DNA of 64,000 nt from an uncultured Flavobacteriales bacterium. GTDB taxonomy: Bacteria; Bacteroidota; Bacteroidia; Flavobacteriales_H; CAZUDW01. The position numbers were made by a program, and so were the translations under genes. Shown here one piece after another: positions 1 through 64,000 of this stretch (positions within the stretch are counted from its first letter, which is position 1; each line of letters starts with the position of its first letter). The notes beneath the pieces are model-generated. The model had not been told where the DNA came from, did not search any database, and saw nothing but the letters and a program-made list of their open reading frames with translations. Location: assembly GCA_964619305.1 (NCBI GenBank), contig CAZUDW010000001.1, forward strand, positions 14,356-78,355. Reading direction: 5' to 3'.

Positions 1-75
1 GCAATTGGTGTAAATATTACAGAACTTCCACTAAATCCGGAACGCGTACTAAAAGCTATCAATAAAAATAAATAA
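1..75 (+). CDS. 3' end of a truncated upstream ORF (…AIGVNITELPLNPERVLKAINKNK*); probably the C-terminus of a xanthine-dehydrogenase-family molybdopterin-binding subunit
   Basis: In-frame translation from base 1 to the TAA at 73-75. The …RxxELPxTPExVLKAx ending is typical of Mo-hydroxylase large subunits, and the next gene is the matching FAD subunit. Confidence 0.4.
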   Translation, partial: AIGVNITELPLNPERVLKAINKNK

Positions 76-81
76 AATCAT

Positions 82-963
82 ATGAAATTTGAAGTGATCA
101 GCCCCAGTACAACAGATGAACTGATGAAATCAATTTCGGATAACATTGGTCATAATTTTCATTTTTGTGCAGGAGGAACGGATCTTTTGATGACATTGAA
201 GCATGAGAGAACAGACTCTCTTAAAGTTATAAACCTTGCCATGTTGCAGGATGATGCATTCCGGTCAATCACTGAAACAGAATCTGAAATAACGATTGGC
301 GCTTTGGCAACAGCAGATGAAATATTGAATAATGATCTTATAAAGAATAACTTTCCTATCCTCGCTGAAGCGGCCAATAGCCTGGCATCCAGACAAATCA
401 GAAATGTTGCAACCATAGGTGGCAATGTATGCACGGCATCTCCCTCAGGAGATATGACCTGTGCTCTGGTTGCACTTGAAGCAAATTGCGAGATTTTAAA
501 TACTGATAATGAATTAAGAATTATGCCGATATCTGATTATTTGATTGACGTCAGAAAAACCAGTTTGCAGAAAAACGAAATGCTGAGAAGAATTGTTATT
601 CCACTTAACAAAAGTGAAAAGATATTGTCTCTTTTTATTAAAATCGGGACAAGGCGTTCTATGGAGTGTTCAGTTATTTCTCTTGCTTTCCACATCTTAA
701 CAGATAAAGAGAATATGATCAAAAAATCAGGTATAGCTATAGGTTCAGTTGCCCCAACAATCAAATTTGTTACTTTAGCCTGTAATTTCCTTACCGGTAG
801 GAATATTATGAAATTATCTGAAAAAGATATTAAACAATTTGCATCATTGGTTGTAGAGTATGCTTCACCAATTTCTGATATTCGTGCATCTGCCTGGTAT
901 AGGAAGAAGGTTTTATATAATATAAGCAAAGGAGTTTTAGAGAATTATGGGAACATTTTATGA
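82..963 (+). CDS. Xanthine dehydrogenase / CO dehydrogenase family FAD-binding (medium) subunit
   Basis: 293 aa. FAD_binding_5 signature HFCAGGTDL near the N-terminus, then a CO_deh_flav_C-like segment (ATIGGNVCTASPSGD). Confidence 0.8.
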   Translation: MKFEVISPSTTDELMKSISDNIGHNFHFCAGGTDLLMTLKHERTDSLKVINLAMLQDDAFRSITETESEITIGALATADEILNNDLIKNNFPILAEAANSLASRQIRNVATIGGNVCTASPSGDMTCALVALEANCEILNTDNELRIMPISDYLIDVRKTSLQKNEMLRRIVIPLNKSEKILSLFIKIGTRRSMECSVISLAFHILTDKENMIKKSGIAIGSVAPTIKFVTLACNFLTGRNIMKLSEKDIKQFASLVVEYASPISDIRASAWYRKKVLYNISKGVLENYGNIL

Positions 964-1981
964 TAATTTACCCTATACAACCGATATCATTCGTTTAGCT
1001 CAAAATGAGAATCCATACGGGCCATCACCTAAAGCAATAGCGGCAATCAAAGAGCATCTGAGCGAACTTAACCAATACCCTACATACAATCCAAAAGAAC
1101 TGATTAACAAGATTGCAAGCCATCATAAGCTACAACCTGAAATGATAGCTGTCTCAGCTGGTTCTGTTGAGATGATTGATCTTGTGATTAAAGGATTTAT
1201 AGAATCTGGTGATGAAATCATTATACCGCGTATCAGTTTTGTTGCTTACAGCCTGTTATGTGAAATAAACAGGCGGAAATTCAAAATCTCTGAAATGGAC
1301 GGGTTTAGTATTTCCCTTGACAATATTCTTGATATTATCTCACCAAGCACACGCTTAATTTTTATCGCTAATCCTAACAATCCAACAGGAAATATTTTAA
1401 CAGAAAAGCAAATTATTAACTTCCTTGATAATATCCCAAAAGATATTATTATAGTACTTGATGAAGCCTATCTGGAATATGTGAAAGATCCTGAATACCC
1501 TAAATCTCTTTTATTTATAAATAAATATCCGAATCTTATCTTGTTCAGGACATTTTCTAAAATATATGGACTGGCAGGACTACGAATTGGTTATTCAATC
1601 TCTTCTGAAAAAATTGCCAGCAAACTGCAAAGTTTAAGAACACCTTTCTCAGTTAGTAAATTATCTAATGTTGCTGCACTTGCCGCTCTGGATGATTACG
1701 AATATATTAAATCCTGTTCTGATAAAACCAGTGCAAATCGAATTTACCTGGAGGAAAACCTGAAAAAATTCGGGTTTCATTATATACCTTCACAGACAAA
1801 TTTTATTTTTATTTCATTTGATTCGGTAGAAGATAGAGACCGGGTCAATGAACTTCTTTATAACGGTGGTATTATTGCTAGAAAAACTGATGCTTTCGGT
1901 TGTAATGAAGGACTGCGTATTACCATTGGCGATAGCAATGCAACCGAAACTGTTGTGAGAATTTTATCTGGAGCTGTATAA
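947..1981 (+). CDS. hisC: Histidinol-phosphate aminotransferase family protein (class II PLP aminotransferase)
   Basis: 344 aa. LAQNENPYGPSP motif, NPNNPTG, and the PLP-lysine context FSKIYGLAGLRIGY. Overlaps the upstream gene by 17 nt. Not embedded in a his operon, so the physiological role is uncertain. Confidence 0.8.
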   Translation: MGTFYDNLPYTTDIIRLAQNENPYGPSPKAIAAIKEHLSELNQYPTYNPKELINKIASHHKLQPEMIAVSAGSVEMIDLVIKGFIESGDEIIIPRISFVAYSLLCEINRRKFKISEMDGFSISLDNILDIISPSTRLIFIANPNNPTGNILTEKQIINFLDNIPKDIIIVLDEAYLEYVKDPEYPKSLLFINKYPNLILFRTFSKIYGLAGLRIGYSISSEKIASKLQSLRTPFSVSKLSNVAALAALDDYEYIKSCSDKTSANRIYLEENLKKFGFHYIPSQTNFIFISFDSVEDRDRVNELLYNGGIIARKTDAFGCNEGLRITIGDSNATETVVRILSGAV

Positions 1982-1989
1982 AATTAAAT

Positions 1990-2011
1990 CCGGAACAGAA
2001 GTCGGTTTTTT
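1990..2011 (+). terminator. Weak hairpin followed by a T6 run downstream of the aminotransferase
   Basis: ccgg…tcgg short stem followed by tttttt; the stem is only ~4 bp. Confidence 0.2.
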
Positions 2012-2078
2012 CTTAAAACTGATGATTGTCATTACATTTTTTAAAACTATTACCAACTTTGCAAAAAAATAAATTAAG

Positions 2079-3338
2079 ATGAAAGCTTTTCACGACAAAC
2101 AAAAAGGATTTGGAATAACCTATGATGATATTTTTCTTGTAAACGGAGCACGTACTCCATTTGGAAAATTATGTGGAACTTTAGGTAATATTTCTCCAAC
2201 AGATCTTGGTATTTATGCATCAAAAGCTGCCATTGAAAAAGCAGGCATATCACCTAAAGATATAGACCAAGTAATGTATGCTAATATAGGGCAGGCAAGC
2301 AAGGATTCATATTTCCTTCCCAGGCATGTAGCACTTTACTCTGGAATCCCCAAAACCATACCAGCTGTGATGTTGCAAAGGATTTGCGGAAGTGGATTCG
2401 AAACCATTATAGCAGGCTCTGAGCAAATAACACTCGGAAAAGCCAAGGTTGCAATGTGTGGAGGAACAGAAAACATGACATTAGCTCCAACAGCAAGTTT
2501 TGGAAACAGGATGGGATATCCACTTGGAAGACTGGATTTTGTCGATATGTTATGGGAAGCTCTGAATGACACATCTGCTGTACCAATGGGTTGCACCGCT
2601 GAAAATGTTGCCCGGCAATATAATATCACACGAAGTGATGCTGACGAATTTGCAAAACTATCAATAGACAGGGCTACTGCTTCCACAGAGGATGGATTTT
2701 ATTCTGATGAAGTTGTTCCTATGAATTCAACTGTATTCGAAATTGATGGACTCAAACCTCGAAAAATTAAATTAAATAAAAAAGCTATTGATTTCACAAC
2801 AGATGAGAATATACGTCCGTCAACTCTTGAAAATATGGCGAAGCTCCCTTCAGTTTTCGCTAATGACGGAGTACAAACGGCAGCAAACAGCAGTGGTATT
2901 GTGGATGGTGCTGCTACTGTCATCATTGCTCAATCTGATTTTATTAGAAACAAAGGACTGAAACCTCTCTCAAGGATTGTCGCTTCTGCCTCAAGTGCTC
3001 TGGATCCCAACTATATGGGGTTAGGCCCTGTGCCTGCCATCAAACTTGTTCTTGAAATTGTCGGGTTAAAACTGGAAGACATTGGTTTGATTGAAATAAA
3101 CGAAGCATTTGCAGCACAATTTATTGGTTGCGAACGTGAGTTACATTTAAACCGGGACATCTGTAATGTTAACGGTGGCGCCATTGCATTAGGCCATCCT
3201 CTCGCTGCTACAGGAACACGTCTGTCACTGACAATCTCCAGGGAGATGAACAAGCGGAGTGTGAAATATGGGATTGCTTCTGCATGTATAGGAGGGGGCC
3301 AGGGAACAGCTATATTATTTGAAAATTACAACCTGTAA
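2079..3338 (+). CDS. Acetyl-CoA C-acyltransferase (thiolase)
   Basis: 419 aa. NGARTPFGK N-terminus, active-site Cys context RICGSGFE, and C-terminal NVNGGAIALGHPLAATG and CIGGGQG thiolase signatures. Confidence 0.9.
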   Translation: MKAFHDKQKGFGITYDDIFLVNGARTPFGKLCGTLGNISPTDLGIYASKAAIEKAGISPKDIDQVMYANIGQASKDSYFLPRHVALYSGIPKTIPAVMLQRICGSGFETIIAGSEQITLGKAKVAMCGGTENMTLAPTASFGNRMGYPLGRLDFVDMLWEALNDTSAVPMGCTAENVARQYNITRSDADEFAKLSIDRATASTEDGFYSDEVVPMNSTVFEIDGLKPRKIKLNKKAIDFTTDENIRPSTLENMAKLPSVFANDGVQTAANSSGIVDGAATVIIAQSDFIRNKGLKPLSRIVASASSALDPNYMGLGPVPAIKLVLEIVGLKLEDIGLIEINEAFAAQFIGCERELHLNRDICNVNGGAIALGHPLAATGTRLSLTISREMNKRSVKYGIASACIGGGQGTAILFENYNL

Positions 3339-3458
3339 TTCTTTAGGGGACTTCTATAAATTAACTCATCAGTCATATTCAAATTGAATAAATACATTCC
3401 GAAAATTCCTGCCGTTCCTGCAAAAACGCCATAGGAGTTCTCGCAGTTATTGCCTTTT

Positions 3459-3480
3459 GCCCCGACCTATAGGTCGGGGC
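3459..3480. terminator. Perfect 9-bp GC-rich hairpin (gccccgacc-tata-ggtcggggc) between convergent genes
   Basis: Direct inspection. Located between the thiolase stop (3338) and the convergent CorC-family gene stop (3583). The flanks are T/A-rich but there is no clean U-tract. Confidence 0.45.
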
Positions 3481-3582
3481 AAGTCATATTTATTAAAAAA
3501 TGTTTTTTGGAGTTGTGCAACAATCACAGATGATAAAAATGAATTTTCAAAACCCACCTTTATTCTTTAAACCATGTTTCTG

Positions 3583-4845
3583 TTATTTCAACAGATTCAA
3601 TCTGACAAGATTTATTTTGTTATCGCTAACTCTCTTAATAACAAATTTGAACTTATCTTTCACGATGGTTTCCCCTTTTTGCGGGATACTTTCACATAAG
3701 TTGTAGATCAATCCGGCCAATGTTTCATAATCATCCGACACGGGTAGTCCAAATCTGTATTTTTCATTCAGATAGTCAATTTCAAGCCTTGCTGAAAACT
3801 CATATTCTTTTTCACTAATTTTATTTTCAATCATCTCCTCAGCATCATGTTCATCCTGAATTTCACCGAATAATTCCTCGATGATATCTTCCATTGTAAC
3901 GATACCTGCAGTTCCCCCAAATTCATCTACAACAACAACGATACTGCGTTTGTTTTTAATAAAAAGTTCGAGGATTTCGCTTGCAGACATAGACTCCGGC
4001 ACAACAGAAACAGGCAACAATATGTTCTTGATTGAATCAGGTTTTTTAAATAATTCAAATAAATGTGTATAACCTATGATGTTATCTATATTATCACGGT
4101 AAATCATTGTTTTAGATAAGCCAGTCTCTATAAACTTGGTCTTAAGTTCTTCAGTTGAAGATTCCACATCTACAGCCACAATCTCGTTTCGCGGCACCAT
4201 ACATTCCCGAGCTTTTATCGAAGAAAAATCAAGCGCATTTTTAAATATTTTTATTTCTGTATCCAGTTCTTCATCATGCTTTTCAGCCAACATCGAAACC
4301 TCTTCCAGGTAATGGTCGAGGTCTGTCCTTCTGAAAACGGGTTGCTTCCGGTTAAATTTCACACCAAGAAATATTTTTAAAAATATTTCTGATATATAAG
4401 TGATCAAAGTAACGGGCAGGTAAAGCAAATAATAAAAAAACACAATGATTATAGAAAAATAATTGAGCGTACGATTGGAGTTGATTTTGAAAATTATTTT
4501 AGGTAAAAACTCCGCAAAAATCAGGATGAATGAAGTGGATATCAATGTTTGCAATAACAACACGATTAAATTTGAATGTGTAAAACGATTTAAAAAAGGT
4601 TCAAGCAAACTTGCTGTTATCATACTGTAAACAACTAATGCTACATTGTTACCAACCAACATTGTTCCAATAAACCTTTGCGGGTTTCTAAATACCGGAG
4701 AAAGCAATATAGCTCCTAAATGTTTTTGTTTTTTATCTAATTCAAATTTTAGTTTATTGGAAGAAATATAGGCTATTTCTACTCCTGAAAAAAATGCGCA
4801 AAACATTATGCTGATGAAAAGAAAAGCAATGGTAATTGGTTCCAT
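3583..4845 (-). CDS. CorC/HlyC (CNNM) family transporter with DUF21 membrane domain and CBS pair (GldE-like, 'hemolysin family protein')
   Basis: 420 aa. N-terminal multi-TM DUF21-like region, central CBS-type segments, and a C-terminal CorC_HlyC-like domain. Confidence 0.85.
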   Translation of the reverse strand: MEPITIAFLFISIMFCAFFSGVEIAYISSNKLKFELDKKQKHLGAILLSPVFRNPQRFIGTMLVGNNVALVVYSMITASLLEPFLNRFTHSNLIVLLLQTLISTSFILIFAEFLPKIIFKINSNRTLNYFSIIIVFFYYLLYLPVTLITYISEIFLKIFLGVKFNRKQPVFRRTDLDHYLEEVSMLAEKHDEELDTEIKIFKNALDFSSIKARECMVPRNEIVAVDVESSTEELKTKFIETGLSKTMIYRDNIDNIIGYTHLFELFKKPDSIKNILLPVSVVPESMSASEILELFIKNKRSIVVVVDEFGGTAGIVTMEDIIEELFGEIQDEHDAEEMIENKISEKEYEFSARLEIDYLNEKYRFGLPVSDDYETLAGLIYNLCESIPQKGETIVKDKFKFVIKRVSDNKINLVRLNLLK

Positions 4846-4867
4846 AACTTAGTTGGTTATTTTTTCT

Positions 4868-5047
4868 TTATACTTTTTTATCCTTATGCTTAGCATTTTT
4901 TCTCACATGTCTTCTCATAAAGAACAAAAGCAGCGCAACCAACGGCATTGTAAATGCGAGTAAAGAATCTTTCATATTGGCAATCCTACTGATATGAACT
5001 GCAATGAGCAATGTCAGCACCGAAGTAATTAACCAAAATATTTCCAT
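4868..5047 (-). CDS. Small two-TM membrane protein (hypothetical)
   Basis: The ORF runs 4868..5086. The start is placed at the internal Met (MEIFWLITS…) to avoid overlap with the upstream lipoprotein gene. Two hydrophobic helices and a basic C-tail. Confidence 0.3.
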   Translation of the reverse strand: MEIFWLITSVLTLLIAVHISRIANMKDSLLAFTMPLVALLLFFMRRHVRKNAKHKDKKV

Positions 5048-5051
5048 CGCT

Positions 5052-5636
5052 CTATTGAACTGTTTCATTGGTAGCTGAATCTTCATTTGCCTCCTGAAGC
5101 TGTATCGTTCCTTTTATGTTTTTAATCTCATAATGCATAAAGTCTTCATCCGCAATCAAACCTTCACCAAAAATGATTTCATCTGCGGTGGTGATTTTTA
5201 CGAACTCATCAGAATATAGCTTTCTATTCTTTTTATCCCAAATTAATTCTTCTGTATTTAATTGCTCCCCTTTTTTATTTACCACCACCACATTATCTTT
5301 TGTAATTACGCGACCATCCTTTTCATACCTCCTGGCATAATTTGAAGTGATTCGTGATTCTTCCTGAAATTCATCATTAAAAAAAATCACATTCATCCCT
5401 TTTGGCATTTCAATAAAAGGATTACTGCCATCGTAACGATCCATTTTAGGAGCCGTCAGCTTCATTTTAACCATGGCAGAATCGCTGTACAATAATTCCA
5501 TATCATCAACACTTTCCACAGGTAATTCTTTCGCACCTGTAACTAATTTTATCTTTTCAATGCTGTTTTCACATCCATAAACAGCAAAACATAGTATCAG
5601 TATAACGGTTTTAATACGAAGAAAAATTGCAGACAT
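5052..5636 (-). CDS. Periplasmic lipoprotein, possibly LptC-like
   Basis: 194 aa with a lipoprotein-type signal (…LILCFAVYGC). LptC-like by size and position upstream of a CorC/hemolysin-family gene, as recalled for Bacteroidetes; the family assignment is inference. Confidence 0.55.
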   Translation of the reverse strand: MSAIFLRIKTVILILCFAVYGCENSIEKIKLVTGAKELPVESVDDMELLYSDSAMVKMKLTAPKMDRYDGSNPFIEMPKGMNVIFFNDEFQEESRITSNYARRYEKDGRVITKDNVVVVNKKGEQLNTEELIWDKKNRKLYSDEFVKITTADEIIFGEGLIADEDFMHYEIKNIKGTIQLQEANEDSATNETVQ

Positions 5637-5651
5637 TTTTGTTTGATAAAA

Positions 5652-6983
5652 TTACTGCACTCTTACGATTGTTTCTTCATTAATCCAGCAACCTACAGTA
5701 TAAGAATCCCCTTCATTCAAACCATTGAAAAAACAATCTGATGTTTTCGGAAACTGTGCAGTATATGCACTAATCTTTGAGTTGGCCACAGATGTTACGG
5801 ATGGATCAACAGCTTTGGCTTTTTTGTATTTATCAACTGCGGCCCAATATACAGATTTGCTTAGGCATTCCCCTTCACCGCAATCATTGACGCTGGCAGC
5901 ATAGGCATCTCCTATAACGATATATGCTTCACCATAATTCGGATTCACACCCAACGCTTTTTGCGCATATGTTCTCGATGAACTGTATTGCCCAATCTTG
6001 TTATAACATTTAGCTGCTTTGATATATGCATCAATCTTCATATCATTGTCATCGGCCTGCTCAGCAGCCTTTTTATAATATTCGATTGCTTTTGAACAAT
6101 TATTGTCTTTTACAAATAAATTCCCGATATTGACAGCAGATTCTGCAGATGGTTCCTTTTCGAATAATCTTTCCGCCACATTCTTATACAGTTTTTCTTC
6201 TACACATTTACTATAATTCAGTATTTTCATAATAAGTTTCATCTGATCCACATCATCCGGGTTGGATTCAAACTTGGGTGAAAAAATCCTCACTAAATCT
6301 TCACAACTGGCACAAGGACTAAACATTTTATCAAGATTTTCCTGCACAATTTTATACACTTTTACTTTCTGCTCTCTTTTCTGATTCTTAATATTGTAGG
6401 TAATAACAGCACTCATCTCGGGATAGGCAGCAATCATAGTTTCGCAAGTCAGTTCATTTTGTTTTATTAAGAGAAATATTGCCTGTCCATAAGAAGCAAT
6501 AGCTGCTGCTTCTGCTTTATTCCCCTGCAATTCAAATGATTTCTTCAGCACTTCATAAGCAGCTTTGATATCCTCAGTTTTTTTGCCCCGGTATTTCATC
6601 ATAATTGCACCTTTGCGACCAAGAACATACCCCTCCCTGCCAAAGTTTTCTATTCTCCTGTCATAAAGCATAAATAATGTATCTACATATTTTTCAGCTG
6701 TTGGTCCGTCTTTTTCATCTTCAATGAATTTTTCGTACATCTTACCACCGTTGATATAGAGAGACTCCTGGGACTTAGGACATACTTTACATGCTTTGCG
6801 CCAATAACCCAAAGCTTTTTGGTAATCTCCACTTTTAAAATAAGGATCTTTATAAACAGAGAGGTTCTTTATACATTCCACGCTATCAGCAGGTGTCGCT
6901 CCATACTTATTTCCCTGTGCGTTTGATGTAATTACTACAATCAAAAAAACTATTATTGTTCCGAATTCTTTTTTTAGCTCCAT
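5652..6983 (-). CDS. Secreted Cys-rich tetratricopeptide (TPR) repeat protein
   Basis: 443 aa with a signal peptide (…ITSNAQG). Repeated TPR-like A/Y/G patterns (ALGYWRKA, AIEYYKKAAE, AYIVIGDAYA) and numerous Cys pairs. Confidence 0.75.
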   Translation of the reverse strand: MELKKEFGTIIVFLIVVITSNAQGNKYGATPADSVECIKNLSVYKDPYFKSGDYQKALGYWRKACKVCPKSQESLYINGGKMYEKFIEDEKDGPTAEKYVDTLFMLYDRRIENFGREGYVLGRKGAIMMKYRGKKTEDIKAAYEVLKKSFELQGNKAEAAAIASYGQAIFLLIKQNELTCETMIAAYPEMSAVITYNIKNQKREQKVKVYKIVQENLDKMFSPCASCEDLVRIFSPKFESNPDDVDQMKLIMKILNYSKCVEEKLYKNVAERLFEKEPSAESAVNIGNLFVKDNNCSKAIEYYKKAAEQADDNDMKIDAYIKAAKCYNKIGQYSSSRTYAQKALGVNPNYGEAYIVIGDAYAASVNDCGEGECLSKSVYWAAVDKYKKAKAVDPSVTSVANSKISAYTAQFPKTSDCFFNGLNEGDSYTVGCWINEETIVRVQ

Positions 6984-6986
6984 TCT

Positions 6987-8306
6987 TTAATCAATTTTTC
7001 GTTTATAAAACCACTGATCAAATTTATGAGGTGTAAAAGTAAACCCAAAGTTTAAATTCACAAACCGTTCTAATATAATGCCTTCTTTGTCTTCTCCTCT
7101 CTTCCCTGTTTCAAATCCGATATTGATACTGGATCCATGAGATTGAGCTTTTATCAATGGGATACCCAGTCCAAAACTTATGCCATACTCTGTGAGATGC
7201 TTATCTTGTACGAGCAACCTGGTTGTAGCATACCTGAAACCTCCACGATACATCAGTGTTTTAAAAAACTTTGTCACTGCCTGCTGGTCAGGTTGAATCT
7301 GCAATCCCGTTGAAAACTGCTGGCTTGAAGCAAGACCCATATTCTGATCTGAAATCGAAAATTGTGACCAGTCTTTTTTATAATAATCAAACCCAATCAC
7401 CCATCTCTTCCCGATGTAAATTCCCATCCCCAAACCATAAGATAATGGATTGAATATGGAAATATCATTGGTATCATATTGTACTGTGTCTTTGAAGGTC
7501 TCGAAATTTGTTTGCCCTGTATAACTGCGGGAAAGTAGTGTGTGATGACTTTTCAAACTATCTGAGAATGCAAAGCAGCCTCCTGCAGATACAAGTAATT
7601 TTGAACTGAATCTTTGAAAATACAATAAACCTGCTTCTAAATTAACATCACTAATATGCATAGAATTACTTACCAGTGTATTAAAAGCATAGGAAGCATC
7701 CTTGGGTAAAACCCTCTGGATCTTATATATGGAACCAAATAGATAAGAGACATTCAGACCCAGGGATAATTTTATACCCGATGTGTCATTCAGGTTATTG
7801 ATGATGTTCAATCCATTCCCAAAGTTAAATCGATTTATTTCTCCCGAACCATTATATTGATATATTACTTCTCCAAAATTCATCACTGAATCCATATTTT
7901 GAATTGAGTAGCCCATTTTTGTCCAAGGCATTAATCCGAATGCCATACCCCATCTGTTTTTTTTCCTTATCACGGGAAATCCAAATGAGAAGTTCCTGAT
8001 ATATGTATTTTGTTCACTTTGTTTAAATGTATCATTAATGAATGTTATTGAATGTGTGGTGATATCTGTTATAAAAACAGGTTTTTTAAGCATGGTGAAA
8101 GATGCTGGATTTGCAGGGTTAATAAATATAGGTGTTGCCAGTCCATATTTCACATCTCCCATGCTGTTCTGTTCTGTGAAGCCAAGACTCTCCGGATCGC
8201 CAATTCCTAAAATAGAATAAGGCGAACTAGTGGTTAGCTGAGCCATCAGAACGGAATTGAACATGATAATAAATAAGATAAAAAATAATTTACTTTTTTG
8301 AGGCAT
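6987..8306 (-). CDS. Outer-membrane beta-barrel protein (putative porin-like), hypothetical
   Basis: 439 aa with a signal peptide. Alternating hydrophobic beta-strand pattern, Gly/aromatic-rich, ending in an aromatic-rich C-terminus. Confidence 0.55.
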   Translation of the reverse strand: MPQKSKLFFILFIIMFNSVLMAQLTTSSPYSILGIGDPESLGFTEQNSMGDVKYGLATPIFINPANPASFTMLKKPVFITDITTHSITFINDTFKQSEQNTYIRNFSFGFPVIRKKNRWGMAFGLMPWTKMGYSIQNMDSVMNFGEVIYQYNGSGEINRFNFGNGLNIINNLNDTSGIKLSLGLNVSYLFGSIYKIQRVLPKDASYAFNTLVSNSMHISDVNLEAGLLYFQRFSSKLLVSAGGCFAFSDSLKSHHTLLSRSYTGQTNFETFKDTVQYDTNDISIFNPLSYGLGMGIYIGKRWVIGFDYYKKDWSQFSISDQNMGLASSQQFSTGLQIQPDQQAVTKFFKTLMYRGGFRYATTRLLVQDKHLTEYGISFGLGIPLIKAQSHGSSINIGFETGKRGEDKEGIILERFVNLNFGFTFTPHKFDQWFYKRKID

Positions 8307-9039
8307 TGTACATTAAAATATCATTAAGACCTCTGAGGACTAAAAACCTGTCTGCAAAATTGTAATTTTCCATCACCTTTTCAAAAAAATCTATATCGCC
8401 TCCTGTAAGGAGAACAACCAAATCGCTGTAAACATCCCTGTATTCATTTACTATTCCTTTTATTTCCTGCCTGATGCCATTCAACACGCCTGATGATATG
8501 GACTCATCGGTTGATGTTCCCGTTAAGATTGTTTTCTCTTTTTTATCAAGTAGGGGAAGCTTATCAGTATATTCATTCAGTGATCTGTAACGCATATCTA
8601 TTCCCGGGGATATCGCTCCACCCAGATATTCACCTGACGAGTTGACAAGATCAAATGTTACACAACTGCCAGCATCTATCACCAAAAGATTTCTGCCAGG
8701 ATATAAGTTTACCGCTGCAACAGCCGCAGCGAGACGGTCATAACCCAGCGTAGCAGGTGTAGTATATTTAACTTTTAAAGGAACTTTTACCATCTGATCA
8801 AACAAGATGCAATTGAATTTTTTATTCAGAAACTTCAGAACCTTCCCATCAATCCTGCCTACTGTACAGATGATTGCATCTGAAATATCCTGATCTGCTG
8901 TGAATGCCTCAATTGTTTCTTTAGGCAGAGAACCCTCTATAGCCAGCTGTTCCTTCATCTCATCCTGATTAAAAACAGCGAGCTTACTCCTGGTATTACC
9001 TATATCAATAACAATATTCACAATGACTTTTCTGTTCAA
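8290..9039 (-). CDS. coaX: Type III pantothenate kinase
   Basis: 249 aa. N-terminal IDIGNTRSKLAVF (the Bvg accessory factor/CoaX motif) and C-terminal LLTGGD. Confidence 0.85.
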   Translation of the reverse strand: MNRKVIVNIVIDIGNTRSKLAVFNQDEMKEQLAIEGSLPKETIEAFTADQDISDAIICTVGRIDGKVLKFLNKKFNCILFDQMVKVPLKVKYTTPATLGYDRLAAAVAAVNLYPGRNLLVIDAGSCVTFDLVNSSGEYLGGAISPGIDMRYRSLNEYTDKLPLLDKKEKTILTGTSTDESISSGVLNGIRQEIKGIVNEYRDVYSDLVVLLTGGDIDFFEKVMENYNFADRFLVLRGLNDILMYNASKK

Positions 9040-9094
9040 AAATACAAAATGCCGCCAGCCCGGGGTTATTCTACCCGAATAATGAAATAATTTT

Positions 9095-9102
9095 TACTTT
9101 TG
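9095..9102 (+). promoter_or_regulatory. Bacteroidetes -7 box (TACTTTTG = TAnnTTTG) upstream of tRNA-Phe
   Basis: Exact match to the Bacteroidetes sigma-A -7 consensus, 12 nt upstream of the tRNA 5' end. Confidence 0.35.
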
Positions 9103-9114
9103 GCAACTCAAAAC

Positions 9115-9187
9115 GGTACGGTAGCTCAGTCGGTAGAGCACAGGACTGAAAATCCTGGTGTCGGCAGTTCGATTCTGCCCCGTACCA
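9115..9187 (+). tRNA. tRNA-Phe (anticodon GAA)
   Basis: Cloverleaf read by eye. Acceptor GGTACGG/CCGTACC, D-arm GCTCAGTCGGTAGAGC, anticodon loop CTGAAAA, T-arm GGCAGTTCGATTCTGCC. CCA is not encoded. Confidence 0.9.
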
Positions 9188-9376
9188 CACTCAAATACTT
9201 ATCTCCGCTTCAATCATTAAGACACTCACTATCAATAGATATTGTAGTTAAAATTGAGAGCCTAAATGCTAAAATAATTTTTAGAACCAAATGGCATAGT
9301 TGTTATATAAATAGCTAAGCTTTCAACAACGCTATTCATTTAACAATAAATAAACCACAATGCATATCTTTGGGCA

Positions 9377-10147
9377 ATGATCTTTACAGATTCTCACACT
9401 CACTTGTATCTTCCCGAATTTGATGATGACCGCCACATGGTGATTCATCGTGCAATAAAGGCAGGTATTGAACGCATGTTCTTACCCAACATAGACAGCC
9501 ATACAATTAGAATGCTACATTCTATGTGCAGTTTAAAACCTTCCAGTCTTTTTCCTATGATGGGATTGCATCCTTGCTCTGTTGATGAAAATTATCTGAA
9601 GGAGCTTAGTCTGGTCGAAAAATTGCTTACTGAGAAACGCTATGCCGCTGTGGGAGAGATAGGCATTGATCTCTATTGGGATATTAAATTTAAAAAAGAG
9701 CAGATAGAAGCATTTACTTCACAGGTTAAACTGGCAAAAAATCATAACCTTGCCGTTGTCATCCATGTGCGTAATGCATTTGATGATGTTTTTGAGGTAA
9801 TTGACCTACTAAACGATGATACTCTTAAAGGAATTTTTCACTGTTTTAACGGAAATGAGCAGCAGGCAATGAAAGCCCTTTCGTATGGAGGATTCAAGTT
9901 GGGCATTGGCGGCATGATCACTTTTAAAAACTCAACTCTTGCTGGTGTTGTAGAAAAGATAAAACTGGAGGATATAGTGCTTGAGACCGATGCACCATAC
10001 CTGACACCGGCACCACACCGTGGTAAAAGAAATGAAAGTGTTTACCTTGTGCAAATCGCAAAGAAGATAGCTCAGATCAAACGTTGCTCCTTACAGGCAG
10101 TAGCGGATGTAACTACCTCCAACAGCCGGGAGGTTTTCGGGATGTAA
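9377..10147 (+). CDS. tatD: TatD family metal-dependent hydrolase (DNase)
   Basis: 256 aa. N-terminal FTDSHTHL and conserved His/Asp/Glu metal ligands. Confidence 0.9.
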   Translation: MIFTDSHTHLYLPEFDDDRHMVIHRAIKAGIERMFLPNIDSHTIRMLHSMCSLKPSSLFPMMGLHPCSVDENYLKELSLVEKLLTEKRYAAVGEIGIDLYWDIKFKKEQIEAFTSQVKLAKNHNLAVVIHVRNAFDDVFEVIDLLNDDTLKGIFHCFNGNEQQAMKALSYGGFKLGIGGMITFKNSTLAGVVEKIKLEDIVLETDAPYLTPAPHRGKRNESVYLVQIAKKIAQIKRCSLQAVADVTTSNSREVFGM

Positions 10148-10413
10148 AGCATAAAATCAAAAAGGAATTATGGAATTTTTTCTGAGAAATTGTATCTCGC
10201 GGTAGCAGAATCGGGACTCTCCACGAACCATGTTGTAGGGAACACGAATCACGTTGGACTACCCTGGATTTAAATTTCCCTGCCCTAAAGGACAGGGCTT
10301 TGAGAATAAATTTTAACCAGTCTAAGGGCCATCATTATACAAATCTATCAAGTTAAACATCCATATAATGAATTTATCACAATCTTTGCGTTAGGTTAGT
10401 TAATAATTGAGTT

Positions 10414-12555
10414 ATGTCTAAATATAAAGGGAGGAAAAAGAAGAAAATACTCAAAATAAAAAAACAGGCAACAGAACAAGATGCAGTTGGAACGAATGGT
10501 AATGTTGTTTCTTCTGATTCATCCTCTTACCTGAGAAAACCGAAAATATTGTTGTTTTTGCTCGGCTTTGTTCTTTTTGCTAACACCATACCTTTTGAAC
10601 ATGCACTAGATGACAAACTTGCAATTACACACAACCAATTTACTAAAAAAGGCATCAAAGGGATACCGGATATATGCTCAAACGATCTTTTGGTTGGTTT
10701 TTATGGTAAAAAGCGCAACCTCCTTGCCGGCAGCAGATATCGCCCACTTTCGTTGGTAACATTTGCTATTGAATGGAGTTTATTTGGCCCCTCACCGGGT
10801 ATCAAAGACCCTGTCCTGATCGAATCCAAACTTGCCACCCTTGCACATCTGAGCCATTTTATCAACTCTTTGCTGTATGGGCTGACGGGAATAGTCCTTT
10901 TCCTTGTACTTATGCAGCTTTTCCCTGATGAAAAAGATAAAGCATGGTACTTCTCCGTACCTTTTATTGCTTCAGTACTTTATTTAACGCACCCACTCCA
11001 CACGGAAGTTGTGGCTAACATTAAAAGCCGTGATGAGTTGATGAGTGTGTTGGGTGCTCTTGCAACATTGTTTTATACAATGAAATATCTTGCTACAAAA
11101 AACAATAAGAACCTGTGGTTTGCAGCTATTCTGTTTATACTCAGTTTGTTTGCAAAAGAAACAGCCATCACTTTCCTTGGAATTATCCCATTGGCGATCT
11201 ATTTTTTCACAAAACATTCTATCAAGGAAAATTTAATTGCATGCTTACCTCTTGGATTTGCTGCTATTATTTATGTAAGTATTCGTTATGCTGTGGTGGG
11301 TTCGTCACAATTACACCCTGTACCAGAATTACTTAACGATCCCTACCTTTATGCTACGACAAGTGAAAAAATCGCCACCATTTTTTACACTATGGGCATC
11401 TACCTCAAACTACTGCTGTTCCCCCACCCTTTGACCCATGATTACTATCCATGGCATCCGGTCTTGCATGGCAGTTTCACATGGGGACATTTCCCTTACT
11501 TGAACTGGTCATCACCTGCTGTAGTAATCTCCTTTCTCCTCTATTTGATACTCTTCATAACAGGAATTGCCGGTATACGCAAAAAGAAACTGCTTTCTTT
11601 TTGCATATTACAGTTTATGATCTCTTTTCTTTTATTTTCAAATCTCTTCTTCGCTATCGGCACTTTTATGAATGAACGATTTATGTACCTGCCTTCATTG
11701 GGTTATTGTCTCTTTCTTGGATGGATCATAGGGGTCAAACTGCCTAAGTTGAATAAATCCATAAAATTAGCAGGTGCTGTATTCTTAGTGCTTGCGCTGG
11801 CTTTTTCAATCAAAACAGTGACCCGAAATGCTGCATGGAGAAACGATTTTACCCTGGCCACTACAGATGTGTTGACATCTGTCAACAGCACTAAGGTGAA
11901 TATGTCAGCCGGGCTTGCTTTGGTACACCAGGTGGAAAACAACCCGGAAATTGCAGGGAAAACCAAAATACTTGACAAAGCAATTTCATACCTCAATCAT
12001 TCTATTCAGTTATACCCTAATTATATACAATCTCTGGTTATATTAGGAAGTGCCTATTTTTTAAAAGACAATTTTGAGAAAGCCTATATATATCTGAAAC
12101 AGGCGCTTAAAGTAAATTTCAAGTTCAATGATGCACGAAAGAATATGTACAGGCTGGGTTTGCAATGTGAAGAAAAAGGACGAAACACGCTTGCAGTTCA
12201 ATGTTACAACGAAGTGCTGAAATATTATCCAGAGGATACAGAAGTGCTGGGTGCTCTCGGCAAAGTATATGCCCGTGGAATGAACCAGCCTGATAAGGCT
12301 CTGCAATATCTGGAAAAAGCTTATGAATTGGATCCGAATAATACAGATATCATTCAGAAAATTGGTGTTGTCTATGCCACTTCGGGCAAAACATCCGAAG
12401 CAATAGAAATGTTTAAAAAAGGCCTTGCAATCAATTCAAACAATGCCCATATCATTATGAATATTGGGATTGCATATAAAAGCATCGGTGATGATTCACT
12501 GGGACAGCAGTATCTGGATAGGGCATTTCAAATTGATCCAAGTTTAAAACAATAA
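10414..12555 (+). CDS. TMTC-like multi-pass membrane protein (DUF1736, GT-C-like) with C-terminal TPR repeats
   Basis: 713 aa. About 11 TM segments with FxxDDxxxIxxN, YRPL and HPxHTEVV motifs typical of the TMTC/DUF1736 family, then at least 6 TPR repeats. Paralogous to the CDS at 44315..46276. Confidence 0.75.
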   Translation: MSKYKGRKKKKILKIKKQATEQDAVGTNGNVVSSDSSSYLRKPKILLFLLGFVLFANTIPFEHALDDKLAITHNQFTKKGIKGIPDICSNDLLVGFYGKKRNLLAGSRYRPLSLVTFAIEWSLFGPSPGIKDPVLIESKLATLAHLSHFINSLLYGLTGIVLFLVLMQLFPDEKDKAWYFSVPFIASVLYLTHPLHTEVVANIKSRDELMSVLGALATLFYTMKYLATKNNKNLWFAAILFILSLFAKETAITFLGIIPLAIYFFTKHSIKENLIACLPLGFAAIIYVSIRYAVVGSSQLHPVPELLNDPYLYATTSEKIATIFYTMGIYLKLLLFPHPLTHDYYPWHPVLHGSFTWGHFPYLNWSSPAVVISFLLYLILFITGIAGIRKKKLLSFCILQFMISFLLFSNLFFAIGTFMNERFMYLPSLGYCLFLGWIIGVKLPKLNKSIKLAGAVFLVLALAFSIKTVTRNAAWRNDFTLATTDVLTSVNSTKVNMSAGLALVHQVENNPEIAGKTKILDKAISYLNHSIQLYPNYIQSLVILGSAYFLKDNFEKAYIYLKQALKVNFKFNDARKNMYRLGLQCEEKGRNTLAVQCYNEVLKYYPEDTEVLGALGKVYARGMNQPDKALQYLEKAYELDPNNTDIIQKIGVVYATSGKTSEAIEMFKKGLAINSNNAHIIMNIGIAYKSIGDDSLGQQYLDRAFQIDPSLKQ

Positions 12556-12624
12556 TAGATTTTGTTTTGTTAATACAATTTTATTTACTTTGGCTGCTCG
12601 TTTTTTGAGAGGGACAACCACCAG

Positions 12625-12712
12625 GGAGAGGTGGCCGAGAGGCTTAAGGCGCACGCTTGGAAAGCGTGTATCCGCCAAAAGCGGATCGGGGGTTCGAATC
12701 CCTCCCTCTCCG
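12625..12712 (+). tRNA. tRNA-Ser (anticodon GGA), class II with long variable arm
   Basis: Acceptor GGAGAGG/CCTCTCC, anticodon stem CACGC/GCGTG with loop TTGGAAA, long variable arm TATCCGCCAAAAGCGGATC, T-arm GGGGGTTCGAATCCCTC. Confidence 0.9.
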
Positions 12713-12766
12713 CAAAAGAGTTTATCGTTAATTAATAATATTGTTGAATAAATTTAAAAAGATGCT

Positions 12767-13612
12767 ATGAAGAAAATAATCACATTGTTTGCTATCACGG
12801 GTTTGATCTCTGTTGGGACAACAGGCAGTCTGTGTGCCCAAAACAAGGACACAACTGCAGGAACAGAAGTAACTGACAGCAACACAACTGAAACAGCACC
12901 CTTGGAAGAACCTACTGTTGAAAAAACAGATGTTGCGACAGAAACGACTGACACTGCTATGGATGAAGACCGTTCATTCACCCAGGTAGTAAAAGACAAG
13001 TTCATCGAAGGTGGCCCGGGTTTTATGGCTTTCATTTTGATCTGCCTGATTTTTGGTCTAGCGATTTGTATAGAAAGAATCATATATCTCAATATGGCTT
13101 CTACAAACACTAAAAAACTACTTGATAATGTAGAAAATAGCCTGAAATCCGGAGGTATTGATGCAGCAATGGAAGTATGCCGCAATACAAAAGGCCCTGT
13201 AGCAAGTATTTTCTACCAAGGACTGAGCAGGGCTGATACCGGTATAGAAATGGTTGAAAAATCGGTGGAGACTTACGGAAGTGTACAAATGGGTTTGCTC
13301 GAGCGTGGTTTATCCTGGATATCTTTATTTATAGCTTTAGCACCTATGCTCGGATTCTTTGGAACTGTTATTGGTATGATCAGCGCTTTTGATGCCATCG
13401 CACAGGCAAACAACATTTCTCCGGGTATTGTTGCAGGTGGTATTGGTGTTGCGCTGATAACAACCGTCTCCGGTTTGCTGGTAGCAATGGTTTTGCAAGT
13501 CTTTTACAACTATATTGTTGCTAAAATCGACAGCATTGTGAATGACATGGAAGATTCTTCTATCTCATTGGTTGATTTACTCCTTAAACATAAAATCAAA
13601 ACCCATAACTGA
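12767..13612 (+). CDS. exbB: MotA/TolQ/ExbB proton-channel family protein (ExbB) with long acidic Thr/Glu-rich periplasmic N-extension
   Basis: 281 aa. Signal peptide, a low-complexity T/E/D-rich stretch, then three TM helices with the conserved ExbB C-terminal core. Confidence 0.85.
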   Translation: MKKIITLFAITGLISVGTTGSLCAQNKDTTAGTEVTDSNTTETAPLEEPTVEKTDVATETTDTAMDEDRSFTQVVKDKFIEGGPGFMAFILICLIFGLAICIERIIYLNMASTNTKKLLDNVENSLKSGGIDAAMEVCRNTKGPVASIFYQGLSRADTGIEMVEKSVETYGSVQMGLLERGLSWISLFIALAPMLGFFGTVIGMISAFDAIAQANNISPGIVAGGIGVALITTVSGLLVAMVLQVFYNYIVAKIDSIVNDMEDSSISLVDLLLKHKIKTHN

Positions 13613-13617
13613 TTCTT

Positions 13618-14007
13618 ATGAAAAAACTTTCTCAATATTCGATGTATGTCTTGTTGATTTGGGGAGTAATTGCATTCTTCCTATCTATTTTTGGTGATAA
13701 CCATGAACCGCTGATCAATTCGATGTATGTGTATTTTAGTATCTGCGTTATAGTTACTCTGATTGCAACGGTTGTTGGAATGATTAATAAACCAGGTAGC
13801 CTGAAAGGGGCAATAATAGGTATTGCCGGTTTTATCTTCATTGGTATCATCGCATACATACTTGCTGATGATAGTGTATATGAAGGTCAGGAAATCACAG
13901 CTTCCACATCAAAATGGGTGGGGATGGGATTATATATGTTTTACATATTGCTTTTTCTCTCTGTTGCTGTAATTGCGTATACAGGTATTGCAAAATATTT
14001 TAGATAA
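13618..14007 (+). CDS. Small 4-TM membrane protein encoded between exbB and exbD (hypothetical)
   Basis: 129 aa, entirely hydrophobic helices. Only 5 nt separate it from exbB, so it is likely cotranscribed. Confidence 0.5.
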   Translation: MKKLSQYSMYVLLIWGVIAFFLSIFGDNHEPLINSMYVYFSICVIVTLIATVVGMINKPGSLKGAIIGIAGFIFIGIIAYILADDSVYEGQEITASTSKWVGMGLYMFYILLFLSVAVIAYTGIAKYFR

Positions 14008-14015
14008 AATCATAG

Positions 14016-14693
14016 ATGGCGCTTGACAAAAGAACACCACCTGAAATCAATGCCAGTTCAATGGCAGATATTGCATTTCTATTGCTTGTGTTTTTCCTGG
14101 TGACAACTACTATGGACAGCCCACTTGGCATCGCACGTCTTTTACCTCCACCACAGGACATTAACATTCAACCACCGAAGTTTCTGGAACGCAACGTTTT
14201 CACCGTTCTTGCCAACAAAAATGACCAGTTACTTGTAGAAAATGGATTGATGGAAATAACACAACTGAAAGCTGCAGCCAAAGAGTTTATTGAGAACCCT
14301 AATAATAAAGAATCTCTACCAGAGAAAAAACTGATCACAAAAGAACTATGTAAGAAGAACATCGCCATCCTTTCATCCTCTTCTTCTGAAGATACAGTTG
14401 TTGGAAATTTGAAATCCTGGCAGAGAAAACTCGATGCAGTTGAAACCGTTGGGCAGTATTGGGAAACTAAAGGTGTGATCTCTTTACAAAACGACAGAGG
14501 TACTTCATATAAGTTGTATATACAGGTGCAGAATGAACTGGCCGCTGCTTATCATGAACTGAGGGATGAATTTGCTAAAGAAAAATTCGGAAAAACTTTC
14601 GATCAACTTGATAAAACCCAACACAGAATCGTTCAAACAGTGGTCCCTCAAAAGATATCAGAAGCGGAACCCGTAAATTACGGAGGACAATAA
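14016..14693 (+). CDS. exbD: Biopolymer transport protein ExbD/TolR
   Basis: 225 aa. N-terminal ExbD signature …INASSMADIAFLLLVFFLVTT. Confidence 0.8.
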   Translation: MALDKRTPPEINASSMADIAFLLLVFFLVTTTMDSPLGIARLLPPPQDINIQPPKFLERNVFTVLANKNDQLLVENGLMEITQLKAAAKEFIENPNNKESLPEKKLITKELCKKNIAILSSSSSEDTVVGNLKSWQRKLDAVETVGQYWETKGVISLQNDRGTSYKLYIQVQNELAAAYHELRDEFAKEKFGKTFDQLDKTQHRIVQTVVPQKISEAEPVNYGGQ

Positions 14694-14695
14694 CC

Positions 14696-15160
14696 ATGGG
14701 AAAGTTTGGAAGAAAAGGAAAAAACAACAGTCCGGGTATATCTACTGCTTCTTTACCTGATATCGTATTCATGTTGTTATTTTTCTTTATGGTTTCTACC
14801 GTGCTTAGGGAAGTCGATCTGAAGGTAAAAGTAGATCAACCAGAAGCAACAGAAGTTCAAAAAATCGAGAACAAGTCTTTGGTTGATTACATCTATATTG
14901 GCACTCCATTTGAAGAAGAAAAATATGGCACAGAACCCCGAATTCAACTTAATGATGATTTTGCAACAATTAATGATATTCAACCATTTATTGTAACTGG
15001 TCGTGAAAACAGACCGGAAGCAGTTGCTAACAAAGTCACAACATCACTTAAAGTTGATAAAGAAATAAAAATGGGTATCGTAACTGATGTCAAACAACAG
15101 TTAAGGAAAATTTACGCCCTTAAGGTAAATTATTCCACACATTTGGCAGCAGCTAAATAA
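14696..15160 (+). CDS. exbD: Biopolymer transport protein ExbD/TolR (second copy)
   Basis: 154 aa. …LPDIVFMLLFFFMVST ExbD N-terminal TM motif, 2 nt after the first exbD. Confidence 0.8.
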   Translation: MGKFGRKGKNNSPGISTASLPDIVFMLLFFFMVSTVLREVDLKVKVDQPEATEVQKIENKSLVDYIYIGTPFEEEKYGTEPRIQLNDDFATINDIQPFIVTGRENRPEAVANKVTTSLKVDKEIKMGIVTDVKQQLRKIYALKVNYSTHLAAAK

Positions 15161-16109
15161 ATTTTGCTCTGCTGTACCACTTGGATCGTAAACCAAAGAG
15201 TATAGTAATAATCAGCACTACACTTAATAAGGAATACCAGATATCTCCTGTTGCCGTTCCAAAAGTTTCCAGTTCTCCTGGCATCAAACCTTTCTGGCTT
15301 AAAAATGCCATAAACACCGCCAAACCATTATTAATAAAATGTGCGATAATAGGATACCACAATGAGCCGCTCCAAACAAGTAAATAACCAAACATTGCAC
15401 CCAGTAACATGCGAGGTATTAAGCCAAAAAATTGCGCATGAAGTGCACTAAATAATAATGCTGATATCCAAATTCCGGCATGATTATTACCTGTCCATCT
15501 TATGAGTAATTTTTGCAATACACCTCTGAACAAAAGTTCTTCTCCTATTCCAGGAATTACTGCTATCAACAGTAAATTACCTATAAAATCCATACCTGAA
15601 TTCATCTTTAAAAATGCCTCGGTGAGTTGCTTTGCCTGAAGTTCAGCATCCTTCATCCATTGCTCAACATTCGATAGGAAATCCGGTAAAGTCATCGAAG
15701 CATTTAAAGCAGCAAGCCAGTTTATGACAGGTATTGATATTAACATAAGAATTATTACCGTAGCCATTTCAGGTAACTTAACATGTTTCTTTAAAGAGAG
15801 ATATTTTAACCATTTTTTATCCGAAATGTAAGCAAACAGAACAGGAGGCAGGATAAACAAACCTATTGAAGTAAACCACTGCATAAATTTCAAAGAAGCT
15901 ATGGTATTAGCATCTGAAAGATCTATGACTCCCCCCAGAGTAAGACTGTTGACTCCATAAACTCCTGCAGTTATTGCTAATGCTACCACAGAAAATATCA
16001 TAATTGAAATCCCTGTGATACCTAAAAAAACAGTTAACTGCACACTTACCGCCTGTTTTCCAATAAGTTTTTTACCCTCTGAATCATCCATATTCAGTAA
16101 TTTTACCAT
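15153..16109 (-). CDS. CPBP family intramembrane glutamic endopeptidase (CAAX protease/Abi family)
   Basis: GEELLFRG (EExxxR motif) and FSALHAQFFG (second His motif) in a multi-TM protein. The ORF extends to 16205. The start is placed at the internal Met at 16109 to avoid a 96-nt overlap with dus; the true start is uncertain. Confidence 0.7.
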   Translation of the reverse strand: MVKLLNMDDSEGKKLIGKQAVSVQLTVFLGITGISIMIFSVVALAITAGVYGVNSLTLGGVIDLSDANTIASLKFMQWFTSIGLFILPPVLFAYISDKKWLKYLSLKKHVKLPEMATVIILMLISIPVINWLAALNASMTLPDFLSNVEQWMKDAELQAKQLTEAFLKMNSGMDFIGNLLLIAVIPGIGEELLFRGVLQKLLIRWTGNNHAGIWISALLFSALHAQFFGLIPRMLLGAMFGYLLVWSGSLWYPIIAHFINNGLAVFMAFLSQKGLMPGELETFGTATGDIWYSLLSVVLIITILFGLRSKWYSRAKFI

Positions 16110-17102
16110 TTGAATCAGCCAGTAAAAATAGGTAATATTAAGCTCAGTGCATTTCCACTTCTCCTTGCACCTATGGAGGATGTAAGCGATTTCCCTTTTA
16201 GACATTTGTGCAAAATGCTTGGTGCAGATGTAGTTATTACAGAGTTTATATCCTCTGAAGGTTTGATTAGGAACGCTTCTAAAAGCTTAAAAAAACTGGA
16301 AATCTATGATGAAGAAAGACCAGTTGGAATCCAGATTTTCGGTAATGATATTAAACACATGCGAGAGGCTGCAGTGATTGCTGAAGATTCCAATCCTGAT
16401 TTTATTGACATCAATTATGGATGTCCTGTGAAAAAAGTCGCAAATTCAGGAGCCGGAGCAGGCATACTGAGAGATATTCCAAAAATGGTTCGGATGACTA
16501 AAGAAATAGTAGAGAATACGCATTTACCAGTAACGGTAAAAACTCGCCTCGGTTGGGACGATGACACAAAACATATTATCACAGTCGCAGAAGCTTTACA
16601 GGATGTTGGTATTGCTGCAATCTCAATTCATGGTCGCACACGGATACAAATGTTTAAAGGAAAAGCTGACTGGACCCTGATAGGAGAAGTAAAAAATAAT
16701 CCACGTATGCTTATCCCAGTATTTGGCAACGGGGATGTAAAAACGGTTGAACAAGCATTTAAAGTAAAAGAAAAATACAATGTTGATGGTGTGATGATCG
16801 GCAGAGGTGCTATTGGAAATCCGTGGCTATTCAGAGATATTAAACATTATGGTCAAACATTTCAGAAATTGCCATCTGTCAGTCTGAAAGAAAAAGCTGA
16901 TATAGTTAAAACCCATCTGATCAAAACTGTGGAGTGGAAAGGAGAAAGAAGAGGCATATTAGAAATGAGGAAACATTATGCAGGTTATTTTAAAAATATA
17001 CCTAACTTTAAACCAATGCGAATGAAACTGGTAACAACTGAAGACCTCAATAAGCTGATTGAATTAATTGACTCCATTCCTGATAATTTTCATGAAAATT
17101 AA
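16110..17102 (+). CDS. dus: tRNA-dihydrouridine synthase
   Basis: 330 aa. N-terminal KIGNIKL…LAPMEDVSDxPFR, the catalytic Cys region INYGCPVKKV, and a TIM-barrel Dus pattern. Confidence 0.9.
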   Translation: MNQPVKIGNIKLSAFPLLLAPMEDVSDFPFRHLCKMLGADVVITEFISSEGLIRNASKSLKKLEIYDEERPVGIQIFGNDIKHMREAAVIAEDSNPDFIDINYGCPVKKVANSGAGAGILRDIPKMVRMTKEIVENTHLPVTVKTRLGWDDDTKHIITVAEALQDVGIAAISIHGRTRIQMFKGKADWTLIGEVKNNPRMLIPVFGNGDVKTVEQAFKVKEKYNVDGVMIGRGAIGNPWLFRDIKHYGQTFQKLPSVSLKEKADIVKTHLIKTVEWKGERRGILEMRKHYAGYFKNIPNFKPMRMKLVTTEDLNKLIELIDSIPDNFHEN

Positions 17103-17161
17103 ATACTAAGGTGTTCTCTATTTTAAATTGGCGTGATAATATTTACTAAAAGTATTTTTGC

Positions 17162-17857
17162 ATGGTGCAGGAAAATAATTTAAATATCCTTTATGAAGAC
17201 AAGCATTTAATCGCTGTAAATAAACGTTCGTCTGAAATTGTACAAGGAGATAGCACTGGTGATATCCCCCTCTGCGATCATTTAAAGCAATATCTTAAAC
17301 TCAAGTACAATAAACCAGGCAATGTATATGTTGGTGTCCCCCACCGCCTGGATCGGCCGGTGAGTGGAGTAGTTTTGTTCACCCGTACAAGCAAAGCATT
17401 GAGCAGACTGAATGAAATGTTCAGAAATGGTGAAGTGTCGAAAACTTACTGGGCTTTGGTGCAGAATATGCCACCTCAGACCCATGATGCTTTAACACAC
17501 TACATCAGGAAAAATAAAAAACTCAATAAATCATTTATTTCTCCTAACAAAAAAAATAATTACAAAGAAGCTCGCCTCACATATACACTGATAGGAAAGA
17601 CAAATCATTATTTCCTGCTGGAAATTGATCTCCATACAGGAAGGCATCACCAAATTCGTGCTCAACTATCCACTATTGACTGCCCTGTTAAAGGAGATAT
17701 TAAATATGGAAGCCGAAGATCTAATACGAATGGTTCAATATGTCTCCATGCTAGGAGCATTTCTTTTATTCATCCGGTTCGTAAAGACTTAATAACGATT
17801 ACTGCCCCTCTTCCAGATACCTCTATCTGGAATGCCTGCGATGATCTGTTCGGATGA
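17162..17857 (+). CDS. RluA family pseudouridine synthase
   Basis: 231 aa. HRLDRPVSG catalytic Asp motif. Confidence 0.85.
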   Translation: MVQENNLNILYEDKHLIAVNKRSSEIVQGDSTGDIPLCDHLKQYLKLKYNKPGNVYVGVPHRLDRPVSGVVLFTRTSKALSRLNEMFRNGEVSKTYWALVQNMPPQTHDALTHYIRKNKKLNKSFISPNKKNNYKEARLTYTLIGKTNHYFLLEIDLHTGRHHQIRAQLSTIDCPVKGDIKYGSRRSNTNGSICLHARSISFIHPVRKDLITITAPLPDTSIWNACDDLFG

Positions 17858-17991
17858 TTGCTCATTGCCGAACAAACTTAATAGTTACTGGCAAAATGCA
17901 GCTAAACTGACTCTGCTGAATTAAAATTTATAATGCACCCTCATAAATGTTACTAATGAAAATATGCTGATAAAAGCAAAGAGTTCAAATC

Positions 17992-19095
17992 CTATGTTCT
18001 TTCAAATAATTTTCCAGGTTGGGTACGCACCATGCCCTTAAACTCCAGTTCCAGCAATGAAGCAGAAACAGTGCTTATTGTCATTTCTGTTCTCAATGCT
18101 ATTTCATCAATGCTTGCCTTTCCGTTTATATCTATAAATTTCATAATTGTTTTTTCATCCTCTGAAAGTTCTGTAAAGAGAGATTTTTGAATCGATCTTA
18201 ATGATTGTTTTCTTTCCCAATTCATCTCTTTTTCAATTTCTTCAGCATTTTCAACCAATACTGCCCTGTTGCTTTTGATCAGGAAATTGCAACCGGCAGA
18301 ATGCGGATCTCCTACCCTGCCGGGTATTGCAAAAACATCTCTGTTATAACTATTTGCAATACTCGCTGTTATCATAGAGCCCCCTTTAATACCTGATTCA
18401 ACAACAAGTATAGCATCAGACATTCCGGCAATTATCCGGTTGCGTTGTGGAAAATTTTCCCTGTCTGGTTTGGTGTGGGAAAGGAACTCAGTAATAACTC
18501 CTCCATTTGTTAGCATTTCTATAACGATTTTTTTATGCTGGACAGGATAAATTCTGTCTAAACCATGACCAAGAACAGCAACTGTCTGCAAATCATTTTT
18601 CACTGCTGTATTATGAGCACAAATATCTATTCCATAAGCAAGTCCGCTCACAATTAAAGGATCTTGTGGCGCCAAAGATCCTACTAACTCTTTGCAAATG
18701 GCTCTACCATATTCTGTAGCTTTTCTTGTACCAACTATTGCAATTGTCTTCTCAGCATTCAGGCACATTTTACCTTTACAAAAAATCATCACAGGGCCAT
18801 CATCACAATACTTCAATCTTTTTGGATAAGCTTCATCAAGATAGTAAAGAGGTGTAATATCATGTTTCAGGATAAAGTCAACTTCTTTTTCTGCTCTTTT
18901 CAATATAGTCGGATCATTAATCCTATTAGATAAAGGAATTTTTATACCCGGAACTTTAATCTTTTTAAGAATAGAATCCTTTTCTGTAAAAAGGGCTTCT
19001 ACCCCACCACAATATGCTATCAATTTCTTAGCCGATCTATTGCCAATACCCTCAATCAGGGTAATGGCAATCTGGTATATGAGCTTCTCTTCCAC
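17992..19095 (-). CDS. dprA: DNA-processing protein DprA (Smf)
   Basis: 367 aa. N-terminal SAM-like IEGIGNRSAKKLIAYCGG, Rossmann core GLAYGIDICAHNTA, and a C-terminal winged-helix-like tail. Confidence 0.9.
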   Translation of the reverse strand: MEEKLIYQIAITLIEGIGNRSAKKLIAYCGGVEALFTEKDSILKKIKVPGIKIPLSNRINDPTILKRAEKEVDFILKHDITPLYYLDEAYPKRLKYCDDGPVMIFCKGKMCLNAEKTIAIVGTRKATEYGRAICKELVGSLAPQDPLIVSGLAYGIDICAHNTAVKNDLQTVAVLGHGLDRIYPVQHKKIVIEMLTNGGVITEFLSHTKPDRENFPQRNRIIAGMSDAILVVESGIKGGSMITASIANSYNRDVFAIPGRVGDPHSAGCNFLIKSNRAVLVENAEEIEKEMNWERKQSLRSIQKSLFTELSEDEKTIMKFIDINGKASIDEIALRTEMTISTVSASLLELEFKGMVRTQPGKLFERT

Positions 19096-19122
19096 TTAAA
19101 ATTTATTCCGTAATTTGCGGCA

Positions 19123-21534
19123 ATGAAGACAAAGGTAATTCTTATGTGTAAAGTGTATTTACCATTTCTCTTCTTGTTAATATTTTCATCTTTTTTGCTC
19201 GTTGCTCAGGATGCAGTATTAAACGGTAAGGCCTATGATAAACAAACGGGAGAAGGATTAGTTGGGGCTACAATCATCCTTGAAGATAATAGTGGTACCT
19301 CAACAGATATTGAAGGAAAATTTTCGATAAAAGTGCCTCCCGGAGAGCATGATATTCTATGCCATATTATTGGTTTTGAGACGAGGTCTGCTCATGTTAT
19401 ACTAAAGCCAAATGAAACAAAAACTATAGAGTTTGCATTACCCCCTATAACCACTCAGTTGAAAACGGTTGTTGTATCGGCCAGTCGATTTAAACAAGAA
19501 TTATCTGATGTTACTGTCTCCATGGAATTGCTGAAACCGAAAATCATTGAGAATAAAAATACTTACAATATGGAAACCATAATGGACCAAGTACCAGGTG
19601 TTAATATTATGGATGGACAAGCCAACATCAGAGGAGGGAGTGGATTTAGTTATGGAGCCGGTAGTCGGGTTCTTGTTCTTGTAGATGATCTGCCAATGCT
19701 GGCGGCAGATGCCGGTGATGTGAAATGGAATTTTCTGCCTGTTGAAAATCTTGAACAGATAGAGGTGCTAAAAGGAGCTTCCTCAGCTTTGTTCGGATCA
19801 TCTGCTCTAAATGGTGTAATTAATATCCGAACCTCTTATCCAAAAGATAAACCAGAAACAAGGATCAATGTGTTTCATGGCATTTATTGTGATCCCGTAA
19901 GAAAGGATAGCACTGGTAATAAAAGAGATAGTACCGGACATATTATGAAACCTCTACGTTGGTGGGGAGAAGTCAATCCCATGTATACAGGAATGAACTT
20001 TTACCACATGAGAAAAATCAGAAATTTCGATCTTGTAGTTGGTGGCAATACATTTTCAGATCAAGGATACAGGGAAGGTGAAACCGAACAAAGATTCAGA
20101 GGCAATTTCAATACCCGTTACAGGTTTAAAAAAATTAGAGGTCTGAATGCAGGATTTAATGTAAACGCACAAAAAAATACCGGAGCTATTTACTTATTAT
20201 GGGCAAATGCAGATTCCGGTGCATATCGTCCTATGGGTGGTGTGGATACCCCTGCAACTTCCCTGAGCAGGTACATAACAGGTAGGCTTAATATTGACCC
20301 TTCCATCATTTATTATACAAAAAAGGGAGGTAAACATTCACTAAGAGGAAGATATTACAACACAACAAACCGCAACGATACAAAACAGGAATCTATAGCA
20401 GACCTTTATTATTCCGAGTATCAATATCAAAAATTATATCTGAATGATTTTTCAATTACAATGGGTGTTGCTTATGCCAAGTCTGTTATTAAATCAGAAT
20501 TATACAGCGATCATGAAGAGATTAATTTGGCCGGTTATACCCAAATGGATAAAAAATATAAGAGGCTGATCCTTTCTCTGGGAATTAGAGGAGAATATTA
20601 TAAAATTGATACCGTAAAAACCTCATCTGAAATATACCTTGGACCAGACACCACTACATTTCCATTTCATCCGGTATTCAGAAGTGGCGTGAATTACAAA
20701 CTGGCTAAGTCCACCTATATCAGGGCATCTTTCGGACAAGGATATCGCTTCCCTTCCATAGCGGAAAAATATGTCAACACATCAATAGGATCCTCGTTAC
20801 GACTTTTCCCAAACCCAGATTTAACAGAAGAAATGGGTTGGAGTTGTGAAGTCGGACTGAAACAAGGATTCAAAATACAAGATTGGAGCGGGTATATTGA
20901 TGTGGCCGGTTTCTGGACAGAATATAAAAATATGATTGAATTTGCTTTTGGTCTTTATAATCCGGATACTGTTACTGTTACATTATTCAATATCAGTGAC
21001 TGGCTTGGATTTCAGGCACAGAATGTTGGAAGGGCTCAAATTAAAGGACTTGATTTTACCTTAGCGGGACAAGGGCAGATTGGGCAATTTGGTGTATCAA
21101 TTTTAGCAGGATACACCTATATGTATCCCCTAAATTTAAATAATGATTCTCTGTATCTAATTACAAAAAGTGATTCAGCTTCCAATATGCTTAAATACCG
21201 TTTCAATCATCTTGCCAAAGCAGATTTGCAGGTCGATTATAAAAAATGGTCAGTTGGTTGGAGTATGAGGTATAACAGCGTGATGACGAATGTAGATGCT
21301 ATCTTTGAACGTCCCATAGTTGGCAATACTTACATTACCCCCGGAGTTGAGGAATACCGCAAAGAACATAACAAGGGAGATGTGGTCTTTGATATGAGAA
21401 TTTCCTGCCAGGTGGGTAAAGAATCAAAGATCGCTTTGATCAGCAATAATATACTTAACAGGGAATATATGGGCCGACCCGCAGATATGCAACCTCCACG
21501 CACTGTTGCCATTCAATACACACTTTCTTTCTGA
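19123..21534 (+). CDS. TonB-dependent receptor with N-terminal carboxypeptidase-regulatory-like domain
   Basis: 803 aa. Signal peptide, CarboxypepD_reg-like N-domain (GKAYDKQTGEGLVGATII), plug domain (VVVSASRFKQELSD…IEVLKGASSALFGS), and a C-terminal beta-barrel ending in an aromatic residue. Confidence 0.85.
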   Translation: MKTKVILMCKVYLPFLFLLIFSSFLLVAQDAVLNGKAYDKQTGEGLVGATIILEDNSGTSTDIEGKFSIKVPPGEHDILCHIIGFETRSAHVILKPNETKTIEFALPPITTQLKTVVVSASRFKQELSDVTVSMELLKPKIIENKNTYNMETIMDQVPGVNIMDGQANIRGGSGFSYGAGSRVLVLVDDLPMLAADAGDVKWNFLPVENLEQIEVLKGASSALFGSSALNGVINIRTSYPKDKPETRINVFHGIYCDPVRKDSTGNKRDSTGHIMKPLRWWGEVNPMYTGMNFYHMRKIRNFDLVVGGNTFSDQGYREGETEQRFRGNFNTRYRFKKIRGLNAGFNVNAQKNTGAIYLLWANADSGAYRPMGGVDTPATSLSRYITGRLNIDPSIIYYTKKGGKHSLRGRYYNTTNRNDTKQESIADLYYSEYQYQKLYLNDFSITMGVAYAKSVIKSELYSDHEEINLAGYTQMDKKYKRLILSLGIRGEYYKIDTVKTSSEIYLGPDTTTFPFHPVFRSGVNYKLAKSTYIRASFGQGYRFPSIAEKYVNTSIGSSLRLFPNPDLTEEMGWSCEVGLKQGFKIQDWSGYIDVAGFWTEYKNMIEFAFGLYNPDTVTVTLFNISDWLGFQAQNVGRAQIKGLDFTLAGQGQIGQFGVSILAGYTYMYPLNLNNDSLYLITKSDSASNMLKYRFNHLAKADLQVDYKKWSVGWSMRYNSVMTNVDAIFERPIVGNTYITPGVEEYRKEHNKGDVVFDMRISCQVGKESKIALISNNILNREYMGRPADMQPPRTVAIQYTLSF

Positions 21535-21541
21535 ACAAATG

Positions 21542-22270
21542 AAAAGCCTTGGTATAATACCCGCAAGATTTGGATCTACCCGCTTTGAAGGCAAACCCCT
21601 TGTAAAAATCTTTGGCAAATCAATGATTCAAAGGGTGTATGAGCAATGTCTTCTTGCAGAATCTTTAAGTGATATTTGGGTAGCTACTGATGACAATCAC
21701 ATTTTCAGAGAAGTTAAAAATTTCGGAGGGCATGTGCTGATGACCTCTAAAAAACATAAAAACGGAACATCACGCTGCCTTGAAGCTATGGAAAAAATCG
21801 ACACTGAATTTGACTTTATAGTCAACATCCAGGGGGATGAACCACTTGTTCATCCAGAGCAAATTAACAGACTGTTGGAAATGTTTCGGATAAAACATGT
21901 TCATATAGCTACTCTTGCAAAAAAGATAGCTGATTCGGCAGAACTTAATGATCCGGGTATTGTAAAAGTGATTATGGATAAAGAAGGAAAAGCTATTACA
22001 TTTTTACGTACACTAAGCAACCTGAATAATCCTCCTTATTTCAAACATATTGGAATGTATGGCTACACACAGAAAATTCTAAGACAGATAAATCATCTAA
22101 AACCTACAAAAAGAGAAAAAGAAAATTCTTTGGAACAATTACGATGGATGGATTATGGTTTTGATATTTATGTTTCTGAAACAAATTATGATACCGTATC
22201 GGTTGACGTTCCGGATGATATTGAAAAAGTGTTAAAAATAATCAAAAAAGACAAGCCTGATGACACTTGA
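21542..22270 (+). CDS. kdsB: 3-deoxy-manno-octulosonate cytidylyltransferase (CMP-KDO synthetase)
   Basis: The ORF opens at 21506. The start is placed at MKSLGIIPARFGSTRFEGKPL, the canonical KdsB N-terminus. NIQGDEPL motif. Confidence 0.9.
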   Translation, partial: KSLGIIPARFGSTRFEGKPLVKIFGKSMIQRVYEQCLLAESLSDIWVATDDNHIFREVKNFGGHVLMTSKKHKNGTSRCLEAMEKIDTEFDFIVNIQGDEPLVHPEQINRLLEMFRIKHVHIATLAKKIADSAELNDPGIVKVIMDKEGKAITFLRTLSNLNNPPYFKHIGMYGYTQKILRQINHLKPTKREKENSLEQLRWMDYGFDIYVSETNYDTVSVDVPDDIEKVLKIIKKDKPDDT

Positions 22271-22297
22271 TTTTTACTAATTTTACCTCTCCTAAGC

Positions 22298-23377
22298 GTG
22301 AAAATTGATCAATACATAAGCGAACTCCTTTATGAACATGATTGTGTAGTTGTACCATCGTTTGGTGGTTTTGTAACCAATCCTGCTCCTTCCAGATTAG
22401 AACGGGCAAAACACCGCATTTCTCCTCCCAGAAAAGAAATAAGTTTTAATGCAAATCTAACTAAGAATGATGGTCTGCTCACTACACATATTGCAAAAAT
22501 CAAATCCATTAACTATGATGAAGCGGTAGCATTTATACGTCAAGCCGTACTTGTATGGAACGATGACTTGAATAATATTGGGAGGGTGGATGTGGAAAAT
22601 GTAGGAATTCTCTACAAGACAAAGGGAAGCAATAATATCAGATTTGAACCGGACAATGTTGTGAATTATTTATTGGATTCTTTTGGTCTGGAACCTTGTA
22701 ATATCTATCCTGTTGCAACGCTAGCACGCCCAAAAAAGACACGCATTGACAGGTTATCGGTAAAACCTTCAGAACATACAAGGATTAATCGCCTTATCCC
22801 TTATACAATAGCTATTATTCCATTTATTATTTATCTTCTTTGGTTACCCCTGTCCACTGACATTCTAAACACAAATGGTAACTTCACTTATTCTGATTTG
22901 AATCCATTCACCAAAAAGAAATGTCCCGTTTATACTATGAGGGAATTTACGTCACAACACTTGATGGAAACAAAACTACCTGAATTACATAAAGAATTTA
23001 TTTGTTCATCCGATTCAGCATCTTTTTGTCTTTTAAAACTAAGCAGCGCAACCAATCCCGATATTGCTGACCTCACCATCCAGGTTAGGCTTAAAAAACC
23101 GGTAATTGCAAAAGTAGATAGCACATATGTGAAACCAGTCAAACCTAAAAAAAAGTTCAGATTTTATATTATCGGTGGATGTTTTAAAATCAAAGGGAAT
23201 GCCAATCGCCTCTTGAAGAAATTCCTGAAAAGTGGTTATAGCCCCCTGATTGTGGACATCCATAATGGGCTATACCGTGTTGCATTTAAAGGTTATCAAA
23301 ACCACACAGAAGCCATCGAAGCATTAAAAAAAATTCGTCAAGATGAGAATCCGAAAGCCTGGCTGCTATCCAAATAA
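22298..23377 (+). CDS. HU-domain/DUF4469-like N-terminal protein with C-terminal SPOR (peptidoglycan-binding) domain
   Basis: 359 aa. N-terminal DCVVVPSFGGF HU-like fold motif, a central TM segment, and a C-terminal SPOR-like domain. Confidence 0.7.
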   Translation: MKIDQYISELLYEHDCVVVPSFGGFVTNPAPSRLERAKHRISPPRKEISFNANLTKNDGLLTTHIAKIKSINYDEAVAFIRQAVLVWNDDLNNIGRVDVENVGILYKTKGSNNIRFEPDNVVNYLLDSFGLEPCNIYPVATLARPKKTRIDRLSVKPSEHTRINRLIPYTIAIIPFIIYLLWLPLSTDILNTNGNFTYSDLNPFTKKKCPVYTMREFTSQHLMETKLPELHKEFICSSDSASFCLLKLSSATNPDIADLTIQVRLKKPVIAKVDSTYVKPVKPKKKFRFYIIGGCFKIKGNANRLLKKFLKSGYSPLIVDIHNGLYRVAFKGYQNHTEAIEALKKIRQDENPKAWLLSK

Positions 23378-23481
23378 AAGCACAGCTGCTAAAACTGTTG
23401 ACACTTCCCACATAAACGCTATTTATAATCTTTTTTTCTCATGATACTTTATCAAGTAGGTTATCAAATGCACACGGTTTA

Positions 23482-23489
23482 TATATTTG
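23482..23489 (+). promoter_or_regulatory. Candidate Bacteroidetes -7 box (TATATTTG) upstream of purD
   Basis: Exact TAnnTTTG match 25 nt upstream of the purD ATG. No clear -33 TTTG partner. Confidence 0.25.
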
Positions 23490-23513
23490 TTTATTTTGCA
23501 AAAAACTTAGAAG

Positions 23514-24812
23514 ATGAACGTATTATTACTTGGTTCAGGAGGTAGAGAACATGCAATTGCTTGGAAATTGTCTCAAAGCTCATTGCTTGATAATCTTTAT
23601 ATAGCACCTGGCAATGCGGGCACAGCGCAAACAGGAACCAACATTCAAATTAACCCTCTGGACTTTACTGCTATCGGGAGTTTTGCTCATGAAAAAGACA
23701 TTCATTTAGTTATTGTTGGACCTGAAGAACCGCTTGTGAAAGGCATCAGGGATTATTTTGAATTAAACCCTGAATTGGAGCATATTGCATTAATTGGCCC
23801 GGGAAGTGCCGGTGCAAAGCTTGAAGGGAGTAAAGATTTTGCAAAAAGATTCATGAAAAAACATAAAATTCCTACTGCAAGATATAAAAGTTTCACCGCT
23901 GCCACTCTCGATAAAGGATTAAAATATCTGGATACAATAGATGCTCCATATGTGTTAAAAGCTGATGGGCTTGCTGCTGGAAAAGGGGTTCTTATTTTAG
24001 ACGATTTAAATGAAGCAAAGAAGGAGTTGCAGCAGATACTCACCCAATCAAGATTTGGTGTTGCTGGTGATACAATTGTAATAGAAAACTTCCTTGATGG
24101 CATTGAAATGTCGGTTTTCATACTTACAGACGGTATAAATTATAAAATTCTTCCTGAAGCTAAAGATTATAAACGAATTGGGGTTGGAGATACTGGCTTG
24201 AACACCGGTGGAATGGGAGCCGTTTCTCCAGTCTGCTTTGCAGATGAACATTTTCTGAAGAAAGTAGAAAATCGTATAATCAAACCAACTATTTCCGGTC
24301 TTCAATCTGAAAATATCCAATTCAATGGGTTTATTTTCTTTGGGTTAATGAATGTGAAAGGTGATCCTTTTATGATAGAATATAATGTCAGGCTCGGTGA
24401 TCCTGAAGCAGAAGTTATTATCCCTAGAATAAAGAATGACCTTCTTCAAAGTTTGATAGCATTGTCAGAAAACCATCTCAACAATGTAGAATGGTCTTTT
24501 GATTCGAATGCTGCAGCCACGATCATGCTTGTTTCCGGTGGGTATCCTGGTCATTATGAAAAAGGTAATCACATCTGTGGTTTGAACAATATTCACGACA
24601 GTATTGTATTTCATGCTGGTACTAAAAAAGATGAAAACGGAAATCTGCTTACCAATGGGGGAAGAGTAATTGCTCTTACCACACTAATGCCAACGATTGA
24701 AAAGGCCCTGGACAAATCCTACCATAATGCAGAATTAATTCAATTTGAAAGCAAGTACTACAGAACTGATATAGGAGCAGACCTGATCAGTATTGACCAA
24801 ATCAGGAATTAA
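23514..24812 (+). CDS. purD: Phosphoribosylamine--glycine ligase
   Basis: 432 aa. MNVLLLGSGGREHAIAWKL N-terminus and an ATP-grasp core. Confidence 0.95.
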   Translation: MNVLLLGSGGREHAIAWKLSQSSLLDNLYIAPGNAGTAQTGTNIQINPLDFTAIGSFAHEKDIHLVIVGPEEPLVKGIRDYFELNPELEHIALIGPGSAGAKLEGSKDFAKRFMKKHKIPTARYKSFTAATLDKGLKYLDTIDAPYVLKADGLAAGKGVLILDDLNEAKKELQQILTQSRFGVAGDTIVIENFLDGIEMSVFILTDGINYKILPEAKDYKRIGVGDTGLNTGGMGAVSPVCFADEHFLKKVENRIIKPTISGLQSENIQFNGFIFFGLMNVKGDPFMIEYNVRLGDPEAEVIIPRIKNDLLQSLIALSENHLNNVEWSFDSNAAATIMLVSGGYPGHYEKGNHICGLNNIHDSIVFHAGTKKDENGNLLTNGGRVIALTTLMPTIEKALDKSYHNAELIQFESKYYRTDIGADLISIDQIRN

Positions 24813-25068
24813 ATTAAAGTGCCGTCTTTGCGGGCTTTATTTGAATATTGCACCTGAGCTCTCAACCAGATTAACATGATTAAGACTCCAATAACAATGA
24901 TCGTATAATTTGCATTATTATTCAATATCTCAAGGACAACAAAACTCTTTTCAATTAAATGGACAATTCCCAAAACCAATGCTTTAAAACTCATAATTTA
25001 TTAGTTTTAACGTTTCAAAATTATAATAATATATGAATTTTTTATTACTCGATACAGTTTAAACTAAT

Positions 25069-26082
25069 ATGATTAGTCGTTTATTACAGTCCAATCACCC
25101 ATCGATGGCATTATTCCTGATTCCTTTGACAGCATTAGTATGGATCGTTCCTATAATGTTTCCAGTTCATTTTTCTCCATATCTGCAAGCCGCTCCATTT
25201 CAGAAATTGCTACACATGTTAACACAAATCACCTGGATATCCAATACGCTTTTTATCCTGATTATTCTGTTTGAAGCTTTGTGGCTAAATATAATCGTTG
25301 ATAAATTTAAGCTGACACCCACAAGCAATTATATGACTGCTTTCATTTTCATTTTGCTGTCGGCTTGTTTTCCTGTAATATTATGGCATTTAAACATACT
25401 GGTAGCAAATATTTGTTTATTGGCCGTAATTAACTTTTCCTTCGAAATATATCACAACGAAAATCCAATAAACAATGCCTTTAAATGTGGAATGATCATA
25501 TCCCTTGCTTCATTGTTTTATTGGCCGGCTCTTTCATTTGGGCTCTTTACATTTGCTGCACTGATTGTTCTTGAGAAACCATCAATTCGTCATCTGACAG
25601 TATATCTGACCGGTTTAATCCTGCCTTTTATCTATTACCTGGTTTATCTCTTTTATTTTGACAGAACAGATGAGCTAATTAGTGTGTTGTCCGGTTTCTA
25701 TCTCAACCCATTTACCTTAATAACCCGCTTTGATTATTCTGACATCACCCTTATTTCTCTGTTGTTAATATTCATGATTCCTGCATTTCCATCGTTTTAC
25801 AAACATATGGTATCAAATAACATTTCGGTTCGACAAATGCTTAGTCTGTTGATATTGTTTTTGTTGTTATCTGTCCTGATGATAGGATATACACAAAGCG
25901 GTTCGCTGCCACTATTCTTCGGGGTCATTCCCATTTCTATCTATCTGGCAATCATTCTGAGCCGTTTAAAGAAAAATTTTTTAGCTGAAGTTTTTATTCT
26001 TTTAATGTTATTGGTCATATTGTTTCACCAAGCTGTTTGTTGTGATATTTTAAATAAATCTTTTTCTATTTTTACAAGGTGA
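25069..26082 (+). CDS. Polytopic integral membrane protein (hypothetical, ~10 TM)
   Basis: 337 aa, almost entirely hydrophobic helices with no recognisable catalytic motif. Inserted between purD and purQ. Confidence 0.55.
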   Translation: MISRLLQSNHPSMALFLIPLTALVWIVPIMFPVHFSPYLQAAPFQKLLHMLTQITWISNTLFILIILFEALWLNIIVDKFKLTPTSNYMTAFIFILLSACFPVILWHLNILVANICLLAVINFSFEIYHNENPINNAFKCGMIISLASLFYWPALSFGLFTFAALIVLEKPSIRHLTVYLTGLILPFIYYLVYLFYFDRTDELISVLSGFYLNPFTLITRFDYSDITLISLLLIFMIPAFPSFYKHMVSNNISVRQMLSLLILFLLLSVLMIGYTQSGSLPLFFGVIPISIYLAIILSRLKKNFLAEVFILLMLLVILFHQAVCCDILNKSFSIFTR

Positions 26083-26129
26083 AATTCACGTAGATTTAAC
26101 TAATAAATAATTCCATAATTTAATTTCAG

Positions 26130-26822
26130 GTGAAATTCGGTGTGGTTTCTTTTCCAGGCTCCAATTGCGAACATGATATGTTGTATGCATTGGGATATAT
26201 TTTAAAGAAAGATGTTGAACCGTTATGGCATAAAAACAACAGTCTGAATGGATGTGATATCATCATTTTACCCGGTGGTTTTTCTTATGGAGATTACCTG
26301 CGTTCAGGAGCTATTGCACGTTTTTCTCCGGTAATGGATTCCATAATTAAACATGCAAAGGCAGGTGGTGTTGTAATTGGCATATGCAATGGGTTCCAGA
26401 TTTTATGTGAGTCCGGTTTACTACCGGGAGCATTACTAAGAAATTCAAATCAAAAATTTATTTGTAAAAACGTTTATATAACCCCAATCTCAAAAAACAC
26501 GTTGATCACTTCATCCATGCTGGAAAGGCAAGTATTAAAAATACCTATAGCTCATGCAGAAGGCCGTTATTATGCACCGGAAGAAACATTGGCTGAACTC
26601 GTCAGTAATGATCAAATCATTTTCAAATACTGTGATAAAAACGGTAACATTGATAAAATCAGTAATCCGAACGGTTCAATAAATAATATTGCCGGTATTT
26701 GTAATCGCAGTAAAAATGTATTTGGAATGATGCCTCATCCAGAAAGGGCAGTCGATCAGTTGCTTGGTAACAGCGATGGTATCTTGATCTTTGAAAGTAT
26801 TTTCAGCAAAATGCTTGTTTAA
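26130..26822 (+). CDS. purQ: Phosphoribosylformylglycinamidine synthase subunit PurQ (glutaminase)
   Basis: 230 aa. PGSNCEHD, the catalytic Cys in GICNGFQIL, and a HPER motif. Confidence 0.9.
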   Translation: MKFGVVSFPGSNCEHDMLYALGYILKKDVEPLWHKNNSLNGCDIIILPGGFSYGDYLRSGAIARFSPVMDSIIKHAKAGGVVIGICNGFQILCESGLLPGALLRNSNQKFICKNVYITPISKNTLITSSMLERQVLKIPIAHAEGRYYAPEETLAELVSNDQIIFKYCDKNGNIDKISNPNGSINNIAGICNRSKNVFGMMPHPERAVDQLLGNSDGILIFESIFSKMLV

Positions 26823-27863
26823 TCACAGGAATCGAACACTGCTATCTGAACTTTTAAATGGATTGGGATTTATGAACCTTAATGAAATCTCCAATCCTCC
26901 CCTCTCACTTGTAGCGGCTTTTAATGCAGAAATATTTACGTCATAACTTAACCCTACTCCAAAATTCCCCAATTCAATATACATAGTAGGTATAGCTGCA
27001 TCCCCAAACCTATATTGCGCTCCAAGAGAAATGGCTGTTCCCTTAAAAGCCTCAGTGTATTTGGATTCCTCTTTCAATAAATAGCGTATCATCATTCCCC
27101 CAAGTATTTCCTGATGAGGTCCTTGCATATAAAATAATGCTGATGGCAAAATAGCCAATCCACTGTTCTTAAGACCAATGTAAGCATTTCCATGGGCTAC
27201 TATTTTTGAATACAATGGATCATTTTCTGAATAACTGAATAACTCAGGTTGGGTGATATGTGCATAAGAAGCACCAACATTTGCATAGAACATATCATTA
27301 GAAATCATGTTTGACTCCTTATTGAAATAATTCCAGTCAATACCTGCATTCAGATCTGTAAATGAGGTTGAAGGACTGAAATCAAAAATTTCGTATGTGG
27401 GCAAAGAACTATTGTATCCCTGTCCATCAAATTGAGAATCCCACTGCATATTGCCCTGATCAATGCTTCTCTGGGAAAAGCCACCTTGTATGCCTGCTGA
27501 TAATCTTTGTTTTTCACTGACAGTTAATATAGCAGACATTGAAGCATTTACTTTTGTGGTTGATATCTGCACCTCCCCTGCCTGATCCCTGTAGACAAAT
27601 AAGCCCCCGGCTAGAAAACTCTTTTCCCATTTCTTCTTAAACAATGCAAAATCAGAAGATAAAGCAAATGTTCTGTATGGAGAAGCAATGCTTTTCCATT
27701 GATCCTTGTAATTTAATATCACCCTGACATCTCCATTGAACACTCCCGTAAGTGCAGGATTTACTGCCAAAGGCGCCTCAGTGAATTGTGAAAAATGAAT
27801 GTCCTGTGCAATGATGGTATTTGTAAGACAAAGAATCAGAAAAAAGGATGCCGTTTTATTCAT
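26823..27863 (-). CDS. Type IX secretion system membrane protein, PorP/SprF family
   Basis: 346 aa. Signal peptide followed by the family N-terminal signature QDIHFSQFTEAPLAVNPALTG, then a beta-barrel-like remainder. Confidence 0.8.
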   Translation of the reverse strand: MNKTASFFLILCLTNTIIAQDIHFSQFTEAPLAVNPALTGVFNGDVRVILNYKDQWKSIASPYRTFALSSDFALFKKKWEKSFLAGGLFVYRDQAGEVQISTTKVNASMSAILTVSEKQRLSAGIQGGFSQRSIDQGNMQWDSQFDGQGYNSSLPTYEIFDFSPSTSFTDLNAGIDWNYFNKESNMISNDMFYANVGASYAHITQPELFSYSENDPLYSKIVAHGNAYIGLKNSGLAILPSALFYMQGPHQEILGGMMIRYLLKEESKYTEAFKGTAISLGAQYRFGDAAIPTMYIELGNFGVGLSYDVNISALKAATSERGGLEISLRFINPNPFKSSDSSVRFL

Positions 27864-28083
27864 AACATATATTTAATGATCATTCAAAGATATAAATAAA
27901 CTTTTTGAAATGCCTAATTATTACGTTACTCACCTTATGCAAGGATTGTGATAAATTCGCTACATGGATGTTTAACCTGATAGATTTGTATCATGATGGC
28001 TCCCCTTTTCTTTAGGGCAGGAACAAATATGCAAGGTATTGCGCAAAATATCCCCAGTACTTTTGAACCACCCAGAAGTCCGT

Positions 28084-28113
28084 TATAGGATTAGGGCATT
28101 CCCATATAGGATT
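28084..28113. promoter_or_regulatory. Direct repeat TATAGGATT x2 spaced 21 bp in the divergent porP/sprF - ECF sigma intergenic region
   Basis: Seen directly: ttATAGGATTagggcattcccatATAGGATTgg. About two helical turns apart, ~140 nt upstream of the sigma gene. Confidence 0.25.
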
Positions 28114-28225
28114 GGAGCAATGTCAAACGAGCTTGACGAAATACTGAAAGTAAACCTAATACCTAACATAACATTAAGGTAGCAAAGAACATTAATATCC
28201 AAATTTTTATTGCAACAAATGTTCT

Positions 28226-28233
28226 TAAATTTG
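28226..28233 (+). promoter_or_regulatory. Bacteroidetes -7 box (TAAATTTG) upstream of ECF sigma gene
   Basis: Exact TAnnTTTG match 19 nt upstream of the TTG start at 28253; a TTG triplet lies ~13 nt upstream of it. Confidence 0.3.
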
Positions 28234-28252
28234 TCGCTATTATTTATTAACT

Positions 28253-28801
28253 TTGGACAACAACACGAAACAAAATTATCAGGAAGATGAACTTGTGAGT
28301 TTGCTAAAAGTTGGCGATCGCAAAGTCATGTCTATTCTATATGACAATTATTCCCCTGCTTTGTTTGGCGTAATCCTTCGCATCGTAAGATCAGAAGAAA
28401 TAGCGGAGGATGTATTGCAGGAAGCATTTATTAAAATATGGAAAAAGAGTGCATCTTATAATGCCTCCAAAGGGCGCCTGTTTACCTGGCTATTAAACAT
28501 AGCCAGAAACTCAGCTATAGATACAATCCGGTCTAAGGATCACAAAAAGTCAACAAAAAACCAATCGATAGAAAATGGCGTATATTGGCAAGAAAATATG
28601 GTTACGAATATCAGTACGGATAGTATTGGGGTAAAAGAGATCGTTGACAAACTGAAGCCGGAACATAAAGCTGTGATTGATTGCGTGTATTTTAACGGAT
28701 TTACACATAATGAAGCTGCTAAAGCACTCAATCTGCCGCTTGGAACTGTGAAAACAAGACTTAAAATTGCTATCCGTAATCTTAAACTACTGATGAACTG
28801 A
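28253..28801 (+). CDS. RNA polymerase sigma-70 factor, ECF subfamily
   Basis: 182 aa (TTG start per the ORF track; GTG at 28295 is an alternative). Region 2 (VLQEAFIKIWKK…FTWLLNIARNSAIDTIR) and region 4 HTH (FTHNEAAKALNLPLGTVKTRL). Confidence 0.85.
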   Translation: MDNNTKQNYQEDELVSLLKVGDRKVMSILYDNYSPALFGVILRIVRSEEIAEDVLQEAFIKIWKKSASYNASKGRLFTWLLNIARNSAIDTIRSKDHKKSTKNQSIENGVYWQENMVTNISTDSIGVKEIVDKLKPEHKAVIDCVYFNGFTHNEAAKALNLPLGTVKTRLKIAIRNLKLLMN

Positions 28802-29637
28802 TGAATACAAAAAAGTATATAGAATCCGGCATTCTGGAAGATTACTTGCTGGGTATTTCATCAGAACAAGAACAGAAAGAAGTTGAATCTCTTGCGAAAA
28901 TATATCCGGAAATAAAAGAAGAACTTGATAAATTGAGCAGAGCCCTTGAATATTTTGCAATGAGTTATCAGAAGGTACCCCCACCACATCTGAAGACCAA
29001 GATTATGGCTGCTATCAAAAATATAGAAACTGAAAGTTCAACACAGATTGTTTCATCTCCATATATTGATAATAATACTAAAATCCATAAAAACGATCCG
29101 TTTAAATGGCTTGCTGCTGCGGCAATTGCTCTACTTCTCATTACTGTTGCTCTATATCAGAACATGAAAATGCAATTAAATAACGCCAATGCACAAATTG
29201 CTGCCCTTGGAGGTGCTAATGAAAATATTGAAGGAGAACTGAACACGGTAAGATCTAACTACGCATCACTGAACAACCAACTGGCAATTGTGAGCCATTG
29301 CAAAACAAGGATTCGATTAGAAAACATGAATAATGTTAAAGCACCATGCTGCCTAATGCTTTATTGTATGGATAAAACAAAGGAGATGTATGTTCAGATA
29401 AACAAATTAAAACCTGCTCCTGAAGGCACTTTATACCAACTTTGGGCGATTAAGGATAATAAACCAGTGGATTTGGGACAAATAGAACCACCAAAAGATT
29501 CATTGCTTTTAGGACATGTTCCGTTTATAGACCATCCCCAGTCGTTTGTACTCACTCTAGAAGTCAATGGTTATGACACCATCATTCATAATGATGAAAT
29601 ACTTGCCCAGATACATCTGCCAGACACTGAAATGTAA
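28801..29637 (+). CDS. Anti-sigma factor (RskA-like), single-pass membrane protein
   Basis: 278 aa. Overlaps the sigma stop (ATGA). N-terminal anti-sigma helix region (ILEDYLLGISSEQEQKEVESL), a TM segment (WLAAAAIALLLITVALY), and a periplasmic C-domain. Confidence 0.7.
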   Translation: MNTKKYIESGILEDYLLGISSEQEQKEVESLAKIYPEIKEELDKLSRALEYFAMSYQKVPPPHLKTKIMAAIKNIETESSTQIVSSPYIDNNTKIHKNDPFKWLAAAAIALLLITVALYQNMKMQLNNANAQIAALGGANENIEGELNTVRSNYASLNNQLAIVSHCKTRIRLENMNNVKAPCCLMLYCMDKTKEMYVQINKLKPAPEGTLYQLWAIKDNKPVDLGQIEPPKDSLLLGHVPFIDHPQSFVLTLEVNGYDTIIHNDEILAQIHLPDTEM

Positions 29638-29648
29638 GTATTATCCAG

Positions 29649-31637
29649 CTACTTGTCCAGCACCTTAAACTCGGTGCGCCTGTTTAATTGCCTACCTTCT
29701 TCTGTATCGTTTGATGCTATGGGATTTGAAAAGCCTAAACCTTTAAATTGTAAGCGATCTGCTTTTATTCCGTGTTCTACCAAGTAATCAACAACTGCTT
29801 TGGCCCGTTTTTCAGATAAACTGTTGTTATAAGCAGAAGAACCTTTATTATCAGTATGGCCGGAAATCTCAATTCTCAATGTTGGCATTTCATTCAGCAT
29901 CTGAATCAGACGATTGAGCTCTGCTGTGGATTCGCTTCGTAGTATTGCCTTGTCATAATCGAAGAAGATATTATTTAATACAATACTTCCCCCCACTTCT
30001 ATCTTTTTCAATTTAATATTCTTTTCCACTTCCCTGTAACCTGTTGAAAGCGGAATATTTAGATTCTCTGAATGGAATAAATAACCTTGTGCATTTACAG
30101 CAATGCCATAATTTTTACCTGAAGGTAATGATACGAGATACTTGCCACTATTGCTGTTAGATTCAAATTCAGCGACCACTTCATTTTTTTCATTATCAGT
30201 GATCTCAATGTTTGCAAAAAGCGGTTTGGAGGTTTTTTCGTCAAACACAATTCCTTTTAACAAGGTAAGCTGTGGCCCTTCTTCCGTTGGTGGTTCCGGA
30301 AACGTGATCATATAAATATCTTTATCTCCATAACCTCCTGCCATCGCAGATGCATAATAGGCATGCCTGCCGCTGGCAGACATCACGAAGAAAAGATCGT
30401 CATCGGGCGTGTTGATGGGATAACCCAGATTTTCCGGTTCAGACCAGCTTTTTGTATCGGCATTATAAACACTTTTAAATATATCATAACCTCCCATAGT
30501 TTTATGCCCCTGTGAACTAAAGTATAAGGTTTTGCCGTCAGGATGAATAAACACTCCCTCTTCATTATATTCTGTATTGATGGAGTTGCCTATATTTTGA
30601 GCTTCACCCCATTTGTTGTCTTTCCCCTTATGGCAAATCCAGATATCTCTTTTACCGAAACTACCATCCGGTCTTGAACTGACAAAATAAGCTGTTCTGC
30701 CATCATAGGATACACTAATTGAAGATTCATGGTATTTGGAATTGATCGGCTCGGGCATTTTTTTAGGTTCCGACCATTGCTGCCCATTTAGTTTACACAT
30801 ATATATATTCCCATCACCCATATCGTCTTTATAGATATACAACATCTGCCCATCAGGAGAAAGAGAAATTGTTGCATCATGCTTTTCCGTATTGACCGGT
30901 TTTCCAATGTTTTCAGCATTCTTCCAGCTATTTTCTTCTTTGTTTATAACATAAATATCTTCATAATACACATTCAGCGAGAGATCCATTCTGCCTCCTG
31001 TAGTGGTATTTCTCCTGGATGTAAAAAACAGCACAGATTCATCTGCAGATATCACAGGCCCATATTCTGGAAAAGTTGTATTAATTGCAGAACCTACATT
31101 GTCAATCCTTACTTTAACAGAGTCTTTCACCTGTTCCCTTCCGTAACGACATTCCTCCAACTTCTTTTTAATATCTTTTAATTTATCTTGTGCTTTAGCC
31201 CCAAGAGTCATCTTGTATGCTTGGTATTTCCTCTCTGCTTTATCCCAATCCATATTGAGATGATACGCCCTCCCAAGGTAATAATCCAGAACAGGATCAG
31301 AATGCTTTTTCAACTCATTTGCTTTTTCGAGAAAGGGAATAGATTTGGTTTTCTGTGGTGAATTGAGGTAGCAATGTCCTATCTTCAGATTTAATTCCGA
31401 ATTATCAGGATTTAGTTGGTATGCGATCAGGTAATGTTCGATGGCTGTTGTATGAAACAAGGGACCGAGATAGTAATACCTGTCCCCTTCTCTTAATTCA
31501 CTCAGAGCGGTTTTCAGTTTGTCTTTATCTGGAAAATGGTTCTTGTCAAAAGGGATTTCGGTATTTTGAGTAAATCCGTCTTTTGTCATATAAGCTGATA
31601 ATAAAAAGATAATTATAATTCTTATATTTATTTTCAT
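29649..31637 (-). CDS. OmpA-family protein with N-terminal TPR region and TolB-like (WD40-like) beta-propeller repeats
   Basis: 662 aa with a signal peptide. TPR-like segment, repeated TolB-type blades (YFVSSRPDG…DIWI; YFSSQGHKTMGGYDIF), and a C-terminal OmpA domain (FDYDKAIL…HTDNKGSSAYNNSLSEKRAKAV…NRRTEF). Confidence 0.85.
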   Translation of the reverse strand: MKINIRIIIIFLLSAYMTKDGFTQNTEIPFDKNHFPDKDKLKTALSELREGDRYYYLGPLFHTTAIEHYLIAYQLNPDNSELNLKIGHCYLNSPQKTKSIPFLEKANELKKHSDPVLDYYLGRAYHLNMDWDKAERKYQAYKMTLGAKAQDKLKDIKKKLEECRYGREQVKDSVKVRIDNVGSAINTTFPEYGPVISADESVLFFTSRRNTTTGGRMDLSLNVYYEDIYVINKEENSWKNAENIGKPVNTEKHDATISLSPDGQMLYIYKDDMGDGNIYMCKLNGQQWSEPKKMPEPINSKYHESSISVSYDGRTAYFVSSRPDGSFGKRDIWICHKGKDNKWGEAQNIGNSINTEYNEEGVFIHPDGKTLYFSSQGHKTMGGYDIFKSVYNADTKSWSEPENLGYPINTPDDDLFFVMSASGRHAYYASAMAGGYGDKDIYMITFPEPPTEEGPQLTLLKGIVFDEKTSKPLFANIEITDNEKNEVVAEFESNSNSGKYLVSLPSGKNYGIAVNAQGYLFHSENLNIPLSTGYREVEKNIKLKKIEVGGSIVLNNIFFDYDKAILRSESTAELNRLIQMLNEMPTLRIEISGHTDNKGSSAYNNSLSEKRAKAVVDYLVEHGIKADRLQFKGLGFSNPIASNDTEEGRQLNRRTEFKVLDK

Positions 31638-31671
31638 TTTGATATCAATGTATGTTTTATTAAGAATAAAA

Positions 31672-34137
31672 TTAAACCCGGCAATACACTCTTTTAACCC
31701 TTGACGACACAGACGTCAGCACCTCGTAGGGAATTGTTCCAAACTCTTCTGCATATTGTTCAATTGACCTTCCCGTCCCGAAAACAACCACATCTTCATC
31801 TTCATGTACATCCATCCCTGTTACATCCACCATGCACATATCCATGCAAACATTACCTACCACAGGCAGCAGTTTGCCCCGGATCAGCAGATGCCCCTTG
31901 CCATTGCCTAAAATGCGATGAAACCCATCGGCATACCCAATAGCAACGGTGGCAAGTTGCATATCTTTATTGGTTTTACCCGTCCTGCCATATCCTATCG
32001 TTTCTCCTTCCTTCACATGCCTAAGCTGTATCACTTTTGTCTTCAATGATCCGAGTGGCAACAGTTCTTTATGGCCGACACCGTAAAGTCCTATACCGAT
32101 TCTCACCATATCAAATTGATGCTGTGGATAGTGAAGCACTCCGCTTGTATTAAGCACATGACGAAGAAAATCATAATTCAATCCTTTTTTCAAAGCCGCA
32201 GTCATGGTTTTGAAAAGCGCAATCTGTTGCAAGGTAAACTGTTCCTGTTTTGCATCATCACTTGCGGCAAGATGTGTGAAAACAGAACAGACCCTAATCT
32301 TGTCTCCAAAGTCATTCAATAGCTGAATCAAACGGGATATATCACTTTCTTTAAATCCTAGCCTGTGCATACCCGTGTCTAGCTTGATATGAACGGGTAG
32401 TTTTTCTGATGAGGATTCAAGAACATATATAAGTTTTTCCAAAATCCCAAAACCAGAGATTTCAGGTTCGAGCTTTGCAGAGATCATTGCTTCCATGCTG
32501 TCATCCTCCGGACTCATTACCATGATGGGACAACTAATTCCTGCATCACGAAGCAACACACCTTCATCCGGATAGGCAACTGCCAGGTAATCGATACGGT
32601 TGAACTCCAGAACCGAAGCAATCTCATGACTGCCGCTGCCATAGGAAAAAGCTTTGACCATTGCCATGATTTTTGTATTCCTTTTGAGTTTTGAACGGAA
32701 AAAGTTCAGATTGTGCACCAATGCATCCAGATCTATTTCCATTACCGTCCTGTGAGATTGCTGTTCAAGCAGATGTGCAATACGCTCAAAACCAAAAATA
32801 CGCGCTCCTTTGATCAGAATCGTCTCATCTGAAAAATGTAATTTTTTAAAATCAGCAATAAAAGCATCGGTATCTGGATAATAATGCTGCTCCGGCAGGT
32901 TAAAAGCATCTTTTGAAGCGGATATATTTTTACCAACTCCTATTAAACGTGAAATTTGTTTGCTATGAAACATTTCTGAAACAAGTCTGTATAATTCTTT
33001 CTCCTTAATACCGGTCTGGAGAATATCGGATAATATTACCGTTTTTTTCTGATGTTGTTTTTGTGCTGTCAACATCTCCAATGCGATCTCAAGTGATCCT
33101 ATATCTGAATTATAGGAATCATTAATAAGGGTGCAATGGTTGATTGCTCCTCTCATTTGCAGTCTCATTGCAACCCTTTCCAGAGATTGCACCCGCCTGC
33201 ATGCAACTGCAAAGTCAAGACCAAGACAAATACAAGCACACAAAACATGTATGACATTCTCAACAGAAGCCCTGTCGGTAAAAGGGAGGTGAATGGTGCG
33301 CTCATTGCCAGAATAAACCAGCACAATATAGCAAGAATCATCACTATTTGTAAGTTTCTTCAAATACAGATCAGCTCCCGAATCTGATTGAGACCAGCTG
33401 AAAGTTTTTATGCCTGGAACTACAGATTGTCTGATCAATTCATGGTCTCTGCAATAGATCAATAAATCAACGTGATGGAAAAGCTCCATCTTCTCAGCAG
33501 CCTTCTCTACAAGGCTTTTAAAATTAATGCTGTGAGCATCACCAATATTTGTAAAAATCCCAATGGTCGGTTTCAGAATTTTTTCTAGTCGTTTCATTTC
33601 TCCGGGCATTGAAATACCTGCTTCAAATATGCCGAGGTCGTGTGTTGAATTTAGCTGCCAGACAGAAAGCGGAACGCCAACCTGGGAATTATAGCTTTTG
33701 GGACTACGCACAATATTCATTTCTGGCGCAAGCATCTGAAATAACCACTCCTTCACAATGGTTTTCCCATTGCTGCCAGTGATCGCTATCATGGGTATTT
33801 TAAACCGGGAACGATGAAACTTAGCAAGCTTATGTAACGCACTGACAGTAGAATCACATAATATAACGCTCGTATTTTGCTGCACCTGTTTAACTGCCTT
33901 TTTATCAGAAACTATAAAATTCTTTACTCCTCTTTGATTCAAATCTCTGATAAAATCATGCCCATCATGATGTTCCCCTGGAATTGCGATAAAAACGGAA
34001 TCAGGAGGTATCGTTATTTTCCGACTATCTAGCAGAATATGCTTCACAACCCTATTATTCTTTCCACATAATAATTTCCCTTCAATGATGTTTGCAATTA
34101 AATCTGCTGTGTATGTAATCTTATCTTTATTGGCCAT
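31672..34137 (-). CDS. Bifunctional UDP-MurNAc-tripeptide--D-Ala-D-Ala ligase (MurF) / alanine racemase (Alr) fusion
   Basis: 821 aa. N-terminal MurF (Mur ligase P-loop ITGSNGKT). C-terminal alanine racemase with the PLP-Lys motif MVKAFSYGSG and a C-terminal beta-domain. Confidence 0.85.
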   Translation of the reverse strand: MANKDKITYTADLIANIIEGKLLCGKNNRVVKHILLDSRKITIPPDSVFIAIPGEHHDGHDFIRDLNQRGVKNFIVSDKKAVKQVQQNTSVILCDSTVSALHKLAKFHRSRFKIPMIAITGSNGKTIVKEWLFQMLAPEMNIVRSPKSYNSQVGVPLSVWQLNSTHDLGIFEAGISMPGEMKRLEKILKPTIGIFTNIGDAHSINFKSLVEKAAEKMELFHHVDLLIYCRDHELIRQSVVPGIKTFSWSQSDSGADLYLKKLTNSDDSCYIVLVYSGNERTIHLPFTDRASVENVIHVLCACICLGLDFAVACRRVQSLERVAMRLQMRGAINHCTLINDSYNSDIGSLEIALEMLTAQKQHQKKTVILSDILQTGIKEKELYRLVSEMFHSKQISRLIGVGKNISASKDAFNLPEQHYYPDTDAFIADFKKLHFSDETILIKGARIFGFERIAHLLEQQSHRTVMEIDLDALVHNLNFFRSKLKRNTKIMAMVKAFSYGSGSHEIASVLEFNRIDYLAVAYPDEGVLLRDAGISCPIMVMSPEDDSMEAMISAKLEPEISGFGILEKLIYVLESSSEKLPVHIKLDTGMHRLGFKESDISRLIQLLNDFGDKIRVCSVFTHLAASDDAKQEQFTLQQIALFKTMTAALKKGLNYDFLRHVLNTSGVLHYPQHQFDMVRIGIGLYGVGHKELLPLGSLKTKVIQLRHVKEGETIGYGRTGKTNKDMQLATVAIGYADGFHRILGNGKGHLLIRGKLLPVVGNVCMDMCMVDVTGMDVHEDEDVVVFGTGRSIEQYAEEFGTIPYEVLTSVSSRVKRVYCRV

Positions 34138-34138
34138 A

Positions 34139-34732
34139 TTACTTCACTTCCTTTTCTTTGTTTTTTGCCTGATTATAGCAACTTCTGCAAAGCGGTTTAT
34201 AATGATCTTTCTCACCCAGGATCACTCTTGCATTTTCTGCAGATATGCGGTGTGAAAAGTTTGCAAGTTCACCACATCTCATACAGATTGCATGCACTTT
34301 AGTTACATACTCTGCAACCGCCATCAAAGCAGGAACAGGGTCAAAGGGGTTACCCCTATAATCCATATCCAGACCTGCGACAATCACGCGTATATTCCTG
34401 CCGGCAAGCTTAATACATACATCCACCAAACCATCATCAAAAAATTGTGCTTCATCTATTGCAACCACATCCACTTCACCTACAATGTCCATAATATCTT
34501 TCGAAGCACTAACTGGTCTTGAAGGAATGTAATTATCGTCATGCGAAACAACATTGCTTCTATCATAACGTGTATCAACTGAAGGCTTGTATAGCTCAAC
34601 CTTTTGTTTTGACAGACGGGCTCTTTTAATCCTCCGTATCAATTCTTCTGTTTTTCCGGAAAACATGGAACCACATATTACTTCAATCCATCCCTTTTTT
34701 TGTGAAATTCCATCTGTATTATCAAGAAACAT
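34139..34732 (-). CDS. tdk: Thymidine kinase
   Basis: 197 aa. P-loop CGSMFSGKT and the C-terminal zinc ribbon (CMRCG…CRSC). Confidence 0.9.
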
Positions 34733-34797
34733 CTGTAATTGCCCGTTTATCTTTAATTTTGACTAATACAAATCTAAATAATTTCACGCAGCCCAAA

Positions 34798-35271
34798 ATG
34801 AAAGATCGGCATGAGATAATAAAAGAGTTGAAATTGACAACTGATGCAATTTACAAGCTATTACAAAACTTTAAACCTGAAGAGGATCAATTAAATTTAT
34901 TGCAGAAATATGTCTATAAACTAAATGAACATACAAGTATTCTCAAATATCTCTCCGGGGAAACACTGCAAAAGAAAAGTAATAACTATGTAGAACCTGT
35001 ACAGGAAGTTATGGATAAAACACCAGCTGCAAAGTTAATTGTTAATCGTTCATTTCATGTGGATCTGAACCAGAAAATCATGTTTTTAAAAGAACTGTTT
35101 GACCATAATGAAAAATCATACAAAGAGACTGTTAATATGATAGAAAATGCGGATGACATTGAACAGGTCAAAACTTTCATCAAAGGTTTTAATTGGGATG
35201 AAGATCATTTTGCTTTCAAAGAATTCATGTTGTTACTTAAGAAATATTTTGCTAAGGATTCTGATTTATAA
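34798..35271 (+). CDS. Hypothetical protein (no recognisable domain)
   Basis: The ORF opens at 34702. The start is placed at the internal Met MKDRHEIIKEL (34798) to avoid overlap with tdk. Helical, charged, no motif recognised. Confidence 0.45.
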   Translation: MKDRHEIIKELKLTTDAIYKLLQNFKPEEDQLNLLQKYVYKLNEHTSILKYLSGETLQKKSNNYVEPVQEVMDKTPAAKLIVNRSFHVDLNQKIMFLKELFDHNEKSYKETVNMIENADDIEQVKTFIKGFNWDEDHFAFKEFMLLLKKYFAKDSDL

Positions 35272-36532
35272 CACCCTTTGCTGGTTGCTGCTACTGGTTT
35301 TCATTGCGCATTCAACTGCACAATACAAGCTATATGCAAGACAAATTATTCAAACTCTTTGCGACAGTGTTATGCATGGTCGGGGTCCGGAATTCAAAGG
35401 TGAGAAGAAAGCCGCGGAATATATTGCCTCTGAATTCAGTAAACTTGGGCTTCAACCTATAGGAAAAAAATATCTGCAAAAGTTCTCAATTAAAGGAATT
35501 CACACTTATCAGGGTGATATGTTTGTTGGGCTTGACGGCAATCCGATATCTCCTGGCAAGGATTTTATCTGCGATGTTTCAACGCCAAAGATAAAAGGTG
35601 TATTTCCCCTTGAATATCTTAAAGAGGAATTTCATTCGGATAAAAAGGCATATCAAACATTTTTAAGTAAAGATCATAGAAAAAATTTTCTTATTGTCGA
35701 TGACCATAAAATCTCAAATGTTCTGAAAAAAAGTATTTTCAATTTAATTTCCAAAGACTCTCTTCGCCCAGCCGGACTGTTGATCATTGAAGACGATAAA
35801 CTAACATTCGGAAGGGAAAAAACAACCTCCAGGTATATTGCGATTCTACACATTCTGAGAAAGAGTATCCCTGAACACATTAAAAACATTAGCCTGGACA
35901 TTGACTGCAAGAAAAAAAGAACATACAAATCCGCAAACGTTGCTGCTATGATTGAGGGCAAGCAGCAAAAAGACAGTTTTATCGTTTTTACGGCTCATTA
36001 TGATCATATTGGCAGCATGGGTGCCAATACTTACTTCCCCGGTGCCAATGACAATGCAAGCGGTGTAGGTATGCTTCTTTCACTGGCAAAGAATTATACG
36101 ATAAATCCCGCAAAATATTCTATGGTTTTCATAGCTTTCGGAGCAGAAGAACAGGGCTTACTCGGATCCGAGTATTTTGCTGCTCATCCTCTACTCAATC
36201 TGGATCACATCCGGTTTCTTATCAACCTGGATATACTTGGCACTGGTGATGATGGGATAAGGGTTGTGAATGCAACCATCTTTAATAAAGAGTTTGAAAG
36301 ATTGCTTCGAATTAACCGAAACGAACAATTATTAAAACAAATCAGGAAAAGAGGTGAAGCTGCTATCAGCGATCATTATCCATTCTATATAAATGCTGTT
36401 CCATGTTTTTATATCTACACCCTTGGTGAGATTAAGGCATATCACGATATTTACGATCAAGCTGTAACCTTACCACTTACTGAATTTGATGATATATACA
36501 CTTTATTGACTTTATTTGTAAATAGCTTTTAA
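35198..36532 (+). CDS. M28 family zinc peptidase (aminopeptidase)
   Basis: PA/M28 layout: HYDH(I)G, NDNASG and EEQGLLGS metal-ligand motifs. The start is uncertain: the ORF opens at 35147, an in-frame Met lies at 35198, and a TTG lies at 35285 after the upstream stop. Confidence 0.7.
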   Translation: MKIILLSKNSCCYLRNILLRILIYNTLCWLLLLVFIAHSTAQYKLYARQIIQTLCDSVMHGRGPEFKGEKKAAEYIASEFSKLGLQPIGKKYLQKFSIKGIHTYQGDMFVGLDGNPISPGKDFICDVSTPKIKGVFPLEYLKEEFHSDKKAYQTFLSKDHRKNFLIVDDHKISNVLKKSIFNLISKDSLRPAGLLIIEDDKLTFGREKTTSRYIAILHILRKSIPEHIKNISLDIDCKKKRTYKSANVAAMIEGKQQKDSFIVFTAHYDHIGSMGANTYFPGANDNASGVGMLLSLAKNYTINPAKYSMVFIAFGAEEQGLLGSEYFAAHPLLNLDHIRFLINLDILGTGDDGIRVVNATIFNKEFERLLRINRNEQLLKQIRKRGEAAISDHYPFYINAVPCFYIYTLGEIKAYHDIYDQAVTLPLTEFDDIYTLLTLFVNSF

Positions 36533-36534
36533 TT

Positions 36535-37206
36535 ATGTCTGAACTTTGGATTGTTCCAACACCTATAGGGAATCTTGCAGACCTCACTTTCAGGGCGAAG
36601 GAAGTCCTCGAAAGTGTGGATATCATCCTTGCTGAAGACAAAAGGCAGACCTCTAAACTACTGAATCATTATGGGATACGGAATCATTTATTAGCTTATC
36701 ACCAACATAATGAAAATAAGATAAGCGTTGATTTGCTCAAACGCATCCTCGCAGGAGAAACTATGGCAATTGTAACAGATGGAGGCACACCATTGATATC
36801 TGATCCCGGATTCCCCCTTGTTCGTGAATGTATCAAAAATAACGTTGAAGTACATTGTCTGCCAGGTGCTACTGCTTTTACGACAGCTATTGCAATATCC
36901 GGCTTGCCTGTAAACCGCTTTTGTTTCGAAGGTTTTTTGGCCCACAAAAAGGGACGTAATAAAAGGTTGGCATCACTGGCAAATGAAACCAGAACGATGG
37001 TTTTTTATGAATCTCCTCACAGGATATCTAAAACGCTGAAGGAAATGATCAGCACTTTTGGGTCTGAAAGAAGAGCATCAGTATCCCGTGAACTCACAAA
37101 AATATATGAAGAAACTAAAAGGGGGACACTTGAGGAGTTGTCAGAATATTTTAACGACAATGCACCAAAAGGTGAATTTGTGATTGTAGTGTCTGGAAAA
37201 GAATGA
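36535..37206 (+). CDS. rsmI: 16S rRNA (cytidine1402-2'-O)-methyltransferase
   Basis: 223 aa. LWIVPTPIGNLADLTFRA N-terminus, characteristic of RsmI/tetrapyrrole-methylase-fold proteins. Confidence 0.9.
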   Translation: MSELWIVPTPIGNLADLTFRAKEVLESVDIILAEDKRQTSKLLNHYGIRNHLLAYHQHNENKISVDLLKRILAGETMAIVTDGGTPLISDPGFPLVRECIKNNVEVHCLPGATAFTTAIAISGLPVNRFCFEGFLAHKKGRNKRLASLANETRTMVFYESPHRISKTLKEMISTFGSERRASVSRELTKIYEETKRGTLEELSEYFNDNAPKGEFVIVVSGKE

Positions 37207-37227
37207 GTTTTCAGATTATCAACTAAA

Positions 37228-40200
37228 CTAACGGACTAAAGACACACTACCTTTTTTTATCGTTTCTTCTTTGTTGTCAAGTGAAAATTTCACATACCAT
37301 ACATAAACTCCTGCATTGACAGGTTTGCCATTATAAGTGCCCTCCCATCCATCTCCAACATCATGTGATTCAAACATCTTATTGCCCCAACGATCATAGA
37401 TAACATATTCTATATTGCTGATATTTTTTCCTCTCACATATAAAATATCGTTGTGCCCATCCCCGTTGGGAGAGAAGATATTTGGTATGAAGAAATCTGA
37501 ATTATCTTCAACAACAATGGTAACACTATCTGTTGCACTGCAACCACTGTCACCAATAACAGTAAGATAATATGTAGTTGTTTCCTCAGGAGTTGCAACC
37601 GGATTCTGGCAATCTGAGCATGATAAAGATGTAGCAGGTGTCCACAACCAGAAAGGACCACCTTCTCCAATCAGTTGCACTGATTCACCCGCACTAATGG
37701 TGGTGTCCGGCTTTGCATCAACTTCAATTGCTGAGGGTTGGTTGATTGTTATACTTTGTGTCATGGTGCATCCATTAGCATCAGTCAAAGTCAATTGATA
37801 AACTCCTGCTGACAGACTGTCCTGATTGGCCGATGTACCACCATTGCTCCAGTTATATAAATATGGTGATATTCCACCGTTTACGGAAATGACAGCACTA
37901 CCATCTGATTTTCCATAGCAACTTGCATCAGTTCCTGATAAAGTCAATACTATTGCCGGTGGTTCGGCAATATTGGTAGAATCAGTTGTTGTACATCCAT
38001 TATTATCAGTAATTGTCACATAATAGGTTCCTGCTAAAAGACCGGTTACAGTAGAATCTATAGCTGAATTGCTCCAGAAATACTGATAAGGACTGCTTCC
38101 ACCTGAAGGGTTTACAGATGCTGTTCCATCCGAGTTTCCTGCGCATAATACATCCGTTGAAGAAACTGAAGAAATAAGCATAGCAGGTTCATTTATCATC
38201 AATGTATCAACACCGATACATCCGTTGCTATCAGTAACCGTTAAATAATATAAACCTGGAGATAAGCCGGTGAGCACTGGCACGCTATCCCCTGTGCTCC
38301 AGGAATAAGAGTAAGGACTTGTCCCTCCGTTTACACTAACTAAAACCTGCCCATCAGCATAACCAAAACAACTTACATCCGAACTGTTGAACAAAACAGA
38401 CACAACAGATGGGCCAACGAGTGTAACAGTATCAAATAAAGTACATCCATTGTTATCGGTGATCGTAATATAATATATCCCTGCTGATAATCCGGTTGCA
38501 GAGGAATCCGTTTGTCCGCTGGACCAATTATAATTGTATGGAGAAGTACCTCCTGAAGGTGTTATTACTATTGTGCCGTTGTTGTCTCCGTTGCAAAGAG
38601 GACTTACCGTATCTAAAACAGCAGTCAATGCAGCAGGTTCCGTAATGGTAATACTGTCAGTATTTGTACAACCGAATACATCTGTTACAGTAACATAATA
38701 AGTGCCCGCTGAAAGACCGGTTGCCAATTGTGTAGTTTGATTACCTATACTCCATGCATATTGAAACATGGCAGAATCAATACAGCTGTTTGGTGATGAA
38801 GGCATTGCGAGAACTGTTCCATCATTTCCTCCATTGCAGTTTACCATGGTTGCAGAAAAAATAATCTGTGGTGTATTGCAAGCAAGACAATATTTATCCA
38901 TCCATATATCAAGACCTGCTGATCCAGGTCTGGGATCTTCCCATGCCATATATGCACAGCTATCAATGGAAACGATGTGTGGAAAATTCTGATTCCCGTT
39001 TTCTAGACATACGGGAAGATAGCTTGTATACGTGATCCCATCACAGTTAAAATGTCTCGTATAAATATCATCTCCATTACCTCCACCGTCTTTTCTCCAA
39101 ACAGCAAAGAAACCACCGGTTCTATCAGGAGTAATGTCTGCAAAGCGATCATTATCAACACTATAGCTAATACGCACATGTCCACCGCTGATATTCCACA
39201 AAAGATTCCCTGTTGAATCTACCCTTTGCGCTGAGACATCGTTATCACCACTCTGATATCCACTTTCACCACAAACAATTATGCCACCTCTATAGTCAGG
39301 AATGGGAACAGGACGATCTGCTTCATCATTACCATTCAGCTTATATTCTGAAAGTAAAAATATTCCTGTAGTACCGCTACCAAATCCAGAAGTCAGCGTA
39401 CCATTAAGATAATATCTTGCACCATAGATGGCAAAAGGACCACTTGGGAAACTAGCATCTGTCCACACGAAATACACGTCATTATTACCAGTAAAAACAA
39501 CTTTGGTTTCATCCTGCACAGCTGAATTGTCGCAAATCAACTTTCCGTCTGTTTGCCAGAGTGATGTGCCATTGCCATCAAACCTTTCAGCATACACATC
39601 CCTGTTGGGGCCTCTGGCATCTGACCACACGTAAATCGCACCACCTAACCCATCCACTGCCATATCCAGATCATCCTGTGCTCCATTCAAACCGCACACG
39701 GAAATTCCATTTGCTGTCCATAAAGGATTTCCATTAACACCCATTCTCTGGGTATAAATATCATAGTTGCCACCACGGTTGTCTTCCCATCCAATTATAC
39801 AACCACCTGTGGAATCAGATATTATTTTAGGATTTCGCTGTATACCTGTTGCAGTACAGACAGCATTTCCATTCAGTGTCCACAATGCATTACCACCTGC
39901 ATCGATATGCTGAGCATAAATATCCCATGTTGCACCCCTTTTATCAGACCAAACAACAAAAACTCCTCCGCTGCCATCAGTACACATATCCGGTGTTTCC
40001 TGCGTTCCGGTTTCATTACAAACTGGTATTCCATTGAGTGTCCACATGGGAGCGAAAAGAATATCCATGCTCTGCATATAAATATCCTGGGAACTATTTC
40101 TGTTATCTTCCCATACCATCAGAATATGTGTCTCACTGTCATCGGTAATCATCCTGATCGTCTTTTGAGAACCGGAGATATTATTTACAACAGGGTAATT

Positions 40201-40272
40201 CTGAGCTTCTGCAGATTTTATCATGAAAAGCACAAAAAGCAATAACGAAATAACTAATTTCAATTGTGTCAT
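37228..40272 (-). CDS. Large T9SS cargo protein: N-terminal unassigned ~56-aa repeats, central SprB repeats, C-terminal type-B (gliding-motility-associated) CTD
   Basis: 1014 aa with a signal peptide. At least 5 repeats with a W[ES]DxRxxxxDIYxQ…G…W…NG…VC core, then ~6 SprB-type repeats (C.G..DG…GG.SPY.Y.WS.G…TGL.AG.YY.T.TD.NGC), then a C-terminal domain (FIPNIFSPNGDGHNDIL…YDRWGNK) matching the T9SS type-B sorting domain. Confidence 0.85.
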   Translation of the reverse strand: MTQLKLVISLLLFVLFMIKSAEAQNYPVVNNISGSQKTIRMITDDSETHILMVWEDNRNSSQDIYMQSMDILFAPMWTLNGIPVCNETGTQETPDMCTDGSGGVFVVWSDKRGATWDIYAQHIDAGGNALWTLNGNAVCTATGIQRNPKIISDSTGGCIIGWEDNRGGNYDIYTQRMGVNGNPLWTANGISVCGLNGAQDDLDMAVDGLGGAIYVWSDARGPNRDVYAERFDGNGTSLWQTDGKLICDNSAVQDETKVVFTGNNDVYFVWTDASFPSGPFAIYGARYYLNGTLTSGFGSGTTGIFLLSEYKLNGNDEADRPVPIPDYRGGIIVCGESGYQSGDNDVSAQRVDSTGNLLWNISGGHVRISYSVDNDRFADITPDRTGGFFAVWRKDGGGNGDDIYTRHFNCDGITYTSYLPVCLENGNQNFPHIVSIDSCAYMAWEDPRPGSAGLDIWMDKYCLACNTPQIIFSATMVNCNGGNDGTVLAMPSSPNSCIDSAMFQYAWSIGNQTTQLATGLSAGTYYVTVTDVFGCTNTDSITITEPAALTAVLDTVSPLCNGDNNGTIVITPSGGTSPYNYNWSSGQTDSSATGLSAGIYYITITDNNGCTLFDTVTLVGPSVVSVLFNSSDVSCFGYADGQVLVSVNGGTSPYSYSWSTGDSVPVLTGLSPGLYYLTVTDSNGCIGVDTLMINEPAMLISSVSSTDVLCAGNSDGTASVNPSGGSSPYQYFWSNSAIDSTVTGLLAGTYYVTITDNNGCTTTDSTNIAEPPAIVLTLSGTDASCYGKSDGSAVISVNGGISPYLYNWSNGGTSANQDSLSAGVYQLTLTDANGCTMTQSITINQPSAIEVDAKPDTTISAGESVQLIGEGGPFWLWTPATSLSCSDCQNPVATPEETTTYYLTVIGDSGCSATDSVTIVVEDNSDFFIPNIFSPNGDGHNDILYVRGKNISNIEYVIYDRWGNKMFESHDVGDGWEGTYNGKPVNAGVYVWYVKFSLDNKEETIKKGSVSLVR

Positions 40273-40466
40273 TTTAGAAAATATTTTGATTTATTTTGGA
40301 TTTCCAATCTGCTTCCTCCTACATTGTAAAAAAGACGAGATTTCAATATAAAAGTTGCATGATAGGATGTAAAATAAAGAGCTTCTTTTCATGTTGCATG
40401 GAAGTTATTAAAACCGTCTTTATGGTTGAGAATTTCTTATTGATGATTGATCAAGCATTTAATCTA

Positions 40467-41057
40467 CTATCGGTATAATTTTTCTTTCTGTATGTACCCA
40501 AGAACGGATTTGGGCAAATCATTGCCAGTATCTTTTTCGTTTCTTAGCTTATCACGTATTTCTGTGGAAGAAACTGTATAAAACGGTGCATCCAACAGTA
40601 CAATATTTGAAGTCTGAATAAACGGAATGTCTGCGTGTGTTAACCTGCTTTCCTGAGCCCTAGGATAAACATAAATAATATAAGAACTAATAATTTTCTG
40701 ATAAGATTTCCACATGTCTAAATATTTAAAACTGTCAAGTCCCATCAAAAGAGCAAAAGATTTGTCTTCATATTGTCCAGACAATGATTCCAATGTATCA
40801 ATTGTGTAAGATGGCTGTGGTAAATGAAGTTCAACATCAGAAACCTTTAATAAAGGATGTTCCTTAACTGCCAACTCAAGCATTTTTATCCTGAAAGAAA
40901 CATCAATCAAATTCTTGTTGTTTTTTTTAAAAGGGTTTAACGGTGAAACAACAAACCACAATTCTTCAATTTCCGGCAGAGATGCTATATAATTGGCAAT
41001 GGCAATATGCCCGTTATGAACAGGATTAAACGATCCAAAATATAATACAGTAATCAA
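40467..41057 (-). CDS. nadD: Nicotinate-nucleotide adenylyltransferase
   Basis: 196 aa. GSFNPVHNGH (the (H/T)xGH nucleotidyltransferase motif). Confidence 0.9.
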   Translation of the reverse strand: MITVLYFGSFNPVHNGHIAIANYIASLPEIEELWFVVSPLNPFKKNNKNLIDVSFRIKMLELAVKEHPLLKVSDVELHLPQPSYTIDTLESLSGQYEDKSFALLMGLDSFKYLDMWKSYQKIISSYIIYVYPRAQESRLTHADIPFIQTSNIVLLDAPFYTVSSTEIRDKLRNEKDTGNDLPKSVLGYIQKEKLYR

Positions 41058-41623
41058 GATTTCAGGAATTGTCGCACCAGTTGTTCTGCATCAGCCTGAG
41101 CATGAATAATATCTTCATTGATCACAACTGCATCAAACATTGATGCTTGTTTTATTTCCTCCGCTGCTTTCTGAAGCCGCTGTTCAAGATTAGCTGAATC
41201 GCCCCTTTTTAACAATCTTGCTTTCAATTCATCTATAGAAGGTGGCATAACAAAAAGAGCTAATGAATTATCAGAGAATATTTTTTTTAAGTTTCCGGCA
41301 CCTTTTACATCTACATCAAAAATCACCGTCTTATCCTTTTTCCAAATGCGGGCTATTTCTGTTCTTAATGTGCCATAATAATGACCCTGATAAACTTCTT
41401 CCCACTCTATAAAAGCATCTTCCCCTATTTTTCTTTTGAACTCCTCAGTTGACAAAAAATAATAATCTTTCTCATGGATCTCAGTATTCCTTCTCTCCCT
41501 TGAACAAGCAGAGACAGAGAACTCCAACTCCGGTATCATTTTAAGCAAATGATGCACTATAGTTGTTTTCCCTGAACCTGATGGTGCAGACACAATAACA
41601 CACTTCCCTTCAACATTGTTCAT
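41054..41623 (-). CDS. gmk: Guanylate kinase
   Basis: 189 aa. P-loop SAPSGSGKTT and the GMP-binding ExxY/RxxR pattern. Overlaps the nadD start by 4 nt. Confidence 0.9.
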   Translation of the reverse strand: MNNVEGKCVIVSAPSGSGKTTIVHHLLKMIPELEFSVSACSRERRNTEIHEKDYYFLSTEEFKRKIGEDAFIEWEEVYQGHYYGTLRTEIARIWKKDKTVIFDVDVKGAGNLKKIFSDNSLALFVMPPSIDELKARLLKRGDSANLEQRLQKAAEEIKQASMFDAVVINEDIIHAQADAEQLVRQFLKS

Positions 41624-42486
41624 AGCACATTGAGCACTTGCTCTTTTATTTGTTCCAATGCATCTTTCATCAGAATCACCAACTTCTGAATTTCTGCATT
41701 ATTAGCTTTTGAGCCGATTGTATTAATCTCTCTACCCATTTCCTGAATAATAAACCCTAATTTTTTCCCTTTCGGTTCTGTATCTCCTATGGTTTCTTTG
41801 AAATAATCACAATGACTGGTAAGCCTTACCATTTCCTCATTTATATCAAGTTTTTCAAGGTAATAAATCAGTTCCTGCTCAAACCTGTCAATATCCGGAC
41901 TGATATTGTATTCCTGCATCCTGTTAAGCAGACGTTTTCGCACATTAATTGCCCTTTTTGGTTCAATTTTTTTAATTTTATCAAGATTGTGTTCTATAAT
42001 ATCAATGTGCTGCATTATGTCCTTTTCAAGCATTTTTCCTTCTTTTGCCCTGAACTTAATGAGATGATCAATTGCAGCAAGCATAGCTTTTTCTGTCAAA
42101 TTCCAATCGCTATTTTCTACAGATATCTTTTCATTTGAAATTACATCTGGCATTTTTAGAATCAATGATAAAATATCTGAAGATTGTGTATTAATATCCT
42201 GCTGCAAAGAATTCAATTCATCATAATATTTTTTTGCTAGTTCCCTGTTAATAATTTGATTTTTCCTGCTATTACCCCATTCTATGTTGAAATCAATATC
42301 CACTTTACCTCTTAATAGTTTCTTTCCTGCAACAGAACGCAGACAATCCTCTTTTTCCTTCAGGACAGAAGGCAAGTGTAGATTCAGATCAAGTTGTTTG
42401 CTATTTACAGAACGGGCTTCAACATTTAGAACAGCAAATGATAGATCTGATTCAGACTTCCCATACCCCGTCATAGATAAAATCAT
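41620..42486 (-). CDS. yicC: YicC/YloC family endoribonuclease
   Basis: 288 aa. MILSMTGYGKSE N-terminus typical of YicC_N, plus a C-terminal DUF1732-like region. Overlaps gmk by 4 nt. Confidence 0.85.
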   Translation of the reverse strand: MILSMTGYGKSESDLSFAVLNVEARSVNSKQLDLNLHLPSVLKEKEDCLRSVAGKKLLRGKVDIDFNIEWGNSRKNQIINRELAKKYYDELNSLQQDINTQSSDILSLILKMPDVISNEKISVENSDWNLTEKAMLAAIDHLIKFRAKEGKMLEKDIMQHIDIIEHNLDKIKKIEPKRAINVRKRLLNRMQEYNISPDIDRFEQELIYYLEKLDINEEMVRLTSHCDYFKETIGDTEPKGKKLGFIIQEMGREINTIGSKANNAEIQKLVILMKDALEQIKEQVLNVL

Positions 42487-42584
42487 ATTCTTTTATATTA
42501 TAGCAAGATTTGAACAAATCTAATAAAAGGAATTGATAAAACTTTCATGATGTTCCCAAGATAATCTTGCAAATGCAACACTTG

Positions 42585-44318
42585 TTATAAATCATTTTTA
42601 TCTACTATAAATTTCCCTATCACCAGGTAATCAATATCAGCTCTCAGGAAACTATCCATTGAGTCAAAAGGTGAGCAAACGATTGGTTCACCTTTGATAT
42701 TAAAAGAGGTATTGATCAGGCAGGAAATACCGGTTTCCCGTTTAAATGCCATAAGAAGTTCCCACATTTCAGGATTCTCCCTTTTATTTACTGTTTGTAC
42801 TCTGACCGTGTTATCAATGTGGGTAATACCCGGCAATTGTTTTCTGTATTCCTTATTTACAAAATATACTTTCAACATATACGGAGATGGATAAGCGGAA
42901 CTAAAATATTTGCCACAATCTTCCTCCAGAACAATCGCAGCAAAAGGTCTGAATCCTTCTCTGAATTTCACTCTTGCATTGAGTACATCTTTGGCATCTT
43001 GAAGTATTGGATTAGCCAATATACTCCTGTTTCCTAATGCACGTGGTCCGAATTCTAACCTTCCCTGATGCCAGCCAACGATGTTTCCTGCAGCAAGTTG
43101 ATTAGCAATAAATTGATATTGGTTGTCCATCTTCCGATAAGGGACACCCGCTTTTATTAATTCATTTTCGCAATCTTTATCAGTATAACCCGGGCCTAAA
43201 AAGGCAGAATTCATTTTATAAACCCTATTATTATTCAAATAATGGCGGTAAAGTAACATTGCACTCCCCAGCGAAGTGCCCGAATCACCGGCAGCAGGTT
43301 GAATGAAAATGTTATCGAACAAACCACTGCTTACAAGAAGGCCATTGGCAACCGAATTCAAAGCTACTCCTCCCGCCATGCATAGATTTTTCAATGATGT
43401 TTTTTCCCTGAGATGTGTTGCTATATGGAAAATAATATCTTCGGTAAGATGTTGAACTGCTGCAGCAATATTAAGTTCATGTTCATTCCAACCGCCTTGT
43501 TCTTTTCTTGATTGTCCAAACAATCGTTCAAATTTACTGCTTACACCTGTCTTACGTGTATAATGATAGGTAAAATAGCTCATGTCCAGACTAAATGTAC
43601 CTTTCTTTTTTAATACAACTAATTTTTTCATTTGATTATATTCCTCCGCATTTTTATCTCCGTATGATGCAAGACCCATGAGCTTACCCGGCCCCGTAAT
43701 CAATTGGAACCCAAGATGCCTGGAGATTGCCTGGTACATGGCACCAATTGAATGAGGTGTTTTAGTTTCACTTATTTTTTTTATTCTGTTGCCTTCACCT
43801 TTCGCCATTAGAGCAGTGGCCCATTCTCCAGCCCCATCAATTGTTAATATTGCTGCCTGATCGAATCCGGAAGGGTAGAAAGCACTTGCAGCATGGCACA
43901 AATGATGTTCTAATAGATGAAATTTGAAATGGCTTTTCTTTTTGCCCCCAAATAATTCATTTATAGTTTTAGGGAGCTTTCTCATATCGCTTAAATAATT
44001 TAACATCCCAAGATTCTCTTCGACTGTAAAGTTTCTCTGTTCTTTTAATAACAATGGTACTTTATTCCAGTATTTAAACAGAAAGTTGGGAATATGTAAA
44101 TATGATATAGATGGTTTCCAGGAGAATGTTATATGATCCACATCGGCTAATTTCAGATCCTCATGATCCAAACAAGCTTTAATTGAATGAACTGGCAGTC
44201 CGCCATAATGTTTTTTACGGTTAAGTCGTTCTTCTTCTACAGCAAATAACACATTCCCATCTGAAACGATAGTTGCAGCAGCATCATGCCCGAAACAGTT
44301 GAACCCCAATACGATCAT
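42585..44318 (-). CDS. Carbamoyltransferase (NodU/CmcH family)
   Basis: 577 aa. N-terminal ASKHA-fold signature GFNCFGHDAAATIV…AVEEERLNRKKH, central HHLCHAASAF, and a C-terminal YrdC-like region. Confidence 0.85.
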   Translation of the reverse strand: MIVLGFNCFGHDAAATIVSDGNVLFAVEEERLNRKKHYGGLPVHSIKACLDHEDLKLADVDHITFSWKPSISYLHIPNFLFKYWNKVPLLLKEQRNFTVEENLGMLNYLSDMRKLPKTINELFGGKKKSHFKFHLLEHHLCHAASAFYPSGFDQAAILTIDGAGEWATALMAKGEGNRIKKISETKTPHSIGAMYQAISRHLGFQLITGPGKLMGLASYGDKNAEEYNQMKKLVVLKKKGTFSLDMSYFTYHYTRKTGVSSKFERLFGQSRKEQGGWNEHELNIAAAVQHLTEDIIFHIATHLREKTSLKNLCMAGGVALNSVANGLLVSSGLFDNIFIQPAAGDSGTSLGSAMLLYRHYLNNNRVYKMNSAFLGPGYTDKDCENELIKAGVPYRKMDNQYQFIANQLAAGNIVGWHQGRLEFGPRALGNRSILANPILQDAKDVLNARVKFREGFRPFAAIVLEEDCGKYFSSAYPSPYMLKVYFVNKEYRKQLPGITHIDNTVRVQTVNKRENPEMWELLMAFKRETGISCLINTSFNIKGEPIVCSPFDSMDSFLRADIDYLVIGKFIVDKNDL

Positions 44319-46276
44319 TGTCCTTTCATTTCTTGCTCTGCATTTTTAGCTGCAACGGCAATATTAAGATTGTTAGTTGCCAAATCGTAATCCGGCTTTA
44401 TTTTAAGCGCCTGATTGCAAGCTTCTATTGCCAGATCCCATTGTTGCAGTTCATTATATGCGGAACAAATATTATTATATGCCAATGCATAATCGGGTTT
44501 TAGCTCAAGAGACTTCTTTGCGGCTGTGATACATTCTTTGAATTTCCCATTATTATAATAGGCAAGACTGAGATTCAGATAAGTTTCAGGTGAAGGATCG
44601 GTATGAACTTTTTCCAGTGCTAACTCTACACCGTTGTCAGCACGATAGCTTTTCATACTGTCTAAAGTATTCAAAAGAGAAGAGGCAAGAATATGTCCGG
44701 GACTTATTTCCAAACACTTATTAAGTAATGATTTAGCTTCTTCCATCCTGCCTTGTTCAGAAAGCCATTTTGCATAGAAATAATATGCTTCAGGATTCAT
44801 GAAACCATATTGTATTCCATTTTTGAAATAATATTCTGCCTCATCGTTTCTCTTCATTGCCCCCAGCAGAACACCCATATTAATATGAATATACGAATAA
44901 TATGGCCACAATTTTAAAGCTGTTTTAAAATATTTCAGAGATTCCTCATATTTACCTTTTGACATTAAGGCATTTCCATAATTCATTAATCCCCTGGCAT
45001 TTCCCGGAGATTTGACTGCCACATCATGCCATAAAAGTTCTCCACTACTCCATATATGACATCTTTTACGAGTCCCGTAAGCTTGCAAAACGAATATCAG
45101 GCAAAGTGAAGAAATAAACACCGATACAAGATGCTTTTTCTTAATCCATGAATAGAAATGAGCGCCTAAACAACCTAGTGACATTGCCAACCCAATATAG
45201 GGAAAAAAGGTGCGATGATCATTTAAAACTTCTCCCAAAGGGAATATACTTGAAGTTGGTAAAAGGGTTATTAAAAACCAAAAAATCCCATATGAAAAAG
45301 GCCTCCATGTTTTTTTTTTCAAACCCAAAAAGGCCAAAAACAACATGGTTCCAATGAATATTATACCGATAAAAACTCTGTCATCATAATAATTGGTAAT
45401 GGCTTTCCAATCAGTATCTGCAACAAGATTAACAGGTAATATAAAATTATTGAAATAATGCACAATAACAAATGGCTGGGTTATCAAATAATCCATCCTC
45501 GAGATATTTGTGGGTGTCCATGTGTCAGGTGTCATCTGTCTGGAAAGGATAAACAAACCTAAAGCAATGGCCATTCCCGGCAAAACGGCAAGCAGTGCTT
45601 TGCTAAAGTTCTTCCAAGCTTTTTTGTATTTCGTGCCGGTATAGTCTGTTTTATTAAAAATCAATTCATATACAAAAATCAACGGTACCAGCATTATCGC
45701 AGGTTCTTTTACAAAAAAGCCAATTATCATTGGCAATAAATACAATTGATATTGTCTTTTTTTGGGATAATACAAGTAAATATTTATCCCGATAATTACC
45801 ATTAAAGTTGAGAAAGAATCCGAACGAGCAATAATATAATTGATCGTTTCTGCATTGGAAGGATGTAAACCATAAAATGCTGCTGCAAACAGGGCAATCC
45901 ATTTGTTTGACAGTCTTTCCTGAACAAGATTAAATATCTTTCTAAACAGGAAAAACAACATAATCAATAAAAGAATATATGAACAGAAAACAGATATGTG
46001 AAACTGCAAAGGATTTGCTCCATTTGCTATCCAATAATCTATTGCATTTAATGTTGTCAGGCCTGGTCTGTAAGCCTGGTTTGCAGGAAGTGAACTTGTT
46101 GTAGTTGCATCTTTAAAAAAAAGAGGAATATTCTTTAAATCCCTAATGTATTTGTTGGTCACTATTGTATGTTCATCATCGAATTGAAATGGATTATGAA
46201 AATGACCTGAATAGGAAGCGTATAAAAGCAACAATAGAAGACTTGCTGATATATTCCATATTACCCCTTTTTTCAT
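44315..46276 (-). CDS. TMTC-like multi-pass membrane protein (DUF1736, GT-C-like) with C-terminal TPR repeats
   Basis: 653 aa. Multi-TM N-half with FQFDDEHTIVTN, YRPG and HPSNAETI motifs, and a C-terminal TPR array. Its stop overlaps the carbamoyltransferase start (ATGA, 44315-44318). Confidence 0.75.
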   Translation of the reverse strand: MKKGVIWNISASLLLLLLYASYSGHFHNPFQFDDEHTIVTNKYIRDLKNIPLFFKDATTTSSLPANQAYRPGLTTLNAIDYWIANGANPLQFHISVFCSYILLLIMLFFLFRKIFNLVQERLSNKWIALFAAAFYGLHPSNAETINYIIARSDSFSTLMVIIGINIYLYYPKKRQYQLYLLPMIIGFFVKEPAIMLVPLIFVYELIFNKTDYTGTKYKKAWKNFSKALLAVLPGMAIALGLFILSRQMTPDTWTPTNISRMDYLITQPFVIVHYFNNFILPVNLVADTDWKAITNYYDDRVFIGIIFIGTMLFLAFLGLKKKTWRPFSYGIFWFLITLLPTSSIFPLGEVLNDHRTFFPYIGLAMSLGCLGAHFYSWIKKKHLVSVFISSLCLIFVLQAYGTRKRCHIWSSGELLWHDVAVKSPGNARGLMNYGNALMSKGKYEESLKYFKTALKLWPYYSYIHINMGVLLGAMKRNDEAEYYFKNGIQYGFMNPEAYYFYAKWLSEQGRMEEAKSLLNKCLEISPGHILASSLLNTLDSMKSYRADNGVELALEKVHTDPSPETYLNLSLAYYNNGKFKECITAAKKSLELKPDYALAYNNICSAYNELQQWDLAIEACNQALKIKPDYDLATNNLNIAVAAKNAEQEMKGQ

Positions 46277-46377
46277 TACCTGTTAATTTGTTCGTCAAAG
46301 ATAGAAAAACGATCTGGTGAACTTAAATTGCATTTTATTCCATTGATGAATTCTACATAACTTTGGCAATTTAAATA

Positions 46378-47232
46378 ATGGAAAATAATAATACGTCTGC
46401 TGAAGAAACCCAAATGACCTTCCTGGAACATTTGGAAGAGTTAAGATGGCATTTAATCAGGTCTGCAGCAGCGATTATGATCTTAGCAATCATAGCATTT
46501 CTTTCAAAAGGGTTTGTTTTTGATTCAGTCGTTTTTGCTCCAATGCAAGAGCAGTTTATTACATTCAAAGTATTGTGCCTTCTTTCTCATAAACTTCATT
46601 TACTTATTCCCGCCCTGGTAAGCGATGATTTGATTTGTATTGGAAAAGCCATTCCCGGATTGCAGAATATCAGCATGGCAGGGCAATTTGCAACTCATAT
46701 CATGGTTTCTATCATTACAGGATTTATAATCGCCTTTCCTTATGTTTTCTGGGAAATGTGGAGATTCATACAGCCAGCATTGAAACGAAATGAACAAAAG
46801 CAGACCAAAGGAGTTGTGCTGTCTTCTTCATTTTTATTCATTATAGGCGCTTTATTCGGTTATTTCATTATAGTACCTCTTTCTGTGAATTTTCTTGCAA
46901 CATATAGTGTAAGTGAGTCTGTAAAGACTATCCCAACTTTATCAAGCTATATAACAACTGTAACTATGATCACTTTGGCATGTGCAATCATTTTTCAACT
47001 ACCTTTACTTGTTGTGTTCCTGAGTAAATGGGGGCTAATTTCGCCCACTTTTCTAAAAAAATTCAGAAAACATGCTATTGTAGTTGCTCTAATCGTTTCT
47101 GCTATTATAACACCTCCTGATGTATTCAGTCAGATTCTTGTTGGATTACCATTGTTGTTATTATATGAAGTTAGCATATGGCTTTCCGCAACTGTAATGA
47201 GAAAAGAGAAAAAACGATTAAAGACTAATTGA
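46378..47232 (+). CDS. tatC: Twin-arginine translocase subunit TatC
   Basis: 284 aa. FLEHLEELRWHL N-terminus and six TM helices. Confidence 0.9.
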   Translation: MENNNTSAEETQMTFLEHLEELRWHLIRSAAAIMILAIIAFLSKGFVFDSVVFAPMQEQFITFKVLCLLSHKLHLLIPALVSDDLICIGKAIPGLQNISMAGQFATHIMVSIITGFIIAFPYVFWEMWRFIQPALKRNEQKQTKGVVLSSSFLFIIGALFGYFIIVPLSVNFLATYSVSESVKTIPTLSSYITTVTMITLACAIIFQLPLLVVFLSKWGLISPTFLKKFRKHAIVVALIVSAIITPPDVFSQILVGLPLLLLYEVSIWLSATVMRKEKKRLKTN

Positions 47233-47361
47233 TCTGCTATAAATTTGGTTTTTGGATAAATATCATTAACTGATGTTACGCAAATCCATAAGTTTCTGTT
47301 TTTTCTAACCAGTAGAATACACAAAGTTTTTACACAGAGGTTTCAAAGTGCCATTAATTAT

Positions 47362-47391
47362 TTATGGCTATGCTCTAAGATATAGCCATAA
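47362..47391. other. Perfect 10-bp inverted repeat (ttatggctat-N10-atagccataa) 130 nt downstream of tatC
   Basis: Seen directly. No U-tract follows, so it is not a canonical intrinsic terminator; it may be a protein-binding palindrome or an RNA hairpin. Confidence 0.4.
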
Positions 47392-47450
47392 TAAACCATC
47401 ACAGGAAAGCAAATGATCTTCAATAGATTGATAAGAAAAGCGAGCACAAA

Positions 47451-47527
47451 CCCCCGCCACAGCGTCTTCTGAAGCAATAAAAATAGTTCTCCCGTGCCAC
47501 GGGGGCATTCAACGGTGAGACGGGAGA
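47451..47527 (+). other. GC-rich segment with interleaved complementary blocks (pseudoknot-like), in the 5' leader of the DUF5686 OMP gene
   Basis: cccccg(47451-56)/cggggg(47500-05) and tctcccgt(47488-95)/acgggaga(47520-27) interleave. Local GC is far above the window average. Two GCCAC motifs are present. Confidence 0.3.
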
Positions 47528-47670
47528 AAGGGTTTTTGTGCTTAACGAAAGGATTTTTCAGGAAATATTTGGTTTTATAATCAGAAATACAGTAAATTTA
47601 TATAAATACATTCTATAAACAAAAACACAGATACTTGTCTCATTAATCTGCCGGCTTTTTAACATCCATA

Positions 47671-50214
47671 TTGAGGATTTATCATAATCTTTGCGCAAGG
47701 TCAGTGAATAAAAGAGTGATATTTAAACAAACACATCCATTTACTCTGAATAATATATGCTGGATTATTTGTATCCTTAGTGCCATCCTTATGCCAAAAA
47801 CAGTTGTGTCACAAAAAACCGTTATCACCGGGAAGGTATATGATAAAGAAACCGGAGAGCCTCTGTCATTTGTTAATGTCGTATTTAAAAACAGTAAAAT
47901 CGGATCAAGTACAGACTTAAACGGCAAATACCGTATTGAGACTTACTATGTTACAGATTCATTGATATGCTCATTTGTCGGGTACAAAAAACTTAGTAAG
48001 AAAGTGAGAAAAGATGTTACCCAGGTCATAGATTTTCCAATGGAACAAAGCAGCATAGAATTGCATGAATTTGTTGTAAAGGCCGATAAAAAAGAAGAGA
48101 ACCCGGCACACAAAATATTGAGAAGGGTAATTGCAAATAAAAAAGTGAATAATCGGGAAAAACTAAATGCATATCAATATGAAACTTACAATAAAATTGA
48201 ATTTGATTTAAATAATATTACAGAAGAATATAGAAATAAAAGAGTTTTCAAACCTTTTCAGTTTGTTTTCGATTATATTGATACAACAGAATCAAAAGAC
48301 TTTCTTCCATTATTTATGGTTGAGAATATTTCAGACTATTATTTCAGAAAAAACCCAAAATCACAAAAAGAGGTTATTAAAGCTACAAAAGTGTCAGGTG
48401 TGACAAACGAAAGCATCTCACAGTTTTTAGGTGACATGTATCAGAACATGAATATTTATAATAATTACGTGACTTTTTTTCATAAAAGTTTTATCAGTCC
48501 AATTGCTGATTTTGGTTTGTTCTCATACAGGTATTATTTGTTAGACAGTGCTTACCTTGGCAAAAATTGGTGCTATAAAATCCGATTTCTCCCCAAACGT
48601 AAACATGAGTTGACCTTTATGGGAGATATGTGGATCAATGATACCACTTATGCAATCAAACAAATCGAAACAACTATATCAGAAGATGCTAACATTAATT
48701 TCATAAATGAATTTTCCGTAGAACAACAGTATGAACAAGTTGAAAAAGAAGTATGGATGCTTACCAAAGAGAAATTGGTTGTAGATTTTACACTTACCGA
48801 TAATACTATAGGATTATATGGAAGGAAAACCACCTATTACAGGAATTTTATTATAAATGAACCAAAAGAAGATGAATTTTATTTTGGTGCCGAGAATATC
48901 ATAGTTAAAGATGGTGCAAATGATATGGATGATGCATACTGGGATTCTACAAGATATGAAGATCTTACAAAACAGGAGAAGGATATTTATGCAATGGTAG
49001 ATACAATTAAACAAGTACCGGCTTTCCGTACCTACTATGATCTTATTTTTATGTTTACAACAGGATATAAGGAATGGGGAAATTTTGAATTAGGACCATA
49101 TTTTACTGCATATAGTTTCAACCCGATAGAAGGAAACCGCTTTAGAATCGGAGGACGTACCAGCAATAAATTCAGTACACGGATTATGCCCGAATTATAT
49201 CTTGCTTACGGAACAAGAGATAATAAATTTAAGTATGGAGGTAATTTTATTTATATGCTATCAAAGAAACCAAGAATGACACTTGGTGCTTCTTATAAAA
49301 ACGACATAGAGCAACTTGGTCAAAGTTCCAATGCCTGGAGGCATGACAATATCATTGCATCTATTTTCAGAAGATCCCCAAATTATGAGCTCAACGGATT
49401 TGAGGAGTATAGTGGTTATTATGAGAAAGAGTGGTTTCAGGGGTTATCAAATATATTCACTTTTAAGCATCGTACTATTTGGCCGGTAGGAGACACCTTA
49501 GAATTTGTACATCAATCATCTGATGGCAGTTTAACAGAGATCAATGATATTACAACTACAGAACTCAGTTTGTACATGCGTTTTGCTTATAAAGAAAAAT
49601 ATGTTTTTTACGAATTTGAACGCTCCAGCCTAGGCACCAAATACCCGATAATTCAATTACAATATACACTTGGATTAAAAGACGTCTTTCAGAGTGATTA
49701 TGATTATCATCGTTTATTATTGAACATTAGCGATAAACTTCAATTGAGTCCATTAGGGTATAGCGAATTCTCTATTGAGGCGGGTAAGGTTTGGGGAAAC
49801 CTTCCATTCCCTTTACTGACTTTACATAATGGAAATGAAACATATTATTATGATCAAATGGCTTTCAATCTTATGAATTATTATGAATTTATCAGTGATG
49901 AATATGTCAGTTTCTCTTTAACACATAGATTCAATGGTTTATTTTTAAATAAAATTCCCTTATTACGCAAATTAAAGTGGAGAGAAGTGGTGAGCGGTAA
50001 AGCAGTGTATGGTCATCTGAATGAAAAGAGCCGGGATATCCTGGTCTTTCCAAAAGGTCTTACTGGTTTATCTAAACCATATATAGAAGCAGGGGTAGGG
50101 ATTGAAAATATTTTGAAGATTTTCAGGATAGATGCACTATGGAGATTAAGTTATCTTGACAATCCAAGGATAACCAAGTTCGGAATACGTACTATGTTTG
50201 TATTTCAATTCTGA
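47671..50214 (+). CDS. Carboxypeptidase-regulatory-like domain + DUF5686-type outer-membrane protein
   Basis: 847 aa (TTG start per the ORF track; in-frame GTG at 47716 is an alternative). Signal peptide, N-terminal CarboxypepD_reg-like motif ([19 protein letters not shown]), and a large C-terminal beta-rich domain ending in an aromatic residue. Confidence 0.65.
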
Positions 50215-50222
50215 TAAATATC

Positions 50223-50975
50223 ATGCAATTAATAGCAAAAAATCTGGTCAAAAGCTACAAAGCAAGAAAAGTAGTTAATAATGTATCCATTACTGTATCA
50301 CAAGGAGAAATTGTAGGATTACTGGGGCCTAACGGAGCAGGTAAAACGACTTGTTTTTATATGATAGTTGGGATTATAAAAGCAAACTCCGGAATCATTT
50401 ATCTAGATGATAAAAAGATTACAGACGAACCAATGTATAAAAGGGCAAGGATGGGCATAGGCTATTTACCACAAGAAGCATCTGTCTTTAGGAAATTAAG
50501 TGTTGAAAATAACATCATGGCTGTACTGCAAATGACATCTTTGTCAAAAAATGAACAGAAGTTAAAACTGGAATCACTTATTGATGAGTTGGGACTTGAA
50601 CATGTCAGAAATAATAGAGGGGATCTACTCTCAGGTGGAGAAAGGAGAAGAACTGAAATTGCCCGTTCCTTAGCTGTTGATCCCAAATTTATCCTCCTGG
50701 ATGAACCATTTGCCGGTGTTGACCCTATAGCAGTTGAAGATATTCAATCTATAGTTGCTAAGCTAAAAGAAAAGAACATCGGTATCCTTATAACTGACCA
50801 TAACGTTCAGGAAACCCTTTCGATAACAGACAGAGCATATTTATTATTTGAAGGAGAAATTCTTAAACAAGGTTCTGCTGAAGAACTTGCTCAAGACAAA
50901 CAAGTTCGTAAAGTATATTTAGGAAGTAGTTTTCAACTCAGAAATAAAAGCCATCCATTTGGTAATAATTTCTAA
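50223..50975 (+). CDS. lptB: LPS export ABC transporter ATP-binding protein
   Basis: 250 aa. Walker [13 protein letters not shown] signature LSGGERRR, Walker B ILLDEP. Lies 8 nt after the OMP gene. Confidence 0.9.
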
Positions 50976-51161
50976 TTGCCCTGATAGATTATTATACTAA
51001 CAGATCATTAAACTACTTCAATCTCAACAACATCCATCTGGAAGATTGTTTTATTCAATTCAAGTTTTCAACAGGAACTAAAATTTTGTTGAAAAATAAG
51101 AAAAACTACTAACACTGGAAACCGTAGAAATACCGTATTTTCATTGCCAATTTACTAAGAT

Positions 51162-51407
51162 ATGGGTTCAACTGAGTTTTCAAATTATTACAATAAACCA
51201 TGTCGATTTAAATTAAAATCGGGCAAAGAGGTGTTTGGTGTTATTTGGGAAGATATTGTAAATGGGAATAAAGAGTATTTCTTTGCCAGTTCAAGCGAAT
51301 ATCAGGCATTTATTAAATCAGGAAACCTTCTGAATCCCACACCAAAACTTCGACCTATTAAGATGGATATTAGTGAGGTTTTAGCTGCCAAACGTATTGA
51401 AATATAA
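51162..51407 (+). CDS. Small hypothetical protein (81 aa)
   Basis: Standalone ORF in an otherwise empty 440-nt gap. No recognisable motif; it may be spurious. Confidence 0.25.
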   Translation: MGSTEFSNYYNKPCRFKLKSGKEVFGVIWEDIVNGNKEYFFASSSEYQAFIKSGNLLNPTPKLRPIKMDISEVLAAKRIEI

Positions 51408-51420
51408 TATATCTGATCTA

Positions 51421-51822
51421 TTATTCGCAATCCTGGCACAGTTCGAATAGCACGCCATTAGTAGACTTAGGATGAATAAAACAAACTAATTTATTGTCGG
51501 CCCCTTTCCTCGGCTCAGTACTTATAAATTGGAATCCTGAATCAGATAATCTCTGAATTTCAGAAAATATATCTTCTACTTTAATAGCTATATGATGGAG
51601 CCCCTCTCCATTTTTCTCAATAAATTTATGAATAGCACTTTGTTCGTTAATTGCTTGAAGTAATTCTATTTTACAGGAACCTGACTGGAAAAATGCAGTC
51701 AAAACACCTTCTGAAGAAATTTCCTCGGTTTTATATAATGGCATTGATAATAAAGCCTCGTAAATTACGCAGGAGTGCTCAATATCTCTTACTGCAATCC
51801 CAATATGTTCAACATTGCTCAT
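51421..51822 (-). CDS. VOC-family enzyme, likely methylmalonyl-CoA epimerase
   Basis: 133 aa. HIGIAVRDIE N-terminal glyoxalase-fold metal motif and a C-terminal HHIA…FEL pattern. Confidence 0.75.
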   Translation of the reverse strand: MSNVEHIGIAVRDIEHSCVIYEALLSMPLYKTEEISSEGVLTAFFQSGSCKIELLQAINEQSAIHKFIEKNGEGLHHIAIKVEDIFSEIQRLSDSGFQFISTEPRKGADNKLVCFIHPKSTNGVLFELCQDCE

Positions 51823-51843
51823 AAAGCAAAAGTAAAGACAAAA

Positions 51844-51867
51844 AAAATACTCCCTAAAGAGTATTTT
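51844..51867 (-). terminator. 9-bp perfect hairpin (aaaatactc-cctaaa-gagtatttt) with a downstream T-run on the minus strand
   Basis: Lies between the T9SS hypothetical stop (51891) and the VOC gene start (51822). On the minus strand a T-run follows the stem. Confidence 0.4.
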
Positions 51868-51890
51868 AAAATGAGGTCGATTTCTATTTA

Positions 51891-52679
51891 TTATTTTTTA
51901 ATAAACTTTTCAGTTTTATTATCATAGTTTAAATAATATACTCCCTTATTAAGGTTGGATACATCTACTTTATCTGCAAATCCTTTTTTCACAATATTCC
52001 CATAACTGTCATAAATTTCAAACATTGTTTCAGCCGTGAAGAAGATGTCTTTAGTCGCTTTTATTGGATTAAATGTAATTTCAGGTTGCATTGAACGATA
52101 TCTGGCAGACTGGGAATATCTTGGCTTTCCAGTATAATCAATCTGTTTCACTCTGAACTGATTTTCCCCAGAATGTGGAGTTATATTAAAATTGTAGCTG
52201 TTTTCACCAGCTTCACCTTTCCCTTCAATTTCGCCAACTTTAATCCATTTATTCCATCTGAATTGCTCAACAATATATGGAAGCTTACCTGTTTCTCCTT
52301 TAGTTTTCCATTCTAATGTTCCTTCTTTATTAACAGCGATACTAATTACTTCAAAAGTACTTTTTGGCTTAAGCACCTCCGGATTCAGCACTTTGGGACG
52401 ACAATCATCTTTATGCTTAATTATTACTTCCACTTTGGCTCCAATTTCTAATTGAAAAGGAGTGAAATCAATTTCAAAAGCACTTGAGTTAATCTCATCT
52501 GTAGTTACATCTCCATTGACTCTGACCTCAAAAGTACAGAAACCAACACCAGATCCGGCAAAAGGATTTTGAACATACAAATTCTTACCTTGATAATTGC
52601 CTTCTAAAATAATTGTACCAGCAAACGCTTTGGTAACAATAATAGCGGTGACAATAAATGTCCATAAAAGCCTGTTCAT
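51891..52679 (-). CDS. Secreted hypothetical protein with T9SS type-A C-terminal sorting domain
   Basis: 262 aa with a signal peptide. C-terminus …DVSNLNKGVYYLNYDNKTEKFIKK matches the Por secretion C-terminal domain pattern. Confidence 0.6.
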   Translation of the reverse strand: MNRLLWTFIVTAIIVTKAFAGTIILEGNYQGKNLYVQNPFAGSGVGFCTFEVRVNGDVTTDEINSSAFEIDFTPFQLEIGAKVEVIIKHKDDCRPKVLNPEVLKPKSTFEVISIAVNKEGTLEWKTKGETGKLPYIVEQFRWNKWIKVGEIEGKGEAGENSYNFNITPHSGENQFRVKQIDYTGKPRYSQSARYRSMQPEITFNPIKATKDIFFTAETMFEIYDSYGNIVKKGFADKVDVSNLNKGVYYLNYDNKTEKFIKK

Positions 52680-52804
52680 CTGATTATATTCAGTTTTTGG
52701 CGAAATTTTAATTCCGCAATATTAAAATCATTATTTCACATATCAAAATTATATGGATTTTTTTATCTTAAATAGTCAATACATTAAAGCTAAGATGTAA
52801 TAAT

Positions 52805-52812
52805 TATTTTTG
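52805..52812 (+). promoter_or_regulatory. Candidate -7 box (TATTTTTG) upstream of the SBP lipoprotein gene
   Basis: Exact TAnnTTTG match 64 nt upstream of the ATG. Confidence 0.2.
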
Positions 52813-52875
52813 TAATATTGCAAGATTAGAATTTATTAATTTTCTAAATTCAATAGAAAAAACAATATTTGTATC

Positions 52876-54642
52876 ATGAAGAGGCTCTCAACCATACTAA
52901 CATTTTTTGTTTTGGTGATCGTGTCATGCACACCTTCAAGTGAAGACATTTCCAATAATGATAAACCTGAATTAAAAGCAAAAGGCGGAAGAGCCTATGG
53001 CGGTACTTTTAAAATGAGTGAGACAGAAATTATTCACAATATTTATCCCCCTTCTATTACTGCCGCAAATGAGGCAAACGTAGCACAACAAGTTTTTGAA
53101 TGTCTTGTAAAATTTGATCCTCGAGATTTATCCGTTAAGGGCTGTCTTGCAGAAAGTTGGGATGTCGATGCAACTGGCACGAAATATACTTTTCATTTAA
53201 AAAAGGGAGTTAAGTTTCATGATGACCCTTGTTTTCCTGATGGTATTGGGAGAGAATTAACAGCTTCTGATGTAAAATATTCTTTTGAACGTATTTGCAC
53301 TCAAAGCAATGATAATTTAAGTTTTTCTTCAAGTTTTAAAGATCGTGTGTTAGGAGCAAATGAATATTATGAAGCAAGTGCAAACGGTAAACCAAATTTT
53401 GATTTAAGCGGTCTTAAAGTAATCGATGATTATACTGTTGAACTCTCACTGGTTAAGCCAAGGCCTTCTTTCCCATTTATTTTAGCACATCCTGCACTTT
53501 CTATTATTCCAGTGGAAGCAGTTAAAAAATATGGCAATAAATCAGTAGTTGGAACAGGCCCATTTATGCTAGCAAAAGGAACATCAATTAATGATAATCC
53601 GGTTATTCTGGTAAGTAATAAAAACTACCATGGGGCTGACACTCTTGGTAATCGTTTGCCTTTTCTTGATACAATCATGATCAGTATTATGGATTCAAAG
53701 AAATCGGAACTGGAAATGTTTTTACAAAAGAAATTACATGTTGTAAATGGTTTGCCTTCTGAATCTATACGTGAGATTGTCGAAGAACAAATAGCAAATT
53801 TTCAAAGCAACCCTCCGAAGTATATTTTGGCAAGAACGCCTGAAATGGCTACCAATTATTACACATTTAATTTACTGAAGGAACATTTTAAAGATATTCG
53901 TGTAAGGAAAGCAATAAACTATGCAATTGATAGAAACAGGATTATTGATCAAGTATTGAATGGTGAAGCATACGGGCCCGGGGAACAAGGAATTTGTCCA
54001 CCATCTTTTTCAGGATATGATATTATGAAAGTTAACGGATACTCTTATGATCCGGATAAAGCTAAGATTCTTTTAGCTGAAGCAGGTTATCCAAACGGAA
54101 AGAATTTTCCAACTATCAAACTGGAGCTCAATAGTGGTGGCTATAAGAATACAAGTGTTGCTTTTGAGGTACAAAAACAACTGATGGATAATTTGAATAT
54201 TAATGTTGATCTGGAAGTTGTACCATTCAGCCAAAAGCTGGAAGATGAAAGGTTGGGTAATGCAGATATCTTCAGAAGTGCATGGATTGCAGATTATCCG
54301 AGCCCGGAAACTTTTCTTTATTTGTTTTATGGGAAAAACGTTCCGGATTCTCCAGATGTTCCTTCTTATCCGAATACCTGCCGCTATGTTAATGAAGACT
54401 TTGATGCTTTGTATGACAGAGCAACTGCCTCCCAAAACCAAGAAGAGAGTTATGAATTATTCATCCAGGCAGAACAACTGATGCTTGACGAGGCACCTAT
54501 TATCGTGTTATGGTATAATGAGAATTATAAACTGATTCACGCAAACGTTAAAAATTATTATACCAATCCTATGAATTACAGAGATTTTTCTGAAGTTTAC
54601 TTTAAAAAACCGAAAGGCACCATTGCCCAACAAGGACAATAA
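52876..54642 (+). CDS. ABC-transporter family-5 substrate-binding lipoprotein (oligopeptide/dipeptide-binding type), orphan
   Basis: 588 aa. Lipoprotein signal (LVIVSC), SBP_bac_5-like bilobal pattern. No permease or ATPase genes adjacent. Confidence 0.75.
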   Translation: MKRLSTILTFFVLVIVSCTPSSEDISNNDKPELKAKGGRAYGGTFKMSETEIIHNIYPPSITAANEANVAQQVFECLVKFDPRDLSVKGCLAESWDVDATGTKYTFHLKKGVKFHDDPCFPDGIGRELTASDVKYSFERICTQSNDNLSFSSSFKDRVLGANEYYEASANGKPNFDLSGLKVIDDYTVELSLVKPRPSFPFILAHPALSIIPVEAVKKYGNKSVVGTGPFMLAKGTSINDNPVILVSNKNYHGADTLGNRLPFLDTIMISIMDSKKSELEMFLQKKLHVVNGLPSESIREIVEEQIANFQSNPPKYILARTPEMATNYYTFNLLKEHFKDIRVRKAINYAIDRNRIIDQVLNGEAYGPGEQGICPPSFSGYDIMKVNGYSYDPDKAKILLAEAGYPNGKNFPTIKLELNSGGYKNTSVAFEVQKQLMDNLNINVDLEVVPFSQKLEDERLGNADIFRSAWIADYPSPETFLYLFYGKNVPDSPDVPSYPNTCRYVNEDFDALYDRATASQNQEESYELFIQAEQLMLDEAPIIVLWYNENYKLIHANVKNYYTNPMNYRDFSEVYFKKPKGTIAQQGQ

Positions 54643-54755
54643 AAATTTGTTCATCTTCCGAAAATCTTATTTGGATTAATGATTTTTATGTTTCTACATT
54701 AACGCGATGATAAAGAAGATTTACTCTGTTATATAAAACGAAGTTCATATCTTAC

Positions 54756-56417
54756 ATGACCAAGTATATGAGATTAAATTATTTGACATTTATTATTATT
54801 GGGCATTTAATCTCATCAATAGCTGTTGCCCAAACATTCACCTCATCGAATTTGCCAATAGTTGTCATAAACACAAATAATGTACCTATTCCTGATGAAC
54901 CCAAAATCTCTGCTGATATGGGCATTATATACAATGGCCCCGGCAACAGGAATTATTTAACCGATCCTTTTAATGAATATAACGGGAAGATCGCTATTGA
55001 GAAAAGAGGATCTTCCTCGCAAATGTTTCCTAAAAAACAGTATGGGCTGGAAACACGGGACACACTTGGTATAAAAGTGAATGTATCAATATTCGGATGG
55101 CCTTCAGAACATGACTGGATATTATATGCTCCATATAGCGATAAAGCACTAATCAGAAATGTACTAGCATATAAACTGGGATGGGAAACGGGCCATTATG
55201 CACCTAGAACTAAATTATGTGAGTTGGTTCTCAACAATGAATATATGGGTGTTTATGTCTTTATGGAAAAAATTAAAATAGATGCCGGAAGGGTTGACAT
55301 CGCAAAACTTACTCACATTGATACTTCAGGATATGAACTCACAGGTGGATATTTATTAAAAATCGATAAACTGACCGGGGGAGGCAGTGGTTGGTATTCA
55401 CCTTTTGATCCTATTCCTGCAGCAAACAATCAAAAAATATATATTCAGTATCATGACCCTGATCCTGATTCATTATTGCCAGTTCAAAAATCCTATATTC
55501 GTGACTATATAACACAATATGAATCGGTTTTAAGCAGTCCAAATTATAATGATCAAACCACCGGATATCCGGCCTACATTAATATCTATTCATTTATAGA
55601 TTATTTAATTGTTAATGAAGTAAGTAAAAATGTAGATGGTTATCGCTTAAGTACCTTTTTTTATAAAGATAAATATACAAAGGATCCAAGAATTTACGTT
55701 GGCCCATTGTGGGATTTTAACCTTGCATTCGGAAATGCTAATTATTGCGGTGGAGGAAATGCCAACGATGGTTGGGCTTTGGACTTTAACACAGTTTGCA
55801 GTAATGATGGATGGCAGATACCTTTTTGGTGGGATCGTTTATTGCAGGATACAACGTTTCAGAACAAGCTAAAATGTAGATGGGAGGAACTTAGAGAAGG
55901 TCCGTTATATACAGATACTTTGTTGAATTGGATAGATAGCACCACCGTTTATTTAGATGAATCTCAGCAAAGGAATTTCATACGTTGGCCTATTTTAAGC
56001 ACTTATGTTTGGCCGAATAATTTTGTGGGCGGAAGCTATCAAGCTGAAATTGACTATATGAAAACCTGGATCAGTGATCGATTGAACTGGCTTGATGCCA
56101 ATATTCCCGGAACCTGTTATCCATGGACTTCCTCGAATGACAATGATTTACTTCTTTCACATATTTTGATTTATCCCAATCCCATCAGCGAAGAAAGTGT
56201 ATTGTTTTTTAATCTTGAACATACAGCCAAGCTAAACTTGAATGTTTATAATGTTTTCGGTCAAATGGTAAAAAGAATCAATGTTGGTCAATGTATTGAA
56301 GGCTCAAATTTTATTTCACTCAGAGAAATTTTCACCAGCATTGTTGCCGGAACTTATATTATACAATTAGAGTTAGCAGGTAAAAAGCCTCTGGTAATCC
56401 GAATCGTAAAGTTATAA
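54756..56417 (+). CDS. CotH kinase family protein with T9SS type-A C-terminal sorting domain
   Basis: 553 aa with a signal peptide. CotH-type motifs (IEKRGSSSQMFPKKQYGLE, YVFMEKIK). C-terminal ~80 aa (…LIYPNPISEESVLFFNL…GTYIIQLELAGKKPLVIRIVKL) matches the T9SS CTD. Confidence 0.7.
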   Translation: MTKYMRLNYLTFIIIGHLISSIAVAQTFTSSNLPIVVINTNNVPIPDEPKISADMGIIYNGPGNRNYLTDPFNEYNGKIAIEKRGSSSQMFPKKQYGLETRDTLGIKVNVSIFGWPSEHDWILYAPYSDKALIRNVLAYKLGWETGHYAPRTKLCELVLNNEYMGVYVFMEKIKIDAGRVDIAKLTHIDTSGYELTGGYLLKIDKLTGGGSGWYSPFDPIPAANNQKIYIQYHDPDPDSLLPVQKSYIRDYITQYESVLSSPNYNDQTTGYPAYINIYSFIDYLIVNEVSKNVDGYRLSTFFYKDKYTKDPRIYVGPLWDFNLAFGNANYCGGGNANDGWALDFNTVCSNDGWQIPFWWDRLLQDTTFQNKLKCRWEELREGPLYTDTLLNWIDSTTVYLDESQQRNFIRWPILSTYVWPNNFVGGSYQAEIDYMKTWISDRLNWLDANIPGTCYPWTSSNDNDLLLSHILIYPNPISEESVLFFNLEHTAKLNLNVYNVFGQMVKRINVGQCIEGSNFISLREIFTSIVAGTYIIQLELAGKKPLVIRIVKL

Positions 56418-56975
56418 TTATTGGATTTTATTCTCTGTAACTTCAGTTGCCTTCTTAGGTTGTAAAAATTTTGCAGCAGTCAGCATTCGTGAGGCAGCTT
56501 TTTCCGGCATTACTTCACCTGTTTCAATATCATGCAACTCATAATTGATATCATTTATTTTCACTATTGCGTAAAAGTGATAAAATGTTTTAGAACCGTC
56601 AGGTAATTGAGCATAATACAATATTGATGTTGAGTCTTCCTGCACAATTGCACATTTAAACAATAAATCTTCTTTCAAATCCGCTTTTTTTAGTTCAAGG
56701 TCACCACCTTCTAAAATAGCTATCTGGTAATAGTCTCCAACTTTTACCTCAGTTTCATTGGCATTATTGATACTTACTTGTGGTAACCCAACTGAAGAAT
56801 CAGGAACATATAACATTACATCCAATCCCCATTCACTTAAATCTAAAGGGTTATAAGTCTTTATTTCCTGGGGAATAATCAACTTGCTATTTCCATCCTC
56901 TGAATCATCATTTCCATTGTTACATGATAAAATAAACAGAGTAGGAAAGAAGAAAAGTGTTAAAAATTTTTTCAT
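56418..56975 (-). CDS. Hypothetical lipoprotein downstream of the A2M gene
   Basis: 185 aa. Lipobox FILSCNNG. No recognisable domain. Confidence 0.55.
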   Translation of the reverse strand: MKKFLTLFFFPTLFILSCNNGNDDSEDGNSKLIIPQEIKTYNPLDLSEWGLDVMLYVPDSSVGLPQVSINNANETEVKVGDYYQIAILEGGDLELKKADLKEDLLFKCAIVQEDSTSILYYAQLPDGSKTFYHFYAIVKINDINYELHDIETGEVMPEKAASRMLTAAKFLQPKKATEVTENKIQ

Positions 56976-57114
56976 TTCAAAATATTTTCACTGTTCACTG
57001 ATACACAACAAAGATATAACATCAATTTACATCAGCAAAACCACATTTTCCCCGACCTGTTCAGATGATACAATTCCCACTTCAAAAACAATTGAAGTTG
57101 ATAAATAAAGGACT

Positions 57115-60100
57115 CTATTCGCTTACTATTACTCTAATACCTTCCGAATGAGAAGTGAATTCTGGAGCATACATACACTGAATCGTGCTGATCCCGTTAG
57201 AAAAGTCCCCTTTATGCGTAACACGCAGTGAATATTCAAACACATAAGTTCCTTTAGGTAAATATTCTATGAAAAAATTTGTTGATGCATCTTTGGAGCT
57301 TTCATAATAGCCTAAACCATCCTGATATTTATATCTTGATAAAATATTCTCAGGTTCAAATCCTGCAGCTCTCATATCTTTCAAATGTACATATTCCATA
57401 TGCCGATCAGAGCGCAGAACAATCCGTACGGTTATTTTATCCCCTAGATGAAGTTTAGTATTAGTATTTATAGGTTTCAGCACTTTCCCTCCTTCAGTTA
57501 TCTTTTCTAAAAAAAGTTTCTTCTCAAGTTGTAATGGCGTTTTATGAGATGTGATTTTATCCAACTGTTCAAAATATTGCCAGTAAATCGCTCCCCATGC
57601 TATTCCTTTTCCCGGTTTTGTCACAACCACATTACCCATTTCAGGTTTGATTTCTGATTTACTCCAGGATGTTTTGAAATAACCCGTTCCGTTTTCCACT
57701 TTAATGTCATCCATTTTTTTAGGATCAATTTGCAAATTGCCTATTTTTATTTGAACAAGATTTTCCGTTTCAAGCCATTCAGTACCTGATATTAACAAAG
57801 CGTAACATGCATCGGCTGTAGCTCTGGTTGTCTTCCAATCCTGTGTCTGCTTTTGTTTTAAGAGCCAGATACGCATTTCTTCTACCGATTTCTTATCATC
57901 AGCAATCTCATTAAATGCTTCGATAAGTAAAGAATGCATCTCAATAGGAGCTTGATACCAATAATACCCCGGTACATTTTCTTTCCAGTACATGCCCATT
58001 TCTTCATTGAAAATAGCATTCTCTCTCAAAGAGTTGATAATATTGGTGGGTGTTGTTTTATCTCCAAACCTGTAGATGCCCAATGCAAGCATACCCTGCA
58101 TATAACGGCTGTTTTCAAGCCAATATTTTTTTGCCTGTTCCATGTAATAGTTAAACGCCTCTTTGTTTCTGCCATTTACTGATATATCTGTAAAGAAACT
58201 TCTTGCATATAAATACTGAATTTGCGTATATCCAAGATTATTGTCATTAAGATTCACCTTATTTCTTATCAGCCATTGATAATCTTCTCTTATCCTGTTA
58301 TCTAGATAAGGTATTGCCTTGCTAACCATATTCCATATACGATGACTCTCCCTTATTTCCTTTACCCCAAGTTGATCAAGGTGCCCAAAACCGGCAACGA
58401 TGTGTTGGGTAATATAACGACTTTCCGGCATACCTGGGAACCAGGGCCAGCCCCCATTTGAAACCTGTGCTTTTTCCAGTTTAAGCAATGCAGAACCCAA
58501 CTCATTACTCATCCTATTCAAATCAAACAGCAACCCTATCCTTTTTTTTCTCTCTGTCTCATTTTTTGCATCTAAAACCCAAGGTGTTTCCTCTAACATA
58601 AGTGATTTTAATTCCTGATTCTTCTCGAGATTAGAAAGTAAGGCTTCCGGGTTTTGTATTTTCCATGAATCAAAAACGTATTTGACTTTAGGATGAGAAT
58701 TGGCGATATGTGATGCAATACTGTTAGCATAAAAGCGTGAAAAAGTCTGTTCAGAACACTCATAAGGATATTCCATCAAATATGGCAATGCCTGAATTGC
58801 ATACCATGCCGGATTTGATGTGAATTCAAGTGTTAGTTTATGATTTTTTAAGGAAGAAGACTTCCCTGAACTCAGCAGCTTTCTGAATGTAAATGTTTTA
58901 GTCTCATTACCCCTGATTGGCATTGGCATAGACTCAGTTACAAGCATACGATTTGTTAATACAGGTATAGCAGATTCTTCACCATCGCTGAACTTACCCG
59001 ATTTAGCAACCACCTTATACACAACTGCCCCTATTCCTTCAGGTATTCTGATATTCCATTGAACTAAAGCACTTTGACCTTTTTTTGCAGTAAAAACCTG
59101 ATCTGATTTTTTTTCACTCATAAAGGATTTATCTATTGGCTTCATTGTAAACGCATCAAAAAAACTTAGCCTAGCATTGCCTTTCATCTCCTTTTCAGTC
59201 AGATTTGATATTTTGGCAGTGAAAGTCATTTGGTCATTTTCCCTGAAAAAGCGCGGAACATTGGGTGTGATCATCAGGTCTTTTTGAGTAACAGTTTCCT
59301 CATATAACATGGCTGATTTAAGATCTTTTGTATGTGCTAGCCCCATAAATTTCCAACGGGTTAGTGCTTCAGGAATAGTGAACTTTATCGTCACATTGCC
59401 ATCCTCATCTGTTGTAAGGTGGGGATAGAAAAATGCTGTTTCATTAAAATTACTCCTGGCTTTGATTATTCCGAGTTGATCTCTATTACCTGTTTGCCCC
59501 CCGCTATCCCTTTCGTCTTTAGTTTTATCTGCACCAGTTATTGTCTGAGTTTGCCGATTCGTATCCTTCTCCCCGGATTTATCCATTTTCTTCAGTTCTA
59601 TATTACCTCTACCTCTTGCTTCAGAAGCTGGCTTATTCACACTGCTTTCTCCTAATAATCCAACTTCTTCATCCTCATCTAATATCGCCCCCCCCTTTGC
59701 AGACTTTTTTGCATAACGATAGAGCCGATCACCATATCCATAAAAATCATATCCAAACCAATTGAGATAATCGTAATATCTCCCGGAACCACTGTAATAA
59801 TTATTCCAGCCTTCCGAATAAAGTGCAGATTGCCTGACGCCAAAAGCATTTCTTGATTGCCAGTAAAGCGATGAATAGAACGATTGAAAAACATTAAAAT
59901 TCCACATATTCGGTATAATTGCGTCAAGTGATGCATCATAAAGGGCAGCAAGCATTTCAGATGCTACTTTTTCACCTTTCGGACCTTTTATCTTTACTTT
60001 CCATTCTTCATCCTGGCCGGGATAGAGTTTATTGCGGAAAGTTTCAAACTCTATATCCAGCTTTTTATTGCTGTAAGGAACGATGATGATCTGTCCAAAA

Positions 60101-63100
60101 GTATATGGTCTGTTATTCTTAACCACCGCAAGATGGATTGCAAAATTTCCCCTGTACTCTTCCTTCACGGGGATGCTGATACGCCTCTGCTCCTCATTCA
60201 GATTGATCCATCGCCTCTGTATGATTTTGTTTTTCAGTTCAATCTCATATAATATATATACATCTTTATCTGCCGACCCAATCATAAACTCTACATTCTC
60301 TTCTGGTTCAGCTTCTTTTTTCAAAGGAACAAACCAAACAGCATCTCCAACAGGCATTTCCTTTTTTAATGAAGAATAAATCCTGATATATCTAATCATT
60401 TTAACCTCTTCTCCGTATTTATCTTTACAAGTTGCTTCCATTTTATAATAGCCAGGTTTCCATTCTGGCAATTTATGGAGGACAAGATCATCACTTTTTT
60501 TGGTATCAAAGGGCTTATCATACACTTTCAAGTCAGGTTTCCAGGTGCTGACATTATTTTCATTATCATATACATCATTTGGGAACTTAGCACTATGTTC
60601 AGCTTTAGTCATGCTGAATTTGTCCGGTCTTTCCCAGTCCCTTTTCCTGTATACTTGTTTGGGTGCTTCCAGATGATAAAAGATCAGTCTTCCGGATGCA
60701 GGCTCTTCCACACCCATTAAGTTGAATGTTTTTAACTTGAATGAATCCTGTCCGTTTTGTTCTATCTGATCAGGTACATTAACACTTATGTTTAAAGCAT
60801 TATAACCCACTACAACTACTTGTTGAGCACTATGAGTCTCCCCGTTAATGTCTGTAACATCTGCTGTTATGGTGTAAGTGTACTGAGGCTTATAACGTCT
60901 ATTAATACTTTTATCTGGAACGGCTTTAAAAGATATATTAAATGCTCCTTTCTCATTTGTAGTGATTACTCCATGTGCAATTTCCATCTGGGGAGAAGTA
61001 GGATACCAACCTCTCCAGTAGCCCCAGAAAGGAAATGATGCATTCCTTACAACATGATATCGAACTTTTGCTCCATCTACAACAGCACCTGCATATGCTA
61101 TTGCATTTCCCTCAACTTTCACGCTATCATCAAGCTTAAAGCTTCCGACTACCGGATTAAATTTAATTTCAAACTTTGGCCTTTTATATTCTTCTACCCT
61201 GAAATAAACGCTTCCATAGTTATTGGTTATATGCATTTGACCGTTAAGAGAAGATGTTGGGGCAGTAAAAGTACCGCTGAAGGTGCCATACTCATTTGTA
61301 GTAAGCTGGAGTTCTCCTACCTTTTGGTAGTTCACATCATACATTACCACCGTTGACTTATAATTCGTTTTAATACTGTGTTTCTCTCCATCTGTTTCTA
61401 TCACAATTCCCTTAAAATATATTATTTGACCAGGTCTGTAAATAGCTCGATCTGTAAAGAAATGCGTATTAATCCTTACTCTATCATAGGGTGAGTAACT
61501 ATATTGATAATAGGTGTCTTCTGTGTTGAGTTCATCATCTTCCTTTGTGAATTCTATATAAAAGTTGCGATAGTTCTTGGTAGCAGGAATTTTGAAATAC
61601 CCATCCTGGTTAGTGATGTACGTTCCGTATTTTTTCCAATCATACGCCCTAAGAGCATAGTTGTATTTTTCATAATACAATTTAGCCGTAACTCCTTCCA
61701 TGGGTTCTCCAGTTGTCCTGTTCAATGTTCTGACCTCATAAGTTCCATCATTCATATTCCTGATAAAATAACTTATGTCAGAGCTCCAGAATGATTTATA
61801 TGCAACTGCATTCCCCTTGTAACTAAATTCAGAATCGCTTCCTGCTAGCAGCACATAAAACCCTTTATCGGTTGCAGGATTTGCAAGCTCTATCTTATGT
61901 TGCTGAAAATCCCCTTCATTCTCAAGTTCTCCTTCCCATTCCTTCACAACTTTCAGGCTCCTTAGATATTCTATCCATTCATCATCATATTTTTTCAACC
62001 TGTTTTTTCTGAATGTTTCAAAATCAGCTTTGGCAATACGGTAATAGACTTTACCTATGTTGCGGTAGCTCAACAATGTAAGGAAAGGTTTGCCTGGCAC
62101 CTGCACATTTCCAAGATCGAATTTCATATCTTTGGTCTTTATCCTATCCACCAGGTATTTGCAGTTATCACTTCCATGTGAATCAGGGTATTCTTTGATT
62201 GCTTGTTTGCATATCTCGAGTGCCTTCTTCCTGTCCCACTTATGCTCTTCATTAAACGGTGGGTTGTATTTGTTGGCATTTTCATCATAGGCAGTAGCCA
62301 GATAATAAGCTGCATCTGCAGAGCCCGGATAATCTTTGTATTTTTCCATCAGGTGTTTAAGAGCATCCATATATAAACTGTCTTTTAGTTCTGATATCGA
62401 TTTGCTACTGGCAAACCCCAGACGTTTGATTTCGACATCTATCAGTGCTGCCGGATCCACATCATTGAGATGAAAAGCAGTGAGTTGTTGCAGTATCTCC
62501 GCAGCGTGATAAGACATGGACAAGCTATCTTTGCTGGAAAGTACTATTGATTCGAATTCATCTGCATCTCCGAAAAACCTGTTGTCTGCCACTTCATAAC
62601 GATTAGTAGGTTGATCCACCTCCGGCTCTGTGTTCATAAAAAAATCCACTGCACGATGTGCAAGAAAATCGTATAATGTAGGCCTGAAATTTCTGCTGTC
62701 TTCATATTTGATCAACACCTCATCAAAAGTACTGATGGGTGTATGCTGTAAACTGTCTGTACTTTGCAGTGAGAGATTGTAGTTTTTTACAACCATACTC
62801 AGCAGACTTTTCAGATCCCAGGTCCTGATGTCTTCTCTTTTAAAATTCACAGTCTGCGTACGGTCATAGAATTTCCAGCGGTTGTTCTCGAAATAACGCC
62901 AGTATATTTCAGCAGTGATAGAATATAGCACCTGCTTCACCGGGAACCGAGCATGATCCGCTTCCTGTTGTAATTCATATATGGAGTTAACATAATTATC
63001 TTCTTCCAAATAGGAATTGAGTTTGATACGATAAATTAGTGCCTTGACAATTTGTGCATTATTTCCATTAGTTTTTGATTTCTCCAGTATCCCGTTCACT

Positions 63101-63294
63101 ACCTCCAGGGCAGATTTTGTCAACCCCTTATTAAGCAAAGAATCCACTTTGATCCATTCTTTTTTATAAGTGCTCCCTTTGGGAAATATAAGCAGCGGTT
63201 TTTGGGGGTTGAAAGGATGGAGATTGATAGCAAAACCCGCTGAAAGAAGCAGAATGCACACAACTATGATTTGCAGAAAGTGTCTTTTTTTCAT
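57115..63294 (-). CDS. Alpha-2-macroglobulin family protein (giant, ~2060 aa) with variant thioester-site motif
   Basis: The ORF extends to 63357. The start is placed at MKKRHFLQIIVVCILLL (signal peptide). Multiple MG-like beta-sandwich segments; a thioester-domain start ALPYLMEYPYECSEQTFSR (CxEQ); and a C-terminal receptor-binding-like domain. Confidence 0.8.
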   Translation of the reverse strand: MKKRHFLQIIVVCILLLSAGFAINLHPFNPQKPLLIFPKGSTYKKEWIKVDSLLNKGLTKSALEVVNGILEKSKTNGNNAQIVKALIYRIKLNSYLEEDNYVNSIYELQQEADHARFPVKQVLYSITAEIYWRYFENNRWKFYDRTQTVNFKREDIRTWDLKSLLSMVVKNYNLSLQSTDSLQHTPISTFDEVLIKYEDSRNFRPTLYDFLAHRAVDFFMNTEPEVDQPTNRYEVADNRFFGDADEFESIVLSSKDSLSMSYHAAEILQQLTAFHLNDVDPAALIDVEIKRLGFASSKSISELKDSLYMDALKHLMEKYKDYPGSADAAYYLATAYDENANKYNPPFNEEHKWDRKKALEICKQAIKEYPDSHGSDNCKYLVDRIKTKDMKFDLGNVQVPGKPFLTLLSYRNIGKVYYRIAKADFETFRKNRLKKYDDEWIEYLRSLKVVKEWEGELENEGDFQQHKIELANPATDKGFYVLLAGSDSEFSYKGNAVAYKSFWSSDISYFIRNMNDGTYEVRTLNRTTGEPMEGVTAKLYYEKYNYALRAYDWKKYGTYITNQDGYFKIPATKNYRNFYIEFTKEDDELNTEDTYYQYSYSPYDRVRINTHFFTDRAIYRPGQIIYFKGIVIETDGEKHSIKTNYKSTVVMYDVNYQKVGELQLTTNEYGTFSGTFTAPTSSLNGQMHITNNYGSVYFRVEEYKRPKFEIKFNPVVGSFKLDDSVKVEGNAIAYAGAVVDGAKVRYHVVRNASFPFWGYWRGWYPTSPQMEIAHGVITTNEKGAFNISFKAVPDKSINRRYKPQYTYTITADVTDINGETHSAQQVVVVGYNALNISVNVPDQIEQNGQDSFKLKTFNLMGVEEPASGRLIFYHLEAPKQVYRKRDWERPDKFSMTKAEHSAKFPNDVYDNENNVSTWKPDLKVYDKPFDTKKSDDLVLHKLPEWKPGYYKMEATCKDKYGEEVKMIRYIRIYSSLKKEMPVGDAVWFVPLKKEAEPEENVEFMIGSADKDVYILYEIELKNKIIQRRWINLNEEQRRISIPVKEEYRGNFAIHLAVVKNNRPYTFGQIIIVPYSNKKLDIEFETFRNKLYPGQDEEWKVKIKGPKGEKVASEMLAALYDASLDAIIPNMWNFNVFQSFYSSLYWQSRNAFGVRQSALYSEGWNNYYSGSGRYYDYLNWFGYDFYGYGDRLYRYAKKSAKGGAILDEDEEVGLLGESSVNKPASEARGRGNIELKKMDKSGEKDTNRQTQTITGADKTKDERDSGGQTGNRDQLGIIKARSNFNETAFFYPHLTTDEDGNVTIKFTIPEALTRWKFMGLAHTKDLKSAMLYEETVTQKDLMITPNVPRFFRENDQMTFTAKISNLTEKEMKGNARLSFFDAFTMKPIDKSFMSEKKSDQVFTAKKGQSALVQWNIRIPEGIGAVVYKVVAKSGKFSDGEESAIPVLTNRMLVTESMPMPIRGNETKTFTFRKLLSSGKSSSLKNHKLTLEFTSNPAWYAIQALPYLMEYPYECSEQTFSRFYANSIASHIANSHPKVKYVFDSWKIQNPEALLSNLEKNQELKSLMLEETPWVLDAKNETERKKRIGLLFDLNRMSNELGSALLKLEKAQVSNGGWPWFPGMPESRYITQHIVAGFGHLDQLGVKEIRESHRIWNMVSKAIPYLDNRIREDYQWLIRNKVNLNDNNLGYTQIQYLYARSFFTDISVNGRNKEAFNYYMEQAKKYWLENSRYMQGMLALGIYRFGDKTTPTNIINSLRENAIFNEEMGMYWKENVPGYYWYQAPIEMHSLLIEAFNEIADDKKSVEEMRIWLLKQKQTQDWKTTRATADACYALLISGTEWLETENLVQIKIGNLQIDPKKMDDIKVENGTGYFKTSWSKSEIKPEMGNVVVTKPGKGIAWGAIYWQYFEQLDKITSHKTPLQLEKKLFLEKITEGGKVLKPINTNTKLHLGDKITVRIVLRSDRHMEYVHLKDMRAAGFEPENILSRYKYQDGLGYYESSKDASTNFFIEYLPKGTYVFEYSLRVTHKGDFSNGISTIQCMYAPEFTSHSEGIRVIVSE

Positions 63295-63564
63295 ATTGAG
63301 ATAAATTTGATTGAATGATGCAAGCTGATACAGTATTCCATAAAACAAAATAATCAACAGGCATACAAATACTTATGCAAAGATGAAGCATCACGAAAAA
63401 AGTTGCAAATCCAAATTGTGTTCATGATATACAATGGATGGAATTAGTATATTCTCGGAAACCTTAGTGCCTCTATTATAAAACGGATATTTCCATAAAA
63501 TCAGTTCCTGAATCAAGGTAATAATAAACTTCTTTTATAATTGTAATATTTTTTTTGGTATGTA

Positions 63565-63750
63565 CTCTATTCGCTTACAGCTACTCTAATACCTTCCGAA
63601 TAAGATGTGAATTCTGGAACATAACATCTCTGAATCGTGATGATCCCGTTTGAGAAGTTGCTTTTATGCGTCATAGGTAGCGAATTTTCAATAAAGAAAT
63701 TTGATGAAGCATCTTTGGTGCTTTCATAATAACCTAAACCATCCTGATAA
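63565..63750 (-). pseudogene. Decayed duplicate of the last ~60 codons of the A2M gene (gene fragment)
   Basis: ~85% nucleotide identity to 57113-57330, same orientation. Keeps the frame and the same TAG stop, with an in-frame 30-nt deletion (orig …IEYLPKGTYVFEYSLRVTHKGDFSNG… vs copy …IENSLPMTHKSNFSNG…). Upstream in-frame stops and no start codon. Confidence 0.6.
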
Positions 63751-63931
63751 GATGTATCACAGGTTTTTGCGAGCGAAGTAGCATGTGAAGAAATAAAAGA
63801 TTACTTATTGAAAGTTTAAGCTATTTGCTGTTGTTTTCTTATATTATCTCTCCAACAGGTGAATCTACGGCTTAAGCAAGGATAAATACCTCTATTTTAG
63901 CAAATAAGATTTCTGCTTGTTCCGCCAACCG

Positions 63932-64000
63932 GCCTGGCTCTCGTAATCAACAAAGAATATCTTCAAATCTGCCTGGCTTTCATAATCGACAAAAAAGACT
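63932..64000. repeat. Imperfect direct repeat (2 copies, ~39-bp period) truncated by window end
   Basis: gcctggctctcgtaatcaacaaagaatat vs gcctggctttcataatcgacaaaaaagact, about 80-85% identity. Confidence 0.3.

Follow-up and report, generated by a model that had tools for sequence, protein, structure and literature searches.

A type-B T9SS cargo combining an SprB-repeat stalk with a predicted eight-bladed propeller in an uncultured Bacteroidota bacterium

Among the closest described systems are the type-B cargos of F. johnsoniae, of which 3 of 12 are orphans; these share an orphan shuttle, Fjoh_1677, and all three went to the gliding machinery (PMC12618676). A PorE-PorP-cargo complex has also been published, with a model that ties PorE to non-mobile cargos (PMC9143113). 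Here we describe a further type-B cargo, encoded in a 64-kb stretch of DNA (the window; Table 1). With reasonable confidence, we propose that it carries an SprB stalk and an eight-bladed propeller head with a putative binding role, and that its shuttle acts in trans. The open reading frame and the features that an earlier note had described in it are real, and the interpretation offered there is supported in part.

Architecture of the cargo and its locus

Table 1. Coordinates of the cargo gene, its domains and the neighbouring genes discussed in the text
Feature	Position	Strand	Details
PorP/SprF-family outer-membrane protein, orphan; candidate in-trans shuttle/anchor	26823..27863	(-)	PF11751, TIGR03519
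PorE-like protein with PD40 and OmpA; may tether PorP to peptidoglycan	29649..31637	(-)	PF07676, PF00691
rsmI-like gene, convergent flank of cargo gene	36535-37206	(+)	
Cargo ORF	37228..40272	(-)	1014 aa, ATG start
Stop codon of cargo ORF	37228-37230	(-)	
Type-B T9SS C-terminal domain (CTD), residues 926-1014	37231..37497	(-)	TIGR04131, PF13585
Linker / weakly PKD- or Ig-like segment, residues 849-925	37498..37728	(-)	PF22352, sub-cutoff
Stalk, five SprB repeats, residues 469-848	37729..38868	(-)	PF13573; ~75-81 aa each
Eight-bladed beta-propeller (predicted), residues 24-468	38869..40203	(-)	8 repeats, ~54 aa each
Sec signal peptide, residues 1-23	40204..40272	(-)	MTQLKLVISLLLFVLFMIKSAEA, cleavage before Q; read by eye from translation
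nadD/gmk/yicC, upstream flank of cargo gene		same as cargo	

By inspection, residues 1-23 form an N-terminal Sec signal peptide of the kind expected for a type-B cargo, with an n-region Lys, a hydrophobic core and an A-E-A cleavage motif and with no lipobox Cys; the predicted mature N-terminus is Gln. The tandem repeats that follow had been described earlier as at least five copies of about 56 aa within some 300 residues. The array is real but larger, with eight copies of 54 aa over about 445 residues. Its W.D.R...DIY motif recurs exactly every 54 aa, at residues 54, 108, 162 and 216, followed by degenerate copies near residues 270 and 335 and at 392 and 444. Blades 1-4 are canonical and blades 5-8 degenerate, an insertion separating blades 5 and 6, and blades 2-4 match one another at 23-27 of 54 positions with local alignment scores 19-25 SD over shuffles. 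The suspicion that these are beta-propeller blades was borne out by a structure model of the repeat region (pLDDT 92.8), which predicts with confidence a closed ring of eight four-stranded blades.

The stalk matches the SprB repeat family PF13573 in five stretches (144.9 bits), with the motif C.G..[DN]G at residues 479, 560, 635, 710 and 785, and its AF2 model (pLDDT >90 over model residues 1-380) consists of five repeated all-beta units. The earlier count of about six repeats is close, since Pfam finds five plus one weakly PKD/Ig-like segment (PF22352 18.4 bits, cutoff 27), which has an AF2 pLDDT of 29-44 and no established fold; residues 849-950 as a whole were modelled poorly. An internal TIGR04183 match at residues 585-609 (36 bits) falls within SprB repeat 2, covers only profile positions 39-63 of 72 and was not taken as a type-A CTD. 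TIGR04131, the absence of which had been named as grounds for giving up the type-B assignment, matches residues 929-1014 at the extreme C-terminus (55.3 bits, cutoff 35), as does PF13585 (CHU_C; 67.3 bits, cutoff 27). Compared with 100 type-B CTDs, the cargo CTD retains all 13 positions conserved at >=80% and 29 of 34 conserved at >=50%, the positions tested lying in P-N-x-F-x-P-N-x-D-G-x-N-D, RWG, W-x-G and the terminal G-x-v-x-l-x-R.

This is the sole type-B CTD in the window, which also holds a type-A cargo and a sub-threshold GldE-like gene. The GC3 of the cargo gene (0.30) equals the window mean (0.316 +/- 0.029). A scan for sigma-70 promoters and terminators gave a signal no higher than the shuffle expectation; the sigma-70 model does not apply to Bacteroidota promoters. 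Exact look-up of the cargo protein returned no matching record.

The shuttle and the mode of anchoring

No PorP adjoins the cargo gene, which is flanked by the rsmI-like gene and nadD/gmk/yicC; the one PorP of the window lies 10 kb away, as had been observed. The earlier note set this against the view that type-B cargo genes are usually followed by a dedicated porP/sprF gene, a view that the related loci contradict. Only 25 of 94 related type-B cargo genes (27%) have an adjacent porP/sprF and the other 69 have none; of 10 downstream ORFs checked with Pfam, none proved to be an overlooked PorP. The lack of such a neighbour is therefore no anomaly, and orphan status is the norm.

The PorP of the window belongs to the PorP/SprF family (TIGR03519 145.1 bits, cutoff 90.55; PF11751 126.2 bits, cutoff 22.3). 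It is flanked by a purQ-like gene and an ECF sigma factor, and no cargo gene lies upstream of it. In 24 pairs of adjacent cargo and PorP genes, the more a CTD resembles the cargo CTD, the more its PorP resembles that of the window (Spearman rho 0.85, p 2e-7), a correlation in which the relatedness of the organisms is a partial confounder. Ranked by CTD similarity, the top three of these pairs (L153, L148 and L111; 48-56% identity) are also the top three by PorP similarity (202-208 bits); the closest homologs of the window PorP thus lie directly downstream of cargos whose CTDs most resemble that of the cargo. Judged from these sequence relationships, the window PorP is a plausible in-trans partner.

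There is nevertheless a substantial possibility that the cognate PorP/SprF is a paralog encoded beyond the 64 kb in view and that the window PorP serves elsewhere, for example as a general T9SS PorP. Several PorP/SprF paralogs are usual in Bacteroidota that encode type-B cargos; in F. johnsoniae, most of the 12 cargos have one (PMC12618676). Against this stand the pairing of the closest homologs of the window PorP with the most similar CTDs and the orphan state of the window PorP itself, which it shares with Fjoh_1677.

In the route that we favor, the signal peptide would direct the cargo to the periplasm, and the type-B CTD would be recognised at the T9SS translocon and passed to a PorP/SprF-family outer-membrane shuttle, a hand-over suggested by family membership and by what has been published for F. 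johnsoniae and P. gingivalis. Because no shuttle gene lies beside the cargo gene, the cargo would be served in trans, the orphan PorP of the window being the likeliest candidate. It would then stay attached by its CTD, and the five SprB beta-sandwich repeats would act as a stalk that keeps the propeller, a putative ligand-binding head, clear of the cell; the folds of both parts are predicted ones, and we infer the binding role.

The PorE-like gene may add a tether. Its product scores 312.7 bits with NF052230 (T9SS_PorE) and 332 bits with NF053607, below the cutoffs of 600-620 for PorE membership, and of the PorE architecture (TPR, propeller, CRD and OmpA_C) it has PD40 and OmpA, with no TPR or CRD detected. 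A sigma/anti-sigma pair on the opposite strand separates it from the window PorP. A PorP followed by a PorE-like gene is a common arrangement in related loci, and in L153 and L148 the PorE-like gene comes directly after PorP. The window PorP could thus be fixed to peptidoglycan through this protein, in which case the cargo would be statically anchored and not track-borne, as co-variation and gene order in other genomes suggest.

We consider it unlikely that the cargo is instead a mobile gliding adhesin like SprB, carried by an SprF-like shuttle to the gliding track. Such a role would suit its SprB repeats and type-B CTD as well as the sub-threshold GldE-like gene within the window, and the gliding fate of the F. 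johnsoniae orphans (PMC12618676) argues, by analogy, against the static-anchor detail of our model. Yet SprB-type filaments are far longer than this 1014-aa cargo, the window shows no core gliding genes that would mark the organism as a glider, and PorE-like genes follow the nearest PorP class in L153, L148 and L112, in line with the link between PorE and non-mobile cargos (PMC9143113).

The propeller: fold, family and relatives

A Foldseek search with the propeller model, one of the checks proposed earlier, gave CylK as the best match (E 2.6e-12, 17% identity), then glycoside hydrolase and sialidase propellers; the nearest solved structures are eight-bladed scaffold or binding propellers. This ranking is what speaks for an enzymatic head, whether CylK-like and alkylating, sialidase-like or glycoside hydrolase-like, which would make the cargo a surface-displayed catalyst. 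We hold that to be very improbable. The W-x-D-x-R...D-I-Y-x-Q residues are present in each blade and are therefore most probably structural, not a catalytic site.

The proposal of a new, unassigned family or fold for the repeat is hardly tenable. In its favor, no Pfam model matches residues 24-468, and no solved structure is detectable by sequence (a profile search of PDB sequences gave nothing useful). A WD40 chain reached only E 0.28 in that search, and Pfam WD40 has no match at E <= 1, which places the cargo outside the WD40 family. NCBIfam TIGR04275 (beta_prop_Msarc) scores only 38.4 bits over three stretches, below its curated cutoff of 85, with a model of 40 positions that covers just part of the 54-aa blade; the cargo propeller is related to this family but is not a member by the curated rule. 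On the other side, TIGR04275 matches 49 of 50 propeller relatives, scores among relatives run from 35 to 111 bits with four above cutoff (P0001 111, P0311 106, P0030 95 and P0316 86.5), and the fold is a standard eight-bladed propeller. The array can no longer be called a novelty either, for the family comprises 20,395 representative clusters at 50% identity, and whole-propeller identity reaches 30-47% with hundreds of proteins. At the level of both fold and family the proposal is thus refuted. This WxDxR/DIYAQ family is nonetheless without a Pfam model, a solved structure or a characterised member, and a literature search on TIGR04275 found no paper.

The relatives carry other tails. None of about 267 sampled matched a type-B CTD strongly or showed SprB motifs, whereas some 67 of the top 120 have precomputed type-A or FlgD-Ig tails. 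A custom type-B CTD HMM gave weak matches in 19 of 120 and 42 of 147 relatives, which we dismissed as cross-matches because all 17 that were re-checked with NCBIfam carry TIGR04183 (type A) above cutoff and none carries TIGR04131. Most relatives are secreted proteins with type-A T9SS tails, and the propeller module would thus be extracellular elsewhere too. The gene neighbourhoods of two relatives held no conserved neighbours.

A chimeric assembly or a gene in decay deserves next to no credence as the source of the fusion and is refuted, for although the exact architecture of the fusion was found in no other lineage, the gene, located through neighbouring housekeeping proteins in same-species contigs of three independent assemblies, is 99.7-99.9% identical to its copies there, keeps the order rsmI, cargo, nadD-gmk-yicC in all three, is an intact 1014-aa ORF in ENA ERZ27248470 and ERZ4201062 (both read at full length), where 1-3 aa differ and most changes are synonymous, and is called as a 1014-aa product in the equivalent slot of JGI 3300002231 (compared over the first 1.2 kb only).

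The fusion and its comparison with known systems

The joining of this propeller to SprB repeats and a type-B tail is the sole unusual point of the cargo, which in other respects is a Bacteroidota surface protein of an ordinary type; there is nothing new in the repeat or in the absence of a neighbouring partner gene. About 99 SprB/type-B cargos all lack the propeller, a junction query (blades 7-8 with SprB repeats 1-2) retrieved no protein spanning both halves, and scans of genome and metagenome loci gave matches to the SprB/CTD half only, apart from a 766-aa metagenome protein (L128/L129). The latter shares the layout of a propeller-like N-terminus, SprB repeats and CHU_C, has a CTD 50% identical to that of the cargo and likewise lacks an adjacent PorP. 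Its N-terminal repeat, however, is of a different type (DGGY..G.T.S.G....D.Y..KLD..GN..W), is only ~25% identical and goes undetected by the propeller HMM, and it has two SprB repeats where the cargo has five; we did not accept it as a second case of the fusion.

We tentatively suggest that a propeller that elsewhere bears a type-A tail (PorV shuttle, covalent A-LPS attachment) has moved in this lineage onto an SprB stalk and a type-B tail, and that an orphan PorP-PorE module located 10 kb from the gene may serve the resulting protein in trans. If true, the cargo would represent a natural domain-swap experiment, would present the huge uncharacterised WxDxR/DIYAQ family as a distal surface binding head and, beyond F. 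johnsoniae, would supply a defined pairing of orphan cargo and shuttle. Taken alone the cargo matters little, as shuffling of passenger domains is common among modular T9SS surface proteins. The confident eight-blade model and clean repeat definition should aid annotation of the ~20,000-cluster propeller family, and by our counts orphans are the majority among SprB-type relatives. The co-variation of CTD class and PorP class would carry the shuttle model from F. johnsoniae over to uncultured Bacteroidota and can serve for predicting in-trans pairs.

Compared with the eight-bladed WD40/BamB-type propellers (Notchless, Cdc4, Ika8 and BamB) and CylK, the cargo propeller is 7-17% identical and has no Pfam WD40 or PQQ matches, the likeness lying at the level of fold only, and the partner domain of CylK is absent. 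With the TIGR04275 propeller proteins, it has in common the repeat core and the layout of eight 54-aa blades. The remainder of the cargo resembles the SprB-repeat type-B proteins (F. johnsoniae SprB and Fjoh_1123/1720/4934; P. gingivalis PG1035), with which it shares the Sec signal, the SprB repeats and the TIGR04131/CHU_C tail and, by analogy, an expected dependence of secretion on the T9SS and a PorP/SprF-family shuttle. SprB itself is far longer, and the propeller passenger sets the cargo apart from the related cargos sampled; as in the orphans Fjoh_1123/1720/4934, its gene stands without an adjacent sprF-like gene.

Domain architecture and family of the propeller

A signal peptide of typical form (MTQLKLVISLLLFVLFMIKSAEA|Q) opens the 1014-aa protein, which carries a W-x-D-x-R...D-I-Y motif at residues 54, 108, 162 and 216, a spacing of exactly 54, with degenerate copies at residues ~270, ~335, 392 and 444. 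Blades 2-4 are identical at 23-27 of 54 positions and give local alignment scores 19-25 SD over shuffled controls; blades 5-8 are weaker, yet related to the canonical blades (z-scores up to 11 in local alignment). The earlier note was thus right that a repeat array exists, but the copies, at least five by its count in ~300 aa, are in fact eight, spanning residues 24-468. Alignment of 49 homologs yields the eight-fold consensus NGVxVCxxxxxQxxPxIxSDGxGGAIIVWxDxRxGxxDIYAQRIxxxGxxxW. Since the residues of the W-x-D-x-R...D-I-Y motif recur in every blade, they are probably structural. The consensus also keeps one Cys per blade (NGVxVC motif), in a secreted protein.

The N-terminal 468 aa have 662 homologs in a database of 5.8 billion proteins (E-values down to 1e-186, 30-45% identity), drawn from Bacteroidota, Latescibacterota, Eisenbacteria, Kuenenia, Chloroflexota and one archaeal MAG. 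No Pfam model matches the propeller region in a Pfam scan. The NCBIfam model TIGR04275 (beta_prop_Msarc), a repeat model of 40 positions, detects it at 38.4 bits, below the cutoff of 85, and matches 49 of 50 aligned relatives, four of which score above that cutoff (111, 106, 95 and 86.5 bits). When 1.84 billion cluster representatives were searched exhaustively with HMMER, 20,395 proteins reached E <= 1e-3 and 5,959 reached E <= 1e-30, long multi-propeller proteins being numerous among them. Given the TIGR04275 matches and the size of this set, the repeat, which the earlier note could not assign to a named family, is not a new kind of repeat; it is divergent and belongs to a propeller family that is very large and uncharacterised but has already been indexed. 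Some relatives (including P0086 and P0316) have weak matches to NF053835 (PDIAV motif-containing lipoprotein) and some contain choice-of-anchor Z repeats (NF058597), which suggests that additional named families are related to the propeller.

In the C-terminal half, Pfam recognises SprB repeats, five in number (144.9 bits), followed by CHU_C (67.3 bits). The NCBIfam model TIGR04131, a match whose absence would by the earlier note have refuted its type-B CTD call, scores 55.3 bits (cutoff 35), so that call stands; this CTD is the sole one of its type within the window. The structural model is confident over the five SprB units (pLDDT above 90), poor at residues 849-950 and moderate over the last part of the CTD. 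Inside SprB repeat 2 there is a partial internal match to the type-A model TIGR04183 (window 38446-38520, residues 585-609) whose 36.2 bits exceed the model cutoff of 23, and PF18962 appears in the precomputed Pfam lists of many SprB matches. SprB proteins of this sort could be mislabelled "type A sorting domain-containing" by automated annotation.

Features of the window
Feature	Position	Strand	Domains or scores
GldE-like protein, sub-threshold	3583-4845	minus	194 bits, cutoff 376
BamG-family protein	6987-8306	minus	313 bits, cutoff 250
PorP/SprF gene	26823-27863	minus	TIGR03519 145 bits, cutoff 90.55
ECF sigma factor and RskA-type anti-sigma factor	28253-29637	plus	
PorE-like gene	29649-31637	minus	PD40 and OmpA; below curated PorE cutoffs
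821-aa single ORF	31672-34137	minus	Mur ligase domains (MurF-like) fused to alanine racemase
ORF under study, 1014 aa	37228-40272	minus	
553-aa protein	54756-56417	plus	type-A T9SS sorting domain at the C-terminus (TIGR04183 31 bits)
2080-aa bacterial alpha-2-macroglobulin-like protein	57115-63357	minus	MG2, A2M bait region, A2M, bMG10

The passenger region of the 553-aa protein has no NCBIfam match.

Rarity of the domain combination

An artefactual fusion is ruled out: the gene lies intact in the same slot of two other assemblies, 99.7-99.9% identical with mostly synonymous changes. A third has a 1014-aa gene call there. Third-position GC, at 0.30, matches that of the window and thus gives no hint of a recent transfer.

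Neither a strong type-B CTD match nor SprB motifs occur in the top 120 propeller homologs or in 147 exhaustive-search representatives, except for the protein's own allele (P0234). Precomputed annotations place type-A or FlgD-Ig tail domains in ~67 of the top 120, and an NCBIfam re-check of 17 relatives found type-A tails above cutoff in all 17 and TIGR04131 in none. Reciprocally, the propeller HMM found nothing in ~99 related SprB/type-B cargos (positive control, 454 bits), and a junction query found no protein spanning both halves. It is the domain combination that is rare; both features flagged as odd in the earlier note, the repeat and the lack of a neighbouring partner, are ordinary. Two fetched loci, L128 and L129 (8784-13988 in the latter), have an analogous layout but a propeller-like repeat of a different type, in a 766-aa protein with two SprB repeats and CHU_C. 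An ABC-2 permease gene and an ABC_transp_aux gene (gldF/gldG-like) follow, with no PorP.

Candidate partner and anchoring

The window PorP is, as the earlier note held, the only porP/sprF in the window. It too is an orphan, flanked by a convergent purQ-like gene and by the ECF sigma/anti-sigma pair, which diverges from it. PorP and type-B CTD profiles were built from 159 loci fetched with the 1014-aa protein. The strongest homologs of the window PorP among these (L111, L153 and L148; about 200-211 bits) each lie directly downstream of an SprB/type-B cargo. Across 24 adjacent cargo-PorP pairs, likeness of the cargo CTD to the window CTD goes with likeness of the partner PorP to that of the window (Spearman rho 0.85, p 2e-7), a correlation to which shared ancestry contributes, and the three pairs with the closest CTDs (48-56% identity) have the three closest PorPs. 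Even with that contribution, the comparison shows the window PorP to be the homolog of shuttles whose partners are cargos with this class of CTD. A PD40/OmpA PorE-like gene directly follows PorP in L153 and L148, and cargo-PorP-PorE triads are frequent among related loci; the PorE-like gene of the window sits 1.8 kb from its PorP. Between these two T9SS anchoring genes (26823-31637) lies the sigma/anti-sigma pair, a placement that could be a hint that envelope stress controls the module.

The 1014-aa protein is most likely a T9SS-exported surface protein, in which a PorP-family protein acting in trans would hold the type-B tail and the SprB stalk would present the propeller as a putative binding head. 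Its anchoring may be static, in line with a published model in which type-B cargos associated with PorP-PorE complexes are non-mobile and tethered to peptidoglycan (PMC9143113), or mobile, as for the orphan type-B cargos of F. johnsoniae, which are directed to the gliding machinery (PMC12618676).

In some loci with no PorP, cargo genes with type-B CTDs occur as tandem pairs (L138 485-4709, L144 200-8609, L024 635-7796), and the CTDs of L138 are the closest of all to that of the window (53-56% identity). Such pairs would fit a single shuttle, with its gene elsewhere, that serves several cargos.

The genes flanking the ORF are housekeeping genes (rsmI-like, M28 peptidase, nadD, gmk, yicC). Type-B cargos had been supposed usually to have a dedicated adjacent porP/sprF, a generalization that fails here: among the 99 distinct type-B cargos in the fetched loci, 94 lie in loci that continue for 1.2 kb or more downstream of the cargo gene, and PorP is adjacent in 25 of these (27%) and absent in 69. 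For ten of the latter, the ORF next downstream was examined with Pfam, and none proved to be a missed PorP. In F. johnsoniae an sprF-like gene adjoins 9 of 12 type-B cargos, and the three orphans have the orphan shuttle Fjoh_1677 in common (PMC12618676). Thus, orphan status is common among type-B cargos and its mechanism, a shared shuttle, is already known.

Follow-up and report, generated by a model that had tools for sequence, protein, structure and literature searches.

A conserved but facultative gene pair encoding a predicted GT-C glycosyltransferase and a predicted O-carbamoyltransferase in Bacteroidota

Two neighbouring genes in the 64-kb stretch of DNA analysed here (the window) encode a predicted GT-C glycosyltransferase with a tetratricopeptide (TPR) arm and a predicted O-carbamoyltransferase, and their pairing is conserved but facultative. 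We give an even chance to the reading that the two enzymes serve a periplasmic glycosylation pathway of the GacI/GacJ/GacL or ArnT kind, in which a sugar would be carbamoylated in the cytoplasm before its transfer to an envelope molecule. In the literature searched, no donor, acceptor or phenotype is known for bacterial relatives of the human TMTC O-mannosyltransferases. To these the locus adds a large GT-C family (3,107 representative clusters in a profile search at E≤1e-30), a recurrent enzymatic partner and, in relatives, a complete cassette for donor synthesis.

Results

Both open reading frames were found on the minus strand, at exactly the coordinates (42585–46276) proposed by an earlier reading of the sequence alone; the strand is added here. 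The many homologues of each product mark both as real genes.

44315–46276 (read from 46276 to 44315), minus strand: GT-C/TPR gene, 653 amino acids (open reading frame and translation, TPR Pfam matches, homologues, AlphaFold model)
42585–44318 (read from 44318 to 42585), minus strand: carbamoyltransferase gene, 577 amino acids (Pfam, PDB relatives, no hydrophobic segment)
44315–44318, minus strand: ATGA stop/start overlap of the two genes (sequence)
46296–46303, minus strand: candidate Bacteroidota -7 promoter box TATCTTTG, 20 nt upstream of the GT-C ATG (sequence)

The overlap, also noted in the sequence-only reading, can be read directly from the minus strand: the plus strand is TCAT at 44315–44318, the TGA stop of the 653-residue frame occupies 44317–44315, and the ATG of the 577-residue frame 44318–44316. 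A 4-nt ATGA overlap is the commonest type in bacterial operons and is unremarkable on its own. It had been taken to imply an operon and probably stoichiometric co-expression. The overlap is not conserved: across 29 pairs the distance from stop to start runs from -4 to +275 nt, with 15 pairs at 6 nt or less and seven at an overlap of -4 or -1. Our data thus support the operon but do not show stoichiometric coupling. The pair is surrounded in the window by housekeeping genes (tatC, yicC, gmk and a nadD-like gene). The 101-nt divergent spacer common to the GT-C gene and tatC contains TATCTTTG, which matches TAnnTTTG, the consensus of Bacteroidetes promoters, and may be a promoter box; a sigma-70 scan is uninformative for this phylum.

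The 653-residue product is predicted from its sequence to be an inner-membrane GT-C glycosyltransferase, with a catalytic DD and donor-binding motifs like those of TMTC, ArnT and PMT. It is made of two parts.

44999–46276, minus strand: membrane domain, residues 1–426, 11 helices, GT-C fold (motifs and model)
44318–44998, minus strand: TPR domain, residues 427–653, about six repeats and a capping helix (Pfam TPR_1, TPR_2, TPR_8 and TPR_12; 13 helices in the model; Foldseek)

In the AlphaFold model (pLDDT 89.7) the membrane domain has a GT-C fold, as judged from its top 12 Foldseek matches, which places it in the GT-C superfamily and agrees with the GT-C-like assignment made earlier, with no sign of a family outside GT-C. 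The order of 11 helices followed by TPR is supported by the models, by the TPR matches in Pfam (TPR_2, E 7e-25) and by positive-inside loops in the sequence; the TPR domain resembles OGT, SPY and consensus TPR proteins (Foldseek). Because of the modelled 11-helix topology, the TPR arm is predicted to be periplasmic, where it may select the acceptor. Homologues occur across Bacteroidota at 42–54% identity. The motifs of the membrane domain are D33-D34, Y69-R70-P71, H138...E143, R151xD153, K190-E191, D289-W290, P340 and E349...D353-H354-R355...Y360, and the FxxDD, YRP and HPxxxE motifs recognized earlier are indeed present, as FQFDD at residue 30, YRP at 69 and HPSNAE at 138. The acidic D33-D34 lies directly after helix 1, in the first extracytoplasmic loop, and is kept in 88 of 89 relatives.

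We compared these motifs with the published descriptions of TMTC motifs M1–M7 (DD, SHKSYRP, RxD, KE(T/Q)xxT, DW, PxxP and ERxxY; PMC7801869). They map onto D33-D34, YRP69–71, R151xD153, K190-E191, D289-W290, P340 and H354-R355...Y360, residues that are kept in 71–89 of the 89 relatives. M1, M3 and M5 are identical to TMTC; M2 keeps only YRP, M4 only KE and M6 only P340, and M7 reads HR....Y. Eukaryotic TMTC1–4 (CAZy GT105; Pfam TMTC_DUF1736) likewise have an 11-helix N-terminal GT-C domain followed by non-cytoplasmic TPR, with DD in the first outer loop, YRP, RxD, KE and DW in the same order and at similar spacing. TMTCs pass one sugar from a lipid-monophosphate donor (PMC11292533); by analogy, the bacterial enzyme may also transfer a single sugar, which, like other GT-C enzymes, it would take from polyprenyl phosphate on the periplasmic side of the inner membrane. 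The 653-residue protein differs from TMTC1–4 in its bacterial inner-membrane setting, in the SHKS of M2, the T/Q and T of M4 and the E of M7, and in its gene neighbourhood, as TMTCs have no linkage to a carbamoyltransferase or to GacI/GacJ-like genes.

It also differs in lacking a Pfam DUF1736 match. The sequence-only reading had called the protein TMTC-like (DUF1736 plus TPR), of which the TMTC-type architecture, the motifs and the TPR hold. The DUF1736 label itself was rejected: the protein is below the threshold of PF08409 and gives no match even at E≤10. Three of 19 family members gave sub-threshold matches (best E 0.018), and the 120 best homologues are all without a precomputed PF08409 match. 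The name that JGI gives to several family members, 'protein O-mannosyl-transferase', is an automatic label.

The 577-residue product is, by its sequence, a soluble class III O-carbamoyltransferase of the NodU/CmcH/TobZ type with a predicted complete active site. Carbam_trans_N (E 3e-70) and Carbam_trans_C (E 4e-67) both match over their full length, which, with the intact active-site residues, bears out the family named in the sequence-only reading.

43257–44312, minus strand: Kae1-like transfer domain, residues 3–354 (residue-by-residue alignment to GdmN)
42597–43106, minus strand: YrdC-like domain, residues 405–574, predicted to make carbamoyl-AMP (Carbam_trans_C)

H11, H138, H142, D161 and D344 align with GdmN H27, H133, H137, D156 and D333; from the roles of the GdmN residues, H11 would be the general base and the other four the metal ligands (PMC9633730). 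The YrdC-like domain has the motifs GPRALGNRS (424) and NTSFN (536), which in alignments are common to 7xb6, NovN and GdmN. The relatives in the PDB are 7xb6 (E 5e-91), NovN, GdmN and TobZ, and the family comprises at least 7,999 proteins at E≤1e-50 (8,000 candidates scored). The enzyme is not NodU itself, since it reaches about 175 bits against a cut-off of 1000 for the NodU equivalog NF041651. With TobZ, NodU, CmcH, NovN and GdmN it shares the two-domain Kae1-like and YrdC-like architecture, the catalytic histidine and the 2His/2Asp metal site; unlike them, it lies outside secondary-metabolite and nodulation clusters and is partnered by a GT-C enzyme. It has no C-terminal dimerisation domain, and for enzymes without this domain the acceptors are as a rule polar molecules, for example aminoglycosides (PMC9633730).

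Carbamoylation had been placed at the periplasmic face. We found no signal peptide or membrane helix in the carbamoyltransferase (the maximum 19-residue Kyte-Doolittle mean is 1.46), and class III O-carbamoyltransferases need ATP and carbamoyl phosphate (PMC9633730). The enzyme therefore probably acts in the cytoplasm, before the GT-C step, contrary to the earlier proposal.

The sequence-only reading had suggested looking for the pair in related genomes, where we found the two genes as neighbours well beyond chance. Among ten carbamoyltransferase orthologues, chosen from the similarity match list by the length of their contigs and irrespective of their neighbouring genes, seven have a GT-C member (profile E≤1e-160) directly upstream. 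The other three are not beside the GT-C gene, so the link is not obligate. Conversely, a carbamoyltransferase lies directly downstream in 22 of 80 GT-C loci (21 of the 71 with enough flank), labelled Flavobacteriales, Chitinophagales/Chitinophagaceae, Cytophagaceae and Emticicia. The order, GT-C gene then carbamoyltransferase, and the strand are kept although flanking genes vary widely among loci. No carbamoyltransferase–GT-C fusion proteins appeared in the similarity and profile match lists.

The position behind the GT-C gene seems to be an exchangeable slot for tailoring enzymes, because a methyltransferase or a short-chain dehydrogenase (SDR) replaces the carbamoyltransferase in sister lineages: in the 80 loci this position holds a carbamoyltransferase 22 times, methyltransferase c10 16 times, SDR c12 nine times and methyltransferase c24 four times. 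Among the relatives compared, no GT-C residue sets the members linked to a carbamoyltransferase apart from those linked to a methyltransferase or an SDR. If the donor pocket recognized the tailoring group, differences should show there, so this counts against the pathway that we favour.

Genes for making a lipid-linked donor accompany the pair in relatives. GT-C/carbamoyltransferase pairs there can have beside them a GacI/ArnC/DPMS-like GT2 and a GacJ-like DUF2304 protein, to which an FAD oxidoreductase and an SDR are often added. The flanks of 35 of 80 GT-C loci contain GT2 and DUF2304 genes, as do loci L086 and L091; the only solved relatives of the linked GT2 above noise are DPMS, ArnC and GtrB. 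DUF2304 is the GacJ/Rv3632 family, the activator of GacI/PpgS (bioRxiv 10.1101/180810). A natural fusion protein, P0474, joins a GT2, a GtrA-like domain (GtrA_DPMS_TM), a GT-C domain of the 653-residue type and TPR. In cassette-type loci, the tailoring slot has the GT-C gene on one side and the donor-synthesis block on the other. Of the loci with a carbamoyltransferase, about half have no GT2, DUF2304, oxidoreductase or SDR in their flanks, and tblastn found no homologues of these four within the window.

This organization recalls the three-component periplasmic or extracytoplasmic glycosylation by GacI/GacJ/GacL of Streptococcus pyogenes and PpgS/Rv3632 of Mycobacterium tuberculosis, as relatives encode a GT2 polyprenyl-phosphate sugar synthase, a DUF2304 activator and a GT-C enzyme together, and P0474 follows the same logic. 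It differs from them in the TPR arm of the GT-C enzyme, in the insertion of a cytoplasmic tailoring enzyme (carbamoyltransferase, methyltransferase or SDR) and in the absence of GT2 and DUF2304 genes from the window. The ArnT pathway, which moves L-Ara4N from undecaprenyl phosphate to lipid A, is similar in the ArnC-like GT2 of the relatives. There, the lipid-linked sugar is tailored (deformylated by ArnD) before flipping, a precedent for the cytoplasmic tailoring proposed here; however, ArnT has no TPR domain, and the tailoring chemistry here would be O-carbamoylation.

Discussion

In the pathway that we favour, the carbamoyltransferase would O-carbamoylate a sugar on the cytoplasmic side, either once it is part of the lipid-linked donor or earlier, in the nucleotide-sugar precursor, the tailored donor would be flipped across the membrane, and the GT-C enzyme would transfer the carbamoyl-sugar to a periplasmic protein or an envelope glycan. 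Sugar, acceptor and carbamoylation step are each inferred, and the literature searched offered no earlier case of a lipid-linked sugar being carbamoylated. Further points against the pathway are the window without donor-synthesis genes, which are also missing from the flanks of about half of the loci with a carbamoyltransferase, the three orthologues that are not beside the GT-C gene, and the lack of fusions of the two enzymes in the match lists. The pathway makes a prediction for mass spectrometry: an envelope protein or glycan should bear a monosaccharide with a carbamoyl group (43.006 Da), and each single mutant should lack it. Were this borne out, O-carbamoylation would join the known bacterial tailoring of lipid-linked sugars, the exchangeable slot (carbamoyl, methyl or reduced sugar) would diversify the cell surface of Bacteroidota, and the pair would provide a tractable bacterial model for TMTC-type enzymes.

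It is also conceivable, though in our view unlikely, that the two enzymes share an envelope product and act in separate steps. The carbamoyltransferase would then modify a cytoplasmic acceptor precursor (an O-antigen, capsule or O-glycan repeat unit, or its nucleotide sugar), and the GT-C enzyme would add a different, uncarbamoylated side-branch sugar in the periplasm. The tight recurrent linkage demands only a shared product, not a shared substrate; GacL-type enzymes put plain sugars on polysaccharides, no GT-C residues co-vary with the tailoring enzyme, and at locus L093 the carbamoyltransferase is in another glycan-type operon, with a GT2 and a methyltransferase. However, no Wzx, Wzy or initiating transferase lies beside the pair in the window or in most loci, and the position of the slot in cassette-type loci fits donor tailoring better.

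We think it less likely still that the genes are neighbours without a common pathway, side by side owing to synteny or to joint regulation of envelope and housekeeping genes, with the carbamoyltransferase acting on an unrelated small molecule. The housekeeping surroundings, the syntenic orthologous loci in which tatC and the GT-C gene occur without the carbamoyltransferase, the three orthologues found elsewhere and the solved relatives that tailor antibiotics would all fit. Against this, only the GT-C–carbamoyltransferase adjacency is conserved and no wider block, seven of ten is far above a random-neighbour expectation of roughly one in thousands, and secondary-metabolite genes are absent nearby. 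The GT-C enzyme is most improbably a plain protein O-mannosyltransferase that uses polyprenyl-phosphate mannose like PMT/TMTC and has nothing to do with the carbamoyltransferase: the JGI name of several family members, the architecture and M1, M3 and M5 would suit it, but the SHKS of M2, which is set against mannose in TMTC models, is (P)ANQ(A) here, the Pfam TMTC and PMT models do not match, and the linked GT2 is accompanied by DUF2304, an oxidoreductase, an SDR and tailoring enzymes and therefore favours a modified sugar over plain mannose.

The favoured pathway, cytoplasmic carbamoylation before GT-C transfer, can be given a more specific form, which we hold to be doubtful: a TMTC-type protein O-glycosylation of Bacteroidota, the bacterial counterpart of cadherin O-mannosylation. 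A single undecaprenyl-phosphate sugar would be O-carbamoylated on the cytoplasmic face (methylated or reduced in sister lineages), flipped, and then attached by the GT-C enzyme, guided by its TPR arm, to proteins with Ig-like repeats that are periplasmic or secreted through the T9SS. If true, it would provide the first example of a lipid-linked sugar being carbamoylated and add a new modification, a monosaccharide with +43 Da, to those known on proteins.

The window holds a second, distant member of the family, unlinked to any carbamoyltransferase.

10414–12555, plus strand: distant GT-C/TPR paralogue, 713 amino acids (similarity, family profile, motifs)

It had been described as having the same motifs as the 653-residue protein. 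The paralogue is real, at 22% identity (E 4e-15) and with a family-profile match over the whole membrane domain (E 1.4e-15). Its motifs are YRP109, HPLHTE193, KETAIT248 and ERFMY421; the DD is present, though not as a literal FxxDD. About 40 of its 120 best homologues carry PF08409 and/or PF13231, and on these matches it is the paralogue, rather than the 653-residue protein, that is the predicted canonical DUF1736-type member.

The gene pair and its overlap

The window encodes two adjacent genes on one strand:

46276..44315, minus strand: GT-C gene, ORF of 653 aa
44318..42585, minus strand: carbamoyltransferase gene, ORF of 577 aa

The plus strand reads TCAT at 44315-44318. On the coding strand this is ATGA, in which the GT-C stop and the carbamoyltransferase start overlap by 4 nt, as the sequence-only reading had claimed. 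Two contigs, one from a JGI metagenome and one from ENA, encode identical proteins and share with the window the order tatC, divergent GT-C gene, carbamoyltransferase gene, yicC, gmk. The GC profile of the locus is even (0.31-0.43 throughout), with no island signature. Bacteroidota are indicated by the nearest homologues, by DUF5686 and by T9SS cargo of the SprB/CHU_C kind. A terminator scan found none between or after the two genes, and a sigma-70 promoter scan was uninformative (28 promoter-like sites versus 20.4 expected).

Stop-to-start distances in 29 pairs ranged from -4 to +275 nt, with 15 of the 29 at 6 nt or less; the called genes overlap by 4 nt in two related loci, L086 and L091. 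Operon linkage of the pair is general, whereas the ATGA overlap is not. According to PMC9976891, ribosomes of Bacteroidia do without Shine-Dalgarno pairing, and the overlap therefore says little about stoichiometry. Thus, the operon that had been deduced from the overlap stands, but stoichiometric co-expression does not follow from it.

Conservation of the pairing

We analysed 80 genome loci found through the GT-C protein. The carbamoyltransferase lies immediately downstream, on the same strand, in 22 of them, or in 21 when only the 71 loci whose flank reaches 1.8 kb are counted; by record title, these loci carry the labels Flavobacteriales, Chitinophagales/Chitinophagaceae, Cytophagaceae and Emticicia. 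Identity to the window enzymes at paired loci is 57-66% for the carbamoyltransferases and 42-52% for the GT-C proteins. For a test in the opposite direction, ten carbamoyltransferase homologues (59-67% identity) were chosen from a similarity list by the length of their contigs, blind to neighbouring genes, and looked up as exact proteins; a metagenome scan with a single carbamoyltransferase sequence yielded one locus only. A GT-C family member (profile E<=1e-160) was directly upstream in 7 of the 10, and none was in the other 3. The check on whether the two genes are kept as neighbours thus came out in favour of the pair. Since the genes around it vary widely between loci, the adjacency itself is what is kept.

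The position directly after the GT-C gene may also hold other enzymes.

Gene directly after the GT-C gene
carbamoyltransferase: 22/80 loci
methyltransferase c10: 16/80 loci
SDR c12: 9/80 loci
methyltransferase c24: 4/80 loci

In a neighbour-joining tree, carbamoyltransferase-linked GT-C proteins were scattered inside one of two major clades, which rules out that they form a clade of their own. Syntenic loci (ABC, DUF5686, CMD, tatC, GT-C) occur both with and without the carbamoyltransferase. Together, the scatter and the synteny imply repeated loss or replacement of the carbamoyltransferase. No GT-C position separated carbamoyltransferase-linked from methyltransferase- or SDR-linked members at 80% versus 25%.

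The window tatC (46378-47232, plus strand) adjoins the GT-C gene and is read from the other strand. A tatC on the opposite strand also lies upstream within the flanks of 26 of the 80 genome loci; loci with tatC near the GT-C gene include L011, L013, L014, L016, L021, L025-L028, L083-L085, L087 and L089. A CMD-family gene, DUF5686 and an ABC ATPase often follow beyond tatC, and this synteny is kept whether the carbamoyltransferase is present or absent. Some loci hold two or three GT-C/TPR genes, mostly adjacent, in tandem or divergent (L013, L022, L024, L031, L033, L036, L045, L049, L054, L056, L062, L063, L065, L067, L080 and L082), which indicates repeated local duplication.

The GT-C protein

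Pfam recognised only the TPR repeats (residues 427-650); the first 426 residues gave no match, DUF1736 included, even at E<=10. PDB sequence searches with the membrane domain were empty for both the single sequence and the family profile. An AlphaFold model of the full-length protein (42 homologues, pLDDT 89.7) has 13 TPR helices C-terminal to 11 long helices. With this model Foldseek matched TPR proteins only, and residues 1-426 were therefore modelled alone (pLDDT 84.9). The 12 best PDB matches were then AglB, STT3, ArnT and PglB (probability 1.0, TM 0.41-0.50 on the query). The GT-C fold of the predicted membrane domain, which had been proposed from the sequence, is borne out by fold comparison only, sequence searches being blank. 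Loops rich in K/R (112-124, 208-222, 319-325 and 377-381) agree with an N-in topology, by which, together with the model, the conserved motifs and the TPR arm would be periplasmic.

TMTC proteins have seven motifs around the donor and metal ion: DD, SHKSYRP, RxD, KE(T/Q)xxT, DW, PxxP and ERxxY (PMC7801869, Eisenhaber and colleagues). The GT-C protein has its counterparts in the same order with similar spacing (D33-D34, Y69-R70-P71, R151-S-D153, K190-E191, D289-W290, P340 and H354-R355...Y360), and these residues are kept in 71-89 of 89 relatives, most in at least 83. However, the protein falls below the Pfam DUF1736 threshold and is, by that measure, not a member of that family; sub-threshold matches were seen in only 3 of 19 relatives, and none of its best 120 homologues has a precomputed PF08409 match. 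The label TMTC-like (DUF1736+TPR) thus fits the TPR repeats and, in part, the motifs, but not DUF1736.

The second TMTC-like gene noticed earlier (10414-12555, plus strand, 713 aa) is a real paralogue. It is 22% identical to the GT-C protein (E 4e-15), the GT-C family profile covers its whole membrane domain (E 1.4e-15), and two of its motifs, KETAIT and ERFMY, are near-canonical. PF08409 and/or PF13231 occur in about 40 of the 120 homologues closest to it, and annotations in this set include 'DUF1736 domain-containing protein' and 'glycosyltransferase family 39 protein'. Because Pfam DUF1736 fails on the GT-C protein while these homologues carry PF08409/PF13231, the GT-C gene is, by sequence, a member of a divergent sister family to the recognised bacterial DUF1736/TMTC-like proteins; this sister family is large, with 3,107 representative clusters (profile search, E<=1e-30). 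Bacterial TMTC-like proteins were not the subject of any paper in the literature searched.

The paralogue sits within 9377-15160, between tatD (9377-10147) and an exbB cluster (12767-15160: exbB, a 129-aa ORF, exbD, exbD). Neither this 129-aa ORF (13618-14007, plus strand) nor a 439-aa ORF adjoining a TPR protein and lptC (6987-8306, minus strand) has a Pfam match.

The carbamoyltransferase

Both carbamoyltransferase Pfam domains match the 577-aa protein end to end. Relatives of known structure are 7xb6 (E 5e-91), for which no paper was traced in the literature searched, NovN, GdmN and TobZ. Class III carbamoyltransferases use ATP and carbamoyl phosphate to form carbamoyl-AMP, whose carbamoyl group then passes to a hydroxyl; in GdmN, H27 is the general base and H133, H137, D156 and D333 are iron ligands (PMC9633730). 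H11 aligns with the former, and H138, H142, D161 and D344 with the latter; the carbamoyl-AMP-forming domain retains intact GPRALGNRS and NTSFN motifs. The NodU/CmcH assignment is therefore right as to class, with both domains and the catalytic residues present, but NodU itself is ruled out (175 bits versus an equivalog cut-off of 1000). Like the class members whose acceptors are usually polar (PMC9633730), the enzyme is without the C-terminal dimerisation domain. It has no hydrophobic segment and, judging from this and from its class, must act in the cytoplasm, contrary to the earlier proposal of carbamoylation at the periplasmic face.

In one locus (L093:5116-12896) a homologue (59% identity) has no GT-C/TPR gene ahead of it and belongs instead to an operon, as it appears, of different make-up: carbamoyltransferase, GT2 (316 aa), methyltransferase, a 580-aa protein, DoxX, PAP2. 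The 580-aa protein has no Pfam match and its N-terminal part is very hydrophobic (first 200 residues read). The locus may represent another type of lipid-linked glycan system that shares the tailoring enzyme.

Donor-synthesis genes in relatives

A 240-aa GT2 and a 115-aa DUF2304 protein are found in 35 of the 80 GT-C loci. In 18 of the 80 they are joined by a GMC-like FAD oxidoreductase, an SDR 'epimerase' and a 131-aa protein. In L086 and L091 the whole cassette lies behind the GT-C/carbamoyltransferase pair:

L086:9727-13632, strand opposite the pair: donor block
L091:7727-11632, strand opposite the pair: donor block

The block, conserved here and in the 18 loci, comprises SDR 'epimerase', GMC-like FAD oxidoreductase (535 aa), 131-aa protein (no Pfam match), DUF2304, GT2. 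An oxidase/reductase pair next to a polyprenyl-phosphate sugar synthase is reminiscent of the DprE1/DprE2-type epimerisation of lipid-linked sugars. None of the GT2, DUF2304, oxidoreductase and SDR cassette genes is within the 64-kb window.

Among solved structures, the linked GT2 is related to dolichol-phosphate mannose synthase, ArnC and GtrB. The DUF2304 family includes GacJ and Rv3632, activators of GacI and PpgS, the undecaprenyl-phosphate GlcNAc and GalNAc synthases, whose product is used by a GT-C enzyme, for example GacL (bioRxiv 10.1101/180810). GT2 and DUF2304 point to a monophosphate-linked single sugar rather than an oligosaccharide on a diphosphate carrier, and the idea that the family is the missing general O-oligosaccharyltransferase of Bacteroidota is unsupported.

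No carbamoyltransferase-GT-C fusion was found among the top matches listed. Long matches to the GT-C family have extra TPR repeats, unannotated N-terminal extensions (170-490 residues without a Pfam match in P0377, 1160 aa, and P0453, 800 aa) or a GT2-GtrA-GT-C-TPR fusion. The last, P0474, is a single natural protein of 1038 aa joining GT2, a GtrA/DPMS transmembrane domain, the GT-C domain of the family and TPR; it is a Rosetta-stone link from the family to polyprenyl-monophosphate sugar synthesis.

A putative pathway

The operon, the modelled GT-C fold with its conserved catalytic and donor motifs, the intact cytoplasmic class III carbamoyltransferase and the recurrent adjacency are best explained by a carbamoylated sugar that is transferred in the periplasm. 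A dedicated GT2 would make a polyprenyl-phosphate sugar; the carbamoyltransferase, acting in the cytoplasm, would O-carbamoylate either the lipid-linked sugar or the nucleotide precursor of that sugar; the donor would be flipped across the membrane; and the GT-C enzyme would pass the sugar to an acceptor picked by its periplasmic TPR arm. The working principle would be that of GacI/J/L, PpgS/Rv3632 and ArnT, but with a TMTC-like transferase.

Three points count against tailoring of the donor: GT-C residues co-varying with the tailoring enzyme were not found, many lineages can dispense with the carbamoyltransferase, and no precedent for carbamoylating a lipid-linked sugar was found in the literature searched. 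It is possible, though unlikely, that the two enzymes contribute to the same envelope product in separate steps. We consider it somewhat less likely still that they are mere neighbours without a shared pathway, and that the GT-C protein is a plain O-mannosyltransferase is improbable.

With transfer of a carbamoylated sugar, an uncharacterised, widespread GT-C family gains a testable chemical prediction, hence its moderate interest. The literature searched contained no report of carbamoylated Bacteroidota glycans and no paper on a carbamoyltransferase paired with a GT-C enzyme. By analogy with TMTC and OGT, the acceptor could be a protein. A polysaccharide is also possible, since TPR domains serve in polysaccharide handling in PgaA, BcsC and AlgK.

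Genes for T9SS cargo (SprB repeats, PKD, CHU_C or Por_Secre_tail) are often a few kb from the pair (window 37228-40272, minus strand; L084, L085, L086 and L088-L090). This closeness may be chance, as such genes are abundant in these genomes. T9SS cargo, with its Ig-like repeats, would be a candidate for a periplasm-transiting acceptor.

Follow-up and report, generated by a model that had tools for sequence, protein, structure and literature searches.

We found that the five secreted or lipid-anchored products encoded between positions 51891 and 63357 of the window (the whole 64-kb stretch of DNA that was analysed) come from ordinary members of known families, whose genes most plausibly stand side by side by chance: we put at about three in four the probability that the interval is a juxtaposition of three unrelated pieces made of common envelope genes and not one system. 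The main ground for this reading is that related genomes do not keep the five genes together. The first piece would be an old and widely kept gene order that comprises an orphan solute-binding protein (SBP), a divergently transcribed gene for a 262-aa protein and methylmalonyl-CoA epimerase. The second would be a CotH protein with a T9SS sorting domain, from a very large and often tandemly duplicated family of T9SS cargo, placed at the site where relatives carry typA/bipA. The third would be a thioester alpha-2-macroglobulin (A2M) followed by a small lipoprotein of the Mog1/PsbP fold, a pairing seen only in the closest relatives. The features that bear on this reading are as follows:

51421-51822, minus strand: methylmalonyl-CoA epimerase of the glyoxalase fold, 133 aa (TIGR03081 136.5 bits against a cut-off of 114.95; Glyoxalase_4 E 1.5e-21)
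51891-52679, minus strand: 262-aa secreted protein (Por_Secre_tail 29.9 bits, cut-off 27; TIGR04183 24.8 bits, cut-off 23)
52680-52875, no strand: AT-rich divergent intergenic region between the genes for the 262-aa protein and the SBP, with no Rfam family
52876-54642, plus strand: family-5 (peptide/nickel type) solute-binding lipoprotein, 588 aa (SBP_bac_5 E 6.6e-80; lipobox IVS↓C)
54756-56417, plus strand: CotH-family protein, 553 aa (PF08757 E 8.4e-56 over 322/322 profile positions, 190.2 bits against a cut-off of 23.8)
56418-56975, minus strand: 185-aa lipoprotein (lipobox ILS↓C, then an acidic linker; Mog1/PsbP-like alpha-beta sandwich)
57115-63294, minus strand: alpha-2-macroglobulin family protein, 2059 aa from ATG (MG2, A2M_BRD, A2M and bMG10 in Pfam; the mechanical ORF runs to TTG 63357)
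63564-63749, minus strand: relic of an A2M 3′ end, 61 codons and a stop (tblastn E 5e-24, 66% amino-acid identity to A2M residues 1989-2059)

The interval and its neighborhoods in related genomes

The sequence-only reading had delimited five consecutive genes for secreted proteins or lipoproteins, and all five ORFs are present as it described them, with products that are secreted or lipid-anchored by their signal sequences (judged by eye). Its domain calls, i.e., two T9SS CTDs, SBP_bac_5, CotH and A2M, were all borne out by Pfam and NCBIfam profile searches, with the matches to PF08757, SBP_bac_5 and TIGR04183 above their cut-offs. None of the five genes has a housekeeping function, as that reading stated, but the adjoining gene, which it left out, encodes methylmalonyl-CoA epimerase. 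The remaining genes of the window are housekeeping genes, apart from T9SS parts, namely PorP/SprF (26823-27863) and an SprB-repeat/CHU_C protein (37228-40272). Rfam searches of the whole window returned only two tRNAs and no riboswitch or other RNA family in the intergenic regions; promoter-like matches between 51000 and 64000 (63 against a shuffled expectation of 49.6 +/- 8.1) and the counts from the terminator scan showed no excess over shuffled expectation. A hairpin follows the 262-aa gene. The stretch is best read as ordinary Bacteroidota chromosome; its best matches are to Flavobacteriales-like lineages near Vicingaceae.

The sequence-only reading went on to propose a module for surface protection or interaction made up of the five genes. 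In such a module, the exported CotH would modify surface or foreign proteins, the SBP would sense or capture a ligand, and the A2M together with the 185-aa lipoprotein would guard the envelope against proteases. Had it held, it would have amounted to a new defense system of the cell surface, in which a protease trap, a binding protein without a transporter and an atypical kinase that is exported are linked. The export or lipid anchoring of all five products speaks for it, as do the contiguity of the genes with short gaps and the recurrence of the arrangement in three metagenomes of the same species, whose contigs are collinear with the window at 99.2-99.9% nucleotide identity. The SBP and CotH genes may also be co-transcribed here, since they lie on the same strand with a gap of 113 bp and no terminator called between them, and the stability of the arrangement within the species leaves room for a lineage-specific co-regulation. 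An apparent CotH-less strain (L165, with an 81-aa gene call after the SBP) was rejected, the contig being collinear with the window and ending inside CotH.

Beyond the species, however, the five genes do not travel together. Around the 80 best CotH-anchored genome loci (35-61% identity, a range that may include paralogues as well as orthologues, no compared genome being closer than about 60%), not one has a homologue of the SBP, A2M, 185-aa or 262-aa genes within 10 kb. Among the 80 best A2M-anchored metagenome loci (39-58% identity), the SBP and the 262-aa gene appear only in L083, leaving 79 with no co-localization; both samples are the best hits from pattern-based scans and are not phylogenetically balanced. 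Neither CotH nor A2M lies near the 262-aa gene in the eight further genomes that were compared along with L083. L083 is the sole partly syntenic relative, with the order DUF5686, OsmC, A2M, cupin, RsmB, hypothetical, MR/MLE, 185-aa homologue, TypA/BipA, SBP and 262-aa gene. Housekeeping genes are thus interspersed there (an rRNA methyltransferase, an enolase-superfamily gene and typA/bipA), CotH is missing, and typA occupies the place that CotH takes in the window. The block as a whole is therefore not retained in relatives, appearing in 0/80 CotH loci, in 0/8 further genomes with the 262-aa gene and in 1/80 A2M loci in an interrupted form that lacks CotH, which is the outcome that the sequence-only reading had itself named as telling against a functional link. 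We accordingly regard the module as very improbable and the earlier interpretation as partly supported: its domain assignments, the inferred export of CotH, the orphan state of the SBP and the thioester of the A2M stand, and the module falls. On this evidence the five genes are neighbors by accident, and the locus gives no ground for a surface defense system.

Only two sub-links recur, that of the SBP with the 262-aa gene, which is widespread, and that of the A2M with the 185-aa lipoprotein, which is confined to the nearest relatives. When the ORFs flanking the 80 CotH loci were clustered in search of a conserved CotH partner, the sole recurrent groups were CotH paralogues in tandem and housekeeping genes specific to a clade; a constant A2M partner was likewise rejected across its 80 loci, where the recurrent neighbors reflect clade-specific housekeeping synteny (e.g., AspRS, SucD, MlaEF).

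The orphan SBP, the 262-aa protein and the epimerase

The unit that relatives do retain consists of the SBP lipoprotein gene divergent from the 262-aa gene, followed by the epimerase (51421-54642), and so reaches beyond the interval of the sequence-only reading; in relatives it extends further, with typA/bipA at one end and a HAD hydrolase at the opposite end. The SBP orthologues, which are 48-56% identical and all bear lipoboxes, stand divergent to the 262-aa gene in 7/9 other genomes (including L083), and the epimerase, the most constant neighbor of the 262-aa gene, lies downstream of its homologue in 8/8 evaluable genomes (L161, L162, L166, L167, L168, L171, L172 and L173). Housekeeping genes take part in the same synteny, which is therefore no evidence of a functional link. 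At longer range, yicC-gmk-nadD lies close to the 262-aa gene in the window (40467-42486) and again in the Vicingaceae locus L168, and this shared synteny indicates that the region belongs to the chromosomal backbone.

The SBP has the full-length SBP_bac_5 fold of the cluster-C peptide-binding proteins (OppA, DppA, MppA and Borrelia OppAIV), and its closest solved structures are all peptide binders, namely Borrelia OppAIV (4gl8, E 3.9e-51), DppA and OppA; lipoprotein anchoring is a further trait shared with the Borrelia OppA proteins. Its scores against the NCBIfam equivalogs all fall far under the cut-offs (e.g., 158 bits against 947 for OppA). The earlier claim that it lacks transporter partners is confirmed: in contrast to the Opp/Dpp importers, no peptide permease or Opp/Dpp ATPase gene is adjacent to it or elsewhere in the 64-kb window, where LptB is the sole ABC ATPase, and no permease or ATPase gene was found in the flanks of seven orthologues. 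By analogy with its family, it would bind a peptide-like ligand but deliver it to no ABC importer. A family-5 SBP lipoprotein is conserved without a transporter in several lineages.

The 262-aa protein comprises a signal peptide of the signal-peptidase-I type, read from the sequence as MNRLLWTFIVTAIIVTKAFA↓G (cleavage KAFA↓G), two Ig/FN3-like beta-sandwich domains and, at aa ~205-262, a T9SS CTD of type A. A hydrophobic N-terminus is present in every aligned homologue, and the C-terminal region has the CTD fold and scores above the curated cut-offs of both TIGR04183 and PF18962; by its signal peptide and CTD it is accordingly classed as a predicted T9SS type-A cargo. No Pfam or NCBIfam family model matches aa 21-204, and family knowledge suggests that it would be a T9SS substrate made up solely of binding-type beta-sandwich domains. 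In size and plan it resembles PorA (PGN_0123) of Porphyromonas gingivalis (246 vs 262 aa), which likewise has a signal peptide, a binding-type beta-sandwich domain and a type-A CTD, and is a cargo-like protein with a regulatory, not an enzymatic, role (PMC7712824). However, the homologues of PorA are confined to Porphyromonas (PMC7712824), a second sandwich domain sets the 262-aa protein apart, and no sequence similarity between the two was detected, so that the likeness is one of analogy only; PorA was also rejected as a relative because it gave no sequence match and is absent from the listed fold matches.

The 262-aa protein lacks a family model and is better conserved than central housekeeping proteins, with 64-70% identity between genomes against 40-58% for the latter, and its CTD is conserved as much as the rest of the protein. 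This high conservation is the sole unexplained point of the locus and suggests contact with a conserved partner. One candidate partner is the adjacent SBP, with which it could form a functional surface pair, e.g., with the beta-sandwich protein docking or presenting the ligand-loaded SBP; such a pairing would account for an SBP that can do without a permease. It would fit the retention of the divergent arrangement in 7/9 other genomes despite sequence divergence to 48-56% (SBP) and 64-70% (262-aa protein), the occurrence of each SBP orthologue as a lipoprotein without nearby transporter genes, and a conservation of the 262-aa protein far above that of the neighboring housekeeping proteins, as expected of a protein with a fixed partner. 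Yet the cytoplasmic epimerase is an even more constant neighbor (8/8), and typA and the HAD hydrolase recur as well, which makes the adjacency no stronger than plain synteny of unrelated genes; moreover, two genomes (L168 and L171) keep the 262-aa gene and the epimerase with a ferrochelatase or an aminoacyl-tRNA synthetase where the SBP would stand. We therefore hold a functional pair to be unlikely and see the SBP, the 262-aa protein and the epimerase as an inherited gene order within a chance juxtaposition. More speculatively still, and with only a slim chance of being right, the 262-aa protein may define an unrecognized core envelope component of a large Flavobacteriales-like clade, as a small T9SS protein of cargo-like type in lasting association with the machinery of secretion or of the surface, or else with the orphan SBP, and not as dispensable accessory cargo. 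This would explain its slower evolution relative to housekeeping enzymes, its equally conserved CTD and its fixed chromosomal position.

The CotH protein with a T9SS sorting domain

The CotH protein displays a signal peptide of the signal-peptidase-I type (AVA↓Q), a kinase-family domain (aa 81-446) and a type-A T9SS CTD (aa 472-552). The fusion to a T9SS sorting domain noted by the sequence-only reading was recovered with TIGR04183 at 31.0 bits (cut-off 23); Pfam Por_Secre_tail (PF18962) scores 24.2, under its cut-off of 27, and a profile of homologues matches the solved CTDs 8glk_D and 8glj_D at E 0.005. Given the signal peptide and a CTD of type A that passes the NCBIfam cut-off, and as the window also encodes T9SS parts, export of the protein by the T9SS is a reasonable prediction.

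Bacillus CotH (PF08757; 5jd9/5jda) has the coat proteins CotB and CotG as its targets within the mother cell, and in B. subtilis D228 and D251 are essential (PMC7821199). The protein of the window shares with it the full-length Pfam model and has D294 (55635-55637) and D320 (55713-55715) as predicted catalytic and metal-binding aspartates; both codons were checked, and both residues are invariant in 18 homologues, as counterparts of D228 and D251. The profile alignment pairs them with D224 and D247 of B. cereus CotH (5jd9), whose spacing of 23 residues equals that of D228 and D251 in B. subtilis (PMC7821199); the segment alignment is weak by itself, and it is the motifs N-x-D-G and W-D that carry the mapping. 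Phmmer found no solved structure near the protein, and a homologue profile reached 5jd9 only weakly (E 1.3e-4). Further differences from Bacillus CotH are its signal peptide, its T9SS sorting domain and its origin in a non-sporulating phylum. By the PF08757 match and the conservation of both aspartates, we assign it to the CotH family as a predicted kinase. Since it keeps both active-site aspartates, it could transfer phosphate, and, as a protein likely carried out by the T9SS, might do so at the cell surface or before export.

Databases hold at least 7978 CotH homologues, most with PF18962; in the literature searched, no paper takes CotH and the T9SS as a joint subject, although the fusion is very common in databases. 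Such fusions abound in Bacteroidota and retain the catalytic aspartates, and the substrate that an exported CotH would phosphorylate is a testable question.

The alpha-2-macroglobulin and the 185-aa lipoprotein

The A2M most likely starts at ATG 63294 and not at TTG 63357, since the alignments with relatives set in at residue 1-10 of the ATG form. Numbered from TTG 63357, its Pfam domains, all above cut-offs, are MG2 (aa 631-712), A2M_BRD (1010-1122), A2M (1307-1395) and bMG10 (1956-2066); they are preceded by ~600 N-terminal residues without a Pfam match and a signal peptide of the signal-peptidase-I type (AGFA↓I). The thioester motif C-S-E-Q (aa 1513-1516; 58747-58758, codons checked) corresponds to the CxEQ retained in 70/80 aligned segments from related A2M loci. 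Phmmer returned no solved structure at E<=1e-5, and the protein is likewise too distant for any NCBIfam model.

The order MG2, bait-region, A2M and bacterial MG10 is shared with the enterobacterial A2Ms, which include E. coli YfhM/ECAM, Salmonella Sa-A2M and the thioester-less MagD/YfaS type, and the CxEQ thioester is common to the YfhM type. By domain order and CxEQ, we classify the protein as a thioester-type bacterial alpha-2-macroglobulin. Its Sec signal points to a location in the envelope, as in the enterobacterial A2Ms; unlike those, it is ~400 residues longer, with the unmatched N-terminal stretch, has a signal-peptidase-I signal and no lipobox, and is accompanied by neither pbpC nor a mag-like operon, its neighbors being variable. 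Lipoprotein anchoring and an adjacent pbpC are traits of E. coli yfhM-pbpC. A canonical lipobox is absent from most relatives as well, the homologues mostly having signal-peptidase-I signals, and no penicillin-binding-protein gene was recognized among the largest recurrent neighbor clusters of the 80 loci (inspected by sequence only). The lipobox and pbpC define the enterobacterial operon and not the A2M protein family. From what is known of this family, the protein would be exported via Sec to the periplasm and trap attacking proteases there: cleavage of the bait region would expose the C-S-E-Q thioester, to which the protease would then be cross-linked.

The 185-aa lipoprotein matches no Pfam or NCBIfam family and belongs to a family of 184 clusters. 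Its stop codon abuts that of CotH. Its sequence identity to the Mog1/PsbP-fold envelope proteins, namely DcrB, LpqN and the T6SS immunity proteins TplEi and Tsi3, is 5-12%; it has no family model, shares no motif with them and has no effector gene in its vicinity. It could be an A2M accessory factor, such as a membrane tether or regulator, in the role of PbpC or of the mag-operon partners of proteobacterial A2Ms. Its gene lies on the same strand as the A2M gene, 139 bp downstream; homologues occur 0.2-3.9 kb downstream of A2M in L081, L131 and L083, all among the closest A2M relatives; and its fold is found in envelope lipoproteins and in enzyme-binding T6SS immunity proteins. Those three loci, however, are the only ones among the best 80 with a homologue, the close A2M relatives L102, L148 and L151 have other genes downstream, and in L083 four unrelated genes separate the two. 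A search for hidden remote homologues downstream of other A2M genes with an HMM from four sequences found no further members among the neighboring ORFs, those of similar size being unrelated cytoplasmic proteins. We therefore consider an accessory role improbable.

About 270 bp upstream of the A2M start lies the relic of a second A2M 3′ end, which carries a 30-nt deletion and has stop codons upstream of it. It forms a direct repeat of the intact 3′ end of the A2M gene (57112-57327; at the nucleotide level, D1 is 82% and D2 88% identical) and is likely to mark a past duplication or replacement.

Five ORFs and their neighborhoods

We recovered the five ORFs of a proposed accessory block from a mechanical ORF list, and searches of Pfam and NCBIfam bore out their assignment to CotH, SBP_bac_5, A2M and proteins with type 9 secretion system (T9SS) C-terminal sorting domains:

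51891-52679 (-): 262-aa protein with a C-terminal Por_Secre_tail and TIGR04183 match, narrowly over both curated cut-offs
52876-54642 (+): 588-aa family-5 solute-binding protein (SBP), E 6.6e-80
54756-56417 (+): 553-aa CotH protein, matched by the entire CotH model, E 8.4e-56
56418-56975 (-): 185-aa protein with a lipobox; no family
57115-63357 (-): giant alpha-2-macroglobulin (A2M) ORF with MG2, bait-region, A2M and bacterial MG10 domains

The TIGR04183 tail of the CotH protein scores 31 bits against an NCBIfam cut-off of 23, and the 185-aa protein matches no Pfam or NCBIfam model. Translations read by eye display signal-peptidase-I type signals in three of the five products and lipoboxes in two (IVS-C and ILS-C). 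Annotation of all window ORFs of at least 150 aa uncovered no peptide permease or Opp/Dpp ATPase, and the SBP is therefore, as had been proposed, an orphan at least locally. The remaining genes are ordinary chromosomal housekeeping genes and T9SS-related ones (PorP/SprF and an SprB-repeat protein with a CHU_C tail). Elsewhere in the window, a single 821-aa ORF (31672-34137, -) carries both Mur ligase domains and an entire alanine racemase, and resembles a fusion of a MurF-like ligase to Alr.

The sequence-only reading had taken the five genes for a surface module. A check of neighborhood conservation across genomes came out against this, the outcome which that reading had itself named as telling against it: the block as a whole is not co-localized around relatives of either CotH or A2M. 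We anchored 80 loci, one genome per species, on T9SS-type CotH relatives (35-61% identity) and searched them by tblastn with every window protein: no homolog of the SBP, A2M, 185-aa or 262-aa proteins lay within 10 kb of the anchor (0/80), and clustering of the flanking ORFs returned only tandem CotH paralogs and clade-specific housekeeping genes. Around 80 metagenomic A2M loci (39-58% identity), no gene emerged as a constant partner when the flanks were clustered, nor did PbpC turn up; all that recurred was housekeeping synteny within a single clade. In one of these loci (L137), a CotH that is unrelated lies 8 kb from A2M. The 185-aa lipoprotein could be an accessory to A2M, as its homologs lie near A2M in three of these loci (L081, L083, L131), but at 3/80 we consider such a pairing improbable. 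The SBP and the 262-aa gene occur near A2M in one locus, L083, whose order is DUF5686, OsmC, A2M, cupin, RsmB, a hypothetical gene, an enolase-superfamily gene, the 185-aa homolog, TypA/BipA, SBP and the 262-aa gene. Housekeeping genes are thus scattered between the block homologs, with typA/bipA in the exact place of the window's CotH, and the arrangement looks like decaying chromosomal synteny and not a functional cluster. Collinearity with the window in three same-species metagenome contigs (99.2-99.9% identical in nucleotides) shows only that the window's gene order is fixed in that species. Both the window and L083 encode, close to the A2M region, a DUF5686 protein that has a CarboxypepD_reg domain (window 47671-50214, +; L083 1288-5886); in L083 the mechanical ORF also takes in an N-terminal prolyl oligopeptidase (S9), which could be a genuine fusion or two genes run together in the ORF.

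Independent action of the five products is the best-supported account, and each gene belongs to a known family or to an unnamed but widespread one. Family membership, motifs, predicted folds and neighborhoods are established directly; from these we infer activities, substrates and actual export. A2M would be a periplasmic thioester protease trap, CotH a CotH-type phosphotransferase that the T9SS exports with its active site intact, the SBP a peptide-type binding lipoprotein that would not feed an ABC importer, the 185-aa protein a small lipoprotein of predicted Mog1/PsbP fold, and the 262-aa protein a putative T9SS substrate composed solely of binding-type sandwich domains.

Individual features of the A2M, CotH and lipoprotein products

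The A2M thioester motif, C-S-E-Q, is encoded at 58747-58758 (codons checked), and of 80 segments aligned from related loci, 70 keep CxEQ. ATG 63294, and not TTG 63357, is the probable start of the gene, as alignments with relatives begin at the first residues of the ATG version; most of these relatives have ordinary signal peptides and not lipoboxes. About 600 N-terminal residues lack a Pfam match, and phmmer found no solved A2M structure, the window protein being too distant. An A2M 3′-end relic (63564-63749) is present on the same strand (-), ~270 bp upstream of the intact start; it has 61 codons and a stop codon, is 66% identical in protein to the last 71 codons of the intact gene (tblastn), and shows a 30-nt deletion and stop codons upstream. 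The relic and the intact 3′ end (57112-57327) are direct repeats, 82-88% identical in nucleotide sequence, which bracket the gene. Either a tandem copy that was lost or a replacement by recombination probably left the relic behind, in keeping with the view of rearrangement in this part of the region.

CotH has at least 7978 homologs at E<=1e-10, the majority with a T9SS tail; the fusion is common and already named by NCBI, and our literature search found no paper treating CotH together with T9SS as a topic. D294 and D320 are invariant among homologs and fall, in a profile alignment, on D224 and D247 of Bacillus cereus CotH, whose spacing of 23 residues equals that of D228 and D251 in B. subtilis, whose mutation inactivates CotH (PMC7821199). 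The catalytic machinery therefore appears intact. T9SS-type CotH genes are often tandem paralogs in the CotH-anchored genome loci (L001-L080; e.g., L027 11602-13701), and some of the proteins have an extra N-terminal proprotein-convertase P-domain (PF01483); these point to an expanding, diversifying cargo family.

The nearest solved relatives of the SBP are the peptide binders OppAIV, DppA and OppA, its scores lie far under every NCBIfam equivalog cut-off, and all eight orthologs inspected are lipoproteins. The 185-aa family, for which Pfam has no model, comprises 184 clusters at E<=0.001 among 1.84 billion representatives.

The 262-aa gene and its conserved surroundings

Eight distinct homologs of the 262-aa gene on long contigs have neither CotH nor A2M nearby (0 of the eight). 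In all eight, a methylmalonyl-CoA epimerase gene lies directly downstream on the same strand, often followed by a HAD hydrolase, and an orthologous SBP_bac_5 lipoprotein lies divergently upstream in seven of nine contexts once L083 is added. What is conserved is therefore a unit spanning window 51421-54642, extending beyond the interval first proposed; past the SBP comes typA/bipA, right after it in L083 and L173 and a few genes farther in L167. The SBP and the 262-aa protein might be a functional pair, a reading that their adjacency invites; as the same order extends to a cytoplasmic enzyme and to further housekeeping genes, adjacency alone cannot be read as a functional link, and we hold the pairing unlikely, preferring independent action.

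The 262-aa protein has 3603 homologs, of which the best 120 are all ~262 aa and 65-79% identical. It stays 64-70% identical in genomes where Gmk, YicC, NadD and the epimerase are only 40-58% identical (loci L083, L161, L162, L166-L173):

Identity to the window proteins (values marked L168 come from one marine Vicingaceae genome)
262-aa protein: 64-70%
Epimerase: 49-59%
SBP: 48-56%
Gmk: 49% (L168)
YicC: 44% (L168)
NadD: 40% (L168)

By these values, this supposed accessory cargo is one of the region's slowest-evolving proteins. In an alignment of 46 sequences, 70 columns are invariant, two cysteines among them, and the AlphaFold2 model (pLDDT 90) has three beta-sandwich domains; no family model covers aa 21-204. 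This unexplained conservation, with the fixed position beside an orphan binding protein, is the one point worth following.

Between the 262-aa and epimerase genes, an AT-rich hairpin with a run of eight T (AAAATACTC-TTTAGG-GAGTATTTTTTTT; ~51843-51872, -) looks like an intrinsic terminator, and the 262-aa gene may therefore be monocistronic; a terminator consensus scan made no call there, the hairpin being too AT-rich with just two G-C pairs. The yicC-gmk-nadD trio (window 40467-42486, -; L168 4139-6294) is separated from the 262-aa gene by ~10 kb in the window and by ~4 kb in L168, a placement showing that backbone synteny in these lineages is long-range. An 81-aa ORF (51162-51407, +) situated between the epimerase gene and lptB has no Pfam match; the gene calls of three independent same-species metagenome assemblies (L163-L165) include it.

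Follow-up and report, generated by a model that had tools for sequence, protein, structure and literature searches.

The window analyzed here is a stretch of 64,000 nucleotides from an uncultured Flavobacteriales-like bacterium. Its minus strand carries a large gene of the alpha-2-macroglobulin (A2M) family and, upstream of this gene, a second copy of the gene's own 3' end. The maximal A2M open reading frame (ORF) spans 57115..63357 on the minus strand and encodes 2080 aa from a TTG at 63357; it is the 2080-aa gene of an earlier note on this DNA. The ATG at 63294 is the probable start, since homologues align from residue 1-10 and begin with similar signal peptides. Read from this codon, the intact gene occupies 57115..63294 (minus strand) and encodes 2059 aa beginning MKKRHFLQIIVVCILLLSAG. 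In the database the gene call begins 49 codons downstream of this ATG (2010 aa), which is probably too late and loses the signal peptide. The N-terminus MKKRHFLQIIVVCILLLSAGFA forms a hydrophobic signal-like helix; no canonical lipobox was recognized by eye, the Cys being preceded by V-V.

Pfam domains matched in the product were MG2 (2.9e-13), A2M_BRD (1.2e-6), A2M (8e-20) and bMG10 (3.2e-32), and beta-sandwich domains were visible in AF2 models. The model of the last 770 aa matched Salmonella and E. coli A2M in Foldseek (E~1e-26), with matches to 4U48, 4ZIU, C3, C5 and TEP1 ranging from E 1e-26 to 1e-22, and contains a helical domain at residues ~207-546 of this C-terminal part. At the other end of the protein is an all-helical N-terminal domain of ~345 aa that has neither a Pfam match nor a clear PDB match. 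When the N-terminal 620-aa model was compared with PDB by Foldseek, only generic beta-sandwich matches (transglutaminase, C3) were returned and the helical domain was unmatched. A hypervariable, charged, low-complexity stretch (59455..59742, minus strand, about residues 1185-1280) separates the bait-region domain from the A2M (MG7) domain, and the family consensus across it reads 'x' throughout. Because its placement relative to the Pfam A2M_BRD and A2M matches is as expected, we consider it a candidate bait region with a putative bait function. The predicted chain of MG domains with a bait-region domain, together with a modelled helical domain carrying CXEQ, places the protein in the A2M/thioester-containing protein superfamily. 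Judged from sequence, the gene is the single intact A2M copy at the locus and its predicted product is a periplasmic thioester-type (CXEQ) A2M-like protease trap, of a kind typical for a large family in Bacteroidota.

The earlier note had remarked on two features of this gene, namely a CSEQ motif instead of a canonical one and the lack of an adjacent pbpC. Both hold as described, yet neither is an anomaly. The CSEQ motif (C1513-Q1516, 58747..58758, minus strand) lies in the context YPYECSEQT, with YPYECSEQ encoded at 58747-58770. CXEQ is the hallmark motif (PMC5764988, PMC4498604). The C, E and Q do not vary across 32 aligned homologues, and in the family the x position is usually filled by A, S or T; among 117 motif-bearing close homologues, 50 have CSEQ and 63 have CAEQ, and a minority subclade of the family has lost CXEQ. 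Helix H225-244 of the AF2 model has C224-S-E-Q227 (numbering of the C-terminal 770 aa) at its N-terminal end, close to where the alpha-helical thioester domain begins. CSEQ is, by its sequence, an instance of the hallmark motif and normal for the family, the thioester bond itself being a prediction. Its equivalence to CLEQ is supported by the common YPYxCxEQT context and the fold model, the thioester domain lying outside the hhalign alignments obtained with E. coli YfhM for the family profile and for its C-terminal part. As for pbpC, adjacency in type I bacterial A2M is frequent but not obligatory (PMC4498604, PMC5764988). No PbpC-like gene was detected in the window by tblastn with the E. coli PbpC query, and only 1 of 163 family loci has such a gene nearby. 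Its absence is the family norm.

Overall, we found 1193 A2M homologues at E<=1e-50. The closest other protein in 5.8 billion clusters reaches only 61% identity, and no genome of the same genus was present in genome or metagenome collections, the best relatives being 54-61% identical. The Bacteroidota family to which the protein belongs, of ~2000-2100 aa, is characterized by the conserved CXEQ motif, an ECAM-like C-terminal architecture and the uncharacterised ~345-aa helical N-terminal domain. No experimentally studied member was found in the searched literature. This gap concerns the family as a whole and is not a discovery of this window, but we consider it the more useful by-product of the analysis.

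Among known systems, type I A2M (E. coli ECAM/YfhM, Salmonella SaA2M; PDB 4U48, 4ZIU, 5A42) shares with the protein the MG chain, the bait-region domain, MG7, the helical thioester domain and the C-terminal MG domain, as well as the motif context (YPYECSEQT versus YPYGCLEQT in E. coli YfhM). In contrast to type I proteins, the window's protein is ~400 aa longer and has the ~345-aa helical N-terminal domain, no canonical lipobox was seen in it by eye, and its gene has no adjacent pbpC. Sequence similarity between the two is very remote. A single-sequence phmmer search with the window's A2M against PDB gave no match, a 32-sequence profile reached YfhM only at E 0.003, and hhalign against YfhM aligned only residues 476-1115 with a probability of 80%; the match at the level of the fold is strong. 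Type II A2M (P. aeruginosa MagD, E. coli YfaS) is also large and periplasmic, with MG domains and a bait region, and several database sources name homologues 'YfaS (alpha-2-macroglobulin family)'. However, type II proteins lack CXEQ and belong to a six-gene mag operon (PMC5764988), whereas CSEQ is present in the window's protein and the genes immediately flanking it do not form a multi-gene mag-like operon.

We then turn to the duplicated 3' end. The earlier note had reported a second copy in the same orientation upstream of the gene, and this was confirmed. Copy A (57112..57327, minus strand) takes in the final 71 codons of the gene, its stop and the 3 nt that follow; it covers the terminal part of the C-terminal MG (bMG10) domain and represents the source-type copy. 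Copy B, the 3'-end relic, was delimited at 63564..63752 on the minus strand; homology covers 63564-63749 and the codon 63750-63752 is already outside. Two blocks in the same orientation make up the repeat, 57112-57239/63564-63691 (82%) and 57261-57327/63683-63749 (88%), and together they form the longest repeat within the window. Aligned by codons, the copies agree at 153 of 186 nt (82%), with a single 30-nt (10-codon) in-frame gap; the similarity is significant by blastn (E = 5e-38) and tblastn (E 2e-18). Homology spans the last 216 nt of the gene, stop and 3 nt past it included, and copy B measures 186 nt owing to the 30-nt deletion. The deletion junction is located at 63683..63693 (minus strand), with a placement ambiguous within a few nt, and the missing piece corresponds to codons 2009-2018 (IEYLPKGTYV, 57241-57270). 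The 5' homology boundary of copy B at 63749/63750 is sharp. The junction reads ...GAATAGAGT|ACATACC..., which is the appearance expected of a head-to-tail tandem junction.

Copy B retains only 61 of the 2059 codons of A2M. As previously stated, its reading frame and TAG stop (63567-63569) are preserved, with a translation ending ...SYQDGLGYYESTKDASSNFFIENSLPMTHKSNFSNGIITIQRCYVPEFTSYSEGIRVAVSE*, and in-frame stops are present upstream of its homology boundary. The claim that it has no start codon holds for its 5' end, but an internal ATG in the frame of copy B leaves a residual 35-codon ORF (MTHKSNF...AVSE, 63567..63674, minus strand). Preservation of frame and stop would in itself count against a relic; a stop-free frame such as this one is expected in 25-31% of neutral simulations (P ~0.25-0.31) and is therefore not significant.

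The surroundings of the repeat are otherwise unremarkable. Between copy B and the A2M start codon lies a unique leader of 269 nt (63295..63563, minus strand), which presumably carries the A2M promoter. It has no similarity elsewhere in the window or in 163 loci, and its promoter-like matches are not above shuffle expectation. On the other side, a unique spacer (63753..63891, minus strand) separates copy B from the stop codon of a 112-aa DUF6150 gene, whose 3' end (63892..64000, minus strand) runs off the window. A sensitive blastn search of spacer and leader against the window and all loci revealed no further homology marking rearrangement endpoints. A conspecific contig (L162) continues 2.1 kb past position 64000 and contains the complete DUF6150 gene (1860-2198 in its own numbering; PF19647, E 2.8e-21), followed by a divergent GatB_N/GAD (GatB-like) gene. 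No A2M-like ORF is present in these 2.1 kb, and the DUF6150 gene is the true upstream neighbour of the A2M locus. Copy B is a decayed duplicate and not the end of an intact separate paralogue, in agreement with the earlier note.

Downstream of A2M, a putative lipoprotein gene of 185 aa with no Pfam family (56418..56975, minus strand) is accompanied by a Bacteroidetes-type promoter pattern at 57009-57039. A homologue of this gene lies directly downstream of A2M in three related loci (L001, L081, L032); in two others (L083, L002) it is set a few kb farther from A2M on that side. It is the only neighbour kept adjoining A2M in the nearest relatives. By annotation the A2M neighbours are DUF6150, CotH and the 185-aa protein, which is unclassified. 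The nearest relatives share the downstream synteny (185-aa gene, SBP_bac_5 gene), and the upstream synteny (DUF6150, GatB-like) occurs in 0 of 160 related loci. GC content is uniform over the locus and no mobile-element gene or repeat was found near copy B within the window. A tandem A2M paralogue within 10 kb was present in 0 of 160 heterospecific family loci. In L032 a seeming split gene with a 74%-identical C-terminal part turned out to be an N-run scaffolding gap with duplicated flanks rather than biology.

Two conspecific contigs were reached via protein-cluster members P0121 and P0122; searches for the exact protein sequence of the window's A2M, read from each of three possible starts and with the database representative P0001 among them, gave no match. 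Copy B is identical in both contigs, L162 (ENA assembly, 99.95% overall identity to the window) and L163 (JGI 3300002231, 99.83%), and is thus fixed in three assemblies. An assembly artefact was rejected, as the copies are 18% diverged and the same structure is found in three independent assemblies.

Several observations bear on the origin of copy B. Third-codon-position identity between copies A and B is 75%, compared with 33-54% between either copy and 12 other homologues, and both copies have lineage-specific residues in common (S2022, in place of the family's P, and the ...VSE* ending). These sequence features indicate that copy B derives from the A2M gene of the same lineage. Of 15 amino-acid replacements, 13 fell on copy B, at columns where copy A keeps the family residue. 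Six of the replaced columns are invariant in the family (T2005, F2019, Y2021, G2029, M2041 and A2043), and the 10-codon deletion removes four more invariant residues (K2014, G2015, Y2017 and V2018). At T2000, on the other hand, copy B has the ancestral and copy A the derived state, a pattern implying that copy B descends from an earlier state of the gene and not from the present-day gene. The pairwise dN/dS is 0.39 and dS 0.37 (a small sample of 60 codons), where a dN/dS of about 0.5 would be expected with one copy constrained and the other neutral since the split. The substitutions fit a copy B that evolved without constraint over most of its history after the split rather than a long-lived functional paralogue, and by sequence copy B is decayed, under relaxed selection relative to the functional copy.

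Computational hints suggest that copy B has no function today. RNA folding gave no significant structure (z = -1.46), no Rfam family was matched, no gene was called over copy B in the conspecific contig L162, and searches for sigma-70 and Bacteroidetes-type promoter patterns and terminators returned nothing specific for copy B and nothing above shuffle expectation. Among these hints (RNA fold, Rfam, promoter patterns) there was also no sign of expression of the 35-codon ORF at 63567..63674. With homology to part of a functional gene, an inability to encode the parental product and relaxed selection, copy B is best described as a pseudogene fragment.

We consider it quite likely that copy B is a neutral, non-functional relic of one duplication followed by deletion, decaying without selection. 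A unit of ~6.45 kb, consisting of leader and A2M and ending 3 nt after the stop, would have been duplicated in tandem. Next, a deletion would have taken the upstream copy's leader and about 6 kb of its coding sequence, possibly with some flanking DNA, and a later 30-nt deletion and point substitutions would have altered the remnant. We infer the order and kind of these rearrangements, and the two steps of this history, because an intermediate state with two tandem A2M genes is seen in no available genome. Alternatively, the 216-nt end alone may have been duplicated directly. The earlier note had further proposed a locus that has been expanding and contracting. This view is not supported: one duplication, one large deletion and the 30-nt deletion suffice, the structure is identical in three assemblies, no heterospecific locus among 160 has a tandem paralogue, and the substitutions fit a copy that was free of constraint for the greater part of its history after the split.

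A different possibility is that copy B is the remnant of a long-lived functional tandem paralogue that diverged under selection and was destroyed only recently by deletion. A dS of 0.37 does indicate an old split, homology ending 3 nt past the stop is what would be expected if old paralogues conserved coding sequence only, and the ancestral T2000 is kept in copy B. Selection should, however, have retained the invariant or near-invariant columns at which 13 of the 15 replacements occurred on copy B. Tandem paralogues are absent from all 160 related loci and the nearest other protein in 5.8 billion clusters is 61% identical, so that no surviving close paralogue is known, and we regard this explanation as unlikely. 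Transfer from outside could also be invoked, copy B then being the 3' end of an earlier resident allele, displaced through horizontal transfer and imprecise recombination (homology-facilitated illegitimate recombination) of a diverged A2M allele or neighbouring DNA. Such an event could be reconciled with synteny that is common downstream and missing upstream in related loci, and with an independent relic in another genome, described below, that adjoins an inserted REP/IS200-like transposase cluster. Yet a 3' remnant upstream of a complete gene still needs two tandem copies, a geometry wrong for simple replacement; no mobile-element gene or repeat lies near copy B in the window, GC content is uniform, and the two copies share lineage-specific residues and high third-position identity. 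Transfer is, in our judgement, quite improbable.

Copy B might finally have been co-opted, as an A2M promoter or 5' region, as the DUF6150 3' UTR, as a 35-aa peptide or as a direct repeat for recombinational excision of A2M. It has persisted to a dS of ~0.37 with frame and stop kept, it is identical in three assemblies, and copies A and B bracket the whole A2M gene as direct repeats. However, the assemblies are >99.8% identical, so that their agreement is uninformative on constraint, and the survival of the open frame is not significant. Neither RNA structure nor Rfam match nor promoter or terminator signals stand out, the replacements destroy conserved domain residues, and the longest exact match between the copies, 20 nt, makes a poor substrate for homologous recombination. 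We therefore hold co-option to be highly improbable, and give equally little credence to a copy B that is not inert, whether through A/B repeats mediating occasional A2M loss and regain in the population or through an ORF or DNA co-opted for A2M regulation. Against the main reading of copy B as a neutral relic stands its survival to a dS of ~0.37 with only one small deletion, fairly long-lived for a bacterial pseudogene fragment, which leaves some room for a secondary role.

Copy B is thus genuine, but as the trace of an old duplication it is unexceptional. Like other bacterial gene relics of partial or tandem duplication followed by deletion, it is truncated and in the same orientation as the adjacent functional gene, has no 5' start codon, lacks some conserved residues as well as an internal segment, and shows substitutions compatible with neutrality. 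It does not differ from typical relics in any essential respect, although its age (dS ~0.37) is considerable for such a short fragment and its open frame and original stop have been kept by chance. It should be annotated as a pseudogene fragment and neither merged with nor mistaken for a gene, and the single past duplication and deletion that it records in this bacterium has little import beyond annotation.

A similar relic was found in a Bacteroidales MAG (L066, JBBSDC010000032.1), where a 108-nt copy of the A2M 3' end, 84% identical and including the stop, lies near an intact gene. As with copy B, it is an independent short 3'-end copy of a homologous A2M; in contrast to copy B, it is located downstream of the gene, and between it and the gene lie tandem repeats (three of 130 nt), REP-like hairpins and a Y1 transposase gene of IS200-like type; no such mobile sequence accompanies copy B in the window. 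This second case hints that the 3' end of the A2M family could be a recurrent rearrangement site.

The longest reading frame of the alpha-2-macroglobulin (A2M) gene, on the minus strand at 57115..63357, encodes 2080 aa from a TTG codon. We took the first ATG, at 63294, as the start (2059 aa, beginning MKKRHFLQIIVVCILLLSAG), since homologues align from residues 1-10 and start with similar signal peptides; residues are numbered accordingly. In the public gene call (P0001/P0121), the protein is 2010 aa long and begins 49 codons further in, at residue 50. As the omitted stretch (63148-63294, minus strand) contains the signal peptide present in all close homologues, the public start is probably a start-codon miscall. 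Pfam domains detected in the protein were MG2, A2M_BRD, A2M and bMG10.

A second copy of the 3' end of this gene lies upstream of it in the same orientation, as an earlier note made from the sequence alone had claimed. The repeat, the longest in the whole 64-kb window, aligns in two blocks, 57112-57239 with 63564-63691 (82% identity) and 57261-57327 with 63683-63749 (88%). In the codon alignment 153/186 nt match around one 10-codon gap (blastn E = 5e-38, tblastn 2e-18), and homology has an abrupt boundary at 63749 and extends 3 nt beyond the stop codon. This upstream copy (63564-63749, minus strand), hereafter the relic, was correctly described as keeping its frame and stop (TAG, 63567-63569) and carrying an in-frame 30-nt deletion. 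Also confirmed were in-frame stops lying upstream of where homology begins and the lack of a start codon at the 5' end, but an internal ATG leaves a 35-codon open reading frame.

The protein cluster of this A2M has two further members, one from an ENA assembly (contig L162) and one from a JGI metagenome (contig L163), which match the window at 99.95% and 99.83% identity, respectively, over 9.6-10.6 kb. Both contigs carry the relic, and an assembly artefact was rejected as its origin. Within it, L162 shows no difference from the window and L163 a single one-base insertion, which is probably a sequencing error because several more one-base indels, as well as N bases, occur along L163. L162 also reaches 2089 nt past position 64000. 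There, the upstream neighbor is a DUF6150 gene of 112 aa (PF19647, E 2.8e-21), beyond which lies a gene in divergent orientation with GatB_N and GAD domains, and no A2M-like reading frame was found in these 2089 nt. The possibility, raised in the earlier note, that the relic is the intact end of a separate paralogue was thus rejected, and the segment is therefore a fragment. The divergent gene (L162:2-1708, minus strand, ~0.2-2.1 kb past position 64000) encodes an end-truncated protein of 569 aa whose GatB_N catalytic domain is interrupted by the GAD domain, an arrangement known from archaeal GatE rather than from bacterial GatB.

Sequence comparison shows that the relic is derived from the A2M gene of the same lineage. 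Identity at third codon positions is 75% between the two copies, compared with 33-54% between either copy and the same region of 12 other homologues. They also have in common the family-unusual residue S2022 (P in 29/31 homologues) and an ending, ...VSE*, that is unusual for the family. The relic retains the family-invariant T at column 2000, where the gene has S, and so stems from an older form of the gene rather than its present sequence. The split is old relative to the divergence among the three assemblies (<0.2%) and young relative to the split from the closest available relative (61% identical in protein).

The claim of a decayed duplicate was supported by the distribution of differences. 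Among 15 amino-acid differences, the family residue was lost in the relic in 13 and in the gene in one, with one tie. Six of the 13 losses fall at columns invariant in 31 homologues (T2005, F2019, Y2021, G2029, M2041 and A2043) and others at near-invariant ones, C2040 and V2025 among them. IEYLPKGTYV, with the invariant K2014, G2015, Y2017 and V2018, was lost through the 30-nt deletion. These patterns show that the relic is decaying. Nei-Gojobori counts over 60 codons gave dS 0.37 and dN 0.15; the dN/dS of 0.39, from a small sample, is near the ~0.5 expected if one copy was strongly constrained and the other neutral since the split, and thus offers no hint that the relic long served as a functional paralogue. 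Nor is the open frame evidence of selection, since 61 codons remained stop-free in 25-31% of sequences simulated with 20-25 random substitutions.

The history of the relic was most likely duplication, followed by deletion and drift. If a unit of ~6.45 kb, made up of the leader (63295-63563) and the gene up to 3 nt beyond the stop, was duplicated head to tail, this would yield the exact junction now present at the relic 3' end, where ...GAATAGAGT is directly followed by ACATACC. A deletion would then have taken the leader of the upstream copy and ~6 kb of its coding sequence, leaving a remnant to drift. Alternatively, the 3' end alone may have been duplicated in one step, or incoming DNA on the DUF6150 side may have deleted most of an upstream A2M copy. 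Downstream synteny (a 185-aa gene followed by an SBP_bac_5 gene) is common to the window and its nearest relatives and the upstream neighbors are common to none of the 160 related loci compared, which makes a rearrangement breakpoint upstream of the A2M gene plausible. Under every variant considered, including the favored duplication and deletion, the relic is a neutral scar. Between the 185-aa and SBP_bac_5 genes, the window holds a gene (54756-56417, plus strand) whose product has a CotH domain and a C-terminal sorting domain for type IX secretion; it looks like a lineage-specific insertion, because the two flanking genes adjoin each other in the nearest relative (L001).

The suggestion that this locus has been expanding and contracting found no support among heterospecific loci, of which species-representative genomes and metagenomes supplied 80 each (39-58% protein identity). 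When their ±10-kb flanks were searched with the window protein, a second full-length A2M was found in 0/160, and tandem duplication is not a habit of the locus or family. Only L066, from a Bacteroidales MAG (JBBSDC010000032.1), had an extra A2M piece, 108 nt covering the last 35 codons at 84% identity, downstream of the intact gene. There (L066:15976-17404) the gene precedes three tandem repeats of 130 nt that each hold the last ~28 nt of the coding sequence, then REP-like hairpins (GGTGCGGATTACAAATCCGCACC), a transposase (183 aa, IS200-like Y1, RAYT-like, PF01797 E 1.9e-7), 18-nt tandem repeats and the piece itself. This relic is independent and mobile-element-linked, a situation different from that in the window, where no such repeats or transposase were found beside the relic. 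An apparent gene split in L032 (CAYRAD010000052.1, Vicingus sp. MAG) was dismissed as a scaffolding artefact: an N run with ~40 nt duplicated on both sides (L032:6386-6515) cuts the gene into two reading frames.

Computational searches found no secondary function for the relic. Rfam families in the window were limited to two tRNAs, folding of 63540-63890 gave z = -1.46, and sigma-70-like and terminator-like matches at the relic did not exceed shuffle expectation. The Bacteroidetes promoter pattern TTTG-N17-23-TAnnTTTG is absent from the relic region and occurs at 57009-57039, before the downstream 185-aa gene. Gene calling on L162 placed no gene at the relic. The spacer and leader that flank it are unique in sequence, and the locus is uniform in GC content.

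The CSEQ motif had been regarded as non-canonical, yet it fits the thioester hallmark, defined as CXEQ (PMC5764988, PMC4498604) and represented by CLEQ in E. coli ECAM. C1513, E1515 and Q1516 are invariant in a 32-sequence family alignment and only x varies; 117 motif-bearing close homologues have CAEQ (63), CSEQ (50) or CTEQ (4). The context, YPYECSEQT, matches YPYGCLEQT of E. coli YfhM. The last 770 residues, as modelled with AlphaFold2 (mean pLDDT 76), run from beta-domains through a helical domain to C-terminal beta-domains, with CSEQ at the start of H225-244, among the first helices of the helical domain. Although the protein is very distant in sequence from solved bacterial A2Ms, the best PDB matches of this model were Salmonella A2M (4U48, E 6.6e-26) and E. 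coli ECAM from MG7 to the C-terminus (4ZIU, 1.2e-25), along with complement C3/C5 and insect TEP1. Given this motif and modelled fold, we assign the protein to the thioester-type A2Ms, the bond itself being predicted. Among related loci CAEQ dominates and the motif is lost altogether in a minority subclade (L028, L030, L096, L098, L072, L076 and L080) of this ~2000-aa family; there YPYECxEQ has become, for example, KYRSSDNV, without the thioester Cys and Gln, and the flanking NPAWYAxQALP and FxxFYANS motifs are still present. The absence of an adjacent pbpC partner was correctly noted but is no anomaly: with a PbpC-like gene missing from the whole window and found near just 1/163 family loci, its lack is the rule. 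Overall, the observation of a decayed 3'-end duplicate stands, the unstable locus and the anomalies of motif and partner are not supported, and the relic is an ordinary pseudogene fragment adjoining an equally ordinary A2M from a large Bacteroidota family with no experimentally studied member in the literature searched.

The extra length of this "giant" A2M stems mainly from a confidently modelled all-helical N-terminal domain (62137-63168, minus strand; residues ~43-386, ~345 aa, pLDDT mostly >90) that precedes the first beta-sandwich domain and is conserved in the aligned family homologues. Pfam gave no match to it and PDB none that was clear; Foldseek against PDB with the N-terminal model returned generic beta-sandwich matches from the rest of the model only. 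Elsewhere in the window, a conserved non-coding element of ~75 nt (core GTTAAACATCCATATAnnGAATTTATCACAATCTTTGCGTAAGGT), without a family match in Rfam, recurs with 79-88% identity at 10328-10422 (plus), 47658-47727 (plus) and 27928-28000 (minus). Each copy immediately precedes a gene in its own orientation; these genes encode a TPR protein, a DUF5686/CarboxypepD_reg protein and a PorP/SprF type IX secretion protein, and the element may serve a regulon as a common promoter or leader.
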